Source of the DNA: Bacteroidota bacterium
GTDB taxonomy: Bacteria > Bacteroidota > Bacteroidia > UKL13-3
DNA: 64,000 nucleotides
Direction of reading: 5' to 3'
Assembly: GCA_034439655.1 (NCBI GenBank)
Contig: JAWXAU010000159.1
Coordinates: 22,526 to 86,525, forward strand
In this document: positions 1-64,000 of the stretch, piece after piece
How positions within the stretch are numbered: the stretch's first letter is position 1
Layout of the letters: each line of letters opens with the position of its first letter
Made by a program: the position numbers and the translations under genes
The notes under the pieces: generated by a model
Seen by the model: the letters and a program-made list of their open reading frames with translations, nothing else
What the model was told of the DNA's origin: nothing
The model's database searches: none

Positions 1-1122
1 GACACTAGCATTACACATACTTTTAGCGGACCAGGCACCTATAAAGTTTTATTAACCGCTTTTGATAGTTTGGGTCTATACTTCGATACTATTTCTATGT
101 ATATAGGAGTTGATAGTGTGTTAAAGGCAACTATTGCAACTGCTAACCAAACTATTTGTCCCGGTGAAATTGTGCAATTGGTTTCTACAGTTAATTTGGT
201 GGGAGGTGCCACCGTAATTTGGCAACCCGGAGGCAGTCTCATAGATTCCACGTCATTGGTGGTGGCTGCAAAACCAAATAATACTACGCGATACAAATTG
301 ACCTATAGTAGAAACGGTTGTAGTGATACAAATTCTGTTTTGATAACGGTGCTTGCCCCTCCATTATTTGATATACTATTCGACACGGTTTGTTTTGGTA
401 CTCCTACTTTTATCAGAACCGCACAAAATATTTCTTCCACACTTAATTTTATTTGGGATTTGGGAGATGGCGACACCAGTACTAGCAAAACCCCCATGCA
501 TACTTATGCAAAAGCGGGTGATTATAATGTAACCATTACCGCTACACAGGGAATTTGTTCGCAATTATCTTCCAGAACCATTACCGTAAAACCGCTACCG
601 GAAACAATTTTTTCCTATTCACCAAACGAAATATTTTTTGATAATCCCAAAATTACTTTTGTAGACGGGGGGAAGGATATTGCTCGTCGTTTATGGGATT
701 TTGGCGATGGAATTACCGATACAGATTCTGTAGTAGTTCATAATTTTTTAGATACAGGGTATTATAATGTTTCACTCATTAATTTTAGTGCTTTTGGTTG
801 CACAGACACTGTTTCCCAAACTATATTAATTAGACCCATTATACTACTTTATGTACCCAATGCATTTACCCCAAACAGGCAAGGCCCTATCGAAAACGAA
901 ACATTTTACCTTACTTGCAACGACCATTTGCCAGAGTTTCATTTTGTTTTATATAATAGATGGGGCGAAAAAATATATGAGACCTTCGATCAAAAATTTG
1001 TTTGGGACGGTACTTTTAAAAACAAGCCAGTTGAAGCAGGACTCTTTATTTGGAGAATGAATTTCCGAATCTCTGCCGAGAAAGGTGAAGTAAAAACTGG
1101 TGAATTAATTTTATATAGATAA
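1..1122 (+). CDS. PKD-domain cell-surface protein with T9SS type-B (gliding-motility-associated) C-terminal sorting domain; 5'-truncated by window edge
   Basis: Frame 1 is open from nt 1 (DTSITHTFSGPGTYKVLLTAFDSLG = PKD signature). Second PKD-like motif HTYAKAGDYNVTITATQGICS. C-terminus LYVPNAFTPNRQGPIENETF...YNRWGEKIYE...WDGTFKNKPVEAGLFIWRM matches the type-B T9SS CTD (TIGR04131-like). Confidence 0.8.
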   Translation, partial: DTSITHTFSGPGTYKVLLTAFDSLGLYFDTISMYIGVDSVLKATIATANQTICPGEIVQLVSTVNLVGGATVIWQPGGSLIDSTSLVVAAKPNNTTRYKLTYSRNGCSDTNSVLITVLAPPLFDILFDTVCFGTPTFIRTAQNISSTLNFIWDLGDGDTSTSKTPMHTYAKAGDYNVTITATQGICSQLSSRTITVKPLPETIFSYSPNEIFFDNPKITFVDGGKDIARRLWDFGDGITDTDSVVVHNFLDTGYYNVSLINFSAFGCTDTVSQTILIRPIILLYVPNAFTPNRQGPIENETFYLTCNDHLPEFHFVLYNRWGEKIYETFDQKFVWDGTFKNKPVEAGLFIWRMNFRISAEKGEVKTGELILYR

Positions 1123-1604
1123 TGCAAAGATCAAAACATTCAGCTTTCAAAACTATAATACTCTCTGCGGTTATTATTTTCTTTTCTTCATTTGTATATG
1201 ATAATAAAGCAGAGGTGGACCTTTTATGGAAAGCAGAGATTATGCCTGCTTGTACACTAAAAAAAGGTGACACGGCATGGGTGGTACTGCAAACAGATAT
1301 TCCCAAAGGATACCATTCTTATTCGAATGAAAATACGTCAGATGATGGTCCCATTCTCACTCAGCTCAACTTTGAAAAGAAGAAAAAATATAAACTTATA
1401 GGTAAAGATATTATAGAAGGGGAAAAAGAAGTAGTGTATGAAGAAGTGTTCAAAGCTAAGTTTACCAAGGTGAAAGGGCACATGGTGGTGAAACGAAAAT
1501 TTAAAGTAACTAGTAAAACCATCAAATTTAAAGTAATGACACAAATATGCGACGAAAATGTATGTATACTAAAAGAAAAAGATTTTGAGTTAAAAATATA
1601 TTAA
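1122..1604 (+). CDS. hypothetical secreted protein (N-terminal signal/TM; Cys-containing; possibly DsbD-associated)
   Basis: ATG overlaps the stop of the upstream gene by 1 nt. Hydrophobic N-terminus TIILSAVIIFFSSFVY. Lys-rich. Lies immediately upstream of dsbD. Confidence 0.35.
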   Translation: MQRSKHSAFKTIILSAVIIFFSSFVYDNKAEVDLLWKAEIMPACTLKKGDTAWVVLQTDIPKGYHSYSNENTSDDGPILTQLNFEKKKKYKLIGKDIIEGEKEVVYEEVFKAKFTKVKGHMVVKRKFKVTSKTIKFKVMTQICDENVCILKEKDFELKIY

Positions 1605-1616
1605 TAGAAATTATAA

Positions 1617-3695
1617 ATGAAAAAAATGAAGTATATATATATATTATTATTTAGTTTAATATTTAATGCTAGTTTTGCTCAAGAAAAAGTGCAACCCATA
1701 AAATGGAGTTTTGAAATTAGCCCATTTAAATTAAAGATTGGCGAAGAAGCTACAATTATATTTACGGGAACTGTGCCTTCAACCCAAACTATATATACTT
1801 CCGACGACCCACTTTATCCCTGTTTCGCTGAATATAAAACAATGGATGGGTTTAGCTTGCTGGGAAATCTTATTACATTGGGTAAACCAGAAAAACATTA
1901 TGATGACCTTTTTGGTAGTGATAGAATCTTCTTTAAAGGTAAATTACAATGCAAACAAAAAATTAAAATCACAAAAAACATAGTAAAGATTTCTGGTTCA
2001 ATTGATGGCCAAACTTGTTCTGATGCCAGTTGTACACAAACAAAATCTTCGTTTAATATACCAATTTCTGTATTGGCTGCAACAACAACTATTATTATAG
2101 ATTCGCCAAAAAATATTGACACCGCCTCTCAAACTATTATAGAAAAGAAAACTGATACGATTCATAAAACTGATGAAATAAAAGTTGCAACACCCACCAA
2201 TAAAACTCCCGATGACGACCTTTTGGGTTTCATATTACAAGCCTTAGCGGTTGGATTTTTGGCCATCTTCACGCCTTGTGTATTCCCAATGTTACCTATG
2301 ACGGTTTCTTTCTTTATACGCAGTGCTGCAAAGGATGAAGAGGAAAAGAAAAAAGCAAAACGCAGAGGTATTCGTAGTGCATTATTATTCGGACTATTTG
2401 TAATAGTTATATATACAATTCCTGGGGCATTGATATCGGGAACCAAAGGGCCTGAGTTTAATAATTGGCTCAGCACACATTGGTTGCCCAATATATTTTT
2501 CTTCTTAGTATTTATGGTTTTTGGGTTCTCATTTTTGGGGTGGTTCGAAATTATACTACCGAGCAGATTTGTAAACAAAATGGACAGTAAATCGAGCAAG
2601 GATTCTTTAGGAGGCTTGTTTTTTATGGCATTCACTTTGGTATTGGTTTCTTTCTCTTGTACTGGACCATTTGTGGGAAGTTTATTGGTAGAGGCGTCAA
2701 CAGGACATATATTAAAACCTGTAATGGGAATGTTCTTTTTCTCGTTAGCTATTGCTTTGCCATTTGTATTATTTGCGATATTCCCAAATATGCTACATAG
2801 CCTTCCCAAATCAGGTGGATGGCTTAATGCGGTGAAGGTTTCATTTGGATTTTTTGAAATAGCCTTTGCATTCAAATTCCTTTCAATTCCAGACCAAACA
2901 TATCATTGGGGTATCTTAAGTCGCGATATATTCTTTGCTATATGGATAGTCGTATTTTTATTATGGGGATTATATCTTTTGGGTAAAATTAAATTACCGC
3001 ACGATAGTGATATGAACCATATCGGAGTTCCACGCTTGTTATTGGCTATTATAGTTTTATCATTCACTGTTTATATGATACCAGGCATGTGGGGTGCACC
3101 AGTCAAATTACTATCGGGCATTACGCCACCATTGCAATATCAGGAGTTTGATATTAATGCAGGTAGAACAAATAATACTGCTAGCACAGATCCAAATGAT
3201 ATTGACATGAGCAAAGTTAAATATGGAAACTTGCATAAAATGCCAAATGGACTCAAAGGCTTTTTCGATTTTAAAGAAGCTAGTGAATACAGCAAAAAAG
3301 TAGGCAAACCCATGCTCATAGATTTTACCGGTAATGCCTGTACAAACTGTCGTAAAATGGAAGAGTATGTTTGGGTAAAACCTGAAGTATTGACTCGTAT
3401 GAAAGAGAATTTTGTATTGGCATCATTATATGTTGATGATAGACACAAGCTGCCCGAGAACGAATGGTATACCAGCAAAAGGGATGGTGAAGTAAAGAGA
3501 ACATTGGGTGACCAATTGAGTGATTTTCAAATTACCAATTACAAAACCTCAAGTCAACCACAATATATTATAACGGACGCGGAAGGTAATAATCTATTAG
3601 GTAGTGAAACTACAACTTATGATTCAGACGAACAAATCTATATTACATTCCTAGATAAAGGTTTAGCAGCATACAAAGCTAAATTTAAGAAATAG
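1617..3695 (+). CDS. dsbD: thiol:disulfide interchange protein DsbD (protein-disulfide reductase)
   Basis: Signal peptide. Periplasmic N-domain with Cys pairs. Multi-TM core with TPCVFPMLP motif (CcdA/DsbD family). C-terminal thioredoxin-like domain with GNACTNCRKMEE (CxxC). Confidence 0.8.
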   Translation: MKKMKYIYILLFSLIFNASFAQEKVQPIKWSFEISPFKLKIGEEATIIFTGTVPSTQTIYTSDDPLYPCFAEYKTMDGFSLLGNLITLGKPEKHYDDLFGSDRIFFKGKLQCKQKIKITKNIVKISGSIDGQTCSDASCTQTKSSFNIPISVLAATTTIIIDSPKNIDTASQTIIEKKTDTIHKTDEIKVATPTNKTPDDDLLGFILQALAVGFLAIFTPCVFPMLPMTVSFFIRSAAKDEEEKKKAKRRGIRSALLFGLFVIVIYTIPGALISGTKGPEFNNWLSTHWLPNIFFFLVFMVFGFSFLGWFEIILPSRFVNKMDSKSSKDSLGGLFFMAFTLVLVSFSCTGPFVGSLLVEASTGHILKPVMGMFFFSLAIALPFVLFAIFPNMLHSLPKSGGWLNAVKVSFGFFEIAFAFKFLSIPDQTYHWGILSRDIFFAIWIVVFLLWGLYLLGKIKLPHDSDMNHIGVPRLLLAIIVLSFTVYMIPGMWGAPVKLLSGITPPLQYQEFDINAGRTNNTASTDPNDIDMSKVKYGNLHKMPNGLKGFFDFKEASEYSKKVGKPMLIDFTGNACTNCRKMEEYVWVKPEVLTRMKENFVLASLYVDDRHKLPENEWYTSKRDGEVKRTLGDQLSDFQITNYKTSSQPQYIITDAEGNNLLGSETTTYDSDEQIYITFLDKGLAAYKAKFKK

Positions 3696-3725
3696 TTAAT
3701 GTGGCAGCACTATAATTGCTTCCTT

Positions 3726-5228
3726 ATGAATAAACATTTCTGCTATATTATTATCGTATTCTCCTTGCTGCAAGCTTGCCGCACGGATATAAAGGGTACT
3801 AAAAATAACAATAAAGCACCTCGTACATTTTTGGTATGCGATACCATAGCCCGTAGTGGTAATAACAGGCTTTCTTCCACAGTACAACTACAATGGTGGG
3901 GCGATGATGCAGATGGATATATTTCTCACTATAAATATTCGTTTGATGGTATAAATTGGTTAACTACCAAAATACAAGACTCTGTTTTTAATTTACAAAT
4001 ACCTCCAGGTAAAGATACTTTTGATTTTAAATTTATAGTAAAAGCAGTGGACAATATGGGCTTGGAAGACCCTGTAGGTGCATCACTAGGCGTGCCAGTA
4101 AAAAACTCTTCACCCAATATAGATTTTATCATTCCTACCGGTAGTGCTGGCTCTTCTACCCGAAACCCTATTAAAACATTCCCTGTCCTCAAATATTATT
4201 GGCAAACCAATGACCCTGATGGTGCAGCAGATGTAGACCATATAGAACTATATTTAAATGATACGAATAGTATGCCTGTAAATGTGCCTGCTAATTTTAA
4301 TGAGGTGACTTTAGTGGCTAAAAACCCCACTCAAATAACGAGTGATTGTAATATATTACAAGGAAGCAATCAGACTTTGTCAGCAAGTGTACTTAAAGGT
4401 ATGGTGCTAGATGCAAGCAATGTATTATATATTCGTTCAGTTGATAAAGTAGGAGCAAAATCATTATATAAACCATCGCAAAATATATTTGTGAAAAAAG
4501 TACATGGGTCTGTTTTATTGGTCAATGGAATGCTGAGTAGTAGCGGCAAAATAAGCTCACAACAATTTTATGAAACAGCATTAAAAAACATGAATCTATT
4601 AAGCTATGATACTTTATTGAGCAACGATATTCAAAATAATAATTATACCGAACTGGCTCCTGACAATCAAACGCAAGCCCTGATATTCGGACTTTTCCCA
4701 CATATTATATGGTTCACCGATGATGCAAATACCGCTCTCAATTTTGCAAAGAAAACACTTCCCACATTTTTCTCAAATAACGGAACATTACTTATGAGTG
4801 TGGCTTTTAATTCTTCGTTTGATACCACAGCAAATTTTCTAGACTTCACACCTGCAAGTCAACTCGTATATATGCCACAAGGTCAAACATACCGACTTAA
4901 CAATAGTGCGAATATAGACCCAGTAAGTAGTGGCTGGCCCAATTTAGTAAGTAGTTCGCCTCCCTTTGTTTGCCGACCTATATATAAACTAGATAACAAT
5001 CAAAATTACAATTACGAATATTTATATAATGCACACATCATTATATCGGGTAGTGTGAACAAGACATGGCAGCAGGCAGACAGTACGAATGTGATGATAA
5101 AACGTATAAAAACCAGTACTAACAAAACAGATTTTATCATTACATCTGTGCCCCTTGAAAAAGTAAACGGCAATAGCAATATTCAACAATTTATGGATAA
5201 AGCACTCAAAACGGAATTGGGATTTTAA
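3726..5228 (+). CDS. hypothetical lipoprotein (about 500 aa, unknown function)
   Basis: MNKHFCYIIIVFSLLQAC lipoprotein-type signal with lipobox-like LQAC. The ORF could also start at 3699. No recognisable catalytic motif. Confidence 0.45.
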   Translation: MNKHFCYIIIVFSLLQACRTDIKGTKNNNKAPRTFLVCDTIARSGNNRLSSTVQLQWWGDDADGYISHYKYSFDGINWLTTKIQDSVFNLQIPPGKDTFDFKFIVKAVDNMGLEDPVGASLGVPVKNSSPNIDFIIPTGSAGSSTRNPIKTFPVLKYYWQTNDPDGAADVDHIELYLNDTNSMPVNVPANFNEVTLVAKNPTQITSDCNILQGSNQTLSASVLKGMVLDASNVLYIRSVDKVGAKSLYKPSQNIFVKKVHGSVLLVNGMLSSSGKISSQQFYETALKNMNLLSYDTLLSNDIQNNNYTELAPDNQTQALIFGLFPHIIWFTDDANTALNFAKKTLPTFFSNNGTLLMSVAFNSSFDTTANFLDFTPASQLVYMPQGQTYRLNNSANIDPVSSGWPNLVSSSPPFVCRPIYKLDNNQNYNYEYLYNAHIIISGSVNKTWQQADSTNVMIKRIKTSTNKTDFIITSVPLEKVNGNSNIQQFMDKALKTELGF

Positions 5229-5240
5229 ATATATAATAGT

Positions 5241-5516
5241 ATGAACGAAGACTTAGACCCCTTAGAAATGGATGTGCTCAATTGCCTATATTTTGTAGAG
5301 CCCTTCCAAACTATATTAGAAGAAACTGGTTTGAGCCCAGCAATAGCGGGAGATGTATTGAAAACACTTATTGCCAAAAAATGGGTAAGCCCGATGAAGT
5401 TTGATGAGAAGGAACAAGAATATATTCGTAGTTTTATATATGATACCGACCACATGCACGATTATCGATATATGGCCACCAAAGAAGGGTTGATGAAACA
5501 TAATGGACTCGAATAA
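5241..5516 (+). CDS. hypothetical small protein (91 aa)
   Basis: ORF only. Located between convergent genes. Confidence 0.25.
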   Translation: MNEDLDPLEMDVLNCLYFVEPFQTILEETGLSPAIAGDVLKTLIAKKWVSPMKFDEKEQEYIRSFIYDTDHMHDYRYMATKEGLMKHNGLE

Positions 5517-7019
5517 CTACAAGTTTTTTAATCTATTGTAGTCAATTTTTGTATGATGTCGTGGGTCTTTGGGTAATGAATCAAGTTTTCTTGTTTCAAT
5601 ATTACCTAAACCAAGTTTACTTAATTCAGAAGTAAAAAACGCCTTATCAAAATCAGCACTAGGCACAAAAAATATAATTGGAATATTATTGATTTGTATA
5701 ATAGTTCCTTCTTTAATTCCTGATATATTTTTTAAAGTATATTCAAGAATAAATGGGAATACGTAGGTGTTATGGTATACAAATGATTCTTTGCAACGAC
5801 CTAGTAAATAAAGTACGCCGTCATTGCCTAGCCTTCCCGCATCACCTGTACGATGCCACAAACCCGAGTTGGTTTTAATTTTATTATTGAGTTGGTCTTT
5901 TGCTAAACCTAAATAATTTTCTAAGACATGTTTCCCTTTTACAACAATTTCTCCAAACTGTCCAACGGAACATTGTATGTTTTCCCATTCATTGCCACTA
6001 TATTCATGGTAAGTATCTGGCAAAAATTGTATAATACATAATTCTGTTTGTGCATCGGGAATACCGACAGGCAGACCATTTTCTAATGTGTAATATTGAA
6101 GTTTATTTGCATCAATGTGGCTAATAGGTTCCGCTTCGGTACTTCCATATACTATCATATTTTTGGCATCTGGAAAAGTATATACTATATCTTTTGCTAC
6201 ATCAGGGAATACAGGCCCACCACCAGTTACCAAATGCTTTACTGTATAATTTTGGAATTTGTTCTCAACTCCATATTTCCCTAAAGATGCAGTATAATAT
6301 GGAGATGCTACAATACTTTCTATGTAGTACCTTTCTATATCGCTATATATATTCTCTGGTATAAATGTTTTAGGTTTAGATGTTTTAAAACTCGGTATAA
6401 CTGTGGTTTTTCCATGTCCCAAATTAAGCATCGTAACAATAGGCAAGGTGCATAATTCTGTAAAGTTTTCACTCCCAGCTATTAAATGTTCGAGTGCATT
6501 AAACTGCTCAAACAAAAAACCATGTGTGCGATTGGCAGCCTTCGGTATACCTGTACTTCCACTCGTAAGCGTAATTAATGCAGAAACGTTTTCCTCCATC
6601 TCAACAGGTAGATGATTATATATATTAGTTTGCTTAGTAATAAATACTTTAAGAGGGATTGTTCTCAAATCCTTATTGAACCATGCAAACAACGTAGCTT
6701 TCCAACCCCCTGCAAACCCTTTGCAGTCAATCATTCTGCAACATTGGCTAATACGCTCTTTGTTGGCCCATTCATCAATAAATACAGCTACAGAACCATT
6801 ATAGAAAATAGCAAGTAGCATAATATATAAGTCTATGCTCATCGGAATATAGACCAAGACTTTATCGCCTTTTAATATATTCTTTTCTTGCAAATATGCT
6901 ACTTGTTGTAATACTTTTACTTTTAATTGTGCATAGGTAATTTCCATTCCCTTATGAATCAGTGCGACTTTGTCGGGATACTGCTCTGCCGCTTCCAGAA
7001 AGAGATTAACGATATTCAT
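5517..7019 (-). CDS. AMP-dependent synthetase/ligase (acyl/aryl-CoA ligase family, ANL superfamily)
   Basis: AMP-binding motifs TLTSGSTGIPKA (TSGSTGxPK) and YGSTEAE (YGxTE). C-terminal GKIDYNRL-like lysine motif. 500 aa. Confidence 0.8.
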   Translation of the reverse strand: MNIVNLFLEAAEQYPDKVALIHKGMEITYAQLKVKVLQQVAYLQEKNILKGDKVLVYIPMSIDLYIMLLAIFYNGSVAVFIDEWANKERISQCCRMIDCKGFAGGWKATLFAWFNKDLRTIPLKVFITKQTNIYNHLPVEMEENVSALITLTSGSTGIPKAANRTHGFLFEQFNALEHLIAGSENFTELCTLPIVTMLNLGHGKTTVIPSFKTSKPKTFIPENIYSDIERYYIESIVASPYYTASLGKYGVENKFQNYTVKHLVTGGGPVFPDVAKDIVYTFPDAKNMIVYGSTEAEPISHIDANKLQYYTLENGLPVGIPDAQTELCIIQFLPDTYHEYSGNEWENIQCSVGQFGEIVVKGKHVLENYLGLAKDQLNNKIKTNSGLWHRTGDAGRLGNDGVLYLLGRCKESFVYHNTYVFPFILEYTLKNISGIKEGTIIQINNIPIIFFVPSADFDKAFFTSELSKLGLGNIETRKLDSLPKDPRHHTKIDYNRLKNL

Positions 7020-7022
7020 TGT

Positions 7023-8027
7023 TTATAGTGCTTTACCAAATAAGGTATAGTGTCTAAAATCATTACCTGAAAACTTCGCTGATACATTCACGGATTTATT
7101 TTGCACGTGCATAAAAGCATGGTATAATTTTGTAATATGATTTTGGGATGCGTATTGCACAATCATATCACAAAGCAATTGAGTAATTCCAGCATATTTT
7201 CTTGCAGGATTCCTAGCCAATGTTTTTATTATAATACTTTGCTTACTTGCATCAAATAAATCTGGAATTGCAAATATAAATCCTGCTAATTTACCTGTCA
7301 CTGTGTCTTCTGCCAGAATAATCAAATCAGGATTGAGAATTGGCATTAGCAGTAAATACAGGTTTAAGAAATCTTTTGATGAGATAGGCGTATACAGAAA
7401 ATTATGAACAAAAACCTCGCTACACAAATCATATAACAGTAGTAATTCTTTCTCCAAATTGTTCATATCAATTGAACGGATATTTATTTGCTGTTGATCA
7501 AATCTTTCTTTTAAATATAAGTATTTTCCGAACGCCAAATCGGTATCGACTTGAGATAGGTAATGTGAAATTGCTCCAAACCCATTTGCTTCGAACTGCT
7601 GCGAGTAATAATGTTGATGAAGGTTTTCAGTAAAAAATAGTGGGTTTGTTTGACTATCTATAAATCGATAAGCTTTCCAAGTGCTTCCATTCATTGGGCC
7701 AATAATATAAGTATAGTCCTTTTCTTTGGCAATTTCAAATGCTGAATTTAATAATGTTTTTGCAGCTTCATGTTTGTCAATGCATTCATAATTACCTATT
7801 GCAATCGCAGATGTATTATTATATAATAAATCTTTGTTTTCATATAATGCCAAACGTCCGCAAGGCATATCCTCTTCCATTAGTAATAAACAAGTTGCTA
7901 TGCCTGCTAGGGCAAATTGATTTTTAAAACGCTGCGACCTATCACCATACAAATCAAAAGGGAAATTTATAAAATCCTCATACTTTGCATGAAGCTCATT
8001 TACCACAATCGTATGATACTTTTCCAT
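7023..8027 (-). CDS. hypothetical protein, GNAT-like (putative N-acyltransferase) fold
   Basis: C-terminal KTLARNPARKYAGITQLL resembles GNAT motif A (R/Q-x-x-G-x-A/G). 334 aa. Tightly packed between the AMP-ligase and the membrane protein. Confidence 0.3.
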   Translation of the reverse strand: MEKYHTIVVNELHAKYEDFINFPFDLYGDRSQRFKNQFALAGIATCLLLMEEDMPCGRLALYENKDLLYNNTSAIAIGNYECIDKHEAAKTLLNSAFEIAKEKDYTYIIGPMNGSTWKAYRFIDSQTNPLFFTENLHQHYYSQQFEANGFGAISHYLSQVDTDLAFGKYLYLKERFDQQQINIRSIDMNNLEKELLLLYDLCSEVFVHNFLYTPISSKDFLNLYLLLMPILNPDLIILAEDTVTGKLAGFIFAIPDLFDASKQSIIIKTLARNPARKYAGITQLLCDMIVQYASQNHITKLYHAFMHVQNKSVNVSAKFSGNDFRHYTLFGKAL

Positions 8028-8028
8028 C

Positions 8029-8724
8029 TTATACTTGTATATTAAACATCCATAAATAATTTACCGCAATGCAAGCAAGGGGAATAAAGAAATTATCAGA
8101 GCCTTTGCTGGCTAACAGTTCCGTGACGGCGGTGATAACTGACATTAACAAAACAAAAGTATATATATTTCCAAGAATAGGTGCATGGAGAAAATGGGCC
8201 AATAAACTTGTTACTATAGCAGCTACTATAATAAAACCCACAAATCCCGAGAGAGATTTTTTGTCGCCAAAGATGTACATAATTCCTATTGGGAAACCTC
8301 TACCACAGAGAGCCGCAGCAGGGTCGGCCAATGCCATAACCAATACCGGTTGATAGAACCAAAAATAACTCTGGAGGCCTGTATGTCCTCGCATAAAATC
8401 GTAAAATAAAAAACTCATGTATACTGCCACTGGATATAAAATACTCCCATGAGATTTGCGGTCTATAGCATTAATAGAACGAAGCAAATTAAATTTCAAA
8501 CTTACCACTAACAGGATAACAAATGATGAACAAATACCCAATACCCACCAATGTGAGCTGAATAATATAGGGAACAGCATGGTGAGTAAACCTGAACCTA
8601 TATGTACCACTTTCCGTGAATGCTCACCTTGTACTTTCAATTTATGATACAATACTTCTGCCGTTGCAAATAAAACGATATATGCTCCCGATAATATAAT
8701 ATAATGTAGTAAATCAGTATTCAT
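8029..8724 (-). CDS. CTP-transferase-family (CdsA/dolichol-kinase/phytol-kinase-like) integral membrane protein
   Basis: Multi-TM. ALADPAAALCGRGFPIG...GDKKSLSGFVGFI resembles the C-terminal DxxAxxxGxxxG...K..S..G signature of PF01148 but lacks the canonical CdsA SPxKTxEG. 4-bp overlap with the upstream DUF3419 gene. Confidence 0.45.
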   Translation of the reverse strand: MNTDLLHYIILSGAYIVLFATAEVLYHKLKVQGEHSRKVVHIGSGLLTMLFPILFSSHWWVLGICSSFVILLVVSLKFNLLRSINAIDRKSHGSILYPVAVYMSFLFYDFMRGHTGLQSYFWFYQPVLVMALADPAAALCGRGFPIGIMYIFGDKKSLSGFVGFIIVAAIVTSLLAHFLHAPILGNIYTFVLLMSVITAVTELLASKGSDNFFIPLACIAVNYLWMFNIQV

Positions 8725-9803
8725 ATTTTTTGATCAACTATATATTGATTGTAAAAAAAGCATTTATCAATGCTATGTAGTTTGTTGGAGAGTTCCTTTT
8801 GAAAAGCAAACTGCGTAGGATAACTTTCTGACAAACGCCTTGGCACCATCAGGTTCCAATAGGCTACACGGGCATTTGGGTTGGAATAGGTAGAAATAAT
8901 ATCTGCGTTTTCTCTCATTTGCCCTTCGCTCATGTATTCAAATATATCCGACAAGTTAAACCCATCAAATTTTCCGTAGGTGCTTAAAATTTCTTCTGCT
9001 GTTCCCTGTACAAATTTTATATTCTTTATATTAGCTCTTACTTTCTTCAAGTTTTCGGGTAATAGATATTGGGGCAATTGCGGACTAAATTTACCTGTAA
9101 ATATATATGATAAGTACTCATTATTTTGGCAAGAAACCGACATCAAATGTTCGTCAGCCCGTTGGTATATAAATTCACCTACATTGAGCTTTACATGTTT
9201 CATGAATTCAGGGGAACGGCCTGCATTACCCATTACCTTCTTGCTATAGAACAACTTGAAAAGCAGTTTCCACCGCCATGAATTCCATTTGTAATTATAA
9301 AATTTTGCTTGTTCTATTTCTGCTTTTTTGTCTAGTAATTTCTTAGTAGTTCCTTTCGAATGAATAAAGGGTAATACCCATTTGCGAAACAAAGAAAAAT
9401 ATTTTTCGAATTTTCCCGCATGTATAATACCTTTTTCTATATCGCCCAGATGCTGGTCAAAATATTTTTTAGCGTCACTATGCAATTCAAGTCTGAAAGA
9501 TTTATATATCTTTACTCTTTGGCTACTGTCCGTAAATCCCAAGAATGCCAATAACTCATCGTCCTCAAGCTGAGTGATAGCAAGCTTTTTCAACTCGCAT
9601 AAATATAATTGGATGGGGTTCAAATCTCCAGCAACTATAAGTTCCGGATTTAAGGTGAGTAGCGAAAAACTATTATCGCCCGCTGATGCAATAGAGAATA
9701 TCTTCCCCCCTTGTGCGGTTTTTAATCCTTCTAATAATACAGATGAATCTTCCCAACAATTGGCATATCTTATAATATCAAAATTGGTATTTTTGAATTG
9801 CAT
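8721..9803 (-). CDS. DUF3419 / BtaA-like protein (SAM:diacylglycerol 3-amino-3-carboxypropyl transferase-like)
   Basis: N-terminal IRYANCWEDSSVL...IFSIASAGDNSFSLL matches the conserved A-x-CWED start of BtaA/DUF3419 family proteins. 360 aa. Confidence 0.6.
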   Translation of the reverse strand: MQFKNTNFDIIRYANCWEDSSVLLEGLKTAQGGKIFSIASAGDNSFSLLTLNPELIVAGDLNPIQLYLCELKKLAITQLEDDELLAFLGFTDSSQRVKIYKSFRLELHSDAKKYFDQHLGDIEKGIIHAGKFEKYFSLFRKWVLPFIHSKGTTKKLLDKKAEIEQAKFYNYKWNSWRWKLLFKLFYSKKVMGNAGRSPEFMKHVKLNVGEFIYQRADEHLMSVSCQNNEYLSYIFTGKFSPQLPQYLLPENLKKVRANIKNIKFVQGTAEEILSTYGKFDGFNLSDIFEYMSEGQMRENADIISTYSNPNARVAYWNLMVPRRLSESYPTQFAFQKELSNKLHSIDKCFFYNQYIVDQKI

Positions 9804-9807
9804 GGTA

Positions 9808-12396
9808 TTATATAGTTTCTAAAATTTTTATATTTCCTGTCGAACCATCCATCTCCACCCAGTCTCCTGTTTTCAATCTTTGCAATAGTCCTGAAATACC
9901 CACCACACATGGTATCCCCATCTCGCGTGAGACAATAGCTGAGTGGCTGAGCAAACTTCCACGTTCCACCAAAATGCCTGAAGCAGTTGGAAATAATGAT
10001 ACCCAGCCTGGGTCGGTGCTGCTGGTTACCAATATATCTCCATCTAATCCTTCGGCTTCGGAAGGGTGTGTCAATACCCGTACTTTTGCTTTTACAACAC
10101 CTGCACAGCAAGGAATTCCCTTTAAGTCTCCTTCCAAAATTTGCATATTTTTTTCTGCAGCCATTTTGTTGCCTGCATATAAAGGTCCATAACTTTTTAT
10201 CCTTTCTGCTGGATTCATCTTTTCAAAATCGAGATACATTTGTTTGCGAAGTAAAACTAAATCTTTCAAATTACTATGCACGAATGTTCCCTTAATGGCT
10301 CCGAAAATTTCAATTTGTGTTAGATAAAAAATATCAGCAGCGTTTTCCAATAAATGTTCTGCATAGAACTTATTCCCTATCTCCGTAAAAATATTCCTCA
10401 CCATGGCAAAACCTCTGGTCCTTTCGTAGCGAAGGTTTTCACGATTGCTCACTAGATACCGTGCTTTGCCCATGATATAATTGAAGAAGAATTTTTTAAT
10501 GGGTTTATTTTTTAACTTATTATATATAAACAACTCCGCTTCTTTCCTCACTTTGGGTTCTGTATGCACACCTCTAATACTTTCTGCTTTCAAATATCCT
10601 TTTAATATTTGGATATACATTTCTGGTTTTTGACGGTACGTAATTGTTTCCAATTTAAGTTCGCCCACCGTTCTATCTCCCCAACGATCCAAATATTTAT
10701 CTATTTTTTGCTTGAGTTCAAAATACTTTTCATCATGAAGCATTCTCCATATTTTCAGATTGTCCTTTTCCTCAAATAAAGTTTTATATAATATATTTTG
10801 TTTAATAAAGGAGACAAGTTCAAGCCCCATCATAACAGGCTCCACAGAAACAATATCGCCTGATCCTGCCATCAAATCATTATGTAAATTGCTATGTTCA
10901 TCACCAGATATTTTCACCACCAATTTTTGCAAGAGTCCGAAATATATCATACAAAAAAAGTCATTGGTAAGTGGTGCTTTCCATTTTTTCACCAAGGTAT
11001 CTTCAAACTCTAGATAATCATTCATCAATTCATCAGGTCTGCGTTGTGAGAAATCTATCTGTTTATATGTGGTAATAACCTTATTGAAATGTTCTAAGAA
11101 TTCTCTTCGTTGCTTGTCTACCGTAAACAAATTATATAATACAAATCGAATAGCACGCAACACATCCATATAATCACGTAATCCTGCTCGCTTAGGCTCT
11201 TCCGTATTAAATGATTCCTTAACACCCATCATTTTCTCCATGAACTTGGCATTGATGGAAAAGCCAGGCAATAGTGCCAAGGCATTATACCAATTATTCA
11301 AATTATAATATACACGTCCATATATATGTCCCAGCATATTGGCATATACTTCTCCATTGGCTGCAATCACAGAGGGACGAATACCCATGATGGCACTGAA
11401 TTGCCGGTACACACTATCATACATTTTCGCAATAAATGAAAAAGTTAGTGGCAGGGTGAAACCCGGGTATGATTCTATAATATTACTATTGTCCCAAATG
11501 GTGGATTTTGCTCCTGAATCAGGCACGTGCACATGGCTAGTAATAGGACGAGCCTGCAATAAGTATAATATATTGTTTTTATAAGCAAATTCTATATCTT
11601 GGTATTTGTGAAAATACTTATATAATGTATTTAATACTTCTGCTACTTCATAAATTTGTGCATCGCTCAAAGAAGCCTGATTTTGCTTGCCTTCGGGTAC
11701 TGCTACTATTTTTACTCCTGATTTATTCTCAATATCAAAAACCAACATTTCAGTTTTTACTGCAATCTGTTTTTCTATATTGTTTTCTTTGACAGTAAAT
11801 GTATCTGCTAATAATTCTCCCGATACCAAACCTTCACCCAACCCATATAAAGTACTAATCGTTTTCACAGTTCTATTTCCGTCCAATGGGTTGATACCAA
11901 AGCCCACCCCAGCGACATCTGCATCAATCATTTCTTGTATAATTATAGATACAGGGACAATTCTACTTTCACCTGCATTATATACTTTTACCCTAAGTGC
12001 GTATGCCGATTTCCACACTTTTTTAATGGCATTATATATTTCATTGAAGGGAACATATAGTAAAGTTTCATACTGTCCTGCAAAAGATTTATCTCCAGTA
12101 TCTTCTGCAATTCCCGATGATCTTACTGCAAAATATTTAGATTCGTCTACTCCAAAATATGCTTTTAAAGAACTTAGCAGTGCATCATCAAATATATAAT
12201 TGTCAATGATAGTTTCTGGCTTTTCGTTAGGATTGCTTTCAATTTCGTAAATAATAATCGCTGCGGGAACTACTGCATAGTCGGGTACTCTGAGTCCTAT
12301 ACTTTGCAAATGAAATAAATTCCAAGCTTTCATACCAGTGATTTGTTCATCACCGCTTTGTATTTTATAATCTTTAGAAAAAATAATTTGTTTCAT
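9808..12396 (-). CDS. PEP-utilising phosphotransferase, PEP-synthase / rifampin-phosphotransferase-like architecture (PPDK_N ATP-grasp + C-terminal His swivel domain)
   Basis: N-terminal GMKAWNLFHLQSIGLRVPDYAVVP (PEP/pyruvate-binding domain, GxKAxNL). C-terminal GSLLSHSAIVSREMGIPCVVG (PEP-utilisers mobile His domain). 862 aa, as in RPH-family enzymes. Confidence 0.75.
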   Translation of the reverse strand: MKQIIFSKDYKIQSGDEQITGMKAWNLFHLQSIGLRVPDYAVVPAAIIIYEIESNPNEKPETIIDNYIFDDALLSSLKAYFGVDESKYFAVRSSGIAEDTGDKSFAGQYETLLYVPFNEIYNAIKKVWKSAYALRVKVYNAGESRIVPVSIIIQEMIDADVAGVGFGINPLDGNRTVKTISTLYGLGEGLVSGELLADTFTVKENNIEKQIAVKTEMLVFDIENKSGVKIVAVPEGKQNQASLSDAQIYEVAEVLNTLYKYFHKYQDIEFAYKNNILYLLQARPITSHVHVPDSGAKSTIWDNSNIIESYPGFTLPLTFSFIAKMYDSVYRQFSAIMGIRPSVIAANGEVYANMLGHIYGRVYYNLNNWYNALALLPGFSINAKFMEKMMGVKESFNTEEPKRAGLRDYMDVLRAIRFVLYNLFTVDKQRREFLEHFNKVITTYKQIDFSQRRPDELMNDYLEFEDTLVKKWKAPLTNDFFCMIYFGLLQKLVVKISGDEHSNLHNDLMAGSGDIVSVEPVMMGLELVSFIKQNILYKTLFEEKDNLKIWRMLHDEKYFELKQKIDKYLDRWGDRTVGELKLETITYRQKPEMYIQILKGYLKAESIRGVHTEPKVRKEAELFIYNKLKNKPIKKFFFNYIMGKARYLVSNRENLRYERTRGFAMVRNIFTEIGNKFYAEHLLENAADIFYLTQIEIFGAIKGTFVHSNLKDLVLLRKQMYLDFEKMNPAERIKSYGPLYAGNKMAAEKNMQILEGDLKGIPCCAGVVKAKVRVLTHPSEAEGLDGDILVTSSTDPGWVSLFPTASGILVERGSLLSHSAIVSREMGIPCVVGISGLLQRLKTGDWVEMDGSTGNIKILETI

Positions 12397-12402
12397 AATA
12401 GA

Positions 12403-13329
12403 TTATATAAGATTGCCAATCATGGGGCCTGCACCTAAAATTAAATACATACAGATGCTCCAAATTCCTGAAGATAATTCAATTTGCTTGGCATATTTTG
12501 TTTGCATATTGCTCCTGAACATCAATGCGGGTATACAACATACCACAAACAATACAGCCAATATAATATATGGACCCACATTATAATTTGCATAATAACA
12601 AGCACCCATTGCCAGCATCATAGTTCCCAATAGACACAATATCCAATATATGGGAGCAGCTTTATGACCCATTAGATTGGTATAAGAAACAACACCAGGT
12701 TCTTCCTTATCTGGAGTTTTTATTTTGCGACCTATCTCCAATACAATTCCATTCATAAACGAAACCAAAAAGAAAAATATCAAACCCTTGGGAGCAGAAG
12801 CTCCCGCCAGGAACCAATCGTAGCCGCTTGCGTACACATCGACCAAAGGTATAATAAGCATGTGCGATACCACATACCAAAATTGTCTTTTTCGCAACCA
12901 TTCTACTATAAAGAATTCTTTCAACATTAACATCATATATAGCATCGCTACTAAATACAATATAATCATATTGGGGTAGGTAAATATTTGCACGAGTATT
13001 TGCAAACCTGCTACACAAAAACCTATATATTTTAGTTCGTTTAAAGATATAATACCACGGGGAACTGGCAAATAACTTCTATATAATTTATCTTCTTCAG
13101 CATCCTTATGTTCATCGCAAATTCGCAATAATAAAAACAAGGTAATGGTATTAAATATACAAACCAGATAAGGCTCCCATGCTATGAAACCATCGGCTCC
13201 ACGGCAAATTCGAGAATACGATATGGCAGAAAAACTAAATGCTGCGATGAGCAAACCGTGTGTTGCAAACGGAAATCTTTCTTTTTGATATATATAAAAT
13301 CGTTTGATGAATGAATCCATAATATACAA
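12403..13329 (-). CDS. UbiA-family-like integral membrane prenyltransferase (putative)
   Basis: About 8 predicted TM segments. Asp-rich motif RICDEHKDAEEDK (DxxxDxxxD) after TM2 as in UbiA-superfamily enzymes. 308 aa. Confidence 0.4.
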   Translation of the reverse strand: MYIMDSFIKRFYIYQKERFPFATHGLLIAAFSFSAISYSRICRGADGFIAWEPYLVCIFNTITLFLLLRICDEHKDAEEDKLYRSYLPVPRGIISLNELKYIGFCVAGLQILVQIFTYPNMIILYLVAMLYMMLMLKEFFIVEWLRKRQFWYVVSHMLIIPLVDVYASGYDWFLAGASAPKGLIFFFLVSFMNGIVLEIGRKIKTPDKEEPGVVSYTNLMGHKAAPIYWILCLLGTMMLAMGACYYANYNVGPYIILAVLFVVCCIPALMFRSNMQTKYAKQIELSSGIWSICMYLILGAGPMIGNLI

Positions 13330-13373
13330 TTAAGTTTGTTTGAATTATTATATATAATTTCTACCTCCGCGGA

Positions 13374-14648
13374 TTATTTTTTTCTTCCGAATATTTTATG
13401 TGCTTTCGAAAAATTACCAGACGCCATTGCTGCGGCAATAGATAGTTCGCCACAGAGCACGGTTGCACCGCATATTTCTGCAAACTTTCGTGCCGAACCA
13501 GGCCCCACACAATCCAATAAATTTAAACATTCGCGTTGGGTGGGTAATCCAGTTCCGCCACCCACCGTACCCACCATCAAACTGGGCAAAGTAACTGCTA
13601 AATATAAATCGCCATTGCCCACAACTTCCATCCTAGTAACACCCACAAAAGCTTCCGATACACATGCTACATCTTGCCCGCAAGCCATAAATATAGCAGT
13701 TAATCCATTGGCAAAATGCCCTTGAATGCCGATGCTTCCGCTCAATACCGATGCTACTGAAGAAGTTTGCCAATATATAGCAATATCTTCGGGCGTGGAA
13801 CCCAATACTTCTTTTACCACCTGCCGCGTTATTTGTGCTTCGGCAGTTACTTTTTTTCCACGCACGGACGAAAATGAAACTGCGGTAGCTTTTTTATCGC
13901 CTGCATAATTACTTTCAATATACCATTGCTTTGGTTTTATGGGCAAGTGTTCTATTATATAATGACATACAGCATCAGTACATATCGTCACCATATTTTG
14001 TCCTGCGGCATCGCCAGTTGTATAATCAAAAATCATCACAGCTTGGTTGCCTTCCATATTCAATCTGAAATCTTCCAGTTTTGCATGATTGCTATGTTTA
14101 CTTACAATTTCGCGAAATACTTCAATTTTATCCAGAACCCAAAACATAAAGGTACCCAATTCGCTCAATGAATTAAATCGAAAAACAGGAGCTCTTTGAA
14201 CAGCTTCGGTAAGGCAAACCGAGGTTATACCTCCGCATAGCCGTGATGCTTTTGCACCTCTGTTATACGATGCCACCAACGCCCCTTCACTAGTAGCCAT
14301 TGGCACATAGAAATCGCCCTGTGCAAGCGTGCCGCTTATATGGAGTGGCCCCATAATTCCAGTTGGTATTTGGGTCATTCCTATATAATTTTCTATATTG
14401 CCCCGCAAAGATTCTGTGTCTTCAAATTTTGATACCCCGGTTAAAAAGGGCAACTCCATGTTCTTTTCCTTTTTTATAAAATCTAAACGATGCTCCCAAG
14501 CTTCCTTACTCCAAGAAATAGGACCCGGAATGGAAGGGCTGATACCTGAACTTTCTCGCAACTTCAAGTCTTCGAGTACTTGCTCGAAAGGCTTGATACG
14601 GGTAAATAGTTCAATAAGTTTGCGTGCTTTTTCGCTGCTTGTCGACAT
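13374..14648 (-). CDS. hydroxymethylglutaryl-CoA reductase (class I, NADPH), mevalonate pathway
   Basis: ENYIGMTQIPTGIMGPLHISG, GDAAGQNMVT and VGTVGGGTGLPTQRECL match the conserved HMGR catalytic motifs (ENVIGxxxIPxGxAGPL, DAMGMN, GTVGGGT). Confidence 0.9.
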   Translation of the reverse strand: MSTSSEKARKLIELFTRIKPFEQVLEDLKLRESSGISPSIPGPISWSKEAWEHRLDFIKKEKNMELPFLTGVSKFEDTESLRGNIENYIGMTQIPTGIMGPLHISGTLAQGDFYVPMATSEGALVASYNRGAKASRLCGGITSVCLTEAVQRAPVFRFNSLSELGTFMFWVLDKIEVFREIVSKHSNHAKLEDFRLNMEGNQAVMIFDYTTGDAAGQNMVTICTDAVCHYIIEHLPIKPKQWYIESNYAGDKKATAVSFSSVRGKKVTAEAQITRQVVKEVLGSTPEDIAIYWQTSSVASVLSGSIGIQGHFANGLTAIFMACGQDVACVSEAFVGVTRMEVVGNGDLYLAVTLPSLMVGTVGGGTGLPTQRECLNLLDCVGPGSARKFAEICGATVLCGELSIAAAMASGNFSKAHKIFGRKK

Positions 14649-14773
14649 AAATTGTTAATTATTAAAGATTGACAAAGATATGTTTACAATTGGTAATACA
14701 AAATCTGATTTATCGTAAAGTACAACCAAGAATTGTATAAACCATTAAGAAGTTAAGGGGCATTAAGCATATT

Positions 14774-14945
14774 TATACCAATTCTTAAACTAAAATAGTT
14801 CTCCGCCTGTGGCGGATTTGGTTTTTAGAATGGTAATGCCGAACTACATCCCGAAAGCCCCGCTTAATCCCGATAATTATCGGGATGCGGGGGGTTTAGC
14901 CCCTTTCTTTTCGACTATTATATATTGAGTTTCGGTATTACTTAA
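14774..14945. repeat. interspersed repeat element, copy A (long form with internal CCCGATAATTATCGGG palindrome)
   Basis: Shares tataccaattcttaaactaaaatagttctccgcctgtggcggattt...tagaatggtaatgccgaactaca...ctttcttttcgactattatatattgagtttcggtatta with copies at 25924, 41858 (reverse complement) and 52124. Confidence 0.8.
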
Positions 14946-15017
14946 TATTCTTAACTCTTTCCCGCCGCGGCTGGAATATTATGTTTTGTGCTGTAAAGAG
15001 AATTGTAAAAAGGTCTA

Positions 15018-15980
15018 TTATATAATACCCTCCCTATTCAAATCATGAATATGCAAAAGGCCGACGTACTTCCCTGAATCGGTGACTAGAAGTTGCGAAA
15101 TTTTATATTCTCTCACTAGCTCCAAAGCCTCGGTAGCCATAGCATTTTTTTCTATTTGCTTGGGAGCAGTATTCATCAAATTCGTAGCCGTAGTGCCAGC
15201 CAAATTATCAGTTTTTTCTATCAATCGACGCAAGTCCCCATCGGTTATAATACCGCATATCTTATCACCATTAATTACCGCAGTTGCACCTAACCGCCCA
15301 CTACTTATGGAATATATAACTTCTTTTAAAGGTGAATCAGGATTTACAATTGGTTTTTCTGATGATATAATATCACCAACTTTCATATATAATTTTTTGC
15401 CCAAAGCACCGCCTGGGTGAAACTTGGCAAAATCTTCAGGACCAAAATTTCTGCATGATAATAATGCAACTGCAAGTGCGTCACCCATCACCAATTGAGC
15501 CGTGGTACTGCTTGTGGGGGCAAGGTTATTGGGACATGCCTCGGTGCTTATGGTGCAATTCAATAACATATCAGCATGTGTGGCCAAGTAAGAATTTGTA
15601 TTGCCCACCATCGCTATCAATTTATTGCCTGCTCTTTTCAATAATGGGGTGAGTACTTTTATTTCGGAAGTCTCCCCACTTTTACTAATTGCTATTATAA
15701 TATCATCTTGTTGCAAAGTTCCCAAATCTCCGTGCACGGCATCGGCGGCATGCATAAATACGGAGGGCGTTCCCGTACTGTTGAGCGTAGCTACAATTTT
15801 TTGCCCGATAATGGCACTTTTGCCAATGCCCGTAACCACTACTCTTCCCGTGCTTTGTATAATACATTGTACCGCATCTGCAAAACCAGAATCTATATGT
15901 TGTTCCAAAGCCAATATCTCCGCAGCTTCGGTACGAATAGTTTGTTTGGCATTGTCAATGATTTCTTGGGGTGAGAGCAT
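15018..15980 (-). CDS. kpsF: arabinose-5-phosphate isomerase KpsF/GutQ (SIS + tandem CBS domains)
   Basis: GIGKSAIIGQKIVATLNSTGTPSVFMHAADAVHGDLG (SIS). C-terminal CBS pair. Start set at MLSPQEII (ATG at 15980, complement). The track ORF to 16139 is an upstream extension. Confidence 0.85.
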   Translation of the reverse strand: MLSPQEIIDNAKQTIRTEAAEILALEQHIDSGFADAVQCIIQSTGRVVVTGIGKSAIIGQKIVATLNSTGTPSVFMHAADAVHGDLGTLQQDDIIIAISKSGETSEIKVLTPLLKRAGNKLIAMVGNTNSYLATHADMLLNCTISTEACPNNLAPTSSTTAQLVMGDALAVALLSCRNFGPEDFAKFHPGGALGKKLYMKVGDIISSEKPIVNPDSPLKEVIYSISSGRLGATAVINGDKICGIITDGDLRRLIEKTDNLAGTTATNLMNTAPKQIEKNAMATEALELVREYKISQLLVTDSGKYVGLLHIHDLNREGII

Positions 15981-16281
15981 GGGCTTTTTGTTTGGAATTT
16001 GTGGTGCAAATATATGGGGGAGTTTGCAGTTTTTGGTAGACAGTTGTGACCCTGAACGTTCCCGAAAGTATTCGGGAGACAGGTGTAGTTTAGTGTACCT
16101 GAATAAAAATGAATATATAATACTTACTAAAACTATCACTTAGTAATACTGATTATATATATAAAAGTGACGAAAAATACCCAGACATAAAAAGTATTTA
16201 TGTGATTTGGATATTTGGGAAATAGGGATACCATTGAAACGACATTTATAAGACAAATAAGTAAGTTAGCTGTAATTTGAT

Positions 16282-16761
16282 ATGAAGGTAATTTTTCTCG
16301 ATATTGATGGAGTTCTTAATTCCATGGACCATTTGGATAGCCTGATGAAAATAAAACCATACAAAAAAAAACTTGAGCAATTTGATGAAATTACTCATGA
16401 AAAATTTGGTGAAAAATTTGATTTTCGTTGCTGCAATTGGCTCGAATATATTATTGGAGCAACAAAAGCAAAAATTGTTATTTCATCAAGTTGGAAAGAA
16501 ATAGGAATTGTTGGATTAAAAGAAATGTGGATTAAAAGAGCTTTACCAGGAGAAATACTGGATATTACCAAGGAATTAAAATCCTCCAGAGGACAAGAAA
16601 TTGATAATTGGGTTATTGAAAATAATCCTTCATCCTATGTTATAATTGATGATACCGCAGATTTTTTTTTACACCAAAATAAAAATTTAATACTAACCAA
16701 TAGTAAATTTGGACTAACAAGGGAACTATCAGACTTGGCAATTAAAATTTTAGGTACATAA
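16282..16761 (+). CDS. HAD-like small phosphatase-fold protein (HAD_SAK-type)
   Basis: MKVIFLDIDGVLNS (HAD motif I DxDGV), ISSSWK, IIDDTADF motifs. 159 aa. Paralog of the ORF at 42161. Confidence 0.55.
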   Translation: MKVIFLDIDGVLNSMDHLDSLMKIKPYKKKLEQFDEITHEKFGEKFDFRCCNWLEYIIGATKAKIVISSSWKEIGIVGLKEMWIKRALPGEILDITKELKSSRGQEIDNWVIENNPSSYVIIDDTADFFLHQNKNLILTNSKFGLTRELSDLAIKILGT

Positions 16762-16966
16762 CTAATCTGATAATAATCTATAAATTGGGTTAAACAAACT
16801 ACCCCAAACACGGGTTTTGCAATTATAGCCCGAGCCATTTTGCAAGCAGATTGATAAATGAAACGGGTTAGTGTCAAATGATTCAGATGGTTATAAAACA
16901 CAAATCGGCTCGGGTGGGAAACGTTATAAATTTTTGTTTTAAATATTACCAATTATTACTAGCTTT

Positions 16967-17227
16967 GTGAAAAAAATTATGGCACGAAACACCTGTGTTT
17001 CTTTGGGTAATTATTTTGAAACCTTTGTTGATAGCAGCGTTTCAGAAGGTAGATTTAAAAATGCCAGTGAAGTTATTAAAGCTGGTTTAAGATTATTGGA
17101 AGAAGAAGAAAATAAAATTAGGACACTTAAAATTGCCATAAACGAAGGAATTGAAAGTGGCATTGCTGAAGACTTCAATCCCAAACTTCATCTTAAATCT
17201 TTAAAAGCCAAAAGGAAAAATGGCTGA
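16967..17227 (+). CDS. parD: type II antitoxin ParD (RHH/CopG-like)
   Basis: VSLGNYFETFVDSSVSEGRFKNASEVIKAGLRLLEEEENK is a typical ParD sequence. Stop overlaps the start of the downstream toxin by 8 nt. Confidence 0.8.
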   Translation: MKKIMARNTCVSLGNYFETFVDSSVSEGRFKNASEVIKAGLRLLEEEENKIRTLKIAINEGIESGIAEDFNPKLHLKSLKAKRKNG

Positions 17228-17519
17228 GTATAAACTTACTAAAAAAGCTGTTGAAGATTTATCTAAAATTTGGGACTACACATATAGAGCTTGGTCTGAA
17301 AATCAGGCAGACAAATATTATTGTCAACTCCTTGAAGTTTGTCAAGAATTAGTTGAGAATCACAATTTGGGCAGCAATTATAACGACATTGGAAATGAAG
17401 TTTTGGGCTGCAAATCTCGCGAACATATAATTTTTTACAGAATTCTTAATAATAAAGTAATTGAAATTACTAGATTTCTTCACATAAGAATAGATTTGAA
17501 AAACAGGATTCAAGAATAA
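17220..17519 (+). CDS. parE: type II toxin ParE/RelE family
   Basis: 99 aa. YKLTKKAVEDLSKIWDYT...IIFYRILNNKVIEITRFLH matches ParE toxins. Translationally coupled to parD. Confidence 0.8.
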   Translation: MAEYKLTKKAVEDLSKIWDYTYRAWSENQADKYYCQLLEVCQELVENHNLGSNYNDIGNEVLGCKSREHIIFYRILNNKVIEITRFLHIRIDLKNRIQE

Positions 17520-17621
17520 AACTGCAGTTAACATATATATAGCTAAATTTCAAAAATAATATTACACTATATAATAAAAGTGAGAATTATATAAGATGAA
17601 AAAATCAGAAAAAAAATTAAA

Positions 17622-17993
17622 ATGATTGTAGAAAAAACCAAAACGGGCTTTTCTGCTTTTTCTGAGGAATATCCAATATTCACTGCAGCTAGGTCTATTA
17701 GTGAGTTAATAGATAATTCATACGAAGCGGCGAATCTCTATTTTGTCGATGATAAAATTAAAATAACGCACGATAATTTAAAACTTGAAATTGATTTCAA
17801 ACACTTTTTTAAATATTATAAAGTTTTAAATTCAAAATTTTTGGCTAATAAAATAGGAAAGAATCCTACTCTTTTGTCACAATATGTACAAGGTCATAAA
17901 AAACCCTCGCATACACAAACAGAAAAAATATTATCAGGTGTACATCAGATTGGTCAAGAACTTTCGGAGATAAATTTGATATATAGACGATAA
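17622..17993 (+). CDS. hypothetical protein with C-terminal XRE-type HTH (HicB/HigA-antitoxin-like?)
   Basis: LANKIGKNPTLLSQYVQGHKKPSHTQTEKILSGVHQIG resembles an XRE HTH. N-terminal part of unknown fold. Confidence 0.35.
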   Translation: MIVEKTKTGFSAFSEEYPIFTAARSISELIDNSYEAANLYFVDDKIKITHDNLKLEIDFKHFFKYYKVLNSKFLANKIGKNPTLLSQYVQGHKKPSHTQTEKILSGVHQIGQELSEINLIYRR

Positions 17994-18065
17994 TACTATA
18001 ATAAAAATTCAAATAAACATATTTTTTTACCATCAGAACAATATTAGAATAAAACAATATAAACA

Positions 18066-18530
18066 ATGAAACAATATTTTTTAAGACAAATTAAATCAGA
18101 AATTTGGGCAAACAAAATGATAGCAGATGCTATTGAAAAAGCCCACGAACCTGCTGAGAGAACCTTAGTACTTTTTTCACATATACTATCTGCATACAGT
18201 ATGTGGTTAAGCAGAATAAATGGTACCGCAATTACCTGTACACTTTTTCAGGATAGAACTTTAGCCGAATGTAAAATATTGATGAATGAAGTGTTCGAAG
18301 GTTATACAAACCATATAACAAATGCCGATGAAAATGAATTAAATAGAATCGTACATTTTACCTTTCCGCTTGATGGAAGCAAACGCAAAATGGCTGTCGC
18401 CGATGCCCTCACACATGTGGTAACACATTCATTCTATCACCGTGGGCAAATTGTAACAAGCCTAAAAGGAAAGATAGAACCATTACCGCTTACAACGTAT
18501 ATTGCTTTCGCAAGTGAGATGGATTCTTAG
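18066..18530 (+). CDS. DinB/YfiT-like family protein (putative metal-dependent hydrolase fold)
   Basis: LTHVVTHSFYHRGQIV C-terminal motif and about 150 aa length are typical of the DinB_2 family. Confidence 0.5.
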   Translation: MKQYFLRQIKSEIWANKMIADAIEKAHEPAERTLVLFSHILSAYSMWLSRINGTAITCTLFQDRTLAECKILMNEVFEGYTNHITNADENELNRIVHFTFPLDGSKRKMAVADALTHVVTHSFYHRGQIVTSLKGKIEPLPLTTYIAFASEMDS

Positions 18531-18619
18531 TTAAAAACTAAAAACTAAAAGTGCTTACGCCACCCTTTTCCCGAATACTTTCGGGAACGCTCAGGGTTAC
18601 AACTGTAAACTAATATATT

Positions 18620-19357
18620 ATGACACGAATAGAATTAATTAATCAGATTTTTGATCAAACGGATTTTACAAACTACCTCGAAATAGGTACTGAAAAAGGA
18701 TTTTCTCTATTGCCTATCAAATGCAAAAACAAAATCTCGGTAGACCCTTTTTACAAGATAAAATTGCGTACAAAACTGAAGTGGCTTATTAAAATTCCTG
18801 CTAATTTTAATAACAAATATTTTGAAGAAACAAGTGATGATTTTTTTGATAAAAGAAAAAAAGTATTACAAGATTTTGGCTCAATTGATATCGCATTTTT
18901 AGACGGTCTTCACACCTTCGAAGCTTCGCTAAATGATGTATTAAATTCACTTAAGTATTTAAACCCCAAAGGTATTATAATCATGCACGATTGCTTTCCA
19001 CCCCACAAAGCAGCGGGCTTGCCCACTAGAGATTTCCCCCGTGATGACGAACAACAAGTTGAAGGTTGGACTGGTGAATGGTGCGGTGATGTATGGAAAA
19101 CTATTGTATACCTACGCACCAATTTATCTGAGCATTTGGATGTATGTGTTATCAATACCGATTATGGATTGGGTATTATAAGGATTAAAAGTAAAAATGA
19201 TACCGATTTAAGTATTGATAAAAAATCATTCGATGAAATTGATAAGATGGATTACGATGCTATGATACAAAATGGTGCATCAATGATAGATTTGAAAAAT
19301 GTTGACTACGCAAAGAAAATCATTGAAGAAGTTGCGGCTAACTTTCCAAAAGTTTAA
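18620..19357 (+). CDS. class I SAM-dependent methyltransferase (TylF/MycF / CmcI-like)
   Basis: LEIGTEKGFS (motif I), DIAFLDGLHTFEASLNDV and IIMHDCFP match metal-dependent O-methyltransferase-like class I MTases. Confidence 0.5.
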   Translation: MTRIELINQIFDQTDFTNYLEIGTEKGFSLLPIKCKNKISVDPFYKIKLRTKLKWLIKIPANFNNKYFEETSDDFFDKRKKVLQDFGSIDIAFLDGLHTFEASLNDVLNSLKYLNPKGIIIMHDCFPPHKAAGLPTRDFPRDDEQQVEGWTGEWCGDVWKTIVYLRTNLSEHLDVCVINTDYGLGIIRIKSKNDTDLSIDKKSFDEIDKMDYDAMIQNGASMIDLKNVDYAKKIIEEVAANFPKV

Positions 19358-19754
19358 ACCTTTTGGAAAGTTTAAAAACAGCCCAATGTGTGAATTATGT
19401 AATTATTTAACCTTGTTATGTAATTTTTCTGAGCATCGTGCTGTTCATATTTGCGTATGAATAATTTATTTAGAACTATCATTGCTGGTTATACCGCAAA
19501 AAAATTAGGTGGTGGATGTCTAGGAACCATTATAATTTTTATAATTGTATATATGATGTTGGAACGGTGTTAATACATCGAAACGCTAAAAGGAAAGATT
19601 TCTTTTGTTACAAAGTAATTCCCTAGCTGGCAAGGCGAATGCTTGATTTTAAACGAGATCAAAATGTGGGAATTATGTAATATTTTAAAATGATTATATA
19701 GCATTGCTCTCGCGGTACTATCTCACTTTTGTGTCAAGTATCAATATAAGGATT

Positions 19755-19934
19755 ATGGCAAAAAAAGCAATAGACAAAGTTGAAAAAGTGATGCACGAGT
19801 TCAAGGAAGGCACTTTAAAATCGGGCAAGGAAGGGGACGGTGGGATTGTAAAAAGCAGAAAGCAAGCAATAGCAATTGGGTTAAGCGAAGCAAGGGAAGC
19901 AGGTGCCAATGTACCAAAAAAGAAAAGCAAATAA
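19755..19934 (+). CDS. small conserved stress-associated protein (DUF6496-like)
   Basis: MAKKAIDKVEKVMHEFKEGTLKSGKEGDGGIVKSRKQAIAIGLSEAREAGA resembles the small KGG/DUF6496-type proteins. Start chosen at the internal Met of ORF 19704..19934. Confidence 0.4.
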   Translation: MAKKAIDKVEKVMHEFKEGTLKSGKEGDGGIVKSRKQAIAIGLSEAREAGANVPKKKSK

Positions 19935-20808
19935 TGCTATGCAGAAGACTAACCCGAAGAAAAAACTCTTCAAAAAACAATCGCAGCCCCATCCAGGCAT
20001 GGAATACAAAATGGATCCTTTGCCAATATACGACAATGATTTACTAGGAAGCAACAAACTCTTAAACAAAAAATGTATTATTACTGGAGGAGATAGTGGG
20101 ATAGGAAGAGCAGTGGCTATTGCTTTTGCAAAACAAGGTGCAGACATTGCTATACTTCACCTTGAAAGCGAAAAAAGAGATGCAAATGCTACTGCCAAAT
20201 ATATACAAGAAAAGTATCATAGAAACTGCATTGCTTTGGCCGCTGATATTTCAAAAGAAGGTAATTGTAAAACAGCTATTCACACCCTAATAAAAACATT
20301 TCATAGTATAGATGTATTGGTGAACAATGCTGCCGTGCACTATCCTGTTGATGATATTTTAAAAATTACTACCAAACAATTAATCGAAACTTTTTCGGTA
20401 AACATTTTTTCAATGTTTTGGCTTACAAAAGCTGTGTTGCCATATATGAAGAAAGGTTCTAATATTATCAATACTACCTCGGTAACAGCCTATCGTGGAA
20501 GTGGGGGCCTGTTAGACTATAGTGCCACAAAAGGAGCCATAGTTTCATTTACACGAAGCCTTTCTGCTAATTTAATGGAAAAAGGAATACGGGTGAATGG
20601 TGTATCACCTGGCCCAGTGTGGACGCCTTTGGTACCCGCAAGCTTTTCCTCATCCCAAGTGGAAGTATATGGTACTGATACACCTATGAAACGACCAGCT
20701 CAGCCCTCGGAAATTGCACCTGCTTATGTGTTTTTGGCAAGTGACGATGCCAGTTATATTTCAGGGCAATTTATACATGTTAACGGTGGCGAAATTATAA
20801 ACGGATAA
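19903..20808 (+). CDS. SDR-family oxidoreductase, general-stress-protein-39 (YhxC/YdaD)-like
   Basis: Lys-rich N-terminal tail then PGMEYKMDP...ITGGDSGIGRAVAIAFAKQGADIAI (TGxxxGIG Rossmann motif) and NAAVHYP, as in YhxC-type SDRs. Alternative starts at 19939 or 19999. Confidence 0.75.
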   Translation: MPMYQKRKANNAMQKTNPKKKLFKKQSQPHPGMEYKMDPLPIYDNDLLGSNKLLNKKCIITGGDSGIGRAVAIAFAKQGADIAILHLESEKRDANATAKYIQEKYHRNCIALAADISKEGNCKTAIHTLIKTFHSIDVLVNNAAVHYPVDDILKITTKQLIETFSVNIFSMFWLTKAVLPYMKKGSNIINTTSVTAYRGSGGLLDYSATKGAIVSFTRSLSANLMEKGIRVNGVSPGPVWTPLVPASFSSSQVEVYGTDTPMKRPAQPSEIAPAYVFLASDDASYISGQFIHVNGGEIING

Positions 20809-20821
20809 TATAATAATATAT

Positions 20822-21592
20822 ATGAAAGCAATTTGGAAAGGAGCAATCAATTTTGGACTGGTAAATATACCTGTAAAACTATATAGTGCCACCGAGCAAA
20901 GTAATCTTGATATGGATATGGTTGATAGCAGAGACATGAGTAAAATTCGTTTTCAACGCGTAAATGAAAATACGGGGAAGGAAGTGAAATGGGAAAATAT
21001 AGCAAAAGCATATCTGTTAGATGGTGAGTTTATAATGTTAGAGGACGCTGATTTTGAGCAGGCGGCACCCGAAAAAAGTAAAATAATTGAGGTTAACCAT
21101 TTTATTGATGAAGGTGAAATTGATACCATCTATTTTGAAAATTCATATTATGTGGAACCAGAAAAAAGTGGTGAAAAAGCTTATGCGTTATTGCATGAAG
21201 CTCTCGCAAAATCGGGCAAGGTGGGCATTGCTCAGTTTGTGTTGCGGACAGCAGAAACAATAACCGTATTGAAACCACTTAACAATATTTTAGTATTGAG
21301 TAAAATACGATTTGCACAAGAAATACGAAGTACAGAAGATTTTAACCTCCCTGCAAAATCTGTGGTGAAGCCCGCTGAACTAAAAATGGCCATCTCACTT
21401 ATTGAACAATATACAGAACCTTTCAATATTGAAAAATACAAAGATGAGTATGCCAGCGAACTGCTTAAAGTAATCAAAGCCAAAGCCACAGGCAAGAAAA
21501 TTAGAGGCCCAAAACTAAAAGTAAAATATAATAAAACAGATAACCTCATGGATCAACTCAAAGCTAGTTTATCGAAAAAGAAAGTATCATAA
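20822..21592 (+). CDS. ku: Ku protein (NHEJ DNA end-binding)
   Basis: MKAIWKGAINFGLVNIPVKLYSATE is the classic bacterial Ku N-terminus. 256 aa. Confidence 0.9.
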   Translation: MKAIWKGAINFGLVNIPVKLYSATEQSNLDMDMVDSRDMSKIRFQRVNENTGKEVKWENIAKAYLLDGEFIMLEDADFEQAAPEKSKIIEVNHFIDEGEIDTIYFENSYYVEPEKSGEKAYALLHEALAKSGKVGIAQFVLRTAETITVLKPLNNILVLSKIRFAQEIRSTEDFNLPAKSVVKPAELKMAISLIEQYTEPFNIEKYKDEYASELLKVIKAKATGKKIRGPKLKVKYNKTDNLMDQLKASLSKKKVS

Positions 21593-21596
21593 CACA

Positions 21597-24089
21597 ATGA
21601 GCTTATCACTATATAAAAAGAAAAGGAATTTTGCAAATACACCAGAGCCCGATGCTGCAAAAGGAGTGAAAAAATCGACACTAAGTTTTGTAGTGCAGCG
21701 GCATCATGCCTCTAATTTGCACTATGATTTCAGACTAGAAATGGAAGGCGTACTGAAAAGTTGGGCTGTACCTAAAGGTCCTTCCATGGTAGCTGGGGAG
21801 AAACGCTTGGCAGTGCTCGTAGAAGACCATCCATTACCTTACGGAAAGTTTTATGGAGAAATACCAAAAGGAAATTACGGGGCGGGCACTGTAGAAATAT
21901 GGGATGCAGGAACCTATCGCACTATTGAAGAAAGTAGTAATGAAGAAAAAACATTGCTGGCACAGTTATATAAAGGGGATGTGAAATTTATAATAAACGG
22001 CAATTATTTACAAGGTGAATTTGCATTGGTACGTATGAATGATGGTGAAAGAAAAAATTGGTTATTGATCAAAAAAAAAGATGGATTTGCACAAAATAAT
22101 TTTAATATAGAATCATTGCCGCCATTAAAATCAACCAATAAAAAAAAAGTAAAACCTGGCAGCAAGAATATAGCAGTGCCTAAAAAAGCACAACCTCTAA
22201 AAGAGGACCCATTCCCAACAGAAGTTATTAAACCAATGTTGGCAAAACTTGGCGAGACCGTAATAGACGATACAGATTGGCTCTATGAAGTAAAGTACGA
22301 TGGTTATAGGGCAATCGCCAAAATAAATAATGGTAAGGTGGAAATGTTTTCACGCAATGGTAATAATTTCACCAACACTTACCAACTATTGGTAAGTGAA
22401 TTGGCAACCATTCAAGAAAATATTATTTTGGATGGTGAAATGGTCATAGAAAATAAAAAAGGGGTAAGCGATTTTCAATTATTGCAAAACTATAGTAAAA
22501 CCAAACAAGGAGTATTAAAGTATTATATATTTGATTTGCTTTATTTGAATGGCCATAGTACCGTTTCGTTAACCTTAAAAGAAAGAAAAGAACTGCTTGA
22601 AATGTTCTTTAAGAATTATAATTTTAAGAACATTTACAATTCCGCTTTTCAAATCGGCGATGGTAAAACTTTGTTCAACAAACTTTCTGTGAAGGGTTAC
22701 GAGGGAATCATTGCAAAAGACCCCGATAGTAGGTACCTACTAGGTAGACGTAGTGAAGCATGGTTAAAAATAAAAGTGACTATGATGCAAGAAGTTGTTA
22801 TATGTGGGTACACATTGCCACAAAATAGTCGTAAATATTTTGGTTCACTTATACTGGGATTATATGATGGCAAAGTACTAAAATATATTGGAAATTGTGG
22901 TACTGGATTTACAGAAGTTTCGCTTAAGGAATTGCATACTTTTTTTGAGAAATTAAAAACCACAGAATGTCCCTTTATTATTCAACCAAAACTTGCAGGT
23001 ACAAAAGGCAAGCCCGTATGGCTAAAACCTAATTTAGTATGTAATGTCAAATTTTCTGAATGGACACAGAATGAGCACATGCGAGTACCTGTTTTTATGG
23101 GTATTCGCACCGATAAAAAAGCGGAGGAAGTTATTAATGAAACTATAAAAACAACAGAAAAAACTAACAGCCAATCCGAAAAAGAAAAAACCATAATTAT
23201 AGCAGGCAAAAAAGTAAAGTGTACTAATATAACAAAAGTATACTGGCCTGAGCAAGGTTATACCAAAGGCGATTTACTTAATTATTATCAAACAATTTAT
23301 AAATACCTGCTGCCGTACTTAAAAAACAGGCCGCAATCATTAAATAGGCACCCTAACGGGATTACAGGCCATAATTTTTACCAAAAAGATATGGAAGTAA
23401 AGCAATTGCCTGATTGGATTAAAACGGTAAAGTTGTATTCAAAATCGAACAACTCATATATTAACTATTTACTGTGCAATGATGCAGCCACCCTTATTTT
23501 AATGGCCAATATGGGCTGCATAGAAATCAACCCATGGCATAGCACCTTTATGAATGTAGATGAACCTGATTATATGATCCTTGATTTAGACCCGGGTAAT
23601 ATTTCATTTGTGGATGTAGTTGATACTGCTTTGGTGATACAAGAAATATGTACTGAAATACAAATTCCTTCTTATTGTAAAACAAGTGGTGCCACGGGTT
23701 TACATATTTATATTCCACTGGGAGCCAAATATAATTACGCCGAAGTAAAAATATTTGCAGAATTATTAGCGGTTATTACTCACAGCAGGCTACCACATAC
23801 TACAAGTATTGAACGTTCAGTGGCAAAACGTCCAGATAAAATATATATAGATTTTTTACAAAACAGGAAAGGGCAAACAATAGCAGCCCCCTACAGTATT
23901 CGTCCCAAAAATTTTGCAACTGTTTCTACCCCGCTTTTATGGAAAGAAGTGAATCATAAATTAACGCCTGAAAAGTTCACGATAAAAAATACAGAAAAGC
24001 GATTGCAAAAAATGGGAGATTTGTGGCAGCCTGTTTTAAAAAAAGGGATCATACTTGCCAAAGCACTGAAATTAATCGAGAAGTTATAA
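21597..24089 (+). CDS. ligD: ATP-dependent DNA ligase LigD (phosphoesterase - ligase - polymerase domain order)
   Basis: N-terminal FVVQRHHASNLHYDFRLEMEGVLKSWAVPKGPS (3'-phosphoesterase). EVKYDGYRA adenylation lysine motif. C-terminal primase-polymerase domain. 830 aa. Confidence 0.9.
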   Translation: MSLSLYKKKRNFANTPEPDAAKGVKKSTLSFVVQRHHASNLHYDFRLEMEGVLKSWAVPKGPSMVAGEKRLAVLVEDHPLPYGKFYGEIPKGNYGAGTVEIWDAGTYRTIEESSNEEKTLLAQLYKGDVKFIINGNYLQGEFALVRMNDGERKNWLLIKKKDGFAQNNFNIESLPPLKSTNKKKVKPGSKNIAVPKKAQPLKEDPFPTEVIKPMLAKLGETVIDDTDWLYEVKYDGYRAIAKINNGKVEMFSRNGNNFTNTYQLLVSELATIQENIILDGEMVIENKKGVSDFQLLQNYSKTKQGVLKYYIFDLLYLNGHSTVSLTLKERKELLEMFFKNYNFKNIYNSAFQIGDGKTLFNKLSVKGYEGIIAKDPDSRYLLGRRSEAWLKIKVTMMQEVVICGYTLPQNSRKYFGSLILGLYDGKVLKYIGNCGTGFTEVSLKELHTFFEKLKTTECPFIIQPKLAGTKGKPVWLKPNLVCNVKFSEWTQNEHMRVPVFMGIRTDKKAEEVINETIKTTEKTNSQSEKEKTIIIAGKKVKCTNITKVYWPEQGYTKGDLLNYYQTIYKYLLPYLKNRPQSLNRHPNGITGHNFYQKDMEVKQLPDWIKTVKLYSKSNNSYINYLLCNDAATLILMANMGCIEINPWHSTFMNVDEPDYMILDLDPGNISFVDVVDTALVIQEICTEIQIPSYCKTSGATGLHIYIPLGAKYNYAEVKIFAELLAVITHSRLPHTTSIERSVAKRPDKIYIDFLQNRKGQTIAAPYSIRPKNFATVSTPLLWKEVNHKLTPEKFTIKNTEKRLQKMGDLWQPVLKKGIILAKALKLIEKL

Positions 24090-24119
24090 ATTACTATATA
24101 GTTTTGAATAGCAATTGTA

Positions 24120-24992
24120 TTATAATACATTCAACACTTGTTCCTTCACTTTCTCTAGTTCATCCTTCATTCCCACCACCAGTTGTTGTATTTCAAAATG
24201 GTTTGCTTTGCTACCCATTGTATTTATTTCGCGTAGCATCTCTTGGGCAATAAAACCAAGCTTCTTCCCTGATTCGGCTTCATCAATATTTTGTAAAAAA
24301 TAATTTAAGTGTTGTTGCAAACGTGTTTTTTCTTCTGCAATATCTAGCTTTTCTATATAATATATAATCTCTTGCTCCAAGCGGTTATTGTCTATATTCT
24401 CGGGCAATATATATTTGTTGAGTTGTGTTTGTATTTTTTCTCTTACGGCAATTAATCGGGCTGGCTCAAAAGTAGCAACTTTATCCAATTTTTGTTGAAG
24501 GTTATTGATACACTCTTTCAAATGGTTCTCGATAGTTTTTCCTTCATCAGCCCTAAAAATATTGAGACTGGCACATGCTTCCAAAATTAATTTTTCGGTG
24601 AGAATCCAATCTTGCTCAGCAAGTTCACGGTCGTTGGGCACTAGCACTTCGGGCAAAGTGAGTACTTGGTTATATATACCTTTGGCTTCAAAATTCATAT
24701 TTTTGGTTGCCTCTCGTATCTCTTTTATATAATTTGCCAGTACCGCCCCATTAATGGTATTTGCAAGCGATGCTTCCGATTTATATTGCCAAGTTATATT
24801 GCATTGTATGGTGCCACGCACTATTTGTTGGTTCAACATATTCCGTACTTGCAATTCTTTGGAAGAAAGCAAGCGAGGCAACCTGAGGTTAAATTCTGCG
24901 AACTTCCCGTTGAGGGTTTTAATCTCTACTTTGGCATGTAGTTTTTCGCTTTCGAACCTAGCAAGGCCATATCCAGTCATGGATTTTATCAT
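24120..24992 (-). CDS. yicC: YicC/YloC-family stress-induced protein
   Basis: MIKSMTGYGLA N-terminus (YicC_N) and coiled-coil C-terminal region. 290 aa. Confidence 0.8.
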   Translation of the reverse strand: MIKSMTGYGLARFESEKLHAKVEIKTLNGKFAEFNLRLPRLLSSKELQVRNMLNQQIVRGTIQCNITWQYKSEASLANTINGAVLANYIKEIREATKNMNFEAKGIYNQVLTLPEVLVPNDRELAEQDWILTEKLILEACASLNIFRADEGKTIENHLKECINNLQQKLDKVATFEPARLIAVREKIQTQLNKYILPENIDNNRLEQEIIYYIEKLDIAEEKTRLQQHLNYFLQNIDEAESGKKLGFIAQEMLREINTMGSKANHFEIQQLVVGMKDELEKVKEQVLNVL

Positions 24993-25894
24993 ACTGTAGC
25001 TTTTTTATATAATTTATTATTTACCAAAAACACTCCTGCAAAAATAAGTAAGGTATACCCTGCTTTTTCTAGCGTCATTTTATCTTCTCCAGCCATTTCT
25101 GCAAGTAAGGTGGTCAATACTGGCTGCAAATATATATAACTTCCCACCAAACTAGAACTTCCATGCCTTAATGACCATGCATTGAGCAGATAGGTAACAA
25201 AGGAAGAAGCTATAATAATAAATGCGATATATATCCAGATTTGTGAAGGGATTTGTTCCCATTTTACTTCAGAAATTTCAACAAGGCCAAAGGGCAACAC
25301 AAATATACTTCCATATAGAAATGTCCATTTAGAAACTGTGATGGGATTGTATTTCGACATTAAAGGACGGGAGTATACCAAATAGAAAGAATATATAATA
25401 GCATTTATTGTTATCATTAAATCGCCGGCTGCTGTTTCGCTGCTGAATTTTAAATCGGGACCAGCTATTAATAAAGTAGCACCTGTGGTGGCAATTAATA
25501 CACCTGCTAGTTTGCCTAATGTGAGCTTCTCTGTTCCATATATAGCGGCCACTATCACCACAAATATGGGTGTACAAGTCATTAAAACCGCACCATTGAT
25601 AGGCACTGTATTGGCAAGCCCTTTAAAGAACAATAACATATTTGCCCCAACCCCAAACACGCTGCAAATAATAAATTTGATATGGTCTTTTTTGTCAACT
25701 ATTTTTTCCTTAACAAATAACTGGTGAATTAAGAGATATAATAATGCTGATACGGAAACTCGCAACAAAATGAAACCAAAAGGATGAATATATACATTCA
25801 TTACCTTGCGGGCAATAATAAATGTAACGGCATATATAAGTGCTACAACAAATAAGGCCAAGTGGACTTTTATAGAAGTGCTTTTAGAAATCAA
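24989..25894 (-). CDS. DMT-superfamily (EamA) transporter
   Basis: 10-TM pattern, two EamA-like halves. 301 aa. 4-bp overlap with yicC. Confidence 0.7.
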   Translation of the reverse strand: MISKSTSIKVHLALFVVALIYAVTFIIARKVMNVYIHPFGFILLRVSVSALLYLLIHQLFVKEKIVDKKDHIKFIICSVFGVGANMLLFFKGLANTVPINGAVLMTCTPIFVVIVAAIYGTEKLTLGKLAGVLIATTGATLLIAGPDLKFSSETAAGDLMITINAIIYSFYLVYSRPLMSKYNPITVSKWTFLYGSIFVLPFGLVEISEVKWEQIPSQIWIYIAFIIIASSFVTYLLNAWSLRHGSSSLVGSYIYLQPVLTTLLAEMAGEDKMTLEKAGYTLLIFAGVFLVNNKLYKKATV

Positions 25895-25923
25895 GCCACG
25901 AAAATCGGTGAAAATTCGTATAA

Positions 25924-26024
25924 AATACCATTTCTTAAACTATAATAGTTCTACGCCAACGGCGGATTTCCGTATTAGAATGGTAATGCCGAACTACATC
26001 CCGAAAGCCCTTTCGGTATAATAC
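25924..26024. repeat. interspersed repeat element, copy B (short form)
   Basis: ttcttaaactataatagttctacgccaacggcggatttccgtattagaatggtaatgccgaactacatcccgaaagcc matches copies A/C/D, with a compensatory-looking change in the hairpin (cgccaacggcg versus ccgcctgtggcgg). Confidence 0.75.
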
Positions 26025-26058
26025 CAAAACCCTTGTGTATGTTTTTATTTGGTGGTGA

Positions 26059-26088
26059 TATCGGGCGTTCGCCGCGACGAACACCCGA
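26059..26088 (-). terminator. GC-rich hairpin downstream of ppx/gppA (putative intrinsic terminator)
   Basis: atcgggcgttcg-ccgcg-acgaacacccgat near-perfect inverted repeat placed 9 nt after the stop of the minus-strand gene. Confidence 0.4.
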
Positions 26089-26096
26089 TTCTTAAA

Positions 26097-26984
26097 TTAC
26101 AAAATAGCTTTATCAGTTACAAACTCATCAACCAGTTCTTTGATGATGCCGTCTTTGAGACCCACATTGGGGGCATATATTTTTTTGATGCCTGCCCATT
26201 TCATGATGGAAAGATATATTTTCAAAGCAGGCTCTATCACATCTGCTCGGTCAGGATTTAGCTTTAATTTATAGATACGCTCTTTCATGGTATGGTCTTT
26301 AATCATATTGCTTAAAGATTTCAACTTTTCAAAACTGACTGAATCACGGTCGCCAATACCCAGCATACGCAGCGATTTATTGATATTCCCTCCTGTTCCG
26401 ACTGCCATAAGCGATTTCAAATTTTTTGAATTAGATACAACCCAATTATGCATTTTGTCCCATTCTTCATCAGTTACATTGCCATATAATAAACGAACCG
26501 TACCAATATTGAACGACTGAGAATATACAGGTTCACGGTCATGGATAATCGTAATTTCAGTACTGCCGCCACCTACATCAATATTTAAAAAATCGCCATC
26601 CTTAGGGAAGAAGTCCATGACAGACTCTAAAATTAACTTTGATTCTTCATTGCCATCAATGATTTCTATATGGATACCTGTTTCCTTTTCGATACGTTCC
26701 ACAACCTCTCGTCCATTTTTAGAATCACGCATGGCCGATGTGGCACAAGCCCTATAATGCGATACATGGTGTACCTCCATTAACAGTGCAAATGACTGTA
26801 TGGTTTTAAGTAATTGGACTTCTTTTACCTCCCCAATAAACTTTTGACTGAACACATCATCGCCCAAACGGAGAGGTACACGGATAAATTCGGCACGCTT
26901 CAATTGTGTGCTACCGTTTTGCATTACCCTGTTAATGATAAGCCTGACGGCGTTTGAGCCAATATCTATGCCTGCAAGTTTCAA
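26097..26984 (-). CDS. Ppx/GppA-family phosphatase (exopolyphosphatase / guanosine pentaphosphate phosphohydrolase)
   Basis: MKLAGIDIGSNAVRLII (actin-like ATPase fold start typical of Ppx/GppA). 295 aa. Confidence 0.8.
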   Translation of the reverse strand: MKLAGIDIGSNAVRLIINRVMQNGSTQLKRAEFIRVPLRLGDDVFSQKFIGEVKEVQLLKTIQSFALLMEVHHVSHYRACATSAMRDSKNGREVVERIEKETGIHIEIIDGNEESKLILESVMDFFPKDGDFLNIDVGGGSTEITIIHDREPVYSQSFNIGTVRLLYGNVTDEEWDKMHNWVVSNSKNLKSLMAVGTGGNINKSLRMLGIGDRDSVSFEKLKSLSNMIKDHTMKERIYKLKLNPDRADVIEPALKIYLSIMKWAGIKKIYAPNVGLKDGIIKELVDEFVTDKAIL

Positions 26985-27135
26985 ATTATATATGATGAAA
27001 ATATGAACTGCAAAAATGGTTGATATATGTTAAATCTATGTGAACAAACTATCAACGGATTTTGGGCCTCTAAGGGTTTTATTATTTGTCGCCGAGCAGA
27101 TAAGATGTAAACCATTGAATGATTTATCGAAATCT

Positions 27136-27576
27136 TCAGAGCGTTTTTTCAAAAACTAAACCCAATACAAAAGCAGCATTTATTACTAAAAAGATAATAC
27201 CAATGTTATTAAAATAATATAATTTGTTGAGTGGGTCCTTTATTTTATAAATACCCCAAACTCCTATAATTAATAAAAACAAGCATATTAATAACCCGGC
27301 TAGTTCAAAAGCAAAAGGCAATGCAACACTAGGGAACCAAAGAGTCAAATATAATAATAATAGACTTCTTTGTACTTGCTTTATATTGGGGTTTTCTATA
27401 TTCCTAAGTGATATTATTGCTGCTACAATAAAAGGAATACTGGTAAATAAATTCACTGCGATTAACCAATCTCCCCATGCAAAAGGATTGAAAAAATAAT
27501 AGCTTACTAAAGTTATAGATACCGAAGCTAACCCTGTAATATTAATCCAACTTATAATTTTTACCGACAGCTTCAT
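27136..27576 (-). CDS. hypothetical integral membrane protein (4 TM)
   Basis: Hydrophobicity pattern only. Confidence 0.3.
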   Translation of the reverse strand: MKLSVKIISWINITGLASVSITLVSYYFFNPFAWGDWLIAVNLFTSIPFIVAAIISLRNIENPNIKQVQRSLLLLYLTLWFPSVALPFAFELAGLLICLFLLIIGVWGIYKIKDPLNKLYYFNNIGIIFLVINAAFVLGLVFEKTL

Positions 27577-27677
27577 TTTTCAGTAGTCAAATAGTTTATA
27601 ACTTTTACGTGATTAGAATTTATATAATACTATAATCAGCTACAAATACTGCAAACTACAAGCTCTCAGCTGTCAAC

Positions 27678-29948
27678 TCAATGAAACACCAACACCTTAC
27701 CCACCTTATGTTGAAACGCGTCACTCGTATTTGCGAAGATGAGATACACCCCTGTATGAACACGCTCGCCTTTAAAATTTTTGATATCCCAAGTGGCAAT
27801 GCCACCGCTTGATTGTATCTCGTTTACGATGTTTCCTACAGCATCTGTTATCTTGATATTAGAATTATCGATGAGTCCTTTAATAGTTACATTGCCATGA
27901 TAGTTAGAGTTTACGGGATTGGGAAATATAACAAGACTATCATAGTTTTCTGCACCTTGGTTGGCATCACCTTTTACAGATACCATTCCTTTGTCGGTAG
28001 ATATAAATACCTCGCCAGTGGTAGGATTCACGCCAATACGTGATACAAAATTAGATATAAGCGGGCTATTGTCTTTGGTATAATTTTTCAATATTTTCTG
28101 TCCATCGGCACTAATCAAATATGCCCCATTTCGTGTGCCCACCCACTTGCGATTTGCAGGATCAACAGCTACACAGTTTACCACATCCTCCCCAAAAAGC
28201 CATTGCGGTTTGCCATTTACTGTTATCACAATTCGCTGTGCATCGAAATTGGTTTTTGTAGAAAATATATTGCCCGGTGAATAAAAAACTACCAAGCCTT
28301 TTTTGGTGGCCACCCACATATTGCCCTCTCTATCTTTGGCTACCTGCGATACTTCCAAATCGGGCAATAGCCCGCCCCCTACATCAGTTCCCAATAATTT
28401 GGAACGTGGTGGCCCGGGATTATTATTATTATTACCTTCGTCGAAAACTATGATACCTTTTCCGCGTGGTGCAACCATCCATTTTTGGCCAAGATCGTCG
28501 AGAACAATATCTACAAATACATCGGATATACCTGATAAGGAACCTAAATTATATGATTCCCATTTATAGTTGGTATCCATTTTTACTATTACATCCTTAG
28601 TGCCGGGATTTGAAATCCAAAGGTTTCCTTTGTCATCGAAAGTGAGACCACTAATTTGAAAAATAGAATAGGTGCCTAGTTTTAAACTATCCAATTTACA
28701 CCCATTAACTCCAGGAATAAATGCTTGCGTTACTTTGTTGTTCACCATCTCAATTAACCCATACCCGAATGAGCCGATATATACTTTTTTGTTAAATGGA
28801 TTCACGGCTATTTTATAAAAGTCACGCATATTATCCATGATAGGATCGGGCTGTGTATAGTTTATCCATTTCTCACCGTCGTAAAGCGAGAAACGATCAT
28901 TCCCATATAATGGCGAAAATATTTGGTTAGGACCCGTGGAGGCCGTCCACAGGTTAGTTTCATCGAAGCACATATCGGTTAGCCTTTTGCTTGTGGGGCC
29001 ATTGGGAGAGATAAACCCCAAGTTTCCATTCGCTTGATATACGATTAACCCGTACGCATAGTCAGCTATATAAATATCGTCATTCTTTATTTGAATAACA
29101 TGCCTTTTTTGTACTTCCACAATTGCTTTAACCAAGCTTTTGTTTTTTAATATTATAATACTATCACCTTTGTTCACAATCAAACTACCATAGTTACTTT
29201 CCAAACTATATAACAGACTTTTTCCTATACTATAATAGTTGCTAAAAACACCATTAGCATAAGTTTGGAGTGTACTATCTACGCCAACTACAATTGTGTT
29301 TTCATGATTAATTATATGTGAACAGCCACCCCCTTGGTATATATACTTCCACTGATGGTAATCGGCTAGGTTAGGTGAAAGGATAGATGCGGATATGATA
29401 CCCGTAGGAGTAGCGGCAAATATTGAATCCTCTTTGATGGTTAGCGAATTTATTTCTACCGAACTTCCTCCCTGTCCTAAATTTTCATACGATTCCGATA
29501 TTTCGCGTTTATCTAAATCGAATCGAACAATACCAAAACTACATGACAGATAAGCAAAATTCTTATGATAATATATATGATTTATTTGTTTCTTACCAAT
29601 AATAGGTGTTTTTAAAATATCGGGGTAATGTGAAACATTCTCGTTTTCTATAATATCAATATTGGTATTAGCATAAGCAACCAAGAATAATTTTTTGCCC
29701 TCATTGTATCTTATCAGTGTAGCCTCCGTTTCTCCCAGTCCTTCCACAGTGGTAAAAGTGCGAACTGTATTATAGGTGGGGTCATAAATAAAAAGACCGC
29801 TATTGGTTGCAGCCCACACCTCACCACTTCCCTCGGTTACATTGTTTACATGCGTAAAAGGCATGTGGGCTTTCCATGTTCCAATTCTCTGTGCTGCCAC
29901 ATTGCCCAAAAAAAACATGCACAAAATGTATAAATTTATTCTTCTCAT
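27678..29948 (-). CDS. secreted beta-propeller (two-component-regulator-propeller-like repeats) protein with T9SS type-A C-terminal sorting domain
   Basis: Signal peptide. Repeated W/Y-containing propeller-blade motifs. C-terminus FPNPVNSNYHGNVTIKGL...GVYLIFANTSDAFQHKVGKVLVFH matches the Por_Secre_tail (type A CTD). Confidence 0.6.
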   Translation of the reverse strand: MRRINLYILCMFFLGNVAAQRIGTWKAHMPFTHVNNVTEGSGEVWAATNSGLFIYDPTYNTVRTFTTVEGLGETEATLIRYNEGKKLFLVAYANTNIDIIENENVSHYPDILKTPIIGKKQINHIYYHKNFAYLSCSFGIVRFDLDKREISESYENLGQGGSSVEINSLTIKEDSIFAATPTGIISASILSPNLADYHQWKYIYQGGGCSHIINHENTIVVGVDSTLQTYANGVFSNYYSIGKSLLYSLESNYGSLIVNKGDSIIILKNKSLVKAIVEVQKRHVIQIKNDDIYIADYAYGLIVYQANGNLGFISPNGPTSKRLTDMCFDETNLWTASTGPNQIFSPLYGNDRFSLYDGEKWINYTQPDPIMDNMRDFYKIAVNPFNKKVYIGSFGYGLIEMVNNKVTQAFIPGVNGCKLDSLKLGTYSIFQISGLTFDDKGNLWISNPGTKDVIVKMDTNYKWESYNLGSLSGISDVFVDIVLDDLGQKWMVAPRGKGIIVFDEGNNNNNPGPPRSKLLGTDVGGGLLPDLEVSQVAKDREGNMWVATKKGLVVFYSPGNIFSTKTNFDAQRIVITVNGKPQWLFGEDVVNCVAVDPANRKWVGTRNGAYLISADGQKILKNYTKDNSPLISNFVSRIGVNPTTGEVFISTDKGMVSVKGDANQGAENYDSLVIFPNPVNSNYHGNVTIKGLIDNSNIKITDAVGNIVNEIQSSGGIATWDIKNFKGERVHTGVYLIFANTSDAFQHKVGKVLVFH

Positions 29949-30044
29949 TATTTACAAGATTTCAGAATCTCCAATTTGGTTGCAAATTACCACGAAGTTT
30001 TGTCAAAAAAAACTTAATTGTTCAAACAGTCAAGTTGTTAAAAA

Positions 30045-30971
30045 TCACTGCATCGCAACAATTTTTTGCAAAAGCACCTTCGCTATATTTTCATAACTTT
30101 GGGCACTCCAACCGCCCACATGGGGCGTAAAAACACAATTGGGGTGATTGATTAAATAATCAAAACGCTGTTTTTCTGCGTGGCTGAGTATATGCAAATT
30201 CTCGTTTTCAAACACGTCCAAGCAGCACCCAATTATTTTTCCTGATACTAAATTTTCGACCAAAGCATTTGTGTCTACAACGCCCCCCCTACTCAAGTTC
30301 ATGAGTATCATATTTTTTTTGAAGGATTTGATAAATTGATCGTTCGCATAATGCTTGGTTTCGGCATTAAGTGGTATATGAAATGATATAATATCTGCTT
30401 GTTCAAAAATAGTTTCTAAATTACCCGCTTTTATATAATTATTTTCTGTAATATCTATATACTTATCGTAGGCCAAAACATTTACCCCAAAGCCCGATAG
30501 CATACTGGCAAAGGCTTTTCCTGTATAACCATAACCAATAATTCCAATGGTTTGATGTTGCAATTCGATACCCTCATTTCCATAACGATCGATTATATAT
30601 TTTCGTACTTGCGAATCACCCCAATTTATACGGTGCAATAGGCTCAATAACATTCCTACAGCATGTTCACCTAAAGAATTTGCATTGGCTCCTGCAGCAT
30701 GTATACAAGCAATATGGTGTTGTTGTGCATACAGTTCATCCACATTGTCCATCCCTGCACCAGCACGGGCTATAAATTTTAACTGGCTTGCATTGGCCAA
30801 TAATTCTGCATTGATATTGGTTTTTGAACGAACTACAATACCTTCATAATTTTGTATAGTTTCTATAATCTGTTCTCTGGAAATGTTAGGTTCATAATCT
30901 ACTTCAAATCCTTTTTCCAGCAAGCCTTCCTGCATGCATGGGTGCATTTTTTCGATGATAAGTATTTTCAT
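30045..30971 (-). CDS. D-isomer-specific 2-hydroxyacid dehydrogenase (phosphoglycerate-dehydrogenase-like)
   Basis: GIIGYGYTGKAFASML NAD-binding GxGxxG. Catalytic R/E/H pattern of the D-2-HDH family. 308 aa. Confidence 0.8.
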   Translation of the reverse strand: MKILIIEKMHPCMQEGLLEKGFEVDYEPNISREQIIETIQNYEGIVVRSKTNINAELLANASQLKFIARAGAGMDNVDELYAQQHHIACIHAAGANANSLGEHAVGMLLSLLHRINWGDSQVRKYIIDRYGNEGIELQHQTIGIIGYGYTGKAFASMLSGFGVNVLAYDKYIDITENNYIKAGNLETIFEQADIISFHIPLNAETKHYANDQFIKSFKKNMILMNLSRGGVVDTNALVENLVSGKIIGCCLDVFENENLHILSHAEKQRFDYLINHPNCVFTPHVGGWSAQSYENIAKVLLQKIVAMQ

Positions 30972-31996
30972 TATTGAGCATTTAATGGAGCTGCCAATTG
31001 ACTCCTCCTACGCAGCAAATTTCCAAATACATAATCTTGCAAAATCATCCCTTCCTTATTACCGTTCTTAAATGCATAATACCGATCGGTATCATACTTC
31101 GATGCCTGCATACTTATGGGGTCAAACTGTGCCTTGGTACGATCACTCACGTGCTTGGCATGTATTCTTAGCACATCTGGCTTATGGTCATTTTGCGTAA
31201 CAGTCAATATTACCATAGGTTTTGACTTATATATAGAGTCCATGTTTTCTATAGTAGTTTCAGCACCAAAAGCTTCGGCTGAAACACCTTCGCCCTTTTT
31301 GCCATTGAAAAATCCTTTGATATAATATATAAAGCCAGAATCAATTTTTGTAGTAATGGTTGGCGATATAGTATATGTTGAATTGTGGTAATCTACCTCA
31401 TACGATTCGGCCATATTATCTGGGAATTCCAGTTTAACAGATTGTATATTGTCTGGTTTAATTCGGAACACCATCCGGTTACGCCATCGTTTCAAATCGG
31501 TATGAAACTGTGGATTGAGGATGCCTTCAAAGCCTGGCACTTCTACTACAAATGGTTCCGACGAACCTGCCAAAAGCATATAAGTACCGTTGCCTTGCGA
31601 GTTGCCCTGACTTATAAAATAGGTCTTGAAAATTTGATTACTTTTATATACTTCTACTTTTGTGTGCGAGACCGAAATTAATTTAATAACGCTTTCCATT
31701 TGACTTTGAGGAATGGGGGTTTTAACCTGAAGCTTTTGCAAAGTTTCGAACATTTGGTCTAAGTATGCCGAATTCGCTTCATAGGTTTTATTCACCATCC
31801 ATATTCCATTTATATTTTCGAGCAAAATATCTTTACCGTTTTTTTCTACCAAATATATTTTATTGATTCCCGAAGTATCCTTAATGGCAAAATCTTTTAA
31901 TGCCTTATTCCCAAAAAACCAACCTTGCTTATTGCCCCAAAAGGCAACACAAAGTAGTGCAATAAATACGAGGAGGATTATTATAGTTTTGTTCAT
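30971..31996 (-). CDS. DUF4340-domain protein (GldG-associated)
   Basis: Signal/TM N-terminus. Position immediately downstream of the gldG-like gene, as in the conserved ABC-GldF-GldG-DUF4340 cassette. Confidence 0.5.
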   Translation of the reverse strand: MNKTIIILLVFIALLCVAFWGNKQGWFFGNKALKDFAIKDTSGINKIYLVEKNGKDILLENINGIWMVNKTYEANSAYLDQMFETLQKLQVKTPIPQSQMESVIKLISVSHTKVEVYKSNQIFKTYFISQGNSQGNGTYMLLAGSSEPFVVEVPGFEGILNPQFHTDLKRWRNRMVFRIKPDNIQSVKLEFPDNMAESYEVDYHNSTYTISPTITTKIDSGFIYYIKGFFNGKKGEGVSAEAFGAETTIENMDSIYKSKPMVILTVTQNDHKPDVLRIHAKHVSDRTKAQFDPISMQASKYDTDRYYAFKNGNKEGMILQDYVFGNLLRRRSQLAAPLNAQ

Positions 31997-32019
31997 TTTT
32001 TTGTGAGTTGTGGGTTGCT

Positions 32020-32082
32020 AGATGTGGGTTGTGAGTTGTGAGTCCCGATAACTATCGGGTTGCTGTCGCCTTATGGTCTCGC
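32020..32082. promoter_or_regulatory. long inverted repeat (about 15-bp arms around a CCCGATAACTATCGGG palindrome) between the gldG-like stop and the DUF4340 start
   Basis: gttgtgagttgtgag...cccgataactatcggg...ctcgcaactcacaac. The nested palindrome is a variant of the one in repeat copies A/C. Confidence 0.4.
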
Positions 32083-32107
32083 AACTCACAACTATATAAC
32101 GTTCAAA

Positions 32108-33826
32108 CTAAGTATTGCGTTGCTTTCTAATAAAATTATTGATATAACCAAATATAACAACCAGTAAAATAGGGAATACAATATTGAACCATTGGTACTG
32201 GCTTTTATATAATTTTATTTTTTCGCGGTCGAGGGGTCTTATCTCTACCTTTTTACTGCGGGCATCCATCAATTTTGTTCCCTCCACCAAGTATTCAATG
32301 CAGTTCATCAGAAATTTTTTATTACCGTATGTTTTAGGTATTTGGTCCGTATTGTCAAAGCCTAAGGGTACTATTTCATTACCCCGTTGTACCAATACTT
32401 TATTTTTTATAATATCACCGTCCGATATAATAATCATGCGATTGTCGTCTATCTGATTTTTATAGCCTAGCAGTTTGGTAATGCTATCATTACCATAGTT
32501 TTTAAATATAGAATTGAACTTGCCTTCTAATAAAACCGCAATTGGTAAAAATTCACTTCGATACAATATCATATCTTGCTGCTTAACCAAACTACCCTCA
32601 ATGCTTAATAAAACTGGGGCTTGCAAGGTAGTAGCATGATCGCTCGAGCGTAGCAAAACGGTTTTTGTCACCCCTTCGCGACTCACCGTATCAAGTGTGC
32701 CACTAAACATGCCAGCTACGGGTTCTAAATTGCGAACAATTGGGTGTTCACTTTGTGTAAAATATAATGGAGCAAAAGTCCAAGGTTTAAACACAGGGCG
32801 TGTGCCCCCATTGGCCAGTTTTTCGGTGAGTTGGATACGGGTACATGCAAGGTCTTTGAGTAATACTGAATTTAAACGCACGCCATATCTAAACAACATT
32901 TCTTCTAAACCAGTGTTCACAATGGGTGCAAAGGTTTGTCCGCGGCTTTTGAGGCTATCCATTTCGGCTCTAACGTTTTCTACCAACATCAATAGTTTGC
33001 CGCCATGCATCACATATTGATCGAGTTTGGACAAATCATAATTCTCGAATAGTGAATCGGGTTTTGCTACAATCAAGCAAGCATACTTATTAAGTTCTGC
33101 TGCTGGAAAATCACTAATCCGAATTCTTTCTACATCATAATAATCACTGAGCTCATTGGTAAGACTGGCGGTATAATCCTTTCCCAACTCTCCATGCCCC
33201 ACAGTATATGCAATTTTTTTCTTTTTAATGTTTACACATTTTTTCAAGGCATTGCTTATATCATATTCTAAATTTTCGATGCTTTGGTTAAGGGCAATTT
33301 CTGCCGGCATTCCAAACTGTTCACGTAAAAAATTCATAGGAAATTCCTTGGTGCCTTTAAATGAAACTAAGGCTCCAGGGAAAATAGTTTTGCGAGAAAA
33401 TTCATTCTCTTGGTCTACTTGCAAGGAAGTGGGTTTCAACCCCAAATCGATTAATTGTTGCATACGTGAATGCCGCTCCTGCTTTTCTTCCACAGTGCCC
33501 GAGGAGTCCATGATTTCGGTATTGGGATCTATAAACTCGTACTGTATTTTTCCATTAGAATAGCTTTGAAATTCATCTAATGTTTCTTTCAATGATTGTT
33601 GTAAGCGTTTGAAACGTGCATCAAAATCGCCTTCTAAAAATATTTTAAAATATACTACATCGGGAAGCGAGGCTGCAATTTCTTTGGATGAATTTGATAA
33701 AGTAAAACGTTTCTCTTTGGTTAAGTCCAGCCTAATAAAATTGGTAGTCGCCACAAAGTTGAGCAATACCAATAGTATACCCACCAGAGTGATTTCTATA
33801 ATAGCTTGCTTCTTGTAATTTTTCAT
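32108..33826 (-). CDS. gldG: gliding-motility-associated ABC transporter auxiliary component GldG-like
   Basis: 572 aa. N- and C-terminal TM anchors with large periplasmic domain. Directly downstream of the ABC-2 permease (GldF-like) and the GldA-like ATPase. Confidence 0.6.
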   Translation of the reverse strand: MKNYKKQAIIEITLVGILLVLLNFVATTNFIRLDLTKEKRFTLSNSSKEIAASLPDVVYFKIFLEGDFDARFKRLQQSLKETLDEFQSYSNGKIQYEFIDPNTEIMDSSGTVEEKQERHSRMQQLIDLGLKPTSLQVDQENEFSRKTIFPGALVSFKGTKEFPMNFLREQFGMPAEIALNQSIENLEYDISNALKKCVNIKKKKIAYTVGHGELGKDYTASLTNELSDYYDVERIRISDFPAAELNKYACLIVAKPDSLFENYDLSKLDQYVMHGGKLLMLVENVRAEMDSLKSRGQTFAPIVNTGLEEMLFRYGVRLNSVLLKDLACTRIQLTEKLANGGTRPVFKPWTFAPLYFTQSEHPIVRNLEPVAGMFSGTLDTVSREGVTKTVLLRSSDHATTLQAPVLLSIEGSLVKQQDMILYRSEFLPIAVLLEGKFNSIFKNYGNDSITKLLGYKNQIDDNRMIIISDGDIIKNKVLVQRGNEIVPLGFDNTDQIPKTYGNKKFLMNCIEYLVEGTKLMDARSKKVEIRPLDREKIKLYKSQYQWFNIVFPILLVVIFGYINNFIRKQRNT

Positions 33827-33833
33827 ATACTAA

Positions 33834-34562
33834 TTACCATTTCCTACTTCCAAACACCGTTTTACTTCCCCATAAAAACATCACAATCACACTTACAAAG
33901 TATAATATATCTCTACTATCCACCAAGCCCACACTTATATTTTTATAATGGGTTTCTATACTGAACCATTCTACCAATCTATCATAAGTACCGAATAATT
34001 TGAAGTCGCTCAACAGGCTGAAACCTTGATATAGGAAGAAGCACAGGAACATGGAAACCAAAAAACTCACAATCTGGTTATCAGTAATTGCACTTCCAAA
34101 AATTCCGATGGAAGCATATACAGCACCCAAAAAAAACAAACCTATATAACTTCCCATAATAGCTCCCGTATCGAGGTTTCCTACTGGGTTTGAAAGTTTG
34201 TATACTGATACATAAAATATAATAGTGGGTATTAATGAAAATAAAACCAACACTACCGAAGCGAAATATTTTGCCAATACAATTTGCCAATCCGTAAGCG
34301 GTTTGGTGGTGAGCAATTCTATAGTTCCTGATTTTTTTTCTTCGCTAAAACTCCGCATGGTGATAGCCGAAATCAAAAATATAAATACCCAAGGTGCAAT
34401 ATTGAATAGCGTGTCCAGATTGGCATAACCGCCATCGAAAACATTATAACCTGGAAAAACCCACATAAATAATCCGATAGCCAATAAAAAAACTATAATA
34501 ACCACATAGGCTATAAGCGAACTTAAAAAACTCCTGATTTCTTTTACAAAAACACTATACAT
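33834..34562 (-). CDS. gldF: ABC-2 type transporter permease (GldF-like)
   Basis: 242 aa, 6 TM. Sits between the gldA-like and gldG-like genes. Confidence 0.6.
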   Translation of the reverse strand: MYSVFVKEIRSFLSSLIAYVVIIVFLLAIGLFMWVFPGYNVFDGGYANLDTLFNIAPWVFIFLISAITMRSFSEEKKSGTIELLTTKPLTDWQIVLAKYFASVVLVLFSLIPTIIFYVSVYKLSNPVGNLDTGAIMGSYIGLFFLGAVYASIGIFGSAITDNQIVSFLVSMFLCFFLYQGFSLLSDFKLFGTYDRLVEWFSIETHYKNISVGLVDSRDILYFVSVIVMFLWGSKTVFGSRKW

Positions 34563-34565
34563 TTT

Positions 34566-35477
34566 TTACTGATCTTTTTTTGTCAGGGTTTTAAATACGT
34601 CTTCCAATTTTTGCTTTTCCAGACTTAATCCTAGTAAATTCATATTGTTTTCGTAGGCTGCTTTATTTATTTGTTCGCGTATATCTTTATCGCAAATAAG
34701 TCTGTATTGGTTGCTTTGAAGTCTTGTTATACTCTTTACGCCACCCATTTTTTTGAGTATATTATCATTAATTTCTTTTCCAAACTCTACTATAATAATA
34801 TACTCTTCTATCTCTTGCTTGCCAAGGTTTTCAGTAAGGTCATCCGCTACTATTTTTCCTTGATTTATAATAATAACTCGCTTGCACATGGCTTGTACTT
34901 CTTGCATAATATGTGTAGAAAGTATTACAGTGCGGTCTCTTCCAATTTCTTGAATAAGGTTGCGAATATCTACTATTTGATTAGGGTCGAGACCCGAGGT
35001 AGGTTCGTCCAAAATCAATACTTTGGGATTGTGCAGCATGGATTGTGCGAGACCCACACGTTGCCTATAACCTTTGGAAAGTTGCCCAATTTTTTTATGT
35101 GCTTCAGGAGTTAGCCCCACATTGCTGATCATTTCCTCCACACGCTTTTTCGCTGTTTTTCCCAATCCGTGAATTTGTGCCATAAACCTTAAATATTCAC
35201 GCACATACATATCGGTATATAAGGGGTTCAATTCGGGTAAATACCCAATGACTTTGCGAACCTCCAGTGGCTTTTCTGTAATACTAAAATTGCAAACTGT
35301 GGCAGTGCCCGATGTTGGGGGAATATAACACGTCAGCATTTTCATGGTAGTCGATTTGCCAGCTCCGTTAGGCCCTAAAAAACCAAGTACTTCACCCGGT
35401 TTAGCCTCGAACGATATAGAATCTACGGCCTTTTGGGTGCCATAGTGTTTGCTCAAATTTTCTACAATAATCGACAT
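34566..35477 (-). CDS. gldA: ABC transporter ATP-binding protein (GldA-like)
   Basis: GPNGAGKSTTMKM (Walker A), LSKGYRQRVGLAQ (ABC signature), ILDEPTSGLD (Walker B). N-terminus closely resembles flavobacterial GldA. Confidence 0.7.
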   Translation of the reverse strand: MSIIVENLSKHYGTQKAVDSISFEAKPGEVLGFLGPNGAGKSTTMKMLTCYIPPTSGTATVCNFSITEKPLEVRKVIGYLPELNPLYTDMYVREYLRFMAQIHGLGKTAKKRVEEMISNVGLTPEAHKKIGQLSKGYRQRVGLAQSMLHNPKVLILDEPTSGLDPNQIVDIRNLIQEIGRDRTVILSTHIMQEVQAMCKRVIIINQGKIVADDLTENLGKQEIEEYIIIVEFGKEINDNILKKMGGVKSITRLQSNQYRLICDKDIREQINKAAYENNMNLLGLSLEKQKLEDVFKTLTKKDQ

Positions 35478-35645
35478 GCTGTTTTTGTTCGTTGCAAAAA
35501 TACAGGTTTCTATCAGTTATACCGATATGGTATCTGTTTTAGAAATTTGTTTTCTAACAGATACACAGTCGGCATTACCATTCTATGCAACAAAAAAAGC
35601 AAAAATATTTTTTGTTGCAAGAATTGGTATTACTTTGCAGCCCAC

Positions 35646-36890
35646 ATGATTTTTTTGTACGACTGTTTCATCGCCCTGTATTCTTTAGTAGCCAAACTAA
35701 TGGCTATAGCAGGCCACAAAAAGGCCAAGCTATGGGTAGAAGGAAGAGCTGGGGATAGAGAAGAATTTAAAAAGTATGCACTACAGCAGTCTCCCCTCAG
35801 GGATTCGCCGCGGCGAATAGTGGGGCAAAGCCACCAAACTCTCTGGTTCCACTTCGCTAGTCTCGGTGAGTATGAGCAAGGTCGACCTGTTATGGAGAAA
35901 TTAAAATCGGAGCGAAAGAATATAAAAATAGTTGCCACTTTTTTCTCGCCCTCGGGATATGAATATTGTAAAGATACCCAACTCATAGATTATAAATTTT
36001 ATTTACCTGCCGACATAGAATCAAATGCGAAAAAATTTGTGGAATTTATTAATCCCAGTGAAGTTTTTTTTATCAAATATGAATTTTGGTATCACTACCT
36101 GCATATATTAAAAGAGAAGAAGATTCCTGTATATTTGGTGTCGGGATTATTCCGTCGCAAGCAAGTATTTTTTAAATGGTATGGTGGACTTCACAGAAAA
36201 ATGTTGTCCTGTTTTACCCACTTTTTTGTGCAGAATGAAAGTGCTCAAAAACTATTACAATCATTGAACTATAATAATGTAACAGTAACAGGAGATACCC
36301 GATACGACCGCTGTTTGCAGATAGCCGATACACCTTATATAAATGATATTATTAAAGACTTTATCGGACAAAATTTTTGTTTGGTTGCTGGTAGTACTTG
36401 GACAGAGGATGAGAATATAATTTTAAATCATACAGATAAGTTCAAAATTATTTTAGCACCACACGATATATCGCGTTCTGAAAGTTTATATAAACAGTTT
36501 AGCGATTCGGTACTATTTTCACAGTACAATAATAATTCTGATAAAAACATATTAATCATCGACAATATTGGCATGCTTGCTAATATATATCGCTTTGCAA
36601 GTATTGCTTATGTAGGCGGGGCATTTGGTAGTGGTTTGCATAATATTATAGAACCATTGTCGCATGGAAAACCTGTAATTCTCGGACCTAAAACTGATAA
36701 GTTTCCTGAGGCGGCAGAAGCCATTAATGCAGGAGTAGCTCATCAAATAGAAATGGCAGACGAATTATATATCATCGCAGAAAAATATATCAGTAATGAC
36801 ACGTATTTACAGCAACAACAAAACAGGGCAAAACAATTTGCAGTAGGAAATAAAGGGGCTGCTGAAAAGATTTTGAGAGGACTGTACTAA
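35646..36890 (+). CDS. waaA: 3-deoxy-D-manno-octulosonic-acid (Kdo) transferase WaaA/KdtA
   Basis: N-terminal TM helix then LWFHFASLGEYEQGRPV (WxHxxSxGE motif of the Kdo transferase N-domain). Start set at ATG 35646. The track ORF from 35433 is an upstream extension that overlaps gldA. Confidence 0.8.
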   Translation: MIFLYDCFIALYSLVAKLMAIAGHKKAKLWVEGRAGDREEFKKYALQQSPLRDSPRRIVGQSHQTLWFHFASLGEYEQGRPVMEKLKSERKNIKIVATFFSPSGYEYCKDTQLIDYKFYLPADIESNAKKFVEFINPSEVFFIKYEFWYHYLHILKEKKIPVYLVSGLFRRKQVFFKWYGGLHRKMLSCFTHFFVQNESAQKLLQSLNYNNVTVTGDTRYDRCLQIADTPYINDIIKDFIGQNFCLVAGSTWTEDENIILNHTDKFKIILAPHDISRSESLYKQFSDSVLFSQYNNNSDKNILIIDNIGMLANIYRFASIAYVGGAFGSGLHNIIEPLSHGKPVILGPKTDKFPEAAEAINAGVAHQIEMADELYIIAEKYISNDTYLQQQQNRAKQFAVGNKGAAEKILRGLY

Positions 36891-36894
36891 CCTC

Positions 36895-37254
36895 CTAATA
36901 CTGCCCCGTCCTCAACAATACCAAGGTACAAGCCTCCATATATGCTATACCATTTTCATCGAGAAAACTATATAATTCTTCGTTTTCTGTTCCTGGATTA
37001 AATATAATACGTTTGGGTTTTAGCTGCAGCAAATCATTATAATACTGCTTTTGTATTTGAGGATTTATATACAATGTTACGGTATCAAAATTATCGTTTT
37101 CCGGAAATTCGTTAATGAAACGAACGCCATCAATTTCATCTTTTTTTATACTGAGCAAAACCACCTCATGTCCATGGCTACGCAACAGTTTAAAAGCCTT
37201 ATAGGCATATCGTTCGGGATTGGGGCTTGCACCTATTAGTAATACTTTTTCCAT
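36895..37254 (-). CDS. CoA-binding domain protein (YccU-like)
   Basis: MEKVLLIGASPNPERYAYKAFKLLRSHGHEV matches the CoA_binding_2 family. Start set at ATG 37254 (complement). Confidence 0.6.
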   Translation of the reverse strand: MEKVLLIGASPNPERYAYKAFKLLRSHGHEVVLLSIKKDEIDGVRFINEFPENDNFDTVTLYINPQIQKQYYNDLLQLKPKRIIFNPGTENEELYSFLDENGIAYMEACTLVLLRTGQY

Positions 37255-37287
37255 TTCACAAAAATAAATCTTAACATTGCAAGTTAA

Positions 37288-38379
37288 ATGGAAGAAATCA
37301 TAATACCCTCCGAAAAACTGCACCGCTTTGTGGTTCAAGTATTTGAACATGTCGGTTTTTCTGTTGATCATGCCACAGAAAGTGCAGATGCACTTTTGGA
37401 CGCCGATTTACGCGGAATCGACTCACATGGTGTCGCCCGTTTATCGGGTTATTTGCGATTACTGGAATCAGGCCGTGCCAATGCAAAACCAAATATATAT
37501 ATAACGCGTGAAACACCTTCTACCGCTAATATCGACGCCGATTTGGCTTTAGGTTTAGTGTCTGGAACTTATGCCATGCAAGTAGCGATACAAAAAGCAA
37601 AAAATGTAGGAACCTCATGGGTAACTGTTCATAACTCAAATCATTTTGGAATTGCTGCACACCATGCCATGAAAGCTTTACCACACGATATGATAGGAAT
37701 TGCGATGACGAATGCGAGTCCACTTGTTGCACCCGCAGGCAGCAAACAACGAATGCTTGGAACCAATCCGATGTGCTTTGCATTTCCTGCACACAATCAA
37801 AATCCCGTTGTGGTTGATACTGCAACTTCCGCAGCCGCAAATGGAAAATTGGAAATTGCACAACGCAAGAATAAATCTGTGCCCAAGGGCTGGGTACAAA
37901 CTGCAGATGGCGAAAATACAACCGATGCCAATGCGTTAAAAAATAAAGGTTCCTTGCTGCCTTTGGGCAGTTTTGAAGAGTTGGGCTATCATAAAGGTTA
38001 CGCTTTGGGAGCAGTGGTTGATATATTTTCTGGCGTATTGGGAGGTGCGAATTTTGGCCCTTTTGTTCCACCCTTTGTCAGTTTTTTGCCTGTATTGCCC
38101 AATGCCCCCGGCAAAGGAATCGGGCATATATTTGGAGTGATACGTGTGGATGCTTTCCAAGAGTTGGATGACTATTATAAAAATATGGATTTGTGGATTG
38201 AAACATTTAAAAAGTCAACTCCAATTAATATAGAAAAACCTGTTTTAATTCCTGGCGAACCAGAGCATAATAATGCGGAGTATCGTATGCTATATGGAAT
38301 CCCCTTACATAAATTAGTATATGATGATTTGGTGGAAATAGGAGAGAAGTATGATATAGAAGGAATAAGGAAGGAATAA
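37288..38379 (+). CDS. Ldh_2 family (malate/L-lactate/ureidoglycolate-type) NAD(P)H oxidoreductase
   Basis: About 360 aa. DLRGIDSHGVARL and overall pattern match the PF02615 family. Confidence 0.65.
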   Translation: MEEIIIPSEKLHRFVVQVFEHVGFSVDHATESADALLDADLRGIDSHGVARLSGYLRLLESGRANAKPNIYITRETPSTANIDADLALGLVSGTYAMQVAIQKAKNVGTSWVTVHNSNHFGIAAHHAMKALPHDMIGIAMTNASPLVAPAGSKQRMLGTNPMCFAFPAHNQNPVVVDTATSAAANGKLEIAQRKNKSVPKGWVQTADGENTTDANALKNKGSLLPLGSFEELGYHKGYALGAVVDIFSGVLGGANFGPFVPPFVSFLPVLPNAPGKGIGHIFGVIRVDAFQELDDYYKNMDLWIETFKKSTPINIEKPVLIPGEPEHNNAEYRMLYGIPLHKLVYDDLVEIGEKYDIEGIRKE

Positions 38380-38454
38380 GGAGTAAGGAGTAAGGAGTAA
38401 GGCCATACGGCAGATGGCATGCCCACTTGCTCCTTACTCCTTACCCCTTACTCC
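38380..38454 (+). terminator. long perfect-ish hairpin built from mirrored AAGGAGT x3 tandem units (putative terminator)
   Basis: ggagtaaggagtaaggagtaagg...ccttactccttaccccttactcc starts at the first nt after the Ldh_2 stop codon. About 23-bp stem. Confidence 0.5.
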
Positions 38455-38480
38455 TAAAATAAAAATATAAAATTCAAAAC

Positions 38481-39212
38481 ATGAAAATAGCATTAGTCGG
38501 TTACGGTAAATTATCCAAAATAGTTGAACAAGTTGCAAAAGAACGTGGACATGAAATTGGGTTGATTATTAACTCACAAAATTTGCATGAATTTACCCAA
38601 GAAAATATATCAAAATGCGAGGTGGTTATCGAACTTAGCACTCCCGAAAATGCATTTGATAATATATTAAGATGTATAGATTTTAAAATACCTGTGGTGA
38701 GCGGAACTACTGGGTGGTACACGCATTTGCATGATGCAGAAAAATATTGTGTAGAACAAAACGCTTGTATGCTTACGGCAACTAATTTTAGTCCGGGCGT
38801 GAATATATTTTTTAAAATTAATGAACAGTTGGCAGGATATATAAACAAATTAAAAGACTATCATATATCTATCGACGAAATACATCATATACATAAAAAA
38901 GATCATCCAAGTGGAACAGCTTCTACATTGGCTGCGGGAATTTTTGCAAACCACAAGGACTATCATACTATCAAAGCTTCTTTGGAAAATGAAAGTATGG
39001 AAATAAATTCAGGAGAATTGTCCATTTTAAGCAGACGAGATGGTGAAGTTCCTGGAACACATCAGGTGAATTATGATAGTGCTATTGATTCCATTCAAAT
39101 TACGCACACCGCCCATAACCGCAATGGCTTTGCACTGGGAGCTGTTTTGGCGGCTGAGTATATATATAATAAGCAAGGGGTTTATTATATGAGTGATGTT
39201 TTGGGCTTGTAA
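38481..39212 (+). CDS. dapB: 4-hydroxy-tetrahydrodipicolinate reductase DapB
   Basis: MKIALVGYGKLSKIVEQVAKERGHEI N-terminus and C-terminal ITHTAHNRNGFALGAVLAAEYI are both characteristic of DapB. 243 aa. Confidence 0.8.
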   Translation: MKIALVGYGKLSKIVEQVAKERGHEIGLIINSQNLHEFTQENISKCEVVIELSTPENAFDNILRCIDFKIPVVSGTTGWYTHLHDAEKYCVEQNACMLTATNFSPGVNIFFKINEQLAGYINKLKDYHISIDEIHHIHKKDHPSGTASTLAAGIFANHKDYHTIKASLENESMEINSGELSILSRRDGEVPGTHQVNYDSAIDSIQITHTAHNRNGFALGAVLAAEYIYNKQGVYYMSDVLGL

Positions 39213-39377
39213 CAATACTCATTAGAAGCAGAATATTTTAACCACAGTGTTACACAGAGTTGGGCACAGAGTTTCACTGAGGGGGACAGCTTGTTAGACT
39301 TTCCACACCAATTCGTGCAAAGTTTCTTCATAAAGAAATGGTGGGGTTGCCTTATTCTCAAATAACTTTGCACCATC

Positions 39378-41228
39378 ATGGCAAAATCAACTTATAACGA
39401 AGACAGCATACGCTCGCTCGACTGGAAAGAGCACATACGCCTAAGGCCGGGCATGTATATAGGCAAACTGGGCGATGGCTCAGCAATGGATGACGGTATT
39501 TATGTGCTAGTAAAAGAAATCATTGACAACAGTATAGACGAGCATGTAATGGGCAATGGTAAAACCATAGAAATCACTATATCTGACCACAAAGTAATGG
39601 TTCGTGACTTTGGCCGCGGTATCCCATTGGGCAAGGTGATAGACTGTGTAAGCAAAATTAATACAGGTGGGAAATATGATAGCAAGGCTTTCCAAAAAGC
39701 AGTGGGACTGAATGGTGTGGGAACAAAAGCGGTGAATGCCTTGTCGGCTTATTTTAAAGTGCAAAGTGTGAGAGATGGCCGTACTAAAATTGTTGAATTT
39801 GAACGCGGTGTTATACTAAAAGACCACAAGGAAGCAAAGACCACGGAGGAAAATGGAACTATTATAACTTTTACACCCGATGAAACCATCTTTAAAAACT
39901 ATAGATTTATTCCCGAGTTTTTAGAGAATCAAATTAAGAATTATGCATACCTAAATGCAGGCCTTGCACTATATTATAATAAACAAAAATTCCAATCAAA
40001 GAATGGGTTATTAGATTTGATGACGGAAAAAACGAATGAAGATACGAACCGTTATCCCATTATACATTTGAAAGGCGATGATATAGAAGTTGCCTTTACG
40101 CATGCCGACCAATATGGTGAAGAGTATTATGCATTTGTAAATGGACAGCATACAACCCAAGGTGGAACACATCTATCAGCTTTTCGTGAGGCGATGGTGA
40201 AAACCATTCGTGAGTTTTATAAAAAAGATTTTGAGGCTGCCGATGTTCGTGCATCTATTATAGCTGCAATTTCCGTAAGAGTGCAAGAGCCAGTGTTCGA
40301 AAGTCAAACAAAAACCAAACTAGGTTCGCAAAATATAGCACACGATGGGCCAACAGTTAAAATGTTTGTAAACGATTTTCTCAAAAAAGCACTAGATGAC
40401 TTCTTGCATAAAAACCCTTCGGTAGCAGATGCTCTACAGAAAAAAATAATGCAGAGTGAACGCGAACGCAAAGATATGGCAGGCATTAAAAAATTGGCCA
40501 ATGAGCGTGCAAAAAAAGCAAATCTTCATAATAAAAAATTACGCGATTGCCGTTTTCATTTGGGCGAGGAGAGTGATGACAAAACGATGGAAACTACTTT
40601 GTTTATTACCGAGGGCGACTCGGCTAGTGGCTCGCTCACCAAAAGTCGCAAAGTAGAAACACAAGCTGTATTTAGTTTGCGTGGCAAGCCTTTGAATTGT
40701 TACGGGCTTACTAAAAAAGTAGTATATGAAAACGAAGAATTTAATTTATTACAACATGCACTTAATATAGAAGATGGTATTGAAGGTTTGCGTTATAACC
40801 GCATAGTAGTAGCCACCGATGCCGATGTGGATGGAATGCATATACGTTTGTTGTTGCTCACTTTTTTCTTACAATTTTTTCCTGATATTGTTCGCAACGG
40901 ACATGTATTTATTTTGGAAACACCATTGTTCAGGGTAAGGAATAAACAAAAAACTATATATTGTTATGATGAAGCAGAAAAGCAAGTTGCCATGACGGAG
41001 CTTGGCAGCAAGCCTGAGATAACGCGTTTCAAAGGACTGGGAGAAATATCTCCGGGCGAGTTTGAGCAGTTCATTGGTGACCACATGCGATTGGTTCCTG
41101 TATTCTTAAAATCAGATTCTAATATACAAAAAATGCTCGAATACTTTATGGGCAAAAACACACCTGACAGGCAAACATTTATTATAGATAATTTGCGTGT
41201 GGAATTGGATGATTTGGTGGAGGCATAG
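39378..41228 (+). CDS. parE: type IIA DNA topoisomerase subunit B (topoisomerase IV ParE-type, 616 aa)
   Basis: GHKL ATPase ([14 protein letters not shown]), transducer, TOPRIM (EGDSA...) domains. Lacks the long GyrB insertion, consistent with topo IV B. Confidence 0.7.
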
Positions 41229-41327
41229 TGACTGCTGATATCCCCAGTTTTGAATTTTGAATTGAATAAAGGGGAGCAACTTCAGCTACATTCACATAAA
41301 TTTGTACCATATAAAATTAATTAATTT

Positions 41328-41639
41328 ATGAGGTCAATTATAATTATACTTTTAGTTTACCTAACACTAGTAGGTTGTTCAAATGGAAAAATAGATTATA
41401 GGAAAACTAAAAACGGATGTATAGTTTTTAATTCAAGTGATGACTATGCCAAGGATAGCCTTAAAGAGCACAAGGAAGAACCGAATACTGTCAGAATTCT
41501 TTCTGAAGAAGAAAAAATATTTGAAGATAAGCAAAAAGAATCATCTGAAGCATATTTAGTCAACACCTCGAAATCTCATATAATATCATTTACTGTAAAG
41601 TTTCTTCGGAGGATACTGCGGATGAGTCACAAACAGTAG
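41328..41639 (+). CDS. hypothetical lipoprotein (103 aa)
   Basis: LVYLTLVGCSNG lipobox. Followed by an in-frame coding-looking extension after the TAG stop. Confidence 0.35.
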   Translation: MRSIIIILLVYLTLVGCSNGKIDYRKTKNGCIVFNSSDDYAKDSLKEHKEEPNTVRILSEEEKIFEDKQKESSEAYLVNTSKSHIISFTVKFLRRILRMSHKQ

Positions 41640-41857
41640 TATATAATTTGAATCCAGGTCAAGAAAATTCTTTGGGTTGCAGCATGTTTTGGGAATTTGG
41701 GTCAGAGAAAATTTTAAAAAGAAAGTTTGAAATCGTAGGGGAGGTAATAGATAAATAATATATGCCAAACACCTTTTCACAAAAATATATTCAGGTTGTG
41801 TTTACAGGGAAGTACAGGGAAGCTTTAATTGATTTAGCTTGGGAGGAAAGATTATAT

Positions 41858-42025
41858 AATACCGACACTCAATATATAATAGTCCAAAAGAAAGGGACTA
41901 ATCCCCCCGCATCCCGATAATTATCGGGATTAAGCGGGGCTTTCGTGATGTAGTTCGGTATTACCATTCTAAAAACTAAATCCGCCACAGGCGGAGAACT
42001 ATTTTAGTTTAAGAATTGGTATAAA
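41858..42025. repeat. interspersed repeat element, copy C (long form, inverted orientation relative to copy A)
   Basis: Reverse complement aligns almost base-for-base with copy A, including the CCCGATAATTATCGGG palindrome segment. Confidence 0.8.
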
Positions 42026-42160
42026 TATATAACAGGTATATCAAAACAAAGAAAACATTCTTATTGCATAAAAACTTGGTGAAATTAAATGTTGATCTCG
42101 CTTTTTTGTTATCATATATATATATATCACTATATTTGTAGTAATTATAATAAAAATTTA

Positions 42161-42571
42161 ATGCGAAAATTATATATAGACATTGACGGAATTATCCTCG
42201 CATCCCGACCAACTAAAGTGGCAAATTTTGCAATCCCTTTTATACATTACATCATCGAAAATTTCGATTGCTATTGGCTAACAACGCACTGCAAAGGTAA
42301 TACAACGAATGTGATGAGGTATTTGAAAAAGTATTTCGATGAGGATACAATGAAACTGTTGATGAAAATAAAACCCACAAATTGGAAAAATTTAAAAACA
42401 GAAGCAATAGATTTTACAACTGATTTTATATGGATAGAAGATAATCCTTTGGAAGAAGAACGAGCTATATTAAAAAAGCACTATGCGGAGAAAAAAGTAT
42501 TACTATTGGAAGAAAAAAATCCTGATGCCTTATTGCAATTAATATCAACTTTTAGAAAATTCAATAGCTAA
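42161..42571 (+). CDS. HAD-like small phosphatase-fold protein (HAD_SAK-type), paralog of 16282..16761
   Basis: [15 protein letters not shown] (DxDG motif). Start moved from track ORF 42089 to ATG 42161. The upstream 24 codons look spurious. Confidence 0.5.
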
Positions 42572-42590
42572 TCGTTATAATATAATAACC

Positions 42591-43007
42591 ATGGAAAATC
42601 AAAAACTACCATTGCCTCCATTTACTTTGGAAACTGCTCTTCAAAAAATAAAAATGGCTGAAGATGCTTGGAATAGCAAAGACCCAGAGCGTGTATGTAT
42701 GGCTTATACCATTGATACCGAATGGAGAAATCGGAAGGAATTTATTAATGGCCGTGAAGAAGTAAAAGCATTTTTAAAACGCAAATGGGAAGCAGAGAAA
42801 CATTATAAACTTAAAAAAGAATTGTGGGCATTTAGAGAAAATAGAATCGCAGTTCGTTTTGAATATGAATACCAAGACGCTAACGGGCAATGGTGGCGGG
42901 CCTATGGCAATGAAAATTGGGAGTTTGATGAAAATGGTTTCATGGCAAAAAGATATGCCAGCATTAATGATTTAGCTATTAATGAAACTGACAGAAAATT
43001 ATTGTAA
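42591..43007 (+). CDS. DUF1348-family (SnoaL-like fold) protein
   Basis: [29 protein letters not shown]...[22 protein letters not shown] matches the conserved DUF1348 sequence. Confidence 0.75.
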
Positions 43008-43025
43008 TTTATTATATTAAATAGC

Positions 43026-43817
43026 TTGATGAAATATACACCGACACTAAGCAAAATTACTATATATCCGGTAAAATCACTCGATGGGATTTCCTTACAG
43101 AAAGCGGTGGTGACGCATGGTGGGTGCCTGTTGCATGATAGAGAATATGCAATTACAAATGAGGAAGGAAACTATATTATTGGTAAGTCTAATCCATTAG
43201 TGCATAGCCTACGAACGGAATTCGATTTAGAAAACAGTATCATATCTTTTCGACGTCAAAATGAAAGCATTGTAAGTCAATTTAATTTAACGAATGAACG
43301 CTCGCTAATTGAAAAATATCTTTCTGATTATTTTGGAGAATATATAAAATTTCACCAAAATAAAACTGGGCGTTTTTTGGATATACCCGATTTAAGTGGT
43401 GTTACAGTTATTTCGAATAGTAGTCTCGAAACTGTTTCATCATGGTATAATAATTTAGATGTGGAGGAAGCTAGAAGAAGATTTAGAGCAACATTAGAAA
43501 TAGCGAATGTACCTGCTTTTTGGGAGGATTATTTATTCACTGCTGACGGTTCCCGTGTTGAATTTAAAATAGGAGAGGTTACCATACAAGGGGTGAATCC
43601 CCGAGCGAGATGTGTCGTCCCAACCCGTCATCCGCTTACAGGTGAGGTTTTATTTGGATTCCCAAAAATATTTGCTAAACATCGTGCAGAAACTTTGCCA
43701 GTGTGGTCAGCATTAGAATCGCACGGGCATTATTATCATTTATCGGTTGATTGTTATATCGCTCCTTCTGAAATTGGCAAATCATTATCGGTAGGAGATG
43801 AATTGAGAATAGGGTAA
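43026..43817 (+). CDS. MOSC-domain protein (MOSC N-terminal beta-barrel + MOSC)
   Basis: KITIYPVKSLDGISL N-terminal beta-barrel motif and conserved Cys in ARCVVPT region. 263 aa. Confidence 0.65.
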   Translation: MMKYTPTLSKITIYPVKSLDGISLQKAVVTHGGCLLHDREYAITNEEGNYIIGKSNPLVHSLRTEFDLENSIISFRRQNESIVSQFNLTNERSLIEKYLSDYFGEYIKFHQNKTGRFLDIPDLSGVTVISNSSLETVSSWYNNLDVEEARRRFRATLEIANVPAFWEDYLFTADGSRVEFKIGEVTIQGVNPRARCVVPTRHPLTGEVLFGFPKIFAKHRAETLPVWSALESHGHYYHLSVDCYIAPSEIGKSLSVGDELRIG

Positions 43818-43827
43818 ACCGCAGTCT

Positions 43828-45606
43828 TTAAAAATTATTCACATACCCCAAATGTACCCTTCCATTCGCAACACTGAAAGGCGTTCCCGCAGTTTGACCC
43901 AAAGCATAAAAAAGTTTTAAAATACCGCCACCAGTTTTTAATTGTACCCCTGCTCCCACACTATATATAATATTTTGGGTATAGCCTTTATCCCACTTTT
44001 TTTCGTACCAACCACTATTTAGAAATGCAACTGCGTGAGAGTATGTAGAAAGTAAATATCTATATTCATAATTGCTAATGGCGTAAGTGGTAGCAAATAT
44101 GGATTGCTCGTTAAAACCCCTCACCGTATTGAGTCCGCCGATACGATACATATCATTTTGAAATATATGGTTGATAAAATTTGCACCTCCGTTTAAGCTC
44201 CATAGCACGCAGGAGTATTTACTGACTTTTATATATATATTACTTTTAAAAATTAGTTTATACTGAACGGTATTTAGTTTAATACTATCATATATATGAT
44301 AGGAATCACCTTGTTGACTTTTAAATATCATATCATTTATTTGTTTATTTTTTTGCAAATTACGCAAGCCTACTTGTGCTGTAGCGTCTATCGAATATCC
44401 TTTCAGTGGATTGGGTGCAAAATCTAATTTTTTTAGGCTAATATTAATACCATAATTCCCTGCGGTTAAGTCATTGAAATTGGGTAATTGCCTTGTTTGT
44501 CGGATAGCGAGAGTATCTATATTGAGTAAAAATATATTTTGGTGTTCGTAAAAAACCCTAAGATAATTCGATGGATTGGGCTGATAGCGAAAACCAATTT
44601 GTGTATTCACATCTATATAAGTAGTATCAAATTTCAGTACAGAAATAGCTGCGTCCACCCCTAAAGGGCTTTTCAAGAAATTGGGTACATTTACTTTAGT
44701 TTTAAAATCTTGTGAGTTGCCCGCAAAGCTGCGGTAATCCAAAGTAGTTTCAACACCGCGGTTAAATAAATTTGGGATTTGCAAATGGAATTCACCTGTT
44801 AGTATAAAGCTACGTTTGCCTGTTTCATCGGGTTGTAACCCAACTACTCCATCAAAATTATTGGCCTTGCTCTGGTTCAAAAAAATGCGAACCTTTGCCT
44901 TGCTTCCTTCAAAATATACTTGGATGGGTTTATATACTGCAACAAAACTTAGTTGTCGTAATTTATTGTCGGCAGAAACGATCATAGATTCATTATAGTT
45001 AGTCCCTTTTTTAACCCCTATATAATATTCGATATAGCTTTGCCGTATTTTCGCATCGCCTATCACTTCTACCTGATCTATGATAAACTGTGGCCCTGCG
45101 TTGAATATGAGGTTTGCTTCAACAATACGTTCAGTTAAAGTAGTAGGCTTTATATAGAAACTCGCAAAAGGATATCCATTATTTTCATAGATATTTAAAA
45201 ATTTTTGTATCGATTTTTCTAGAGCTAAACCTGTTGCTTTATTTCCCACTATATGATATATATTTTTGGTATCAACTTGCAAAATATTGGAAGTATCGTT
45301 GAAACTTTTTATGATATATTCATATTTGAAACCCTTTGAAATATACAATTCAAATGAAGAGTCTTTATTGCTGATTTCGATGTTGGGGTTCATATATCCA
45401 AAAGCAGCCAGTGTTCCCTTTACTTTTTCAAGCAGTTGGGGAAGGTGAAAGGAATCTGCTTGAAATTTGCGGTTGAACGATTTGTACAAAGCCAAATCCT
45501 GGCTTGAATCGGAAAGTGTGATATGGACAGGCAAAATCCTTTGTGCATTTGCCACTGAACAAGCAAATACCAATACAAATACGCCTATTATTTTCCGAAC
45601 AATCAT
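43828..45606 (-). CDS. outer-membrane beta-barrel protein (Omp85/BamA-like?)
   Basis: Signal peptide MIVRKIIGVFVLVFACSVANAQ. C-terminal aromatic residue (..YVNNF). Alternating beta-strand pattern. Start set at ATG 45606 (complement). Confidence 0.4.
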   Translation of the reverse strand: MIVRKIIGVFVLVFACSVANAQRILPVHITLSDSSQDLALYKSFNRKFQADSFHLPQLLEKVKGTLAAFGYMNPNIEISNKDSSFELYISKGFKYEYIIKSFNDTSNILQVDTKNIYHIVGNKATGLALEKSIQKFLNIYENNGYPFASFYIKPTTLTERIVEANLIFNAGPQFIIDQVEVIGDAKIRQSYIEYYIGVKKGTNYNESMIVSADNKLRQLSFVAVYKPIQVYFEGSKAKVRIFLNQSKANNFDGVVGLQPDETGKRSFILTGEFHLQIPNLFNRGVETTLDYRSFAGNSQDFKTKVNVPNFLKSPLGVDAAISVLKFDTTYIDVNTQIGFRYQPNPSNYLRVFYEHQNIFLLNIDTLAIRQTRQLPNFNDLTAGNYGINISLKKLDFAPNPLKGYSIDATAQVGLRNLQKNKQINDMIFKSQQGDSYHIYDSIKLNTVQYKLIFKSNIYIKVSKYSCVLWSLNGGANFINHIFQNDMYRIGGLNTVRGFNEQSIFATTYAISNYEYRYLLSTYSHAVAFLNSGWYEKKWDKGYTQNIIYSVGAGVQLKTGGGILKLFYALGQTAGTPFSVANGRVHLGYVNNF

Positions 45607-45751
45607 TTTGCTACGAATTACACGAATTATTCCGAATGTTAAACCAATTGTTTTTATAAAACATTCCAAACTGTTTTATAAATTTACAATGGTAATGCCA
45701 ATAATACATGAAAATAGCATAATAACCTTTGTGTAAATTGGACTATGTTGA

Positions 45752-46765
45752 ATGTTAAATCGATATTATTCACATAAATTTGCAGAAATTTTTTTATACG
45801 TGGAATCGCTCATACAATTGCTCAACAAAGGCATCAATGATTATAATACCGCAACGCAAGATTACCAGACTGCTGAGCAACAAAAATACCTAATGGATTT
45901 AGGTGGCAAGCGGGTACGTCCGCTGCTGGCTTTAATCTCGTGTCAAATGTTTGGCAAAGACCCCGAGGCCGCATTACCTGCTGCACTGGCCGTAGAGGTA
46001 TTTCATAATTTTAGTTTGGTACACGATGATATCATGGACCAAGCACCGATGCGAAGGGGCAAAGAAACTGTACATCAAAAATGGAATCCTGCAACTGCGA
46101 TTCTCACAGGCGATGTGATGTTGGTGAATGCTTATGAATTGCTGCTACAACTTGATAATGATGTGCTCAAACAATCGATGGAATTATTCAGCACCACAGC
46201 CATTCAAGTATGCGATGGACAAATGTTGGACATGAGTTTTGAAGACAAAGCAGAAGTTAGTATTAACGAATATATAAATATGATAACTCTAAAGACCGCA
46301 GTATTACTGGGCTGTTCGCTCAAGCTGGGAGCTATTGTGGCACAAGCCCCCCATACTTTTGCCAATCATTTATACCATTTTGGGGTGAAACTGGGAATCT
46401 CTTTTCAATTGCAAGATGATATATTGGATGTGTATGCAGAAGGTGATGCGTTTGGCAAACAAATAGGAGGTGATATACTGGCCAATAAAAAAACTTTTTT
46501 ACTTATTTCTGCAATGGAAAAAGCAACAGGCGAAGATAAAAAATTATTAGATTTTTGGTTGACCCATCCCAATCCTGAGCCTCGTGACAAAGTAAAAGCT
46601 ATAACAGAACTGTATAATAAATTGGGAATTGCAGCACAGGCAAAAAACATGATGGAAAACTATTATAATGACGCAATGGACCTATTGGCAGCAGTGGAAG
46701 TAAACCCAGAAGCTAAACAACCATTATATAAATTGGCACAGCAATTATTGAACAGAAATTCTTAA
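45752..46765 (+). CDS. polyprenyl synthetase family (trans-isoprenyl diphosphate synthase: FPP/GGPP/longer)
   Basis: First Asp-rich motif LVHDDIMD and second QLQDDILD (DDxxD). 337 aa. Confidence 0.85.
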   Translation: MLNRYYSHKFAEIFLYVESLIQLLNKGINDYNTATQDYQTAEQQKYLMDLGGKRVRPLLALISCQMFGKDPEAALPAALAVEVFHNFSLVHDDIMDQAPMRRGKETVHQKWNPATAILTGDVMLVNAYELLLQLDNDVLKQSMELFSTTAIQVCDGQMLDMSFEDKAEVSINEYINMITLKTAVLLGCSLKLGAIVAQAPHTFANHLYHFGVKLGISFQLQDDILDVYAEGDAFGKQIGGDILANKKTFLLISAMEKATGEDKKLLDFWLTHPNPEPRDKVKAITELYNKLGIAAQAKNMMENYYNDAMDLLAAVEVNPEAKQPLYKLAQQLLNRNS

Positions 46766-46851
46766 TTTCCATATAACAATAAATTCTGAATAGTATACAA
46801 AATGCCTTTGGTTGTCCTGAATGCATTCGGGACCGCCGACCACTAATTACT

Positions 46852-47223
46852 TTAATTTCCGTACAACAATAAATTTTCTTGGGTCTTGTTTCCTTTTTTA
46901 TCGGAAGCTTCAATATGCAAAACAAATGTTGACTTGGTAGAATACGTCAAGGTCCACGATTTTTGTACTTTGATTTGTTTTAACCCCACACTCTCTGTTT
47001 GCACCAATTCTTCTTTTTGCGTAGTTTCATTACTCAGTTTCATGCTGTAACTACTTATCTCTTCATTGTCCGATACCAAAAAATCGATATTGAGCACATC
47101 GCCTTTATTAATATGCTTACCATCAAATGGATTGTTTATGTTGATGCCCGGCGGGTATGGGTCTTTGCTATTGCAGCACATAAAAAAGAAGATAATTAAA
47201 TAAAAGAGTATATTTTTTTTCAT
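46852..47223 (-). CDS. hypothetical lipoprotein
   Basis: MKKNILFYLIIFFFMCCNSKD signal/lipobox. Start set at ATG 47223 (complement). Confidence 0.35.
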   Translation of the reverse strand: MKKNILFYLIIFFFMCCNSKDPYPPGININNPFDGKHINKGDVLNIDFLVSDNEEISSYSMKLSNETTQKEELVQTESVGLKQIKVQKSWTLTYSTKSTFVLHIEASDKKGNKTQENLLLYGN

Positions 47224-47283
47224 TATTGTTCTGCAAATAAACGAAAGGGTTTCGTTATTTGCAGCAAAATTACAAAAGAAACA

Positions 47284-47772
47284 ATGCAAATAAGAATTAT
47301 CGTTACGGGAGGCACTTTCGACAAAGAGTATAATGAACTCAATGGGCAATTATTTTTCAAAGAGACGCACTTGCACGATATGCTTGGTCTGGGGCGTTGC
47401 CTGTTGAATGTTTCCGTCGATATTCCGATGCTTATCGATAGTCTCGACATGACTGATAAAGACCGAGAAATTATAGCTGCTGAGATTTCTAAATGCAGCG
47501 AAGACCGTTTGGTAATTACACACGGTACTGATACGATGGTGGATACCGCTACGTATCTAGCTGCAAAAAAATATAATAAAACTATCATACTAACAGGGGC
47601 CATGGTACCCTACAAATTTGGTAGTAGCGATGGATTATTTAATTTAGGTTCGGCATTAGCATTTGCTCAAACTTTGCCGCATGGCGTATATGTAGCAATG
47701 AATGGTCGTTATTTTAACTGGAACAATGTGTGGAAGAATAAGGCCTTTGGGGTTTTTGAGGAGAAGGGGTAA
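47284..47772 (+). CDS. asparaginase N-terminal-domain-like protein (162 aa, single domain)
   Basis: IVTGGTFDKEY (TGGTIA-like threonine motif) and ITHGTDTMVDTA (hGTDTM motif) of the L-asparaginase N-domain. No C-terminal domain present. Confidence 0.5.
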   Translation: MQIRIIVTGGTFDKEYNELNGQLFFKETHLHDMLGLGRCLLNVSVDIPMLIDSLDMTDKDREIIAAEISKCSEDRLVITHGTDTMVDTATYLAAKKYNKTIILTGAMVPYKFGSSDGLFNLGSALAFAQTLPHGVYVAMNGRYFNWNNVWKNKAFGVFEEKG

Positions 47773-47879
47773 TAGGATTGGGGATTCAGTTCGCCGCGGC
47801 GAATGGGGTCGCGATGCGGATGAATTGAGTGTCTGAATGCCCGTGGTTGTGTGTTCCCACCAACCACAACATTGATATA

Positions 47880-48599
47880 TTATCCACCAAATCTCATCAC
47901 CTTAGTCGCATTCATATATATTCTAATATCGGGAGCATTTAATATTTGATTGGTAGGTATGAGCAAATATCTGATTTTGATACAGGTAATCAAACTTCCA
48001 GTTTTCAATTTTGATATAGCAGTTTTCATTTCTTTCGTGAACACAGCACCTTTGGCATATAGCGTATCAAACTTTGTATTATTGTTGAGCACCATCGCAA
48101 ATTCTACTACGCCACCCCTAAATATATCGTCGGCAGGGAAGGTGGCTGAGAGGTGGCCATAAGCCATTAGGTTCAGTTTCTCTGCAACACTGTCAGGTAT
48201 TACATCGTTTATTTTTATTAAAGGTTTAGGGACAGGACGTACTATATATTTTTTGTTGAGCAACAATACATTTTCGCCTTTTGAGTTGGTACCGTATATG
48301 TGCATGTTTGCAAATATAGCATTGTTCAAACCTTCTATCACCCACTCACTATCATTACGTCCCGATAGATATCGGGTTGCTTTTGCACCTTCCATGCTTA
48401 TATTACTTATTTTGCCGATAGAATTCGTAATAACAAATCTTTGCTTCATTCCTATATATAATACATTCACATTAGGAAGCACAGAAACTTCTTGCATGCT
48501 TGCTATTACTTTAATGATTCGAATAGAATCTTTTTGTGCAAAAAGGCAAATTGGAAAAAAGGCGAACGCCACCCATCCGCCACGGCGGAGTAGTGGCAT
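47880..48599 (-). CDS. hypothetical secreted protein
   Basis: Signal-like MPLLRRGGWVAFAFFPICLFAQ. The N-terminal codons lie in a GC-rich palindromic segment. Confidence 0.3.
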   Translation of the reverse strand: MPLLRRGGWVAFAFFPICLFAQKDSIRIIKVIASMQEVSVLPNVNVLYIGMKQRFVITNSIGKISNISMEGAKATRYLSGRNDSEWVIEGLNNAIFANMHIYGTNSKGENVLLLNKKYIVRPVPKPLIKINDVIPDSVAEKLNLMAYGHLSATFPADDIFRGGVVEFAMVLNNNTKFDTLYAKGAVFTKEMKTAISKLKTGSLITCIKIRYLLIPTNQILNAPDIRIYMNATKVMRFGG

Positions 48600-48680
48600 C
48601 CAGCCTCTTACAAAACACCTGCATCTGTATGCTGACATATCTTTATAACGTATTAATTAATTTTTTATTGTATAAAATCA

Positions 48681-50432
48681 TTAATTCAAATTCAAAAATT
48701 CTGCAATATCACCTTCAGTTTTCAAATCTTTTTCGCTCACCCGCATCGCAAAGGTAAGTTGATTGATTCCTTCTTTTTTCGGCTTTAATTTTTTTACCTC
48801 CGCGGGTTCTATCATGGCAATTTTCCCATCATTGGTTACCACCCAAAATGTAGTGGACGATTCTGGATTATAAGTTAAATTTGCTTTGTCACCTCCATTA
48901 GATATAGTATATAATGCATTACGTCCATGGTCGACCATATATAATGTAGTGAATGCTATCGTTTTTCCTTTATCGTCGGTAACACTTGCTAGAACTGTAG
49001 CTCCAGTGGGAAAAGAGCTAGGGCAATCGCCATTATACATTCCAAACTGACGGACTTGAAAAGCTCTATAACCTATACTTTGTATATAGGATGATTTGTT
49101 TTGTTTTTCCCAGGCTTCTGCTTGTTTCCTGCGAAATTCTTCCATGGCCTTTTCATACTTTGCAAAATCTTCTTTTTGTTTAGCTTCGTCTTCTATTAAT
49201 TTTTTCTGATTGCGTTCTTGATTAAGGACTTTACCTGTATATCTACTTTCATATTTTGCATATAAAGTATTATAAGTTTCCATAGCAGCATCATAATCTT
49301 TTCCAGTAAATACGGGACTGCAATTGGTCAGTGAATATATGCTAGGGTCACCGCCCCTATTGGCTTTTACCAACGTAAAATCATAATATCCTTCGGTTAT
49401 GCTTTTCATCATTTTCACATCTTCAAAATCATTCTTCTCAAAATTAGCAGGTAACTTATTATATTGTGCCAAAGGAATTTCGAACAATACATCTTTATAT
49501 ACTGCAATCTCTGGAAACTGCCCTGGGTCTACTTCTAGCTTAAAAGTATTTTTCATATCCTTTAGTTTGGCGGGCTTGGCAGGCTTGATTTCTGCAATTG
49601 GTTTATAAACAGGCTTTACAAAGGCTCCACTAGGAACAAGTATAGGTTTACTATCTTCTGCTTTAATAGCCTCTACGAAGGTAATTTCTGTATTTGTATC
49701 TACTGGTACTTTAATAATATCACTTTTGCTTGAAATTATTTCTTTTTTAGGTTTTTTAATTTCATCAATTGTCTCCTCAGTTTTCACCAACTCACTCTTC
49801 CCTAAATAAACCCAAGTTTTAGAAACAGTATCTAATACATATTTATTATATTTATTTTCGCCAAAAGCAGTACTCATTTTCACATTCAAACTTTTTCCTT
49901 CTGCAATCTTTATTGGAGCACCGCCTACAAAGCCTGTTAAATCAAACATCCCGGCAGATTCAAAAGTATATTTAGTTCCTGCACTATCATACGTCATGGG
50001 AATTCCTGATACAAAAAAATCTGTGGGTTTGCGAAACTCTCTATACTTTAAATCAATCATTCCTTTTACTATACTACCATCCATATTTGCAAAAGCATTG
50101 GCGGGAACTTCTATCATACTTCCACTGGGTAATATAATAGTTCCTCCTGTTGAGGCATTTATCTGCAAAGTAGTGTCGGGTAAGTTAACCCCAGTAATAG
50201 GAGGGTTTACAAAAGGTTGGGTTGATATTAAAGGAGCATCGGTTTTTAAATAACTGTAGGCCATAATGCCTACTACAGCTATAATACTTGCAGCCGCACT
50301 CCATAGCATCGGTTTATTATATACTTTTGGTTTGGGAGATGTGTTATAATTATTTAATAAACTCTCAAAATTTTTGCTTGATTCTATTTCTGCATCACCG
50401 ATGGGTGCTCGGTTTTTATTATACTTGTTCAT
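48681..50432 (-). CDS. putative anti-sigma factor (single TM, large extracytoplasmic domain)
   Basis: Cytoplasmic N-terminus, TM MLWSAAASIIAVVGIMAYSYL, about 500-aa periplasmic/outer part. Immediately downstream of the ECF sigma factor. Confidence 0.5.
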   Translation of the reverse strand: MNKYNKNRAPIGDAEIESSKNFESLLNNYNTSPKPKVYNKPMLWSAAASIIAVVGIMAYSYLKTDAPLISTQPFVNPPITGVNLPDTTLQINASTGGTIILPSGSMIEVPANAFANMDGSIVKGMIDLKYREFRKPTDFFVSGIPMTYDSAGTKYTFESAGMFDLTGFVGGAPIKIAEGKSLNVKMSTAFGENKYNKYVLDTVSKTWVYLGKSELVKTEETIDEIKKPKKEIISSKSDIIKVPVDTNTEITFVEAIKAEDSKPILVPSGAFVKPVYKPIAEIKPAKPAKLKDMKNTFKLEVDPGQFPEIAVYKDVLFEIPLAQYNKLPANFEKNDFEDVKMMKSITEGYYDFTLVKANRGGDPSIYSLTNCSPVFTGKDYDAAMETYNTLYAKYESRYTGKVLNQERNQKKLIEDEAKQKEDFAKYEKAMEEFRRKQAEAWEKQNKSSYIQSIGYRAFQVRQFGMYNGDCPSSFPTGATVLASVTDDKGKTIAFTTLYMVDHGRNALYTISNGGDKANLTYNPESSTTFWVVTNDGKIAMIEPAEVKKLKPKKEGINQLTFAMRVSEKDLKTEGDIAEFLNLN

Positions 50433-50444
50433 GATAATTCTTTT

Positions 50445-51014
50445 TTAATAGTTTTTGAAAATGTTACGTAATTTTTCCAATACACGGTACATTCGAGTTT
50501 TGCAGGTAGCCTCGGGAATGTCAATAATTTGGGCTATTTCGGCAAATGGCCGCTGCTCAAAATAACGCATCTCCACCAACCATAGCTCATCGGCATCAAG
50601 TTGGTTCAGGGCTTTGTATAATAGTTCATCGTCCTGCACCTGTGTGTCGGTCTCGCTCAACAACGGTGGTAATTCTTCGCTTTGCAGGTTAATAGTGCGT
50701 TGCACTTTGTTCTTGCGGAACATCATATTCATTTCGTTCACTGCAATGCGAAACATCCAAGCCATAAATGGCAAACCCTTGTCTCTATATGAATCCAACT
50801 TTACTAAAGCTTTCAGAAAAACCTGTTGGGTTACATCTGCCGCTTCATCTTTGCTATTGAGCCTACGGTATACGAATCGGAATAAATCTTTATAATACCG
50901 ATTGTATAGATGCTCAAATGCAGCAGGGTCTTTGCGTGCAGCACTTACCCATTCACTATCGTTGTTGGGCTTGTGCTGTGTGGTACTCATTTGGGTTTGT
51001 GATATAATGGCCAT
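50445..51014 (-). CDS. RNA polymerase ECF-type sigma-70 factor
   Basis: Region 2 (FEHLYNRYYKDLFRFVYRRL...DVTQQVFLK) and region 4 (ELWLVEMRYFEQRPFAEIAQII...TCKTRMYRVLEKLR). Confidence 0.85.
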   Translation of the reverse strand: MAIISQTQMSTTQHKPNNDSEWVSAARKDPAAFEHLYNRYYKDLFRFVYRRLNSKDEAADVTQQVFLKALVKLDSYRDKGLPFMAWMFRIAVNEMNMMFRKNKVQRTINLQSEELPPLLSETDTQVQDDELLYKALNQLDADELWLVEMRYFEQRPFAEIAQIIDIPEATCKTRMYRVLEKLRNIFKNY

Positions 51015-51263
51015 AGCTGTTGGCGGATTTGTATATGCTTAATGCAATACCTCATCAAAAGCTTCAAAACTTTTTCAAATTAAAATGTAAAAAATTGATT
51101 TACAATGAGGAAATATTTTTTCAAGCCGTCATTTTGAGTCCGATGGCTATCAGACTCGCTTCGAGACAAAAAATCTGTTGGAAGTTAAGTAATATTATTT
51201 TTTCGACATCGACCCGAACAGATTCTTCGCATTGAATCCCGATAAGTCGGGATCAGAATGACG

Positions 51264-51842
51264 TTAGGCCCCAGCAGCCCACTTCGCTGCATAACTCGCA
51301 GCAATATCTACAAAGTTTTTCATGCTCTTATCATATTGTAGATTTCCTTTCGAGCTTCCCGTTTCATCAATATGTTCGTGGGTACTGTAGCCCTCAAAAT
51401 AACGGGGACATATAAAACTATGGTAATTCATAATCCCCAAAACTTTGTTCAGCATAATACCCATTTGTATAATGGGCATCCTGCCACCACGACCATTGGA
51501 AACACCCGCCAGGGCAAATACTTTATTATGCCACATGGTCGTATATTCTTTGCCCGTCATTTGGTTGAAGAAGTTTACAATCTCTGCACTAGGCATCCAG
51601 TTATATTCTGGCGAAAGTATAAAAACCAATTCCGCTTTTTCCATATCGTTGTATAATGTTTGCTGGAAATTACTCAAACTTCCATGCTCCATTTTTCCCT
51701 GGCCTTCTAGTGGAATATCATAATGAGCAAAGTCTATTACACTAACTTCGTGATGTTCCTTCGCCAAGCTTTCTATAGCTTTGGCTAGTTTAACGGTATT
51801 AGAATTCCAGCGGGGTGAACCCGAGATGATGCAGATATTCAT
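51264..51842 (-). CDS. NAD(P)H-dependent FMN reductase-like oxidoreductase (flavodoxin-like fold)
   Basis: MNICIISGSPRWNSNTVKLAKAI matches the NADPH-dependent FMN reductase family N-terminus. 192 aa. Confidence 0.7.
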   Translation of the reverse strand: MNICIISGSPRWNSNTVKLAKAIESLAKEHHEVSVIDFAHYDIPLEGQGKMEHGSLSNFQQTLYNDMEKAELVFILSPEYNWMPSAEIVNFFNQMTGKEYTTMWHNKVFALAGVSNGRGGRMPIIQMGIMLNKVLGIMNYHSFICPRYFEGYSTHEHIDETGSSKGNLQYDKSMKNFVDIAASYAAKWAAGA

Positions 51843-52123
51843 GTGATGTATTGTGTTGCAAGGTATAACAACTTACGATATTTTCAAACAGATTTGTGCG
51901 GACATTGTTTTATTGACTCTGACCCGTAGCTAAAAAAAATTGATTATTGACTATTGATAGTAAAAAGTAAAGTGTAAACAAAAAATTGGGTTTTATAGAT
52001 ATTGTATATTTCAAACAGTTCATGACTTGGTTGGTGAGGACACCAACCAAGTCATGCAGTCCCTGCCCTATGTCCTTTCAATACGTGTCCAGAAGAGGTG
52101 ACAGCCCGCCCATAAAGGGACTT

Positions 52124-52250
52124 TATACCAATTCTTAACCTAAAATAGTCCTCCGCCTGTGGCGGATTTGGTTTGTAGAATGGTAATGCCGAACTACAAT
52201 ACATTTAGTCCCTTTCTTTTGGACTATTATATATTGAGTTTCGGTATTAA
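52124..52250. repeat. interspersed repeat element, copy D (short form; flanked by aaagggac/gtcccttt inverted repeat)
   Basis: tataccaattcttaacctaaaatagtcctccgcctgtggcggatttggtttgtagaatggtaatgccgaactaca...ctttcttttggactattatatattgagtttcggtatta. Confidence 0.8.
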
Positions 52251-52366
52251 TATAAAAAGCAAAAATCTTACGAACACATCAAATGTCCTCACCAAAGAGC
52301 AATTTCTTATTGCAAACTATATCTTAAGCAGGTTTGCGAAGATTGTTTTTTTAGGATATTTATACA

Positions 52367-55300
52367 CTATCTAATCAAAGTCAGCGACCCAATTGTATTA
52401 TATAAGCCATTAGGATACAGCTTGCCTGGCCATACACTTCCATCAATAAAGGTAGCGTCAATTTTCCAAACATAAACATCTTGCTTGCAGGGTTTTCCCT
52501 TCCAAGTTCCGTCCCACGATTCTTTGGGTTTGGTGCCCTCCAATTCGGTGCTCTCCCAAATTAATTCACCCCAAGTAGTAAATACACGTACATGATACGT
52601 TTGCAATCCCACACCCTGCGGTTGGAATACTGCTGCATCGTTTTTAAATCCATCAGGGCTCATCGCATTGCTCACCCACAATCCTTTCATCAGCTCCACA
52701 TGTATTGTTTGTACAAAAGTATCATAACAACCAAAATTGGTATTCACGATTAAAGTTACTATATAATCTTTGGGTTGTTGATAGCGATGTGTCGGATGTT
52801 CATCGACCGATTGTGTACCATCGCCGAAGTTCCAGAAGTAGGAAATTGCTCCCACACTTTGGTTGGTAAATTTAATGGTGCCCGATGGTGGTGGCCCATC
52901 ATCGACCCATGTAAAACCTGCTAATGGCAAGGGGTATACGATAATCGTATCTTCATTCGCTGTATCAAAACAGTTACCATTTTTTATAATTAAAGTTGGC
53001 ATATAAGTTCCCGCTTTATCATATATATGCGTAGGCGATGCTATAATACTACCTTGCCCATCGTTAAAATTCCAGAAATTGAAAGTATTATTGGTGCTTA
53101 CGTTTTCAAATTCTACCACCAAAGGTTCGCAACCTGCATGTGGTTTCAATTTAAAAATTGCTTTGGGTTGTATCGCTACTATATAAGGCAAGGTCATAGA
53201 GTCCATGCAACCCGCAGTAGTAATAGCTGTGAGCACAACATTATAGGTTCCATTATTTATATATATTGCAGTAGGACTTGTTAATGTGGATGTCTTCCCA
53301 TTTCCCAATTCCCAAATATATGCCGTAGCGTTTTGACTTATATTAATACAATTTGCAGTAATTGGAGTATCGCATGCTGCGGTTGGATTTATATAGAAGT
53401 TCGCAGTAGGATCTTGATATACTACTGCATGGTGTTTTGAAGTATCACTACAACGATATTGGTTGAAAGTTATGAGGTTTGGATAATAATTCCCTGGCTG
53501 TATATAACCATGAGTGGGCGATGCAAGAGTAGAATTATTATTTACACCACCGCTTAAAGGATCATCAAAATCCCATAACCAACTCACTGCATCGCTGCTA
53601 CTTTGGTCGGTAAATTTAAGAATAAGTTGCACACATTCTGCAGTATCACTCAAACTGAAATCAGATTTTGGCTTAGGGGTAACTGTATATATATGATTGG
53701 TGGAATCGCTACAGCCATAGTCAGAAGTAACCCATAGTCTTACTGTATAATTTCCAGCAGTATTATAGAAGGTTGATGGGTTCTTAAGTACAGATGTTTT
53801 CCCATTTCCAAAATCCCAGAACGATTTTAATGCTCCAAAATCAATGGTACTTTGGTTAAAATAATCGTAAGCTTGATTGTTCACACATTGCGAATCTTGG
53901 TTCACTGCAAATAAGGCAACAGGCATAGCACGCACTACTACTGCACGTTTCAGCGTGTCCACACAACCCATATCCGAAGTGGCAATGAGAGAAATTATAT
54001 AAGTTCCTGCCACACTATAACTATGTGTTTGTTGACCACTACCACTGTTTATAGTGCTATTACCATCGCCATAATACCAATCGTAAGTCATGGTGCCACT
54101 TAGTATACTACAGTTGTTTGTATATATAAATGAATTCCCTGTGAGACATTGGTCCGTATCATTAATAGCAAATGCTACTGTGGGTTTGGGCCATACTGTA
54201 ATTTGTTTGGTAATAGAATCTTCACAACCTAATTGTGTGGTTACAACCAATTTTACATTATAAGTTCCTGCACTTGTATATACATGCGAAGGTGATTGTG
54301 CGGTTGATGTTTTACCATCACCGAAATCCCAAGCGTAGAAAAGGTTTCCGCCAGGTATGGTGGTTAAATTTATATAAGAAAAACTATTAATATTCAAACA
54401 TTGTGATTGTGTATTGATAGCAAAATCTACCGTAGGTTTGGGAGCTACTATAATACTATTTGTAACAGAATCTTTACAACCAAAATCGCTAATCGCAACT
54501 AGTTTTATATCATACATTCCATAGTTTGCATAAGTATGTGATACATTCTTAGAACTATTGTTAATGGATGTTTGAGCATCGCCAAAGTACCAGTCATACT
54601 GCATGCTTCCACTAAATATCGTACTGTTATTGGTATATATAAAATTTTGATAATTCACACATTGCATCGAATCATTCACCGTGAATATAGGTGAAGGTTT
54701 GGGCCAAACTATAATAGTATGGGTAACAGAATCTGTGCACCCAAAACTACTGTTTACTTTTAGTTTTATATTATATGTTCCTGCTGTGGCATAACTATGC
54801 TTTACCGCAGATTGATTGTTCCCTGTATTTTGTGTATTGCCATCGCCAAAATCCCAGAAAAGACTGAGGGTGCCATAAGGTATAGTAGCGGTTGGTGTGT
54901 ATTTAAATGTATTGCCGTTGAGACACATATTGGTATCGCTCAATATAAAATCTAATGTTGGTTTTGGACGAACATACACCGTTTTTGTGAGTGAATCCAC
55001 ACATCCATTATCCGTTGTTGCATACAATGTTACTTTATATACTCCAGTATCTGCATAAGTATATGTTGGGTTTGTAGCAGTGGAGTTTTGTCCATCACCG
55101 AAAAGCCAATTATAATCATTATAACCACTGCTCACACTAGATGAATTTGTGAATGAGAAAAACTGACTGTTCACACATTGATCAGTATCATTAATAGCAT
55201 ATACCATGTTTGGTTTAGGCCACACTATAATAGTATGTGCAGCCGAATCTATACAACCTTGTGTAGTGGTTGCCAGTAATCGAACTATATATGTTCCTGA

Positions 55301-58300
55301 AACTGTATAACTATGATTTGCAGCAGTAGTACTTGCTACTATAATATTTTGTTTTCCATCACCCCACTTCCAGGTGAAACTAGTCAAACCTGCTGCGGCA
55401 CTAGCATTTGCAGTAAAATTAAACTGTTGTGTATTTACACATTGCAATGAGTCGTTCACACTAAAATCAACAAGCGGAAGTTTGTTTACTACTATTTGTC
55501 GGGTAGCAGAATCAATACAGCCGTCAGATCCCGTCATCGTCATTATCATAGTATATGTTCCTGCTGTGAACCAATTATGTTTTATGGTACGTCCTGTGTC
55601 GGTAACACCATCGCCAAAATCCCATTCCACTTTTTGTGGATTTACATTGGGGCTTTGATAGGTTCCCTTAACACCCAAACATAATATCGTATCAATGGCA
55701 ACAATTTTTAAAGTATCATTGCCACCAATCTTAATTAATTTGGAAGTAGAATCCACACAACCATTTACAGTGGTAACTTTTAATTTGAGTTTATATATTC
55801 CAGGTTTTGCCCAAGTATGATTTACGGAGTTAAATACGTTAGATGTTTGGCCGTCGCCGAAATCCCAAACGGCTGCAGCAGCATTGCTGCTCGATATATT
55901 ATTGAATGACAATGTTCCGGGGAAACAAGCAAATGTATCAATGGCACTAATACCCGCTTTTGGCTTCGCATATACTGTTATAGTGGTAAACGCAGAATCG
56001 CTGCAGCCATTTACATTGTTATTAACTAGACGAACTTTGTAAGTAGTATCGTTTCCTAAAGTAGTATATGTTTGTTGTGGATTGATATTGGTTGAAGTAT
56101 TTCCATTCCCAAAATCCCAGAAATAATTGTTGGTATGGGTAGAACCCAATGCACTAAAATTAACTACCAAAGCTTCGCAACCATTGGTGGCAGAAGCTGA
56201 CAATGATGGGACAGGTTTATTATATATAGTTATATATTTACTAAAAGTGTCAACACAAGTCTGACCCGTAGAATCAATATTGCGGGCACTAAGTATCACT
56301 TTATATATTCCACCACTATCATATAAATGATTTGGACTTGTAGCAATGGAAGTATCGCCATCTCCAAAATTCCAACTATAACTATTGGCATTAATTGTTT
56401 TATTGGTGAAATATACAGTTCCAGGTTCACAATATTTTCCTGAATCACTAAAGCTCACGATTGGAGGGTCGGTAACAAGGATCGCAATATATATAGAAGT
56501 ATCACTACAGGCATTTGCGGCATTCATCTCCACATTATATATTCCTGCTTTGGTAAAAGTCCATTGTGCATTTTTGGTATTCGTTCCATTCACACTATCA
56601 AACTTCCATGTAAACGAATTTGCACCTGTAGTATTGTTGGTAAAGGTTACTGTAAGTGGATTACAACCTTGTCCGTTTGCTGGTAATATAGAAGTGAGGG
56701 GAACAATACTATTCGGATATACAATTAACTGATGTGTTTGACTATCGACTCCACATTGATTATAAGCCCAAAGTTTCACATAAAATGTATCGGTACTTCC
56801 TACTATATAAGTATGTGTTCTGTTCAATTTATTTTTAACGGTATCGATGGGGGTTCCGTCGCCAAAATCCCAAACCATATAGTCGGTAACTAAGTTAGAA
56901 TCGATACCCAAGGTAGTATTTACAAAAACTGCTTTAAAGGGCGAACAACCTACTTGCTTAAGCGGCGTAACAAAGGCATAAGGTGTTGTTCTTATTCTCA
57001 CAGAGTCTATAATAGTTGCAGTATCACAATTATTCCATGCGGTGAACTTAACTATATAAGTACTGTCTTTCCCTGTTTTGTTTAAACCATAATTTACGGT
57101 ACTTGGATTTAATAAATTAGAACTATCGCCATTCCCAAAAAGCCACTTATATTTTACATGCGTACCTGCTAAATTATTGGTAATAAATCCTGTGAATTTC
57201 ACATTGGGATTACAGGTAAGTGTATCACTTTGTGTAGTGGTAATATGGGGCGGTTCAAGTACTGTAAGCCTAGCACTATCAATAGTTATACGGCATTCGT
57301 TCACCGCAGTGAGTTTCAGTTTATAGATACCTTCATTTGTATAATTATGCGAAAAATTATTTTTAACCGTAGTAGTTAAAAATGTAGTATCTCCAAAGTC
57401 CCAAAAGAAAGTATCTACATTTCCGAAGGATAGATTTTGTATATTTAGCGTAGCAGTTCCGCCATGAGTGCATAATAAAGTATCTGATATACTAAACTGA
57501 GAAGTTGGTCCGGGCTTCACGTTGATAGTGCGGTTCACCGTGTCTTTACAACCAAATGATGATGTAACAAAAAGTGTAATAGTATATACTGTATCTTGCG
57601 TATTGCTTGAGTTATAAGTATGTGTCGGGTTTGTTGCAGTATCAGCATTTCCATCACCTAAATCCCAATTGTAATTCATGGAAGTATTGGAAGTGCTTTG
57701 GTTGGTAAACGTAACTAAAACAGGGCCACAAGAATTAATGCTATCGGCCACAAAAGCTCCACGGGGCCTAGGGTGCACGGTGAATGTATTTGTAATAGTA
57801 TCTTTACAACCATTATTTCCTGTGGCAATTAATTTAATGGTATATATACTATCAGCAGTGCCTTTATTTTCAGGAACAGTAACTGTTGGATTTGTTGCAG
57901 TGGTACTGCTAATTGTTATATTGGTATGCGTAGTACTCCACTTATAACTTAATGCATACAATGAATTATTCTGCAAATTAAATACCGCTGGACCACAGCT
58001 ATTGGTAGGGTTCACATCGAATGATGCAATAGGTCTGCTGGGCAAAACAATCGGCAAAGAAATAGAATCGAAACATCCAAAAATAGATTTGGCAATTTGT
58101 TTTACTGTATAATTTTTATAGGCTCCTGTTTTGTTGTCAGGTAAATTTATAGTGGTAGAAGTTGATGCACTATCATTTGCTATAACCACACTTGTATCTG
58201 GAATTACTCGCCACAAGTATGATTTAATGAGCGGAACAAGCGATGAACTATTGGTTGCGGTAAATGCGAAAGGCCAACAAATGGTGTCCGTTGATAAACC

Positions 58301-61300
58301 AAAATTAGGATTGGGAAGTGGCTTTGCCGTCACCGTTTTACTAATGCTATCTTTACAACCCGAACCTGCAGATACCACCAATTTAACCGTATAAATCGAA
58401 TCGACGATTCCTGAATTATTATAGTTAATATTTGTTGGGTTTTGAATTGTTGAAGTTTGCCCATTGCCTAGTGTCCACTCATATACCAAACCACTGGTAG
58501 GCGTTGACGCATCCGCAAGATTAATTACAAATTGATGGCAGCCTACGGTATCACTTCGCACAAAATTTGGAGTAGGGTTAGCGATGGTTCTGAACCATAG
58601 CTTTTGCGTATCATTTTTGCATCCGTTCTTACTAATTGCCACCAAACTAATTAATATAGAATCGTTGGCATTGGTGATACTGGTGCCTGGAAAAGATAAA
58701 GTAGCACCCGTTTGCGTTGCACCAAGTTGTGTAGCATTTGTAAACCATTTGTATTGGCTATTGGCAGTACCATAATGCGTCGCAGAAATTTTAGAAGTCG
58801 GAATATTATAGGGAGCACAACTCACGCTATCAGTAGCGGTGAAGTATGCTTTTGCATCAGGTCTTATAGTTAAGTAAGTAGATTGTGTATCTAAACAATT
58901 ATATATATTGGTAGTGGTGAGTGAAATATTATATATACTATCATTTACTGAGGTATTATAATAAATTAAACTCGTATCTCTACTTGTTGCAGAAATTCCG
59001 TTACCATAATTCCAATTGTAGTTTAATCCATTATAAGGAGAAGAATTATTGCTAATATATATCCTCACGGGTCCACAAGTATCAGCACGTGACAACGCCA
59101 GTGCAGCAAGAGGTGTGGGATATAGGTTATAGGACTTGATAATTGTATCTTTACATCCTCCACTCGTAGTTGCAATATTTTTGATTGTATATGTTTTGAT
59201 AACACTATCTATATAATTTCCAAAGGTGAATGTGGGATTTGTTGCCGCACTGCTGCTTAAAAAAACTCCAGTGGCCGGAGCTATACTCCAATTGTAACTG
59301 GCAGCAAATTGACTACTATTACTTACAATAAATGTATCGGGGCCGCAGGAAGCAGTATCGCTAGTGAAAGCTGCAATGGGACGTGTTTTCACAGTTAAAG
59401 CAGATATCGTCGAATCTATACAACCTTTGTTTGTGGTAGCAATTAATCGTATATTAAAATTACTATCACTTCCTGTTTGATTATCGCCAAATATAAATGA
59501 GGGGTTTTTTATTATACTACTTTTCACCACAGCTCCTGAATATATAATATTCCAATTCCAAGTTGATACCGTAGGTACTGCTGCCGTATTATTGGAGGGG
59601 CTTAAAGTAACAGGTGCACACACACTACTGGTATAAGTAAATGTAGGGGTTGGCTTTGGATTTATAACAACTGGTTTTGATAAAGTATCAATACATCCAA
59701 AAGTAGAAGTGATGGTTAATTTATTTATATAAGTTCCTCCTGTTGGATATATATGTGTAGGGTTCACTACAGAAGAACTATCCCCATCTCCAAATTTCCA
59801 ACTATATATGTTTCCCGATGCTGATGAGAAGGTAGATGAATCTGTAAATGTTGTTGTTAAACGCTGACAAACCGTGTCGTTACTGTATTTAGCTAAGGGT
59901 CTACTATGTATAGTAAATGTTTTTTGTATAGAATCGGTACATGCACTTGCAGTGGTACTATATAACCAAATGTTAAACGAACTATCGATTCCCGATTGAT
60001 TGCCATTAAAAGTAAAAGTAGGATTTGCTAATGTAGAAGTTTTATATAAACTTGAACCATCATTCACATTCCATTTCCAACTTGATATAGCCGGCGATGC
60101 TGCGGTATTATTGCTAGGGCTAATGCTAGCAGGAACACAAAAATCGGTACCGACCGTAAACATAGGTTGTGATGATGGGTGAACGACGATATTTTTAGCA
60201 ATAGAATCTTTACAACCTGCTCCGGCAAGACCTATCAATTTTACTTTCCATGTGGTATCAGAAGTACCAGTATTGGTAAATGTATAATATAAGGAATCGG
60301 TTTGTGTACTTGTATTACTTGAGTTGCCAAACTGCCATTGATAGGCCAAGCCTGTGGGTGTTGATGTATTGGTAAACAGTACAATTAAGGGATTACAACC
60401 AATCGTATCACTTCTCACAAAATTGGGTTGTGGATTGGTAATAGTCTTGAACCACATTTGTATACTATCATCCTTACAACCTTTGAGCGAAGTAACTTTT
60501 AATTTAATCAATACCGAATCGTTTGAGTTGGTAATAGTATAGCCTGGGAAGGTAGCCGCAGAACCAATCAGACTTCCATTCGCATACCACTTATAAGTAC
60601 TATTGGCATTCGTAAATAGCTGGGTTGAAATAACAGAAGTGTCAATCACGAAAGGAGCACAGCCCGATGTATTGGTAGCATTATATATAGCTTTTGCATT
60701 GGGTTTTATATTCACGGTGCGTACACTATCATCAAAACACCCCAAACTTGATTTAGCTTTAAGTGTAATGGAATATCCAGAATCATTTCCTGAAGTATTA
60801 TAATATATAATTGAAGTATCTTTAATAGTTGAACTCACGCCATTTCCAAAATCCCAATTATAGGTGGTGCCCGCAGAGGGAGTGGTTGTATTTGTTAAAT
60901 ATACACGCAAGGGCCCACAGCTATCTATATTACTCATGGTAAATTTAGCATTGGGGTCAGCATATACTTTTACTGTATCATTCAATGAGTCCTTACAGCC
61001 ACCAGCATTTGCAATAACGAGTTTTATAATATAATTGATAGTACTACCCGTTTGATTTCTTGCTAAAGTTATTATGGGCTGGGCAATTGTCGTATTACTA
61101 AATGAAGTACTCGGATTGCTGCTCCAGTTATAACCTGTCGCATTCAAACTATTATTTTGAATCGTGAATACTATAGGGCCACAACTATCATTCACAAAGG
61201 TATACAATGCTTTTGGTCGACTCTTTATAGTTATAGTAACCGTGGTCGAATCTTTACAACCATCTTTGCTAGTAGCTTTTAATTTTATAGTATAATTAGA

Positions 61301-64000
61301 ATCGGTACCACTTTGTATATCGGGGAAAGTAAAGGTAGGCTGCTTCGCTGTATCGTTCGATATAGTAACACTACTATTACCTTGTATACTCCATTTCCAA
61401 GCAGTAATAAAGGGAGAAGCCGCTGAACTATTAGTTACAGCACTCGTATAAGGTGCACAAAAACTAGTTGCTCCAAAAGTAAAACTTGGTATAGGCATCG
61501 CATATATAGTTATATTTCTCGACAAACTATCTTTACAACCTTTGCTATTTGTTATAATTAATTTCACACTATATACTCCTGCACTGCTATATGTTTGTGC
61601 GGCTGGTGAAGCTGAAGTGGAAGTATTTCCATTTCCAAAATCCCAAGCATAGTTTGTAATAGTTCCACCATTTGCAGTGGAGGTACTATTATAAGAAAAA
61701 CTATTCCCTGTTAAGCATTGATCGGTGTCATTTATAGTAAACGAAACACTTGGCCCATTCAATACTTTCATCGTTTTTGAAACACTGTCTTTGCAACCAT
61801 TATTACTTATAGCAATTAGTTTTGTTATATAAGTTCCTGTATCTGCAAAACTATGTGTAGGGCTTGTGCTGTTTGATGTTGCGGTATCTCCAAAAGTCCA
61901 TTTAAAAATAGAAATACTTCCCAAGGTGATAGAGGTCAAATTGGTATATACAAAACTATTTCCACTAATACATTGTATACTATCATTCACGCTAAACGAA
62001 ACTTGTGGTTTGGGATATACAATTATATTTTTTGACAAACTATCACTACATCCAAAGCTATTGGTGATCACTAATTTCACAGTATAGGTTCCGGCACTTG
62101 TATAAGTATGGCTAGGATTTGTAGCAGTTGATGTATTGCCATCGCCAAAATACCATTTGCGAGAAGTGATGCTAGAACTGGGTGCGGTAGATGAATCCGT
62201 AAACTGTATAGCCGAATCTAAACATTTATTTACAGCACTAAATTTCACAACGGGTATATCAAAAACCTTCATTTTTTTTGTTGCAGTATCAGTGCATCCA
62301 TTCGCATCGGTATAAGTATATTTTAAGGTAAATAAGCCCACACCCGAAGTACTCGGATTAAACACACCACCACTGCTAACGGCTGTTCCACTCCAAGTGC
62401 CACCCGTAGGGCTATATCCTGAGAGTGTAAAATTTCCATTGTTCAAACATATACTATCTATACTTTTTCCCGCATTCACGGTAGGCGGATTAAATACCGT
62501 AAAACTTCGCGTTGCAGAATCTGTTCCGCACTCATTTGTTGCTTTTGCTACCACCGTATAAGTACCCGCGGAACTATATACAATTGTTCCTGCACTTTGT
62601 GTGTTCTTCGTAGCAGGACTACCACCTGTAAATGTCCAACTATAGGCAGAGATAGTTGAATTATTACTATTATAGGTTGCCGAAGGCGAAATACTATAAG
62701 GCTTACAACCATTTGCAATCGCTGGCAAGGTTACCGCTGGTTTTGTTTTTACCTTGATAGTATCATATATATAAACTGTAGTGCAGGGATTGGTAACTGC
62801 AAGTTCTACCACAAACAATCCAGCAGAAGTGAATTTGAAAACAGGATTTGTGGAAGTATTTGAAGTGCTACCTGTATAGGAGAAACCTGTGGTAGGGCTC
62901 ACGATCCACACATAGGTTAATCCTTTGCCCGTACTTTGATTTATCATAGTGTCTGTAAACGTCACACAACCAGAATCGGGCTTGGGCGTGAAGGCGGCAA
63001 CGGGTATATCAACAACATATATAGTTTTTACTGCCGAATCAAGTCCGCATGTATTCCCTTTATTTGCTACAATTATTTTTGTAGTATAGGCTCCTGTATC
63101 AGTATACTGTGCAGTAAAAGTAGAAGTTCCCCAAAAAGCACTGTTATTACTCGTATACCATTTTGTTGAATCGCCCATTGAGCCGCTGGTTATACTTGTA
63201 TTAGCAGTGGGAGACATTTTCCACAAGCGTTTTTTTGTTGAATCGCAACTCGAAGCAGTAGGGAGAAAAACTCCTGCCAATGAATTATCAGTGAATGTTA
63301 CGGTACTGTTTTTACAAATGGTATCGGCACTGCTCGAAAGCTTTGCTACCGGTCTTTGATTTACCGTAATGGGCTCAACTGTTCCAGCAGAAACACCGCA
63401 AGGATTTGTAGCATCGATACGCAAATGGAATGAATTGGCAAAACTTCCTTGACTTGTATATCCGCAACTTCCCCTGTTAAAAGTCCACAACACGGTATCT
63501 GGCGGTGGATGCGAATAACTCAGGGAAGTATTCCCATCGTTCGACGAAACTATATAAGTTGTACCGGGTGGGTTACTACTCGTGCTTGTAACAGGGAATT
63601 TTAATTGTATAGGTCCGCATAAATTTGTTGTACCTCCTGGGTTTGCAAAGCCTACAGATGGGTTTGTGCCATTAAAAACCGAATATGTTTTTGTATTGAT
63701 GCATTTATTTTTTCCAGTAACAGTTACTTTCAAAGTAAAAAACCCCAGATTATTGTACGTATTGGTATCACTGCTGAAAGAAGCATTGGTAATTGTATCT
63801 TTTCTTCCATTATCCCAATCAATAAAATATACTGAATCGGTAGAGGAGGTAGTAGATGATTTATCTATTTGTAATAAAAAACTTCCCAAACTACAATTTG
63901 TAAAAGAAACGGTAGAGTTCACGTCAACCACTGTGCCATCAGGTCTTTCCTTAACACGAACTGTTTTGGTGGCAGAATCTTTACAACCTGCATTCGACGT
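52367..64000 (-). CDS. giant (more than 3,870 aa) PKD-repeat adhesin-like protein with T9SS type-B C-terminal sorting domain; N-terminus beyond window end
   Basis: Reading frame is open to nt 64000 (the listed Met at 63931 is an internal GTG). Dozens of about 80-90-aa repeats each containing W.FGDG..S....P.H.Y...G.Y.V.L......GC.DS. C-terminus ...NAMSPDGFKNDAAVFQP...WGELIW...WDGTWKGKP... = gliding-associated type-B CTD. Confidence 0.85.
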   Translation of the reverse strand, partial: TSNAGCKDSATKTVRVKERPDGTVVDVNSTVSFTNCSLGSFLLQIDKSSTTSSTDSVYFIDWDNGRKDTITNASFSSDTNTYNNLGFFTLKVTVTGKNKCINTKTYSVFNGTNPSVGFANPGGTTNLCGPIQLKFPVTSTSSNPPGTTYIVSSNDGNTSLSYSHPPPDTVLWTFNRGSCGYTSQGSFANSFHLRIDATNPCGVSAGTVEPITVNQRPVAKLSSSADTICKNSTVTFTDNSLAGVFLPTASSCDSTKKRLWKMSPTANTSITSGSMGDSTKWYTSNNSAFWGTSTFTAQYTDTGAYTTKIIVANKGNTCGLDSAVKTIYVVDIPVAAFTPKPDSGCVTFTDTMINQSTGKGLTYVWIVSPTTGFSYTGSTSNTSTNPVFKFTSAGLFVVELAVTNPCTTVYIYDTIKVKTKPAVTLPAIANGCKPYSISPSATYNSNNSTISAYSWTFTGGSPATKNTQSAGTIVYSSAGTYTVVAKATNECGTDSATRSFTVFNPPTVNAGKSIDSICLNNGNFTLSGYSPTGGTWSGTAVSSGGVFNPSTSGVGLFTLKYTYTDANGCTDTATKKMKVFDIPVVKFSAVNKCLDSAIQFTDSSTAPSSSITSRKWYFGDGNTSTATNPSHTYTSAGTYTVKLVITNSFGCSDSLSKNIIVYPKPQVSFSVNDSIQCISGNSFVYTNLTSITLGSISIFKWTFGDTATSNSTSPTHSFADTGTYITKLIAISNNGCKDSVSKTMKVLNGPSVSFTINDTDQCLTGNSFSYNSTSTANGGTITNYAWDFGNGNTSTSASPAAQTYSSAGVYSVKLIITNSKGCKDSLSRNITIYAMPIPSFTFGATSFCAPYTSAVTNSSAASPFITAWKWSIQGNSSVTISNDTAKQPTFTFPDIQSGTDSNYTIKLKATSKDGCKDSTTVTITIKSRPKALYTFVNDSCGPIVFTIQNNSLNATGYNWSSNPSTSFSNTTIAQPIITLARNQTGSTINYIIKLVIANAGGCKDSLNDTVKVYADPNAKFTMSNIDSCGPLRVYLTNTTTPSAGTTYNWDFGNGVSSTIKDTSIIYYNTSGNDSGYSITLKAKSSLGCFDDSVRTVNIKPNAKAIYNATNTSGCAPFVIDTSVISTQLFTNANSTYKWYANGSLIGSAATFPGYTITNSNDSVLIKLKVTSLKGCKDDSIQMWFKTITNPQPNFVRSDTIGCNPLIVLFTNTSTPTGLAYQWQFGNSSNTSTQTDSLYYTFTNTGTSDTTWKVKLIGLAGAGCKDSIAKNIVVHPSSQPMFTVGTDFCVPASISPSNNTAASPAISSWKWNVNDGSSLYKTSTLANPTFTFNGNQSGIDSSFNIWLYSTTASACTDSIQKTFTIHSRPLAKYSNDTVCQRLTTTFTDSSTFSSASGNIYSWKFGDGDSSSVVNPTHIYPTGGTYINKLTITSTFGCIDTLSKPVVINPKPTPTFTYTSSVCAPVTLSPSNNTAAVPTVSTWNWNIIYSGAVVKSSIIKNPSFIFGDNQTGSDSNFNIRLIATTNKGCIDSTISALTVKTRPIAAFTSDTASCGPDTFIVSNSSQFAASYNWSIAPATGVFLSSSAATNPTFTFGNYIDSVIKTYTIKNIATTSGGCKDTIIKSYNLYPTPLAALALSRADTCGPVRIYISNNSSPYNGLNYNWNYGNGISATSRDTSLIYYNTSVNDSIYNISLTTTNIYNCLDTQSTYLTIRPDAKAYFTATDSVSCAPYNIPTSKISATHYGTANSQYKWFTNATQLGATQTGATLSFPGTSITNANDSILISLVAISKNGCKNDTQKLWFRTIANPTPNFVRSDTVGCHQFVINLADASTPTSGLVYEWTLGNGQTSTIQNPTNINYNNSGIVDSIYTVKLVVSAGSGCKDSISKTVTAKPLPNPNFGLSTDTICWPFAFTATNSSSLVPLIKSYLWRVIPDTSVVIANDSASTSTTINLPDNKTGAYKNYTVKQIAKSIFGCFDSISLPIVLPSRPIASFDVNPTNSCGPAVFNLQNNSLYALSYKWSTTHTNITISSTTATNPTVTVPENKGTADSIYTIKLIATGNNGCKDTITNTFTVHPRPRGAFVADSINSCGPVLVTFTNQSTSNTSMNYNWDLGDGNADTATNPTHTYNSSNTQDTVYTITLFVTSSFGCKDTVNRTINVKPGPTSQFSISDTLLCTHGGTATLNIQNLSFGNVDTFFWDFGDTTFLTTTVKNNFSHNYTNEGIYKLKLTAVNECRITIDSARLTVLEPPHITTTQSDTLTCNPNVKFTGFITNNLAGTHVKYKWLFGNGDSSNLLNPSTVNYGLNKTGKDSTYIVKFTAWNNCDTATIIDSVRIRTTPYAFVTPLKQVGCSPFKAVFVNTTLGIDSNLVTDYMVWDFGDGTPIDTVKNKLNRTHTYIVGSTDTFYVKLWAYNQCGVDSQTHQLIVYPNSIVPLTSILPANGQGCNPLTVTFTNNTTGANSFTWKFDSVNGTNTKNAQWTFTKAGIYNVEMNAANACSDTSIYIAILVTDPPIVSFSDSGKYCEPGTVYFTNKTINANSYSWNFGDGDTSIATSPNHLYDSGGIYKVILSARNIDSTGQTCVDTFSKYITIYNKPVPSLSASATNGCEALVVNFSALGSTHTNNYFWDFGNGNTSTNINPQQTYTTLGNDTTYKVRLVNNNVNGCSDSAFTTITVYAKPKAGISAIDTFACFPGTLSFNNISSSNAAAAVWDFGDGQTSNVFNSVNHTWAKPGIYKLKLKVTTVNGCVDSTSKLIKIGGNDTLKIVAIDTILCLGVKGTYQSPNVNPQKVEWDFGDGVTDTGRTIKHNWFTAGTYTMIMTMTGSDGCIDSATRQIVVNKLPLVDFSVNDSLQCVNTQQFNFTANASAAAGLTSFTWKWGDGKQNIIVASTTAANHSYTVSGTYIVRLLATTTQGCIDSAAHTIIVWPKPNMVYAINDTDQCVNSQFFSFTNSSSVSSGYNDYNWLFGDGQNSTATNPTYTYADTGVYKVTLYATTDNGCVDSLTKTVYVRPKPTLDFILSDTNMCLNGNTFKYTPTATIPYGTLSLFWDFGDGNTQNTGNNQSAVKHSYATAGTYNIKLKVNSSFGCTDSVTHTIIVWPKPSPIFTVNDSMQCVNYQNFIYTNNSTIFSGSMQYDWYFGDAQTSINNSSKNVSHTYANYGMYDIKLVAISDFGCKDSVTNSIIVAPKPTVDFAINTQSQCLNINSFSYINLTTIPGGNLFYAWDFGDGKTSTAQSPSHVYTSAGTYNVKLVVTTQLGCEDSITKQITVWPKPTVAFAINDTDQCLTGNSFIYTNNCSILSGTMTYDWYYGDGNSTINSGSGQQTHSYSVAGTYIISLIATSDMGCVDTLKRAVVVRAMPVALFAVNQDSQCVNNQAYDYFNQSTIDFGALKSFWDFGNGKTSVLKNPSTFYNTAGNYTVRLWVTSDYGCSDSTNHIYTVTPKPKSDFSLSDTAECVQLILKFTDQSSSDAVSWLWDFDDPLSGGVNNNSTLASPTHGYIQPGNYYPNLITFNQYRCSDTSKHHAVVYQDPTANFYINPTAACDTPITANCINISQNATAYIWELGNGKTSTLTSPTAIYINNGTYNVVLTAITTAGCMDSMTLPYIVAIQPKAIFKLKPHAGCEPLVVEFENVSTNNTFNFWNFNDGQGSIIASPTHIYDKAGTYMPTLIIKNGNCFDTANEDTIIVYPLPLAGFTWVDDGPPPSGTIKFTNQSVGAISYFWNFGDGTQSVDEHPTHRYQQPKDYIVTLIVNTNFGCYDTFVQTIHVELMKGLWVSNAMSPDGFKNDAAVFQPQGVGLQTYHVRVFTTWGELIWESTELEGTKPKESWDGTWKGKPCKQDVYVWKIDATFIDGSVWPGKLYPNGLYNTIGSLTLIR

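Follow-up and report, generated by a model that had tools for sequence, protein, structure and literature searches.

A recently expanded family of gene-less intergenic repeats, very probably a MITE, in an uncultured Bacteroidota lineage

Short repeats carrying hairpins recur between the genes of a Bacteroidota contig, and they raise the question of whether such repeats are mobile DNA or structured RNAs. A first-pass annotation of the DNA analysed here (one stretch of 64,000 nucleotides, called the window below) had described four such copies, one of them inverted, and had left both readings standing. We confirmed all four at their places, including the reverse orientation of copy C, and a profile search of the window with nhmmer, using a profile built from 89 copies, detected a fifth and divergent copy, E. 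The copies, their flanks and their main internal features are as follows.

Positions 14776..14937, plus strand: copy A, long form, 162 bp, running TACCAATTCT...TTTCGGTA; nhmmer E = 3.8e-48
Positions 14773-14775 and 14938-14940: flanks of copy A, TTA and TTA, read from the sequence
Positions 14802..14816: hairpin TCCGCC-TGT-GGCGGA in the left half of copy A, with T-rich runs after it on both strands
Positions 14869..14884: perfect palindrome CCCGATAATTATCGGG, the tip of the expanded hairpin in copy A, which marks the long form (A, C) as against the 133-bp and 121-bp forms
Positions 25926..26018, plus strand: copy B, an older, internally deleted copy of 93 bp with both termini kept; nhmmer E = 2.6e-23
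Positions 25923-25925 and 26019-26021: flanks of copy B, AAA and TAA, a decayed copy
Positions 35520..35629, minus strand: copy E, divergent subfamily, 110 bp; nhmmer E = 0.007
Positions 35630-35632 and 35517-35519: flanks of copy E, TAA and TAA
Positions 41860..42021, minus strand: copy C, long form, 162 bp, in reverse orientation; nhmmer E = 2e-48
Positions 42022-42024 and 41857-41859: flanks of copy C, TTA and TTA
Positions 52126..52246, plus strand: copy D, short form, 121 bp, lacking the inner right-half hairpin; nhmmer E = 7.9e-37
Positions 52152-52166: the same TCCGCC-TGT-GGCGGA hairpin in copy D
Positions 52123-52125 and 52247-52249: flanks of copy D, TTA and TTA

The 23-base core of the family, TAGAATGGTAATGCCGAACTACA, has four matches in the window at no more than one mismatch, compared with 0.00 expected from shuffled sequences. 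Of the two modules that all four copies had been said to share, the left one occurs four times, while the right one occurs three times only, because copy B lacks most of it; copy B nevertheless retains the final TTTCGGTA. One further match to the right end, at 34203, lies inside an ORF and was discarded as a chance match. Copy E has in common with the main family only its termini (TACCAATTCTT and TCGGTA) and its centre (AGAATGGTAATGCCGA); both of its inner hairpins are of unrelated sequence, and its DNA folds into two hairpins with a z-score of -9.4. The window contains five copies in 64 kb.

Every copy starts with TACCAATTCT and ends with TTTCGGTA. The ends form an imperfect terminal inverted repeat of about 27 bp, with TACCAATTCTTAAACTAAAATAGT and the reverse complement of the right end TACCGAAACTCAATATATAATAGT being equal at about 21 of 30 positions in copies A to D, and the minus-strand fold joins both ends of the element. 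Folding of the copies showed that the body consists of two adjacent palindromes: in the left half, TACCAATTCT pairs with AGAATGGTA around the hairpin CCGCC-TGT-GGCGG, and in the right half, TGCCGAAC pairs with the right end GTTTCGGTA around a variable hairpin. With the left end paired to AGAATGGTA and TGCCGAAC paired to the right end, the centre, AGAATGGTA-A-TGCCGAAC, resembles inverted copies of both termini placed one base apart. The pair GGTAATGCCGAAC and GTTTCGGTATTAC, proposed earlier to close the whole element into one stem, was found to close the right half only, the left half being closed by TACCAATTCT and AGAATGGTA.

Copies range in size from 57 to 165 bp, with nested composites reaching about 300 bp. 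Measured between the flanking trinucleotides, they fall into classes of about 121, 133, 145 and 162 bp, which differ only at the tip of the right-half hairpin.

121-bp class: no right-half hairpin tip
133-bp class: tip CCCGAA-AGCA-TTCGGG
145-bp class: tip GCCCCGC-loop-GCGGGG
162-bp class: tip GCCCCGC-loop-GCGGGG with CCCGATAATTATCGGG nested inside

The extra segment that had been noticed in copies A and C, with its perfect palindrome CCCGATAATTATCGGG, is indeed present. The sequence CGCCAACGGCG of copy B, which had been taken for a compensatory variant of the left hairpin, proved to be a changed loop plus one broken stem pair. Hairpins of the type CCCGATAA..TATCGGG do exist elsewhere in intergenic DNA of the window (32044-32059 and 51238-51254), as had been pointed out, but they are not copies of the element, their surroundings being unrelated, and from their sequence they look like stand-alone small hairpins. 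Copies are almost always intergenic; of about 90 examined, only 4 overlap gene-sized ORFs, and these ORFs were all considered spurious. The left half has a variant in locus L002 (about 11190-11240) and in L013, L054, L056 and L066, in which the arm palindrome is near-perfectly extended, CCTAAAATAGTC-TTTG-GACTATTTTAGG, and stands in for the CCGCC-TGT-GGCGG hairpin, which suggests hairpin-templated repair or template switching within the element.

The flanks of the copies carry a three-base direct repeat. Outside ATACC...GGTAT, position -2 was T in 85 of 85 distinct sites of the listed loci and position +2 was A in 83 of 85, the bases between these positions and the ends being A or T. Taken beside TACC...GGTA, the flanking trinucleotides of 89 distinct copies were TAA on both sides in 36, TTA on both sides in 18 and mixed, TAA/TTA or TTA/TAA, in 19. 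A perfect 3-bp TWA direct repeat was present in 54 of the 89; the repeat was imperfect in 35, in 19 of those by the middle base alone, and the other imperfect pairs had one mismatch elsewhere. In the window, copies A, C and D have TTA/TTA, copy E has TAA/TAA and copy B has AAA/TAA. Left and right flanks agree in their middle base (Fisher p = 2.6e-5), and they do so directly, not in an inverted or complementary way, so that the trinucleotides represent a duplication; we rejected for this reason the reading of T..A as part of the inverted repeat. No association was detected between the middle base and internal sequence variants (120 tests, minimum p = 0.01); the base thus stems from the target site, the element itself not passing it on. 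A clean empty site between close strains was not found among the assemblies compared, exact-protein look-ups returning the same strain only, and in related species the intergenic DNA at the site of copy A is too diverged for a clean empty-site alignment. Joined flanks searched against all loci gave matches only by way of nested copies.

To see how far the family extends, we searched for its core in one genome per species, covering 185,579 species representatives, and found it in a single 4.4-kb MAG contig. A metagenome scan returned at least 117 stretches, about 30 of those listed being rejected as copies since they share only an 18-mer by chance. True copies were present in at least 86 loci totalling 772 kb, with a GC content of 36.8% as compared with 36.3% in the window; the 86 listed loci hold at least 126 core matches and 90 complete copies, 89 of them distinct. 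Nearly all of these loci come from the JGI metagenomes Ga0163151 and Ga0163149, together with one ENA microbial-mat assembly and one MAG. Among the copies listed, mean divergence from the consensus was 5.8%, and such identity of about 94% over more than 100 copies points to recent copying, not to long conservation. Many copies lie at contig ends, with contigs breaking within them, and other assemblies of the same strain either have the same copies or contigs broken inside copies. Plasmids, phages and viral contigs (IMG/VR) gave no true match, only chance 18-mers. Two related species, whose HMG-CoA reductases are 88-89% identical to that of the window, have no copy in 36 kb, including the KpsF-HMGR spacer orthologous to that of copy A, and in both the gene order downstream of HMG-CoA reductase is preserved; at the density of the window two or three copies would be expected in these 36 kb, so that their absence is suggestive, not decisive. 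Expansion of the family is recent and confined to one uncultured Bacteroidota lineage. The element has no sequence match in Rfam, plasmids, phages or viral contigs and represents a new family within a well-known kind of element.

Besides complete copies, derivatives of several types were found. For example, L085 contains a copy of 57 bp that is reduced to its two termini and has TTA on either side, and L070 has a solo right half flanked by TAA and TTA. In L030, L066, L089, L103 and L117, a complete copy is inserted exactly at the junction between the halves of another copy, and removing the inner copy together with one TTA leaves a sequence with 92-96% identity to dozens of intact copies. Set against intact copies, these nested copies offer the only comparison of filled with empty sites; their inner junctions have TTA where the intact consensus has GTA, a G/T difference at the first duplicated base, and a second form of the right junction, CGGT-GGTA-ATGCC, occurs as well. 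All left junctions share one inner variant, so that a single origin of the nested composite, which would then have spread as a whole, is probable.

Copies also appear as parts of, or hosts to, other repeats. An IS-like element with terminal inverted repeats of about 24 bp, CGGAAGTTAAAACATACTTTATAGC and CGGAAGTTAAACCATACTTTCAAG, lies inside the left half of copies at TTGTAG in L009 (11749-11876), L021 (1-127) and L102 (1-82). At least two independent insertions, at one position and in both orientations, are represented, and the three contigs all end inside this element, which is therefore itself repeated; it may be likened to insertion sequences that target REP or palindromic units. In L006, a repeat of about 460 bp (537-990 and 6184-6641) comprises a copy of the family plus about 165 bp on its left and about 125 bp on its right, the right part containing a strong hairpin, AAGGTTTCATTGTTCGTCC...GGACGCAACGAAACCTT. 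It also occurs in L039, L044, L046, L069 and L110, downstream of unrelated genes and with 77-95% identity, and could represent either a composite repeat of larger size or duplication of a 3' region. In the same locus L006, an ORF of 127 aa is preceded by a DUF805 RNA motif (7969-8037, minus strand; Rfam RF03081, 81.5 bits).

The terminal inverted repeats, the TWA duplication, the more than 100 near-identical copies, the deletion derivatives, the nesting and the restriction to one lineage lead us to regard the repeats as very probably a MITE, that is, a small gene-less mobile DNA element, which was one of the two readings of the first-pass annotation. Their size of under about 300 bp, lack of coding capacity, terminal inverted repeats, target duplication of fixed length and many dispersed similar copies are those of a MITE. 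A transposase supplied in trans would bind the terminal repeats and insert the element at TAA or TTA, duplicating these three bases; a recent expansion of the family would have produced the length variants, deletion derivatives and nested copies, and copies would survive chiefly in intergenic DNA, most of all where convergent genes face each other with their 3' ends.

As to the enzyme, ends of the IS5 family are usually GG or GA, and those of the present element are TA. The TWA target, however, points to an IS5- or PIF/Harbinger-like DDE enzyme, as duplication of TWA characterises PIF/Harbinger transposons, relatives of bacterial IS5 (PMC4482050), and IS5-family groups are common in Bacteroidota genomes (PMC3196728). 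For an IS5-like DDE transposase acting in trans, our best candidate for the specific class, we would put the chance at somewhat below even. Pfam identified no transposase among 29 proteins of the window, and no transposase ORF recurs near the at least 126 copies, 980 clustered ORFs forming ordinary paralogue families only. A long element with matching ends was found neither in the window nor in the 772 kb of copy-bearing loci, and solo left or right ends that might have been borders of an autonomous element proved to belong to truncated copies. For several accepted families of bacterial MITEs, too, no autonomous partner is known.

Copy E poses a question of its own. A transposase needing the terminal repeats alone leaves unexplained why the centre was kept while the inner sequence was replaced. 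Judging from sequence, the element could be a dimer of two mini-elements in which all four 'ends' would be binding sites, a view that fits the solo right half in L070; alternatively, copy E would fit a role of the two-hairpin layout itself in mobility. The latter idea can be taken further, since the layout is kept in copy E with both inner sequences replaced: in place of a classical DDE transposase acting on the outer repeats alone, an uncharacterised enzyme would recognise either two DNA hairpins together or an imitation of abutted ends, or else the host would have recruited the element as a portable bidirectional terminator. We consider this unlikely.

Another reading, to which we give a very low probability, is that of a REP/REPIN-like or IS200/IS605-derived palindromic element whose single-stranded form would be mobilised by an HUH (Y1) transposase recognising two hairpins. 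The element is indeed little beyond a left and a right hairpin, hairpin-recognising enzymes would fit the conserved termini and centre and the replaced inner loops of copy E, and enrichment at the 3' ends of genes is seen as in REPs. However, REP/RAYT and IS200/IS605 elements are not known to make target duplications or to have terminal inverted repeats, whereas here the same trinucleotide is directly repeated on both sides, its middle base correlated between them (p = 2.6e-5) irrespective of element lineage, and the two termini match as inverted repeats at about 21 of 30 positions, even an ends-only copy of 57 bp being flanked by TTA and TTA. In addition, no HUH/Y1 transposase gene was seen in the window. 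An IS200/IS605-derived element (PATE), whose target would be conserved on the left flank alone, is at odds with flanks that are both conserved and correlated and with ends that are inverted repeats. A REP or REPIN, which would come with a RAYT gene between repeats, is at odds with the TWA duplication and with the finding that a single locus has a gene flanked by the repeats, and that this gene encodes a tyrosine recombinase.

A family of structured non-coding or cis-regulatory RNAs, with hairpins kept by selection on RNA structure, was the other reading of the first-pass annotation, which had suggested covariation in support. Single copies do fold well below shuffled controls, with z-scores about -5, they sit in intergenic regions, and copy E retains the two-hairpin layout despite its different inner sequence. 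On the two strands, however, z-scores relative to shuffled sequences were -5.0 and -4.5 for copy A and -5.5 and -6.1 for copy D, and such equal folding of both strands fits DNA palindromes, not a strand-specific RNA; moreover, copies lie in both orientations relative to the flanking genes. We projected the fold of copy A onto the alignment of 89 distinct copies and counted pairs against shuffles. Paired cells made up 90.8%, compared with 90.7% after shuffling, pairs changed on both sides numbered 2 against 2.2 expected, and the covariation score was 0.037 against 0.036, so that there is no covariation beyond chance; substitutions in this alignment merely break pairs. RNAalifold on the 89 copies gave essentially no consensus (-0.02 kcal/mol), the cause being the gapped length classes, and Rfam had no match at gathering score for the whole window; around copy A, raising the E-value limit to 10 brought up nothing meaningful either. 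Also speaking against RNA genes are the copies that are truncated, nested or reduced to their ends, the TWA duplications in the flanks and the identity of about 94% over more than 100 copies, which indicates recent copying. The repeats are not a structured RNA gene family, selection on RNA structure being a very remote prospect, and their hairpins are DNA palindromes.

Equally improbable is that the copies are sites or cargo of a tyrosine recombinase and moved by site-specific recombination: in L001, a gene of 369 aa with Phage_integrase and SAM_4 domains does have two direct copies around it, one 61 bp upstream and the other 33 bp downstream, and relatives of this gene are very widespread, often on very short contigs, but the association concerns one genomic place (L001 = L063), the other 84 copy-bearing loci are without the gene, the loci of two homologues (59-63% identity) have neither such repeats nor any gene-flanking repeat, copies placed in intergenic DNA every 10-16 kb are expected by chance to flank a short gene somewhere, and tyrosine recombinases are not known to leave 3-bp TWA duplications together with terminal inverted repeats of 27 bp. 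We treat this adjacency as incidental. The gene itself (L001 3209-4318, the same as in L063) encodes a tyrosine recombinase with Phage_integrase, SAM_4 and MrpR_C_cat domains. Its family gave about 8,000 matches at E below 1e-30, with 56-64% identity, many on contigs of 1.2-3 kb, and the source labels include Chlorobiota, Nitrosopumilus and unclassified bacteria. At the Chlorobiota homologue, assemblies break just downstream, beside long T runs and variable genes (beta-lactamase, a restriction-modification pair).

Returning to the MITE, we compared the positions of its copies with the background of intergenic regions. Of 70 scorable copies, 27 (39%, against 15% in the background) lie in convergent regions, 37 (53% against 69%) between co-directional genes and 6 (8.6% against 16%) between divergent genes, a distribution that differs from the background with p = 1.7e-8. 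Between co-directional genes, antisense copies outnumber sense copies by 25 to 12 (p = 0.047). The hairpin TCCGCC-TGT-GGCGGA scores as terminator-like in both directions, 4 and 2 such sites having been found as compared with 0.3 and 0.1 in shuffles. With a GC hairpin and T runs on both strands, it is plausible from the sequence that the element terminates transcription or stabilises 3' ends as a side effect.

Proteins encoded in the window are those of ordinary chromosomal genes, such as HMG-CoA reductase, a KpsF-like SIS/CBS protein, a GyrB/ParE-type topoisomerase subunit, Ku-LigD and PorZ, the last being a component of the type IX secretion system. For the HMG-CoA reductase, a match of 100% identity was found in a protein labelled 'MAG: Bacteroidota bacterium'. 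An operon at 20822-24089 encodes Ku and a full-length LigD (phosphoesterase, ligase and primase-polymerase) for non-homologous end joining, which could help in repairing double-strand breaks from cut-and-paste excision. Beside copy D, a giant ORF of more than 3,850 aa (52367-63931, minus strand) continues toward the end of the window, and paralogues of 600-1,900 aa adjoin copies in other loci; the product is probably a surface or adhesin protein of a type IX-secreting bacterium. A ParE-family toxin gene with a short upstream ORF (17220-17519) forms a small toxin-antitoxin module amid housekeeping genes. In addition, a second short palindromic repeat, (G/A)TTCGCCGCGGCGAA(C/T), occurs in the window at 26055-26090, 35803-35818 and 47789-47804, three times against 0.03 expected, and in the flanks of copies at L070, L091, L093 and L115. 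It is often beside copies of the MITE, sometimes followed by AATGACG, and may be a separate REP-like or terminator family.

Among bacterial MITEs, the Correia elements of Neisseria and RUP and SPRITE of Streptococcus pneumoniae have been named (PMC10969869). The present family resembles these in its length of 100-170 bp, lack of an ORF, terminal inverted repeats, foldability of the whole element and terminator-like hairpins; in having tens to hundreds of near-identical intergenic copies per lineage, with length variants made by internal deletion or insertion; and in that, for several families, an autonomous partner is at most inferred. Correia, RUP and SPRITE elements have TA-containing targets and terminator or promoter activity. 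The present family shares no detected sequence similarity with them, duplicates TWA instead of TA and has an uncultured Bacteroidota host, and, in contrast to their one long hairpin, its body is made of two tandem palindromes with a centre imitating both termini.

Groups of the IS5 family with 3-bp duplications are IS1031, IS427 and ISL2. Like Tourist MITEs of the PIF/Harbinger superfamily and IS5 elements (PMC4482050), the present element inserts at TAA or TTA and duplicates 3 bp, has short terminal inverted repeats and favours non-coding DNA of high AT content; the differences are that no such transposase is linked to the present family, that its ends begin with TACC and that PIF/Harbinger proper is eukaryotic. 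With the REP/BIME and REPIN sequences of proteobacteria it has in common short paired palindromes, high copy number, enrichment between convergent genes and a role as target for other insertion sequences, but REPs depend on RAYT and have no terminal inverted repeats of the whole unit and no target duplication. To our knowledge, which is an impression and not a survey, MITEs are little documented in Bacteroidota, and our literature search turned up only unrelated ones in this phylum. Of these, MITECca01 of Cardinium (PMC9769881) and the MITEs of P. gingivalis (PMC4596501) are of the same element kind, but MITECca01 is about 240 bp and comes from an IS982-family element with matching inverted repeats (PMC9769881), whereas the present family differs from them in its ends and target and has no identified parent.

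The finding leaves existing knowledge of how such elements work unchanged. What it adds is the recent multiplication of a non-autonomous transposon within a single lineage, that of an uncultured Bacteroidota represented in microbial-mat metagenomes. The repeats break assemblies, and in annotation it is advisable to mask them as mobile DNA instead of proposing RNA genes. With its TWA target, modular hairpin growth, nested copies and a second IS-like element inside copies, the family has value as a marker, and it can be used for strain typing and for studying the effects of transposons on intergenic regions and transcription ends.

Follow-up and report, generated by a model that had tools for sequence, protein, structure and literature searches.

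A DUF6496-SDR-Ku-LigD gene cluster in a Bacteroidota genome and its probable role as a stress or stationary-phase NHEJ operon

NHEJ genes and stress in described systems

Stress control of NHEJ is already described in the literature for phyla other than Bacteroidota. [quoted passage not shown] Its ku3-ku4 / ligD4 genes illustrate NHEJ in a general-stress regulon recognisable by a common promoter motif, which is also how we read the locus described here, in a 64-kb stretch of DNA (the window). However, the S. meliloti regulon has been shown experimentally and uses an EcfG/RpoE2 box (ECF sigma), whereas the motif in the window was detected in silico and differs in sequence and architecture. S. 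meliloti also has multiple Ku and LigD paralogues, while the window has one of each, together with further, putatively co-operonic genes. In B. subtilis, ku and ligD are under SigG (PMC6379672). There YkoV (Ku) and YkoU (LigD) form a two-gene operon, SigG-dependent in the forespore, a dormant single-chromosome state, and serve desiccation and radiation resistance, but their regulation is bound to sporulation, unlike that proposed for the window. B. subtilis LigD is not known to have a PE domain, and its domain order is different.

The LigD of P. aeruginosa (PA2138) has the same PE-Lig-Pol order as the window LigD, and its solved PE (2LJ6) and Pol (2FAO) domains align to residues 3-167 and 551-807 of the latter, respectively. 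The Ku proteins of both (PA2150 in P. aeruginosa) have an extended basic C-terminus. In P. aeruginosa, ku lies within the RpoS/quorum-sensing-linked locus PA2134-92, which includes an SDR (PA2142), a KGG small stress protein (PA2146) and trehalose/glycogen genes, so that NHEJ stands among stress-type genes as it does in the window. At one of the loci compared here (L133), a DUF6496-LigD pair is followed by genes that look, by eye, trehalose/glycogen-like. The two arrangements differ in scale, with ku and ligD about 12 genes apart (judged from locus numbers) in an island of about 60 genes in P. aeruginosa, and four genes in 4.3 kb in the window. The small protein is DUF6496 in the window rather than KGG, and the window promoter motif is unlike the RpoS-linked regulation of P. 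aeruginosa; to our knowledge, Bacteroidota have no RpoS.

The SDR of the window also has described counterparts, YdaD (GSP39) of B. subtilis and YghA of enterobacteria. All are classical SDRs of about 290 aa with an N-terminal extension carrying PG.E..M.P.P, the likeness to YdaD being judged from the solved relatives 3I3O and 3R3S. The ydaD gene figures in the SigB-regulon literature.

The four-gene cluster

Four genes on the + strand, at 19755-24089, lie in the order DUF6496 - SDR - ku - ligD:

19755..19934, +, small basic DUF6496 protein of 59 aa, opening the cluster (PF20106, 1.1e-27)
19939..20808, +, classical SDR oxidoreductase of YdaD/YghA (PRK06701-like) type, 289 aa (adh_short_C2, 3.8e-58)
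20822..21592, +, bacterial Ku, 256 aa (PF02735, 2.7e-47; TIGR02772, 288.6 bits, cutoff 150)
21597..24089, +, DNA ligase D, 830 aa (Pfam and NCBIfam)
21696-22034, +, LigD PE domain (LigD_N, Pfam), residues 34-146
22233-22775, +, LigD ligase NTase (DNA_ligase_A_M, Pfam), residues 213-393
22830-23117, +, LigD OB domain (Pfam/NCBIfam), residues 412-507
23262-24026, +, LigD primase-polymerase (LigD_Prim-Pol, Pfam), residues 556-810

The Ku-LigD pair is a canonical, ordinary one and is, to judge from its motifs, apparently intact. The first-pass annotation had described a three-domain LigD with PE-Lig-Pol order and the adenylation motif KYDGYR (residues 233-238), and the profiles bear this out: LigD_N, DNA_ligase_A_M and LigD_Prim-Pol are all matched, the NCBIfam models TIGR02776, TIGR02777, TIGR02778 and TIGR02779 all exceed their curated cutoffs, and solved LigD domain structures align with all three domains. 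Nor does any domain look degenerate, no catalytic motif being missing from PE (H36/H42/D44/R46 and H78/Y82), Lig (K233, R253, DGE 279-281, EGIIAK 369-374, WLKIK 389-393) or Pol (D663/D665, SGATGLH 697-703, D752, R769), with the roles of these residues taken from PMC8656161.

The SDR carries the expected motifs (TGGDSGIG at 49-56, NNA at 129, Ser181, Y194xxxK198). Its nearest NCBIfam subfamily, NF005214, gives 384.9 bits, under the cutoff of 413, and it stays under the curated cutoff of each of the three PRK06701 / PRK06128 / PRK07985-group models. Its assignment to the YdaD/YghA type, in keeping with the GSP39 likeness proposed earlier, is supported by its closest solved relatives, from B. anthracis (3I3O, 2.7e-96) and Salmonella (3R3S, 3.1e-72), which share its PG.E..M.P.P N-terminus. 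The Lys-rich tail previously ascribed to it is misplaced: the Lys stretch is N-terminal (residues 3-13) and the protein ends in HVNGGEIING, whereas the extended, Lys-rich C-terminus belongs to Ku. Similarly, the first gene had been called KGG/DUF6496-like, of which the DUF6496 half stands and the KGG half does not, as the protein gave no match to KGG even with E<=10. The DUF6496 family is large: homologue clusters number at least 7956, and 25 alignment columns are invariant. An AlphaFold2 model (pLDDT 81.5) predicts a helix, a beta-hairpin and a helix, a fold without a match in the PDB.

Counted on the sequence, SDR and ku are 13 bp apart and ku and ligD 4 bp, both as originally reported. The SDR start at ATG 19939 is backed by homologues and independent gene calls, and it leaves 4 bp after DUF6496, so that the whole four-gene set is tightly packed. 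A terminator/hairpin scan found no terminator-like hairpin in these short gaps. DUF6496, SDR, ku and ligD are therefore most likely to form one transcript, as far as gene layout can tell, though Ku-LigD could have a separate start, or promoters could lie within coding sequence. Downstream of ligD, yicC is convergent to the cluster. The cluster closes a + strand block (16282-24089) which sits between - strand housekeeping genes and additionally carries ParD/ParE, a gene of the DinB family and one for a methyltransferase. Two further features precede DUF6496:

19340..19372, +, strong hairpin with a 13-bp stem, across the stop codon of the methyltransferase gene upstream
19457..19573, +, small hydrophobic ORF of 38 aa (40 aa from TTG 19451), from the ORF list

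The hairpin (RNA fold -21.7 kcal/mol, z = -4.8; 0/200 shuffles as stable) is missing from the consensus terminator scan because it has no T-tract, and probably marks the 3' end of the transcription unit before it. The small ORF has no match in Pfam and is not predicted as a gene on public contigs of the same species; it may encode a small membrane peptide belonging to the cluster's putative regulon, or simply be operon leader sequence.

Recurrent neighbours and a shared promoter-like motif

Among relatives whose LigD is 57-65% identical to that of the window, DUF6496 and/or the same SDR adjoins Ku-LigD at every locus with sufficient sequence to judge. The layouts vary: DUF6496-SDR-TopIB-Ku-LigD (L085, L088), DUF6496-Ku-LigD with DUF6496 119 bp before Ku (L169), SDR-Ku-LigD (L001), and Ku-LigD with DUF6496 neighbouring on the opposite strand (L002, L003). 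Across 80 Bacteroidota LigD loci, the neighbours include DUF892/YciF (11), DUF2383 (9), DUF6496 (8), TopIB (6) and YdaD-like SDR (5), counts which overstate independent events because many of the loci are related; catalases, Hsp20 and GSP26-like proteins also recur. In the reverse direction, of 80 metagenome contigs retrieved through DUF6496, 10 carry Ku or LigD no more than 4 kb from it (8/32 among contigs of at least 5 kb), where chance predicts about 0.15-0.3 contigs (Poisson P<1e-12). These contigs range in GC from 0.41 to 0.73 (0.54-0.73 without L164), and their Ku/LigD are 28-41% identical to those of the window, L164 (58%) being the exception.

In related genomes, a direct-repeat motif, TGTAAC-N15-TGTAAC-N25-TTTG, stands before csbD, DUF892/YciF-type, DUF6496 and small-protein genes and before Ku-LigD operons. 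A matrix was trained on 16 sites located 5' of DUF6496, csbD, DUF892 and other genes in related loci only (L085, L087, L088, L164, L169, L173), with no sites from the window. Its two best matches in the window, both strands included, lie just upstream of the cluster:

19670..19735, +, proximal promoter/operator-like site: TGTAAT 19676-19681, N15, TATAGC 19697-19702, N25, TTTG
19392..19457, +, distal promoter/operator-like site: TGTAAT 19398-19403, N15, TGTAAT 19419-19424, N25, TTTG

The proximal site scores 21.9 bits (0/200 simulated windows as high) and the distal site 19.7 bits (2/200 Markov-simulated windows as high), followed by 12.6 bits for the third-ranked match, against a null maximum of 7.7 +/- 3.4 bits. 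Both copies (20-22 bits) fall short of the 23-42 bits that the training sites reach in leave-one-out scoring, and the second half-site of the proximal copy, TATAGC, is degenerate. The proximal site, about 20-25 nt upstream of the DUF6496 start codon, equals in architecture the sites before DUF6496, csbD and DUF892 in L085, L088, L169 and L164; the distal site ends on the ATG of the small ORF. Outside the training set, matches stand before a DUF72-Ku-LigD operon in L009, an AraC-family gene in L076 and a small membrane-peptide gene in L164, among others, and one training site (L164, 5277, - strand) precedes a stand-alone LigD-Pol-like gene. The motif was not found 5' of the NHEJ genes in L001-L004, nor in most other Bacteroidota loci, which indicates a lineage-limited regulon. 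An AraC-family gene, a response regulator and a CHASE3-PAS histidine kinase adjoin the motif-bearing genes in L085, L088, L169 and L164. The 64-kb window holds no homologue of these three, so the candidate regulator is unseen there, and none of csbD, DUF892 or TopIB.

Competing explanations and biological meaning

We read the cluster as a stress or stationary-phase NHEJ operon, with a probability of roughly 0.7. The resemblance to a stress module remarked on in the first-pass annotation gains support, as the same partner genes recur by Ku-LigD and a csbD/DUF892-type promoter motif stands 5' of the cluster. A rather unlikely alternative makes DUF6496, and perhaps the SDR too, an accessory factor dedicated to NHEJ, such as a small basic protein which, through binding to DNA ends or Ku/LigD, would protect or modulate repair. 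DUF6496 is highly conserved and basic, with a confident helix-hairpin-helix model, but its fold points to no DNA-binding family. Lineages that differ greatly have it immediately next to Ku or LigD, whether before LigD (L097, by 12 bp; L127 and L133, by 177-181 bp), divergent from Ku (183-202 bp in L115 and L119) or before Ku as in L169. NHEJ genes are its top identifiable neighbours in the sample examined, at 13 of 84 loci compared with 6 for DUF892. Yet NHEJ genes are missing from the surroundings of many DUF6496 genes (L086, L170-L173, most metagenome contigs), and 72 of the 80 Bacteroidota LigD loci lack a DUF6496 gene within 8 kb. In L085, L088, L169 and L164, DUF6496 has a promoter motif in common with csbD and DUF892, as simple regulon membership would predict. 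We regard the SDR and DUF6496 as co-regulated stress proteins, not proven NHEJ factors.

It is improbable that the adjacency is meaningless, two unrelated genes having landed beside an autonomous ku-ligD operon in a variable, horizontally acquired region. The mixed content of the + strand block does suggest a flexible region, Bacteroidetes have repeatedly acquired and lost NHEJ (PMC7719229), and generic SDRs are so abundant that one beside any gene is unremarkable. Against this, both partner families recur by Ku-LigD far above chance, in rearranged layouts and other phyla, the 13-bp and 4-bp gaps are too short for an intergenic promoter, and the only significant motif matches in the window stand 5' of DUF6496. 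Even more doubtful is a LigD working mainly in Ku-independent repair (for instance of oxidative damage, by base-excision or ribonucleotide-linked gap repair) beside a redox or detoxifying SDR. Two papers report dRP-lyase and abasic-site activities of B. subtilis LigD (PMC4770248, PMC4245934), and catalases and other oxidative-stress genes adjoin LigD at several loci, but an intact Ku 4 bp from ligD is the signature of a conventional NHEJ pair.

Under the favoured stress-operon reading, ku-ligD would be the distal half of a four-gene unit driven by one or two promoters at 19392-19735, each carrying a TGTAAY-N15-TRTARC direct repeat 25 nt 5' of a putative Bacteroidetes -7-type TTTG box. An AraC-type class II activator is the candidate regulator, as it would fit the 21-bp period of the repeat and a proximal half-site at about -33. 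A Ku homodimer would thread itself onto the broken DNA ends and then bring in LigD. The phosphoesterase, primase-polymerase and ATP-dependent ligase domains of LigD would trim, fill and seal the ends without a template.

To the stress control known from other phyla, the comparison adds the clade-wide partner association, the link with DUF6496 in metagenomes and the common promoter motif. The partner genes and the upstream motif tie Ku-LigD to general-stress-type genes, so that repair is probably turned on in cells that are not growing. NHEJ would then belong to a general-stress or stationary-phase-type regulon, and would be made at growth arrest (starvation, desiccation, oxidative stress), when a cell may hold a single chromosome copy and homologous recombination would be unable to act.

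The Ku-LigD gene cluster and its surroundings

The cluster consists of four closely spaced genes on the forward strand, followed by a convergent gene:

19755-19934 (+), DUF6496 open reading frame, 59 aa (ORF list, Pfam)
19939-20808 (+), SDR, 289 aa (ORF end, homologue-based start, Pfam/NCBIfam)
20822-21592 (+), ku (ORF list, TIGR02772/PF02735)
21597-24089 (+), ligD (ORF list, Pfam/NCBIfam)
24120-24992 (-), yicC-like gene downstream of ligD, convergent

This layout, including the adjacency of ku and ligD, had been proposed in the first-pass annotation and was confirmed from the ORF list and the junction sequence. The SDR start was set at the ATG at 19939, instead of the GTG at 19903; close homologues have MQKSNP... 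as their N-terminus, and 289 aa is also the length called independently on public contigs from this species. This start leaves intergenic gaps of 4, 13 and 4 bp, the last of which separates the ku stop from the ligD start, as in a Ku/ligase D gene pair. A strong RNA hairpin at 19340-19372 (z = -4.8) closes the gene preceding the cluster. We infer that the four genes form one transcription unit, turned on under stress or growth arrest.

Ku scores 288.6 bits against TIGR02772 (cutoff 150) over residues 2-250 of 256, with 2.7e-47 against PF02735, and is predicted to act as a ring-shaped homodimer on DNA ends, recruiting LigD. LigD carries phosphoesterase (PE, 34-146), ligase (213-393), OB (412-507) and primase-polymerase (Pol, 556-810) domains in Pfam/NCBIfam searches, and exceeds the cutoffs of TIGR02777 (202.2, cutoff 144), TIGR02779 (284.8, cutoff 227.75), TIGR02778 (241.3, cutoff 214.7) and TIGR02776 (536.6, cutoff 373.2). 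With PE, ligase (NTase and OB) and Pol on a single polypeptide, it has the three-domain 'conventional' form, which Sharda et al. reported for all Bacteroidetes positive for NHEJ (end joining by Ku and LigD), with several independent gains (PMC7719229). The Pol domain aligns with the Methanocella NHEJ polymerase 5DMU (1.2e-50), the ligase domain with M. tuberculosis 1VS0 (3.6e-47) and the PE domain with P. aeruginosa 2LJ6 (6.4e-43); P. aeruginosa LigD has the same PE-Lig-Pol order. The active sites are complete in PE (H36, H42, D44, R46, H78, Y82), in the ligase (K233 in KYDGYR, R253, the DGE motif with E281, EGIIAK, WLKIK) and in Pol (D663, D665, SGATGLH with S697/H703, D752, R769), the catalytic roles being those of a structural review of LigD (PMC8656161). 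The earlier description of a three-domain PE-Lig-Pol enzyme with a KYDGYR motif thus stands, with all domain models above their cutoffs, every catalytic residue kept and every domain confirmed in the Pfam/NCBIfam check rather than degenerate. LigD is predicted to combine ligase, polymerase and 3'-phosphoesterase functions in Ku-dependent end joining, and the pair is an ordinary example of an established system.

The SDR is of the classical type (adh_short_C2, 3.8e-58), with a full cofactor and catalytic signature (TGGDSGIG 49-56, NNA 129, S181, Y194/K198). The nearest solved structures, B. anthracis 3I3O (2.7e-96) and Salmonella 3R3S (3.1e-72), have the N-terminal PG.E..M.P.P extension in common with it. 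Its nearest NCBIfam subfamily is NF005214 (PRK06701), at 384.9 bits against a cutoff of 413, and it is likewise below the cutoffs of NF004782 (297, cutoff 481) and NF005939 (263, cutoff 538), so that it is a close relative of PRK06701 lying outside the YdaD/YghA subfamily as NCBI delimits it. The likeness to GSP39 (YdaD) suggested at first pass accords with the N-terminal motif and the classical signature, but not with the NF005214 cutoff, and the Lys-rich stretch described as the tail of the SDR proved to be N-terminal, the Lys-rich C-tail being that of Ku. The small protein had been read as KGG-like, but it has no match to the KGG repeat model (YciG/YmdF, PF10685) even at E<=10; its family is DUF6496 (PF20106, 96.6 bits where the gathering score is 24, aligned over 56 of the 58 model positions, 1.1e-27). 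The AlphaFold2 model (pLDDT 81.5) comprises a helix (3-18), a hairpin (22-31) and a second helix (35-48); Foldseek found nothing in the PDB at E<1, and the fold is therefore uninformative. No paper on DUF6496 was found in the open-access literature, despite thousands of family members.

A + strand block (16282-24089), flanked on both sides by - strand housekeeping genes, has the four genes at its end and begins with the following:

16282-16761 (+), HAD_SAK_2 ('HAD domain in Swiss Army Knife RNA repair proteins'), 159 aa, 3.3e-23
16967-17519 (+), ParD antitoxin/ParE toxin pair, genes overlapping, 4.6e-23 and 4e-16
17622-17993 (+), unannotated ORF, 123 aa
18066-18530 (+), DinB-family protein
18620-19357 (+), Methyltransf_24 protein

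With these contents set between - strand housekeeping genes, the block looks like flexible genome. The HAD_SAK_2 gene stands alone at the block start, with ligD at the block end, and GC is low (0.26-0.33) around the stretch from ParD/ParE to the methyltransferase. A tRNA scan of the 64-kb window found none, so that it has no tRNA-linked island boundary, and an Rfam scan of 15000-26000 (E<=0.1) gave two sub-threshold chance matches and no riboswitch or leader RNA. PorZ, encoded at 27678-29948, confirms that the genome is that of a Bacteroidota member with a T9SS; a giant ORF of 3854 aa (52367-63931, -) probably encodes a protein that this organism secretes or carries on its cell surface. An identical Ku protein is found in Bacteroidota MAG GCA_964566565.1 and in three metagenome contigs whose genes follow the same order. 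The nearest LigD among species-representative genomes is 65% identical (a Crocinitomicaceae MAG), and that of a Fluviicola MAG is 59% identical.

Recurrence of DUF6496 and the SDR beside NHEJ genes

The association of DUF6496 and the YdaD-type SDR with Ku-LigD is non-random. Among 80 Bacteroidota LigD loci (+/-8 kb), Ku adjoins LigD in 38. DUF892/YciF was near LigD in 11 of the 80, DUF2383 in nine, DUF3606 in eight, DUF6496 in eight (about five lineages), bacterial topoisomerase IB (TopIB) in six and a YdaD-like SDR (at least 53% identity) in five (about four lineages), where 0.25-0.75 loci are expected by chance for single-to-few-copy genes; KatG, KatE, Hsp20 and a GSP26-like protein were each near LigD in a few. 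The SDR count was restricted to the YdaD-like subfamily. Generic SDR adjacency (cluster 2, 15/81 loci) was rejected as uninformative, SDRs being too numerous.

Nine further genomic contexts of DUF6496 homologues were also considered. The order is DUF6496-SDR-TopIB-Ku-LigD in loci L085 and L088, DUF6496-Ku-LigD in L169 and DUF6496-SDR-BON in L086, while in L087 DUF6496 adjoins DUF892 and Ku; four of the nine have no NHEJ gene. At 57-65% LigD identity, the window, the comparison loci L001-L004, and L085, L088 and L169 form one clade, and DUF6496 and/or the SDR flanks Ku-LigD in all seven members that can be judged (L004 is too short). The varied orders and orientations around Ku-LigD within this clade indicate that the association outlived rearrangement.

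The link extends beyond the clade. Of 80 metagenome contigs that were retrieved through DUF6496, 10 have Ku or LigD no more than 4 kb away from it (8/32 of contigs of at least 5 kb), against 0.15-0.29 contigs expected by chance (Poisson P<1e-12). LigD follows DUF6496 by 12 bp in L097 and by 177-181 bp in L127 and L133, and Ku is divergent from it at 183-202 bp in L115 and L119. The NHEJ-positive contigs have GC of 0.54-0.73, and their Ku/LigD shares just 28-41% identity with that of the window; they hence belong to other lineages, except for L164, which is related to the window (GC 0.41, LigD fragment 58% identical).

Several neighbourhoods hold additional genes. TopIB, which is of the poxvirus type, lies between the SDR and Ku in L085 (9097-10209) and L088 (9161-10273), within a few kb of LigD in the LigD loci L018, L020, L025, L028, L041 and L043, and beside DUF6496 in metagenome contig L123 (2179-2622); a TopIB-NHEJ neighbourhood link was not found in the open-access literature. 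In L009 (6-4265) and L010 (54-4234), from Cytophagaceae/Cytophaga MAGs, a 244-aa gene which we take by eye to be DUF72 precedes Ku-LigD in the same orientation, and would be a further variant of a stress-linked NHEJ operon. Large genes follow DUF6496-LigD in the higher-GC contigs L133 (4803-10116) and L127 (5281-6696), presumably of trehalose/glycogen type (TreY/TreZ/GlgX-like) judging by eye, and recall the P. aeruginosa ku-trehalose cluster. In L087, Ku is called as two fragments (9507-10289; 187 and 60 aa) and TopIB is an 89-aa N-terminal piece beside DUF6496, DUF892 and CsbD, which suggests that this copy of the module is decaying or has been misassembled.

A candidate promoter motif and its possible regulator

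A direct repeat was spotted by eye in the upstream regions of DUF6496 genes and then tested with a matrix. In a pattern scan it takes the form (A)TGTAAC-N15-TGTAAC, with TTTG 25 nt further, and occurs in several copies per locus, each before a gene; TTTG is the 3' end of the Bacteroidetes -7 box. The motif precedes DUF6496 (L085, L088, L169, L164 and L173), csbD (L085, L087, L088 and L169), DUF892 (L085 and L088), small-protein genes and, in L164, a stand-alone LigD-Pol-like gene. The DUF6496 gene of L086 also has it, with N16 spacing, and was left out of the matrix.

The matrix (66 columns) was built from 16 such sites of related loci, preceding csbD, DUF892, DUF6496 and further genes, none of them from the window. 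Its best match over both strands of the 64 kb is at 19670-19735 (+), with 21.9 bits, and its second-best at 19392-19457 (+), with 19.7 bits; both fall within the 380-bp gap upstream of DUF6496 and keep the exact spacing half-site-N15-half-site-N25-TTTG, and the third-best reaches only 12.6 bits. The maximum in simulated windows was 7.7 +/- 3.4 bits, with 21.9 bits reached in 0/200 and 19.7 bits in 2/200. By this matrix the NHEJ operon has a promoter motif in common with canonical general-stress genes, and the sharing is significant. Untrained matches were found before the presumed DUF72-Ku-LigD operon of the Cytophagaceae MAG L009 (26.3 bits), an AraC-family gene (L076), a small membrane-peptide gene (L164) and several others. 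No copy of the motif precedes the NHEJ genes of L001-L004 or those of most other Bacteroidota loci, and it is therefore lineage-limited.

A small hydrophobic ORF of 38-40 aa (MNNLFRTIIAGYTAKKLGGGCLGTIIIFIIVYMMLERC) lies directly after the distal copy, at 19451-19573 (+), and is not called as a gene on public contigs; the membrane-peptide gene of L164 is likewise preceded by the motif. A consensus sigma-70 promoter/terminator scan gave 30 promoter-like matches, little more than the 19.2 +/- 4.7 in shuffles, and was set aside because such promoters are inapplicable to Bacteroidota, and 9-mer enrichment in upstream regions returned A/T-rich noise only. The exact Bacteroidetes housekeeping promoter pattern, TTTG-N17-23-TAnnTTTG, occurs 11 times in the window, where 5.7 occurrences are expected, but never between 19373 and 19754.

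The architecture of the motif, a direct repeat of 21-bp period with the proximal half-site at the position of the -33 element, is that of AraC-type class II activation (AraC I1-I2). Next to csbD/DUF6496/Ku-LigD in L085 (4135-6969), L088 (1652-4440), L169 (2928-5738) and L164 (5421-8278) there is a conserved module of three genes, for a small HTH_18 protein of the AraC family, a response regulator with only a receiver domain and a histidine kinase of CHASE3-PAS type, which may act on the motif; the motif before the AraC-family gene in L076 could reflect autoregulation. An alternative sigma factor acting at the motif, instead of an AraC-type activator, is equally possible. A homologue search of the 64-kb window found none of TopIB, CsbD, DUF892, BON and the AraC/response regulator/CHASE3 kinase genes.

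Proposed stress control of end joining in Bacteroidota

Mere chance could have brought the cluster genes together, which is unlikely given their recurrent association and the shared promoter motif. DUF6496 could itself be an accessory factor of NHEJ, as its position right beside Ku or LigD in distant lineages would suggest, but many DUF6496 genes have no NHEJ neighbours and its promoter motif is in common with csbD and DUF892, both of which argue for plain regulon membership. In the reading preferred here, transcription of the cluster would be stress-induced and NHEJ would form part of a general-stress-type regulon; Ku-LigD would repair double-strand breaks when the sister chromosome is unavailable, and the SDR and DUF6496 may serve as co-regulated protectants. 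Bacterial NHEJ is thought to be relevant mainly in non-growing cells. The full proposal is of an undescribed Bacteroidota general-stress regulon marked by TGTAAC-N15-TGTAAC-N25-TTTG, probably under an AraC-family activator controlled by a CHASE3-PAS kinase and response regulator, which would have NHEJ (Ku-LigD, sometimes together with TopIB) as a core member, and in which the widespread and strongly conserved 60-aa DUF6496 protein would be a specific NHEJ partner across phyla and more than a bystander. It remains tentative, at a probability of about 30%.

Comparable control has been described elsewhere. In S. meliloti, the general stress sigma factor RpoE2 controls ku3-ku4 and ligD4; EcfG boxes precede ku in ~90% of the alpha-Proteobacteria that carry it, and in B. 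subtilis ku is controlled by SigG (PMC6379672). The ku gene of P. aeruginosa is part of the RpoS/QS-linked PA2134-92 locus, which also encodes an SDR and a KGG protein (PMC3224232, PMC9262955). The S. meliloti, B. subtilis and P. aeruginosa precedents fit stress- or growth-arrest-linked NHEJ in the window cluster, and stress control of NHEJ is already known in other phyla. To our knowledge, Bacteroidota are without RpoS, SigB and EcfG, and the only NHEJ regulation that we are aware of is that of a few Proteobacteria and of Bacillus spores. Searches of the open-access literature found nothing on NHEJ regulation in Bacteroidota, nothing relevant on the TGTAAC motif, and no description of the compact DUF6496-SDR-(TopIB)-Ku-LigD module, of a cross-phylum DUF6496-NHEJ link or of a TGTAAC direct repeat tying NHEJ to csbD-/YciF-type genes in Bacteroidota.

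The locus and its relatives present a compact putative operon joining Ku-LigD to two general-stress-type genes, with a candidate cis-element that connects it with csbD- and YciF-type genes, and a candidate regulator module. They also give DUF6496 its first functional context, next to Ku/LigD far above chance in several phyla. If confirmed, this would help to explain the survival of desiccation and starvation by soil and freshwater Bacteroidota, and a possible new component would join the minimal NHEJ system of bacteria.

Follow-up and report, generated by a model that had tools for sequence, protein, structure and literature searches.

Type-B C-terminal domains (CTDs) are described as having conserved motifs, five in number (A-E), within their last 100 aa (PMC12618676). 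Type-B cargo requires a cognate PorP/SprF shuttle and remains bound to it, and for orphan type-B substrates the shuttle is one whose gene lies elsewhere (PMC12618676; PMC9143113). Flavobacterium johnsoniae SprB, a gliding adhesin of 6,497 aa, is a giant surface protein of repetitive build that carries a type-B CTD and has SprF as its shuttle. SprB's CTD and that of Fjoh_4750 are among those that send cargo to the gliding machinery; with the CTD of Fjoh_3952 the cargo is static, as are most Fjoh_1123 foci (PMC12618676). The orphan type-B cargo genes that depend on Fjoh_1677, a shuttle encoded at another site, have no adjacent sprF-like gene (PMC12618676). The Aureispira grappling-hook protein GhpA, a T9SS substrate of 5,898 aa, consists of approximately 52 Ig-like repeats, contains intramolecular disulfides as well as putative O-glycans, and forms a long rigid fibre (bioRxiv 10.1101/2024.01.29.577165). 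Features of its own are an N-terminal hook, a heptamer, and PorP/PorE homologues (ghpB/C) encoded directly downstream. Bacteroidota abound in giant PKD-repeat T9SS cargo proteins. Examples with a CHU_C/type-B CTD are, in Owenweeksia hongkongensis, a 'PKD domain-containing protein' of 3,800 aa (P0108) and, in Cytophaga hutchinsonii, the large CHU_ proteins.

The giant protein analyzed here is encoded at the end of a 64-kb stretch of DNA (the window, i.e., the whole stretch under analysis) and is an ordinary, uncharacterised member of this known class. It is probably a cell-surface fibre of an uncultured Bacteroidota bacterium, approximately 4,143 aa long and composed of a signal peptide, 46 PKD (Ig-like) modules, and a divergent 'long' type-B CTD. 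The signal peptide, the tens of PKD modules, and the C-terminal sorting domain are common to the giant PKD proteins named above; the window protein and its nearest orthologues (P0095-P0097) differ from them in carrying a long CTD that scores below the model cutoffs. A search with the N-terminal 2,500 aa of the in-window protein as the query gave 497 proteins at E ≤ 1e-100. The gene alone matters little, as its class is abundant and the full protein is already deposited (MDZ4758821.1, named only "PKD domain-containing protein" by NCBI).

The giant gene and its PKD modules

The initial annotation had described an ORF of more than 3,870 aa that is open to the window edge, and this was confirmed: from 64000 downwards, no stop interrupts the minus-strand frame before the stop codon at 52367-52369, giving 3,877 aa in the window. 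The gene is intact, and the window holds its last 3,877 codons. Its features are as follows:

52367..64000, minus strand: giant gene, in-window part (3,877 codons and stop; frame open to the edge)
52691..64000, minus strand: PKD array, the tail of one module and 43 complete modules of ~85 aa each (Pfam, own-module HMM)
57767..61495, minus strand: old higher-order repeat region (module identity matrix; 41-48% aa identities)
52370..52690, minus strand: 107-aa CTD, assigned as a 'long' type-B (CHU_C) T9SS sorting-domain variant, ending ...GSLTLIR

The GTG codon at 63931, given as the start in the ORF list, is an artefact of the start-codon requirement in ORF listing, and the minus-strand codons 5' of it (TSNAGCKDSATKTVRVKERPDGT) are open and bear the module motif. 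The start is located ~0.8-0.9 kb past the window end; in full, the gene runs to 4,143 codons with the PGAP start or 4,178 codons with the Prodigal start. Across the part that they share with it, P0094, P0214, and P0215 do not differ from the window fragment. By inspection, the N-terminus of the full-length P0214, which lies outside the window, is a Sec-type signal peptide (MSINRLIQILSLVGVLAPNSNAVSA|QAC), and the N-termini of the orthologues resemble it. The "many antisense plus-strand ORFs" reported for the gene were an overstatement, since just two of at least 90 aa lie inside it.

A very long, repetitive gene next to which a MAG contig ends (just upstream) might be a pseudogene or an assembly artefact of the repetitive region. 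Such an origin is extremely improbable here: no stop occurs in the 4,143-4,178 codons, orthologues of 3,985-4,140 aa are collinear with the giant protein, and the same sequence is present in three independent assemblies (the window, NCBI GCA_964566565.1, and JGI 3300020596), which were 99.99% identical with zero gaps over the 21.6 kb compared. Mis-assembly is also unlikely because the repeats are too divergent, the longest exact repeat in the array being 20 nt.

The proposed tandem PKD-like modules were borne out. In the Pfam scan of the 3,877 aa, tandem matches above the gathering score were obtained for PKD_4 (PF18911; 834.5 bits, 23 stretches) and PKD (PF00801; 451.4 bits, 20 stretches). 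A profile built from the protein's own modules (own-module HMM) delimited 43 complete modules of 77-99 aa each and, at the window edge, the tail of a further module, with gaps of mostly 0 aa between modules and a 107-aa tail after the last one; 46 modules were delimited in the full protein. The module consensus (...YKWDFGDGTSTSTATNPTHTYTNAGTYTVKLIATSSNGCKDSITKTITVYPKP) agreed with the pattern given in the initial annotation. Sequence matches of the array in the PDB were the ColH PKD domains. Each module has two conserved Cys, one near the module start and one in GC.DS. The motif D-S/T-[AILVMT], which is an O-glycosylation sequon of Bacteroidota (PMC8550257), was strongly enriched (86 observed, 22 ± 4 in shuffles) and stands directly after the second Cys in most modules. 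The Cys pair and the sequon in the modules suggest a rod that is stapled by disulfides and glycosylated, resembling the stem of GhpA. Sequence similarity to GhpA was detected in the CTD only.

Age and stability of the array

The DNA repeats had been considered prone to recombinational expansion and contraction. The gene would then be a contingency locus, in which the array grows and shrinks by recombination and the product varies in size or phase. What speaks for this are the 46 tandem modules and the DNA periodicity of ~250 nt, which was found in the autocorrelation at lags of 252-264 nt and is real but weak (z = 3-4). The repeats themselves do not fit. Tandem Repeats Finder detected no tandem array in the giant gene, the DNA copies within the array were 60-86% identical over ≤105 nt, and neither long near-identical units nor length polymorphism, the marks of recombination-prone tandem DNA repeats, were observed. 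At the protein level, the modules share 27% identity on average and 53% at most (identity matrix), and each module resembles its counterpart at the same position in an orthologue (P0095-P0097, 53-62%; P0098, 45%) more than it does its best paralogue (40%).

Orthologues at 57-63% identity were collinear module for module and almost indel-free, and the alignment with P0095 and P0096 over >4,000 residues contained only 17-46 gap positions. Together with the short exact repeats and the gapless agreement between assemblies, this leaves a contingency locus hardly credible, and the claim of recombinational instability is not supported. The array is ancient and positionally conserved. An array of 46 modules can stay rigid over evolutionary time, its modules being 1:1 orthologous at 57-63% identity with hardly any indels, and this calls for caution in assuming length variation in long tandem-domain genes.

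The old higher-order repeat involves modules 12-14 (window numbering), which resemble modules 19-21 at an offset of seven modules; module 10 resembles modules 15 and 17, and module 11 resembles modules 18 and 23. Conservation along the orthologue alignment was fairly even (0.29-0.67 per module), and a special conserved 'binding' region in the array was rejected on these grounds.

The C-terminal domain and T9SS context

Two further genes of the window are related to T9SS:

1..1122, plus strand: second PKD-repeat gene, 3' end (canonical type-B CTD at fragment residues 285-372)
27678..29948, minus strand: PorZ, T9SS attachment-complex component (NF052228, 587 bits; PF21544)

The gene at 1-1122 shares the architecture of the giant gene, as had been stated, with PKD modules and a canonical type-B CTD (TIGR04131, 37.1 bits, cutoff 35; PF13585, 47.8 bits). 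The gene at 27678-29948 had been noted for a type-A CTD; it is PorZ, and its type-A tail match is below the cutoff (20.6 vs 23 bits). PorZ and the second, canonical type-B cargo gene show that the source organism has a T9SS.

For the giant protein, a type-B CTD had been annotated, with a failure to match TIGR04131 named as evidence against it. The CTD indeed scored below the curated cutoffs of both TIGR04131 (19.7 bits, cutoff 35) and PF13585 (26.6 bits, cutoff 27), and the two models were absent from the whole-protein scans of the giant protein. The homology to the family is nevertheless clear. Alignments of 30 long-CTD sequences and 26 canonical type-B sequences, the latter including the CTD from 1-1122 of the window, were compared by hhalign and matched with 99.95% probability (E 8e-38, 96 columns). 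The giant-protein CTD was connected to canonical type-B CTDs by jackhmmer, and PF13585 was matched at E ≤ 0.01 by 30/30 long-CTD sequences. The domain ends at the last residue of the protein (...TLIR), it stood at the extreme C-terminus in all of the top 150 library matches, and the distant orthologue P0098 has a canonical CHU_C at the same place. The long form differs from the canonical one by two insertions, of 6 aa before WDG and of 10 aa (W.GK.Y..G) before the last strand, and by a degenerate PNAFTPNGDG block. In the giant protein, this block (motif A, PNAFTPNGDGxND) reads SNAMSPDGFKND, and the putative equivalents of motifs B-E in the alignment are VFTTWGELIW, WDGTWKG, DVYVWKI, and GSLTLIR.

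The CTD is a beta-sandwich domain; its AF2 model was all-beta (pLDDT 92.3), and the model's Foldseek matches in the PDB were weak and generic Ig-like (best E 1e-3), the type-A CTDs of PorZ, PorU, and RemA among them. By sequence, the sole PDB match to the CTD profile was the CTD of GhpA (9flp, E 7.8e-5). In the genomic context of the relatives, a PorP_SprF gene directly adjoined four giant long-CTD genes (P0095, P0099, P0178, and P0109), i.e., it was found at 4/5 loci of long-CTD relatives. Because of the profile-profile comparison and these gene neighbourhoods, the CTD is assigned to the type-B (CHU_C/TIGR04131) family of T9SS sorting signals, as a divergent 'long' variant.

The sub-cutoff TIGR04131 and PF13585 scores, the NCBI name, the generic Ig-like Foldseek matches, and the lack of an adjacent shuttle gene (see below) would also agree with a protein that is not a T9SS substrate, in which the CTD is just another Ig-like structural domain and release or anchoring takes another route. 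Such a reading is very unlikely in view of the hhalign result, the constant extreme C-terminal position, the PorP_SprF genes beside the relatives, and the match to the CTD of a T9SS substrate. A divergent type-B sorting signal is therefore preferred.

The long-CTD subclass is widespread: at E ≤ 1e-30 it comprises 474 clusters (50% identity). Of the 30 sampled members, only two attained a score roughly matching the TIGR04131 cutoff, and the long CTD falls below the Pfam CHU_C cutoff about half the time. As it is mostly sub-cutoff on TIGR04131, such proteins are annotated just as 'PKD domain-containing'. This is an annotation blind spot: the subclass is homologous to type B and usually encoded beside a PorP/SprF gene, yet mostly missed by the TIGR04131 rule. 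Tentatively, the long CTD may even be a functionally distinct subclass of T9SS sorting signals, served by PorP/SprF shuttles of its own and perhaps sent to a separate place on the surface, although we consider this rather doubtful. Were it so, T9SS cargo censuses would under-count a class that contains many of the largest Bacteroidota surface proteins.

Gene neighbourhood and proposed role

The neighbours of the giant gene encode an FMN reductase and an ECF sigma factor, and the downstream side holds the following features:

51264..51842, minus strand: FMN reductase, downstream neighbour (the same neighbour follows the orthologue P0096)
52125..52250, plus strand: one copy of a structured repeat dispersed between genes, 117 nt past the giant-gene stop on its downstream side

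No PorP/SprF-like ORF was found in the whole 64-kb window or in L024, and no such gene was present within 10 kb of P0098 or P0096; among orthologues followed by the same FMN-reductase gene downstream, P0096 is the closest (54-63% identical to the giant protein). The upstream side of the giant gene is known for 223 nt (P0215), and no adjacent shuttle gene was observed in the window. Exact-DNA scans with the last 30-60 nt of the window gave no match in genome or metagenome contigs, and the locus search with the N-terminal 300 aa of the protein returned just relatives at 22-41% identity. Because no adjacent shuttle gene was found in the window, the protein would be expected to behave as an orphan type-B substrate, with its shuttle encoded elsewhere. 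In this it would resemble the cargo served by Fjoh_1677, the CTDs of which are canonical, whereas that of the window protein is long.

From these data, we infer secretion, disulfides, glycosylation, and adhesion as follows. The giant protein would be exported by Sec and fold in the periplasm, where the conserved Cys pair would staple each module; O-glycosylation at the D-S/T-[AILVMT] sequons is probable. The T9SS translocon and a shuttle of the PorP/SprF family would recognise the CTD, and the shuttle would extract the protein and keep it tethered to the outer membrane in the form of a rod, the length of which we estimate at ~150-200 nm (at ~4 nm per Ig-like domain). Its most likely role would be adhesion or surface coating.

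The initial annotation had gone further and named the protein an SprB-like, SprB-class mobile adhesin, of which an analogy is retained. Like SprB, the giant protein is large and repetitive, its CTD belongs to the same family, and PorP/SprF-type shuttle dependence is expected for both (PMC12618676; PMC9143113). These likenesses, and the delivery of SprB and Fjoh_4750 to the gliding machinery, would suit an SprB-type mobile adhesin that is loaded on the gliding track and then driven along the cell. We consider this improbable, as the body of the protein is made of PKD modules and not of SprB repeats (no PF13573 match in the Pfam scan at E ≤ 0.01), no sprC/sprD/sprF context and no porP were found in the window, no sprCDBF-type operon is present at the giant gene, the CTD is of a divergent subclass, and type-B cargo can be static, as with Fjoh_3952 and most Fjoh_1123 foci. 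Orthology to SprB itself was rejected (no SprB repeats, no sprF in the window). For a surface-anchored fibre, static display and carriage on the gliding track are alternatives that the sequence cannot tell apart.

The Rfam scan of the window returned nothing. The intergenic repeat at 52125-52250 contains a terminator-like hairpin (52152-52166), and two partial copies of the same repeat are located just upstream of the giant-gene start, outside the window.

Extent of the giant gene and its module array

The minus-strand frame was free of stops from the window edge at 64000 to the stop codon at 52367-52369, giving a fragment of 3,877 aa. The GTG start at 63931 in the ORF listing was an artefact of the start-codon requirement: the 23 codons ahead of it (TSNAGCKDSATKTVRVKERPDGT) contained no stop and carried the module motif, and the gene therefore extends past the window. 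In the Pfam scan, the fragment matched PKD_4 (834 bits, 23 stretches) and PKD (451 bits, 20 stretches), and no other real domain was found. An HMM built from the protein's own Cys-delimited modules, which is circular by construction, tiled the fragment as the tail of one module, 43 modules (77-99 aa, gaps mostly 0 aa), and a 107-aa tail, with the modules at 52691-64000 (-). Independent support came from the Pfam matches and from the PDB sequence matches of the modules, which were ColH PKD domains. The giant PKD-repeat frame open to the window edge, as described in the initial annotation, was thus upheld, and the module pattern given there agreed with the HMM consensus (PTASFTASDTSGCVPLTFTFTNNSTISSNALSYKWDFGDGTSTSTATNPTHTYTNAGTYTVKLIATSSNGCKDSITKTITVYPK).

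The same DNA was present in an NCBI MAG (GCA_964566565.1) and a JGI metagenome (3300020596), 99.99% identical and with 0 gaps. The full-length protein was recovered by homology search with a 2,500-aa query: 4,178 aa by the Prodigal start (records P0094 and P0215) and 4,143 aa by the PGAP start (P0214, MDZ4758821.1, deposited as 'MAG: PKD domain-containing protein [Bacteroidota bacterium]'). Each record was identical to the window fragment over the shared part, and the full protein had 46 modules. The PGAP start gives an N-terminus resembling a Sec signal peptide (MSINRLIQILSLVGVLAPNSNAVSA|QAC), as judged by eye, and equivalent N-termini were seen in the orthologues. The gene is intact; a pseudogene or assembly artefact was ruled out by the full-length protein on record and the gap-free copies in other assemblies. 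The 2,500-aa query matched 497 proteins at E <= 1e-100, mostly of 2,000-4,300 aa and many with PF13585 or the type-A tail PF18962, so the architecture is common and already known; this member is itself public under a generic name and uncharacterised.

The DNA repeats had been described as recombination-prone and size-variable, which was not supported. Tandem Repeats Finder reported no array in the giant gene, the longest exact direct repeat was 20 nt, repeat families reached 60-86% identity over <=105 nt, and autocorrelation peaks at 252-264 nt had z = 3-4 only. Between modules, amino acid identity was 27% on average (maximum 53%). The four orthologues (P0095-P0098; 3,985-4,140 aa, 44-46 modules each, 37-61% local BLAST identity) were collinear with the giant protein: each module was nearest to the orthologue module at the same position, and P0095 showed a 1:1 correspondence for modules 1-38. 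The best partner module had 53-62% identity in P0095-P0097 and 45% in P0098, against 40% for the best paralogue within the protein. Global alignment gave 57% (P0095) and 63% (P0096) identity with only 17-46 gap positions over ~4,100 residues. Positional orthology and the few gaps show no concerted evolution and almost no module gain or loss over long evolutionary distances. Within the array at 57767-61495 (-), modules M12-14 resembled M19-21 at an offset of seven modules, and offsets of 5 or 2 were seen for M10, M15, and M17 and for M11, M18, and M23 (all 41-48% amino acid identity), an old higher-order duplication with a period of seven modules.

A long variant of the type-B C-terminal domain

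Whole-protein family scans of the fragment listed no C-terminal domain (CTD) family. When the last 111 aa were scanned alone, TIGR04131 scored 19.7 bits (cutoff 35) and PF13585 CHU_C 26.6 bits (cutoff 27). The initial annotation had assigned a type-B CTD and named a failed TIGR04131 match as evidence against it; the match does fail the cutoff, but the domain's homology to type B is clear. Jackhmmer over 215 retrieved proteins revealed a large group of 'long' (~108 aa) C-termini (..GLFVPNAF.P......F.PKG..L..Y...IF.TWG.L.WES..L...G.P.EGWDGT..G.P.PQDVYVWKI.A.F.DG..W.GK.Y........GTVTLIR.), grading into canonical type-B tails (PNAFTPNGDG.ND...IFNRWGE.IF....GWDG....VYVY......G.VTLIR). In hhalign, 30 long and 26 canonical sequences, the latter including the CTD of the window's 1-1122 gene, aligned over 96 columns with 99.95% probability (E 8e-38); the long form has 6 more residues before WDG and 10 more before the last strand. 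PF13585 matched all 30 long CTDs at E <= 0.01 and 16 at about gathering level, and only two reached about the TIGR04131 cutoff; the last two counts are approximate, with E-value thresholds derived from the giant protein's own bits-to-E relation. The distant orthologue P0098 had a canonical CHU_C at the equivalent position.

The long-CTD profile found 474 clusters at E <= 1e-30 among 1.84 billion representatives. Nearly all of the best 150 matches were end-to-end and at the extreme C-terminus of the host protein, and the hosts ran from fragments up to proteins of 5,370 aa. The AlphaFold2 model made with the long-CTD alignment was all-beta and confident (pLDDT 92.3, pTM 0.83); with it, Foldseek returned only weak Ig-like sandwiches, including the type-A CTDs of PorZ, PorU, and RemA. 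The sole PDB sequence match of the profile was the CTD of GhpA (9flp), a T9SS-secreted grappling-hook protein. The long subclass is largely overlooked by curated models, which is the only mildly new point of the analysis; it would be of moderate interest if the subclass proves functionally distinct.

Secretion and proposed role

The organism has a T9SS, as indicated by two genes:
27678-29948 (-), PorZ, T9SS attachment-complex component (NF052228, 587 bits)
ending at 1122 (+), second PKD gene, type-B with a canonical CTD, as initially annotated
The type-A CTD ascribed to the former stayed below the cutoff (TIGR04183, 20.6 vs 23 bits).

Cognate outer-membrane proteins of the PorP/SprF family draw type-B cargo from the translocon and keep it on the surface, and their genes usually adjoin that of the cargo; of the 12 type-B genes of F. 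johnsoniae, 9 have such a neighbour, and the three orphans use a common shuttle encoded elsewhere (PMC12618676; PMC9143113). Four giant long-CTD proteins had a PF11751 PorP_SprF gene directly alongside.

PorP_SprF genes beside giant long-CTD proteins
P0095: divergent, 222 nt apart
P0099: upstream, 44 nt apart
P0178: downstream, 80 nt apart
P0109: downstream, overlapping

No PorP_SprF gene lay within 10 kb at the P0096 and P0098 loci; P0096 and the window gene both had an FMN-reductase gene downstream. In the window, phmmer and a 4-sequence HMM detected no PorP/SprF-like ORF, and none turned up when 20 window proteins were scanned against Pfam and NCBIfam. As far as can be seen in the window and the 223 nt covered upstream, the giant gene thus resembles the orphan type-B substrates.

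The likeliest role, judged from sequence features, would be that of an adhesin or surface-coat component: the protein would be exported by Sec, translocated by the T9SS, and anchored in the outer membrane as a fibre of 46 Ig-like modules, ~150-200 nm long by our estimate at ~4 nm per domain. It contained 98 Cys, each module having one conserved pair. For the O-glycosylation sequon of Bacteroidota, D-(S/T)-(A/I/L/V/M/T) (PMC8550257), 86 occurrences were counted vs 22 +/- 4 in shuffled sequence; 31 of the 86 were right after Cys, almost all within the conserved GC.DS motif, and this placement suggests one glycan per module. The stem of GhpA consists of Ig-like repeats and carries putative O-glycans as well as intramolecular disulfides (bioRxiv 10.1101/2024.01.29.577165). 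The Cys pairs, as putative disulfides, and the putative glycosylation sites of the giant protein suggest a similar rigid, decorated rod. The proposed SprB-like mobile adhesin was an overreach: the Pfam scan of the fragment found no SprB repeats, the gene neighbourhood contained no spr operon, and static sites are a possible destination of type-B cargo too (PMC12618676).

Intergenic repeat and neighbouring genes

A dispersed, highly structured intergenic repeat (~165-190 nt) had a 34-nt core found 3 times in the window vs 0 expected.
14777-14941 (+), repeat copy
41857-42026 (-), repeat copy
52125-52250 (+), repeat copy
L024 1-208, copies outside the window, just upstream of the giant gene
The giant gene thus lies between copies, and the contig of the NCBI MAG ends within the upstream ones. 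In the RNA fold (z = -4.8) there were several hairpins, one of them terminator-like (TCCGCCTGTGGCGGA). Rfam gave no match; candidates for the nature of the repeat are a REP/MITE-like element and a terminator/sRNA module.

The PKD/type-B gene ending at 1122 was followed immediately, with stop/start overlap, by genes for a DsbD_N-like protein and a DsbD-like membrane thiol-disulfide reductase (1122-3695 +), and a thioredoxin gene (L012 8164-8631) lay beside the PorP/SprF gene at the P0095 locus. These neighbours may reflect redox maintenance of the Cys-rich PKD modules, or coincidence.

Beyond the FMN reductase, downstream of the giant gene, were:
50445-51014 (-), ECF sigma factor
48681-50432 (-), 583-aa protein, no family match
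47880-48638 (-), 252-aa protein, weak GldM C-terminus match (18.5 bits)
Their order was identical in the NCBI MAG copy (L001/L024), and they could be a sigma/anti-sigma module. Isoprenoid genes were scattered at 12403-14648 (-) and 45752-46765 (+): one for HMG-CoA reductase (385 bits), one weakly matching the UbiA prenyltransferase family, and one for polyprenyl diphosphate synthase. They indicate a mevalonate pathway in this Bacteroidota MAG.
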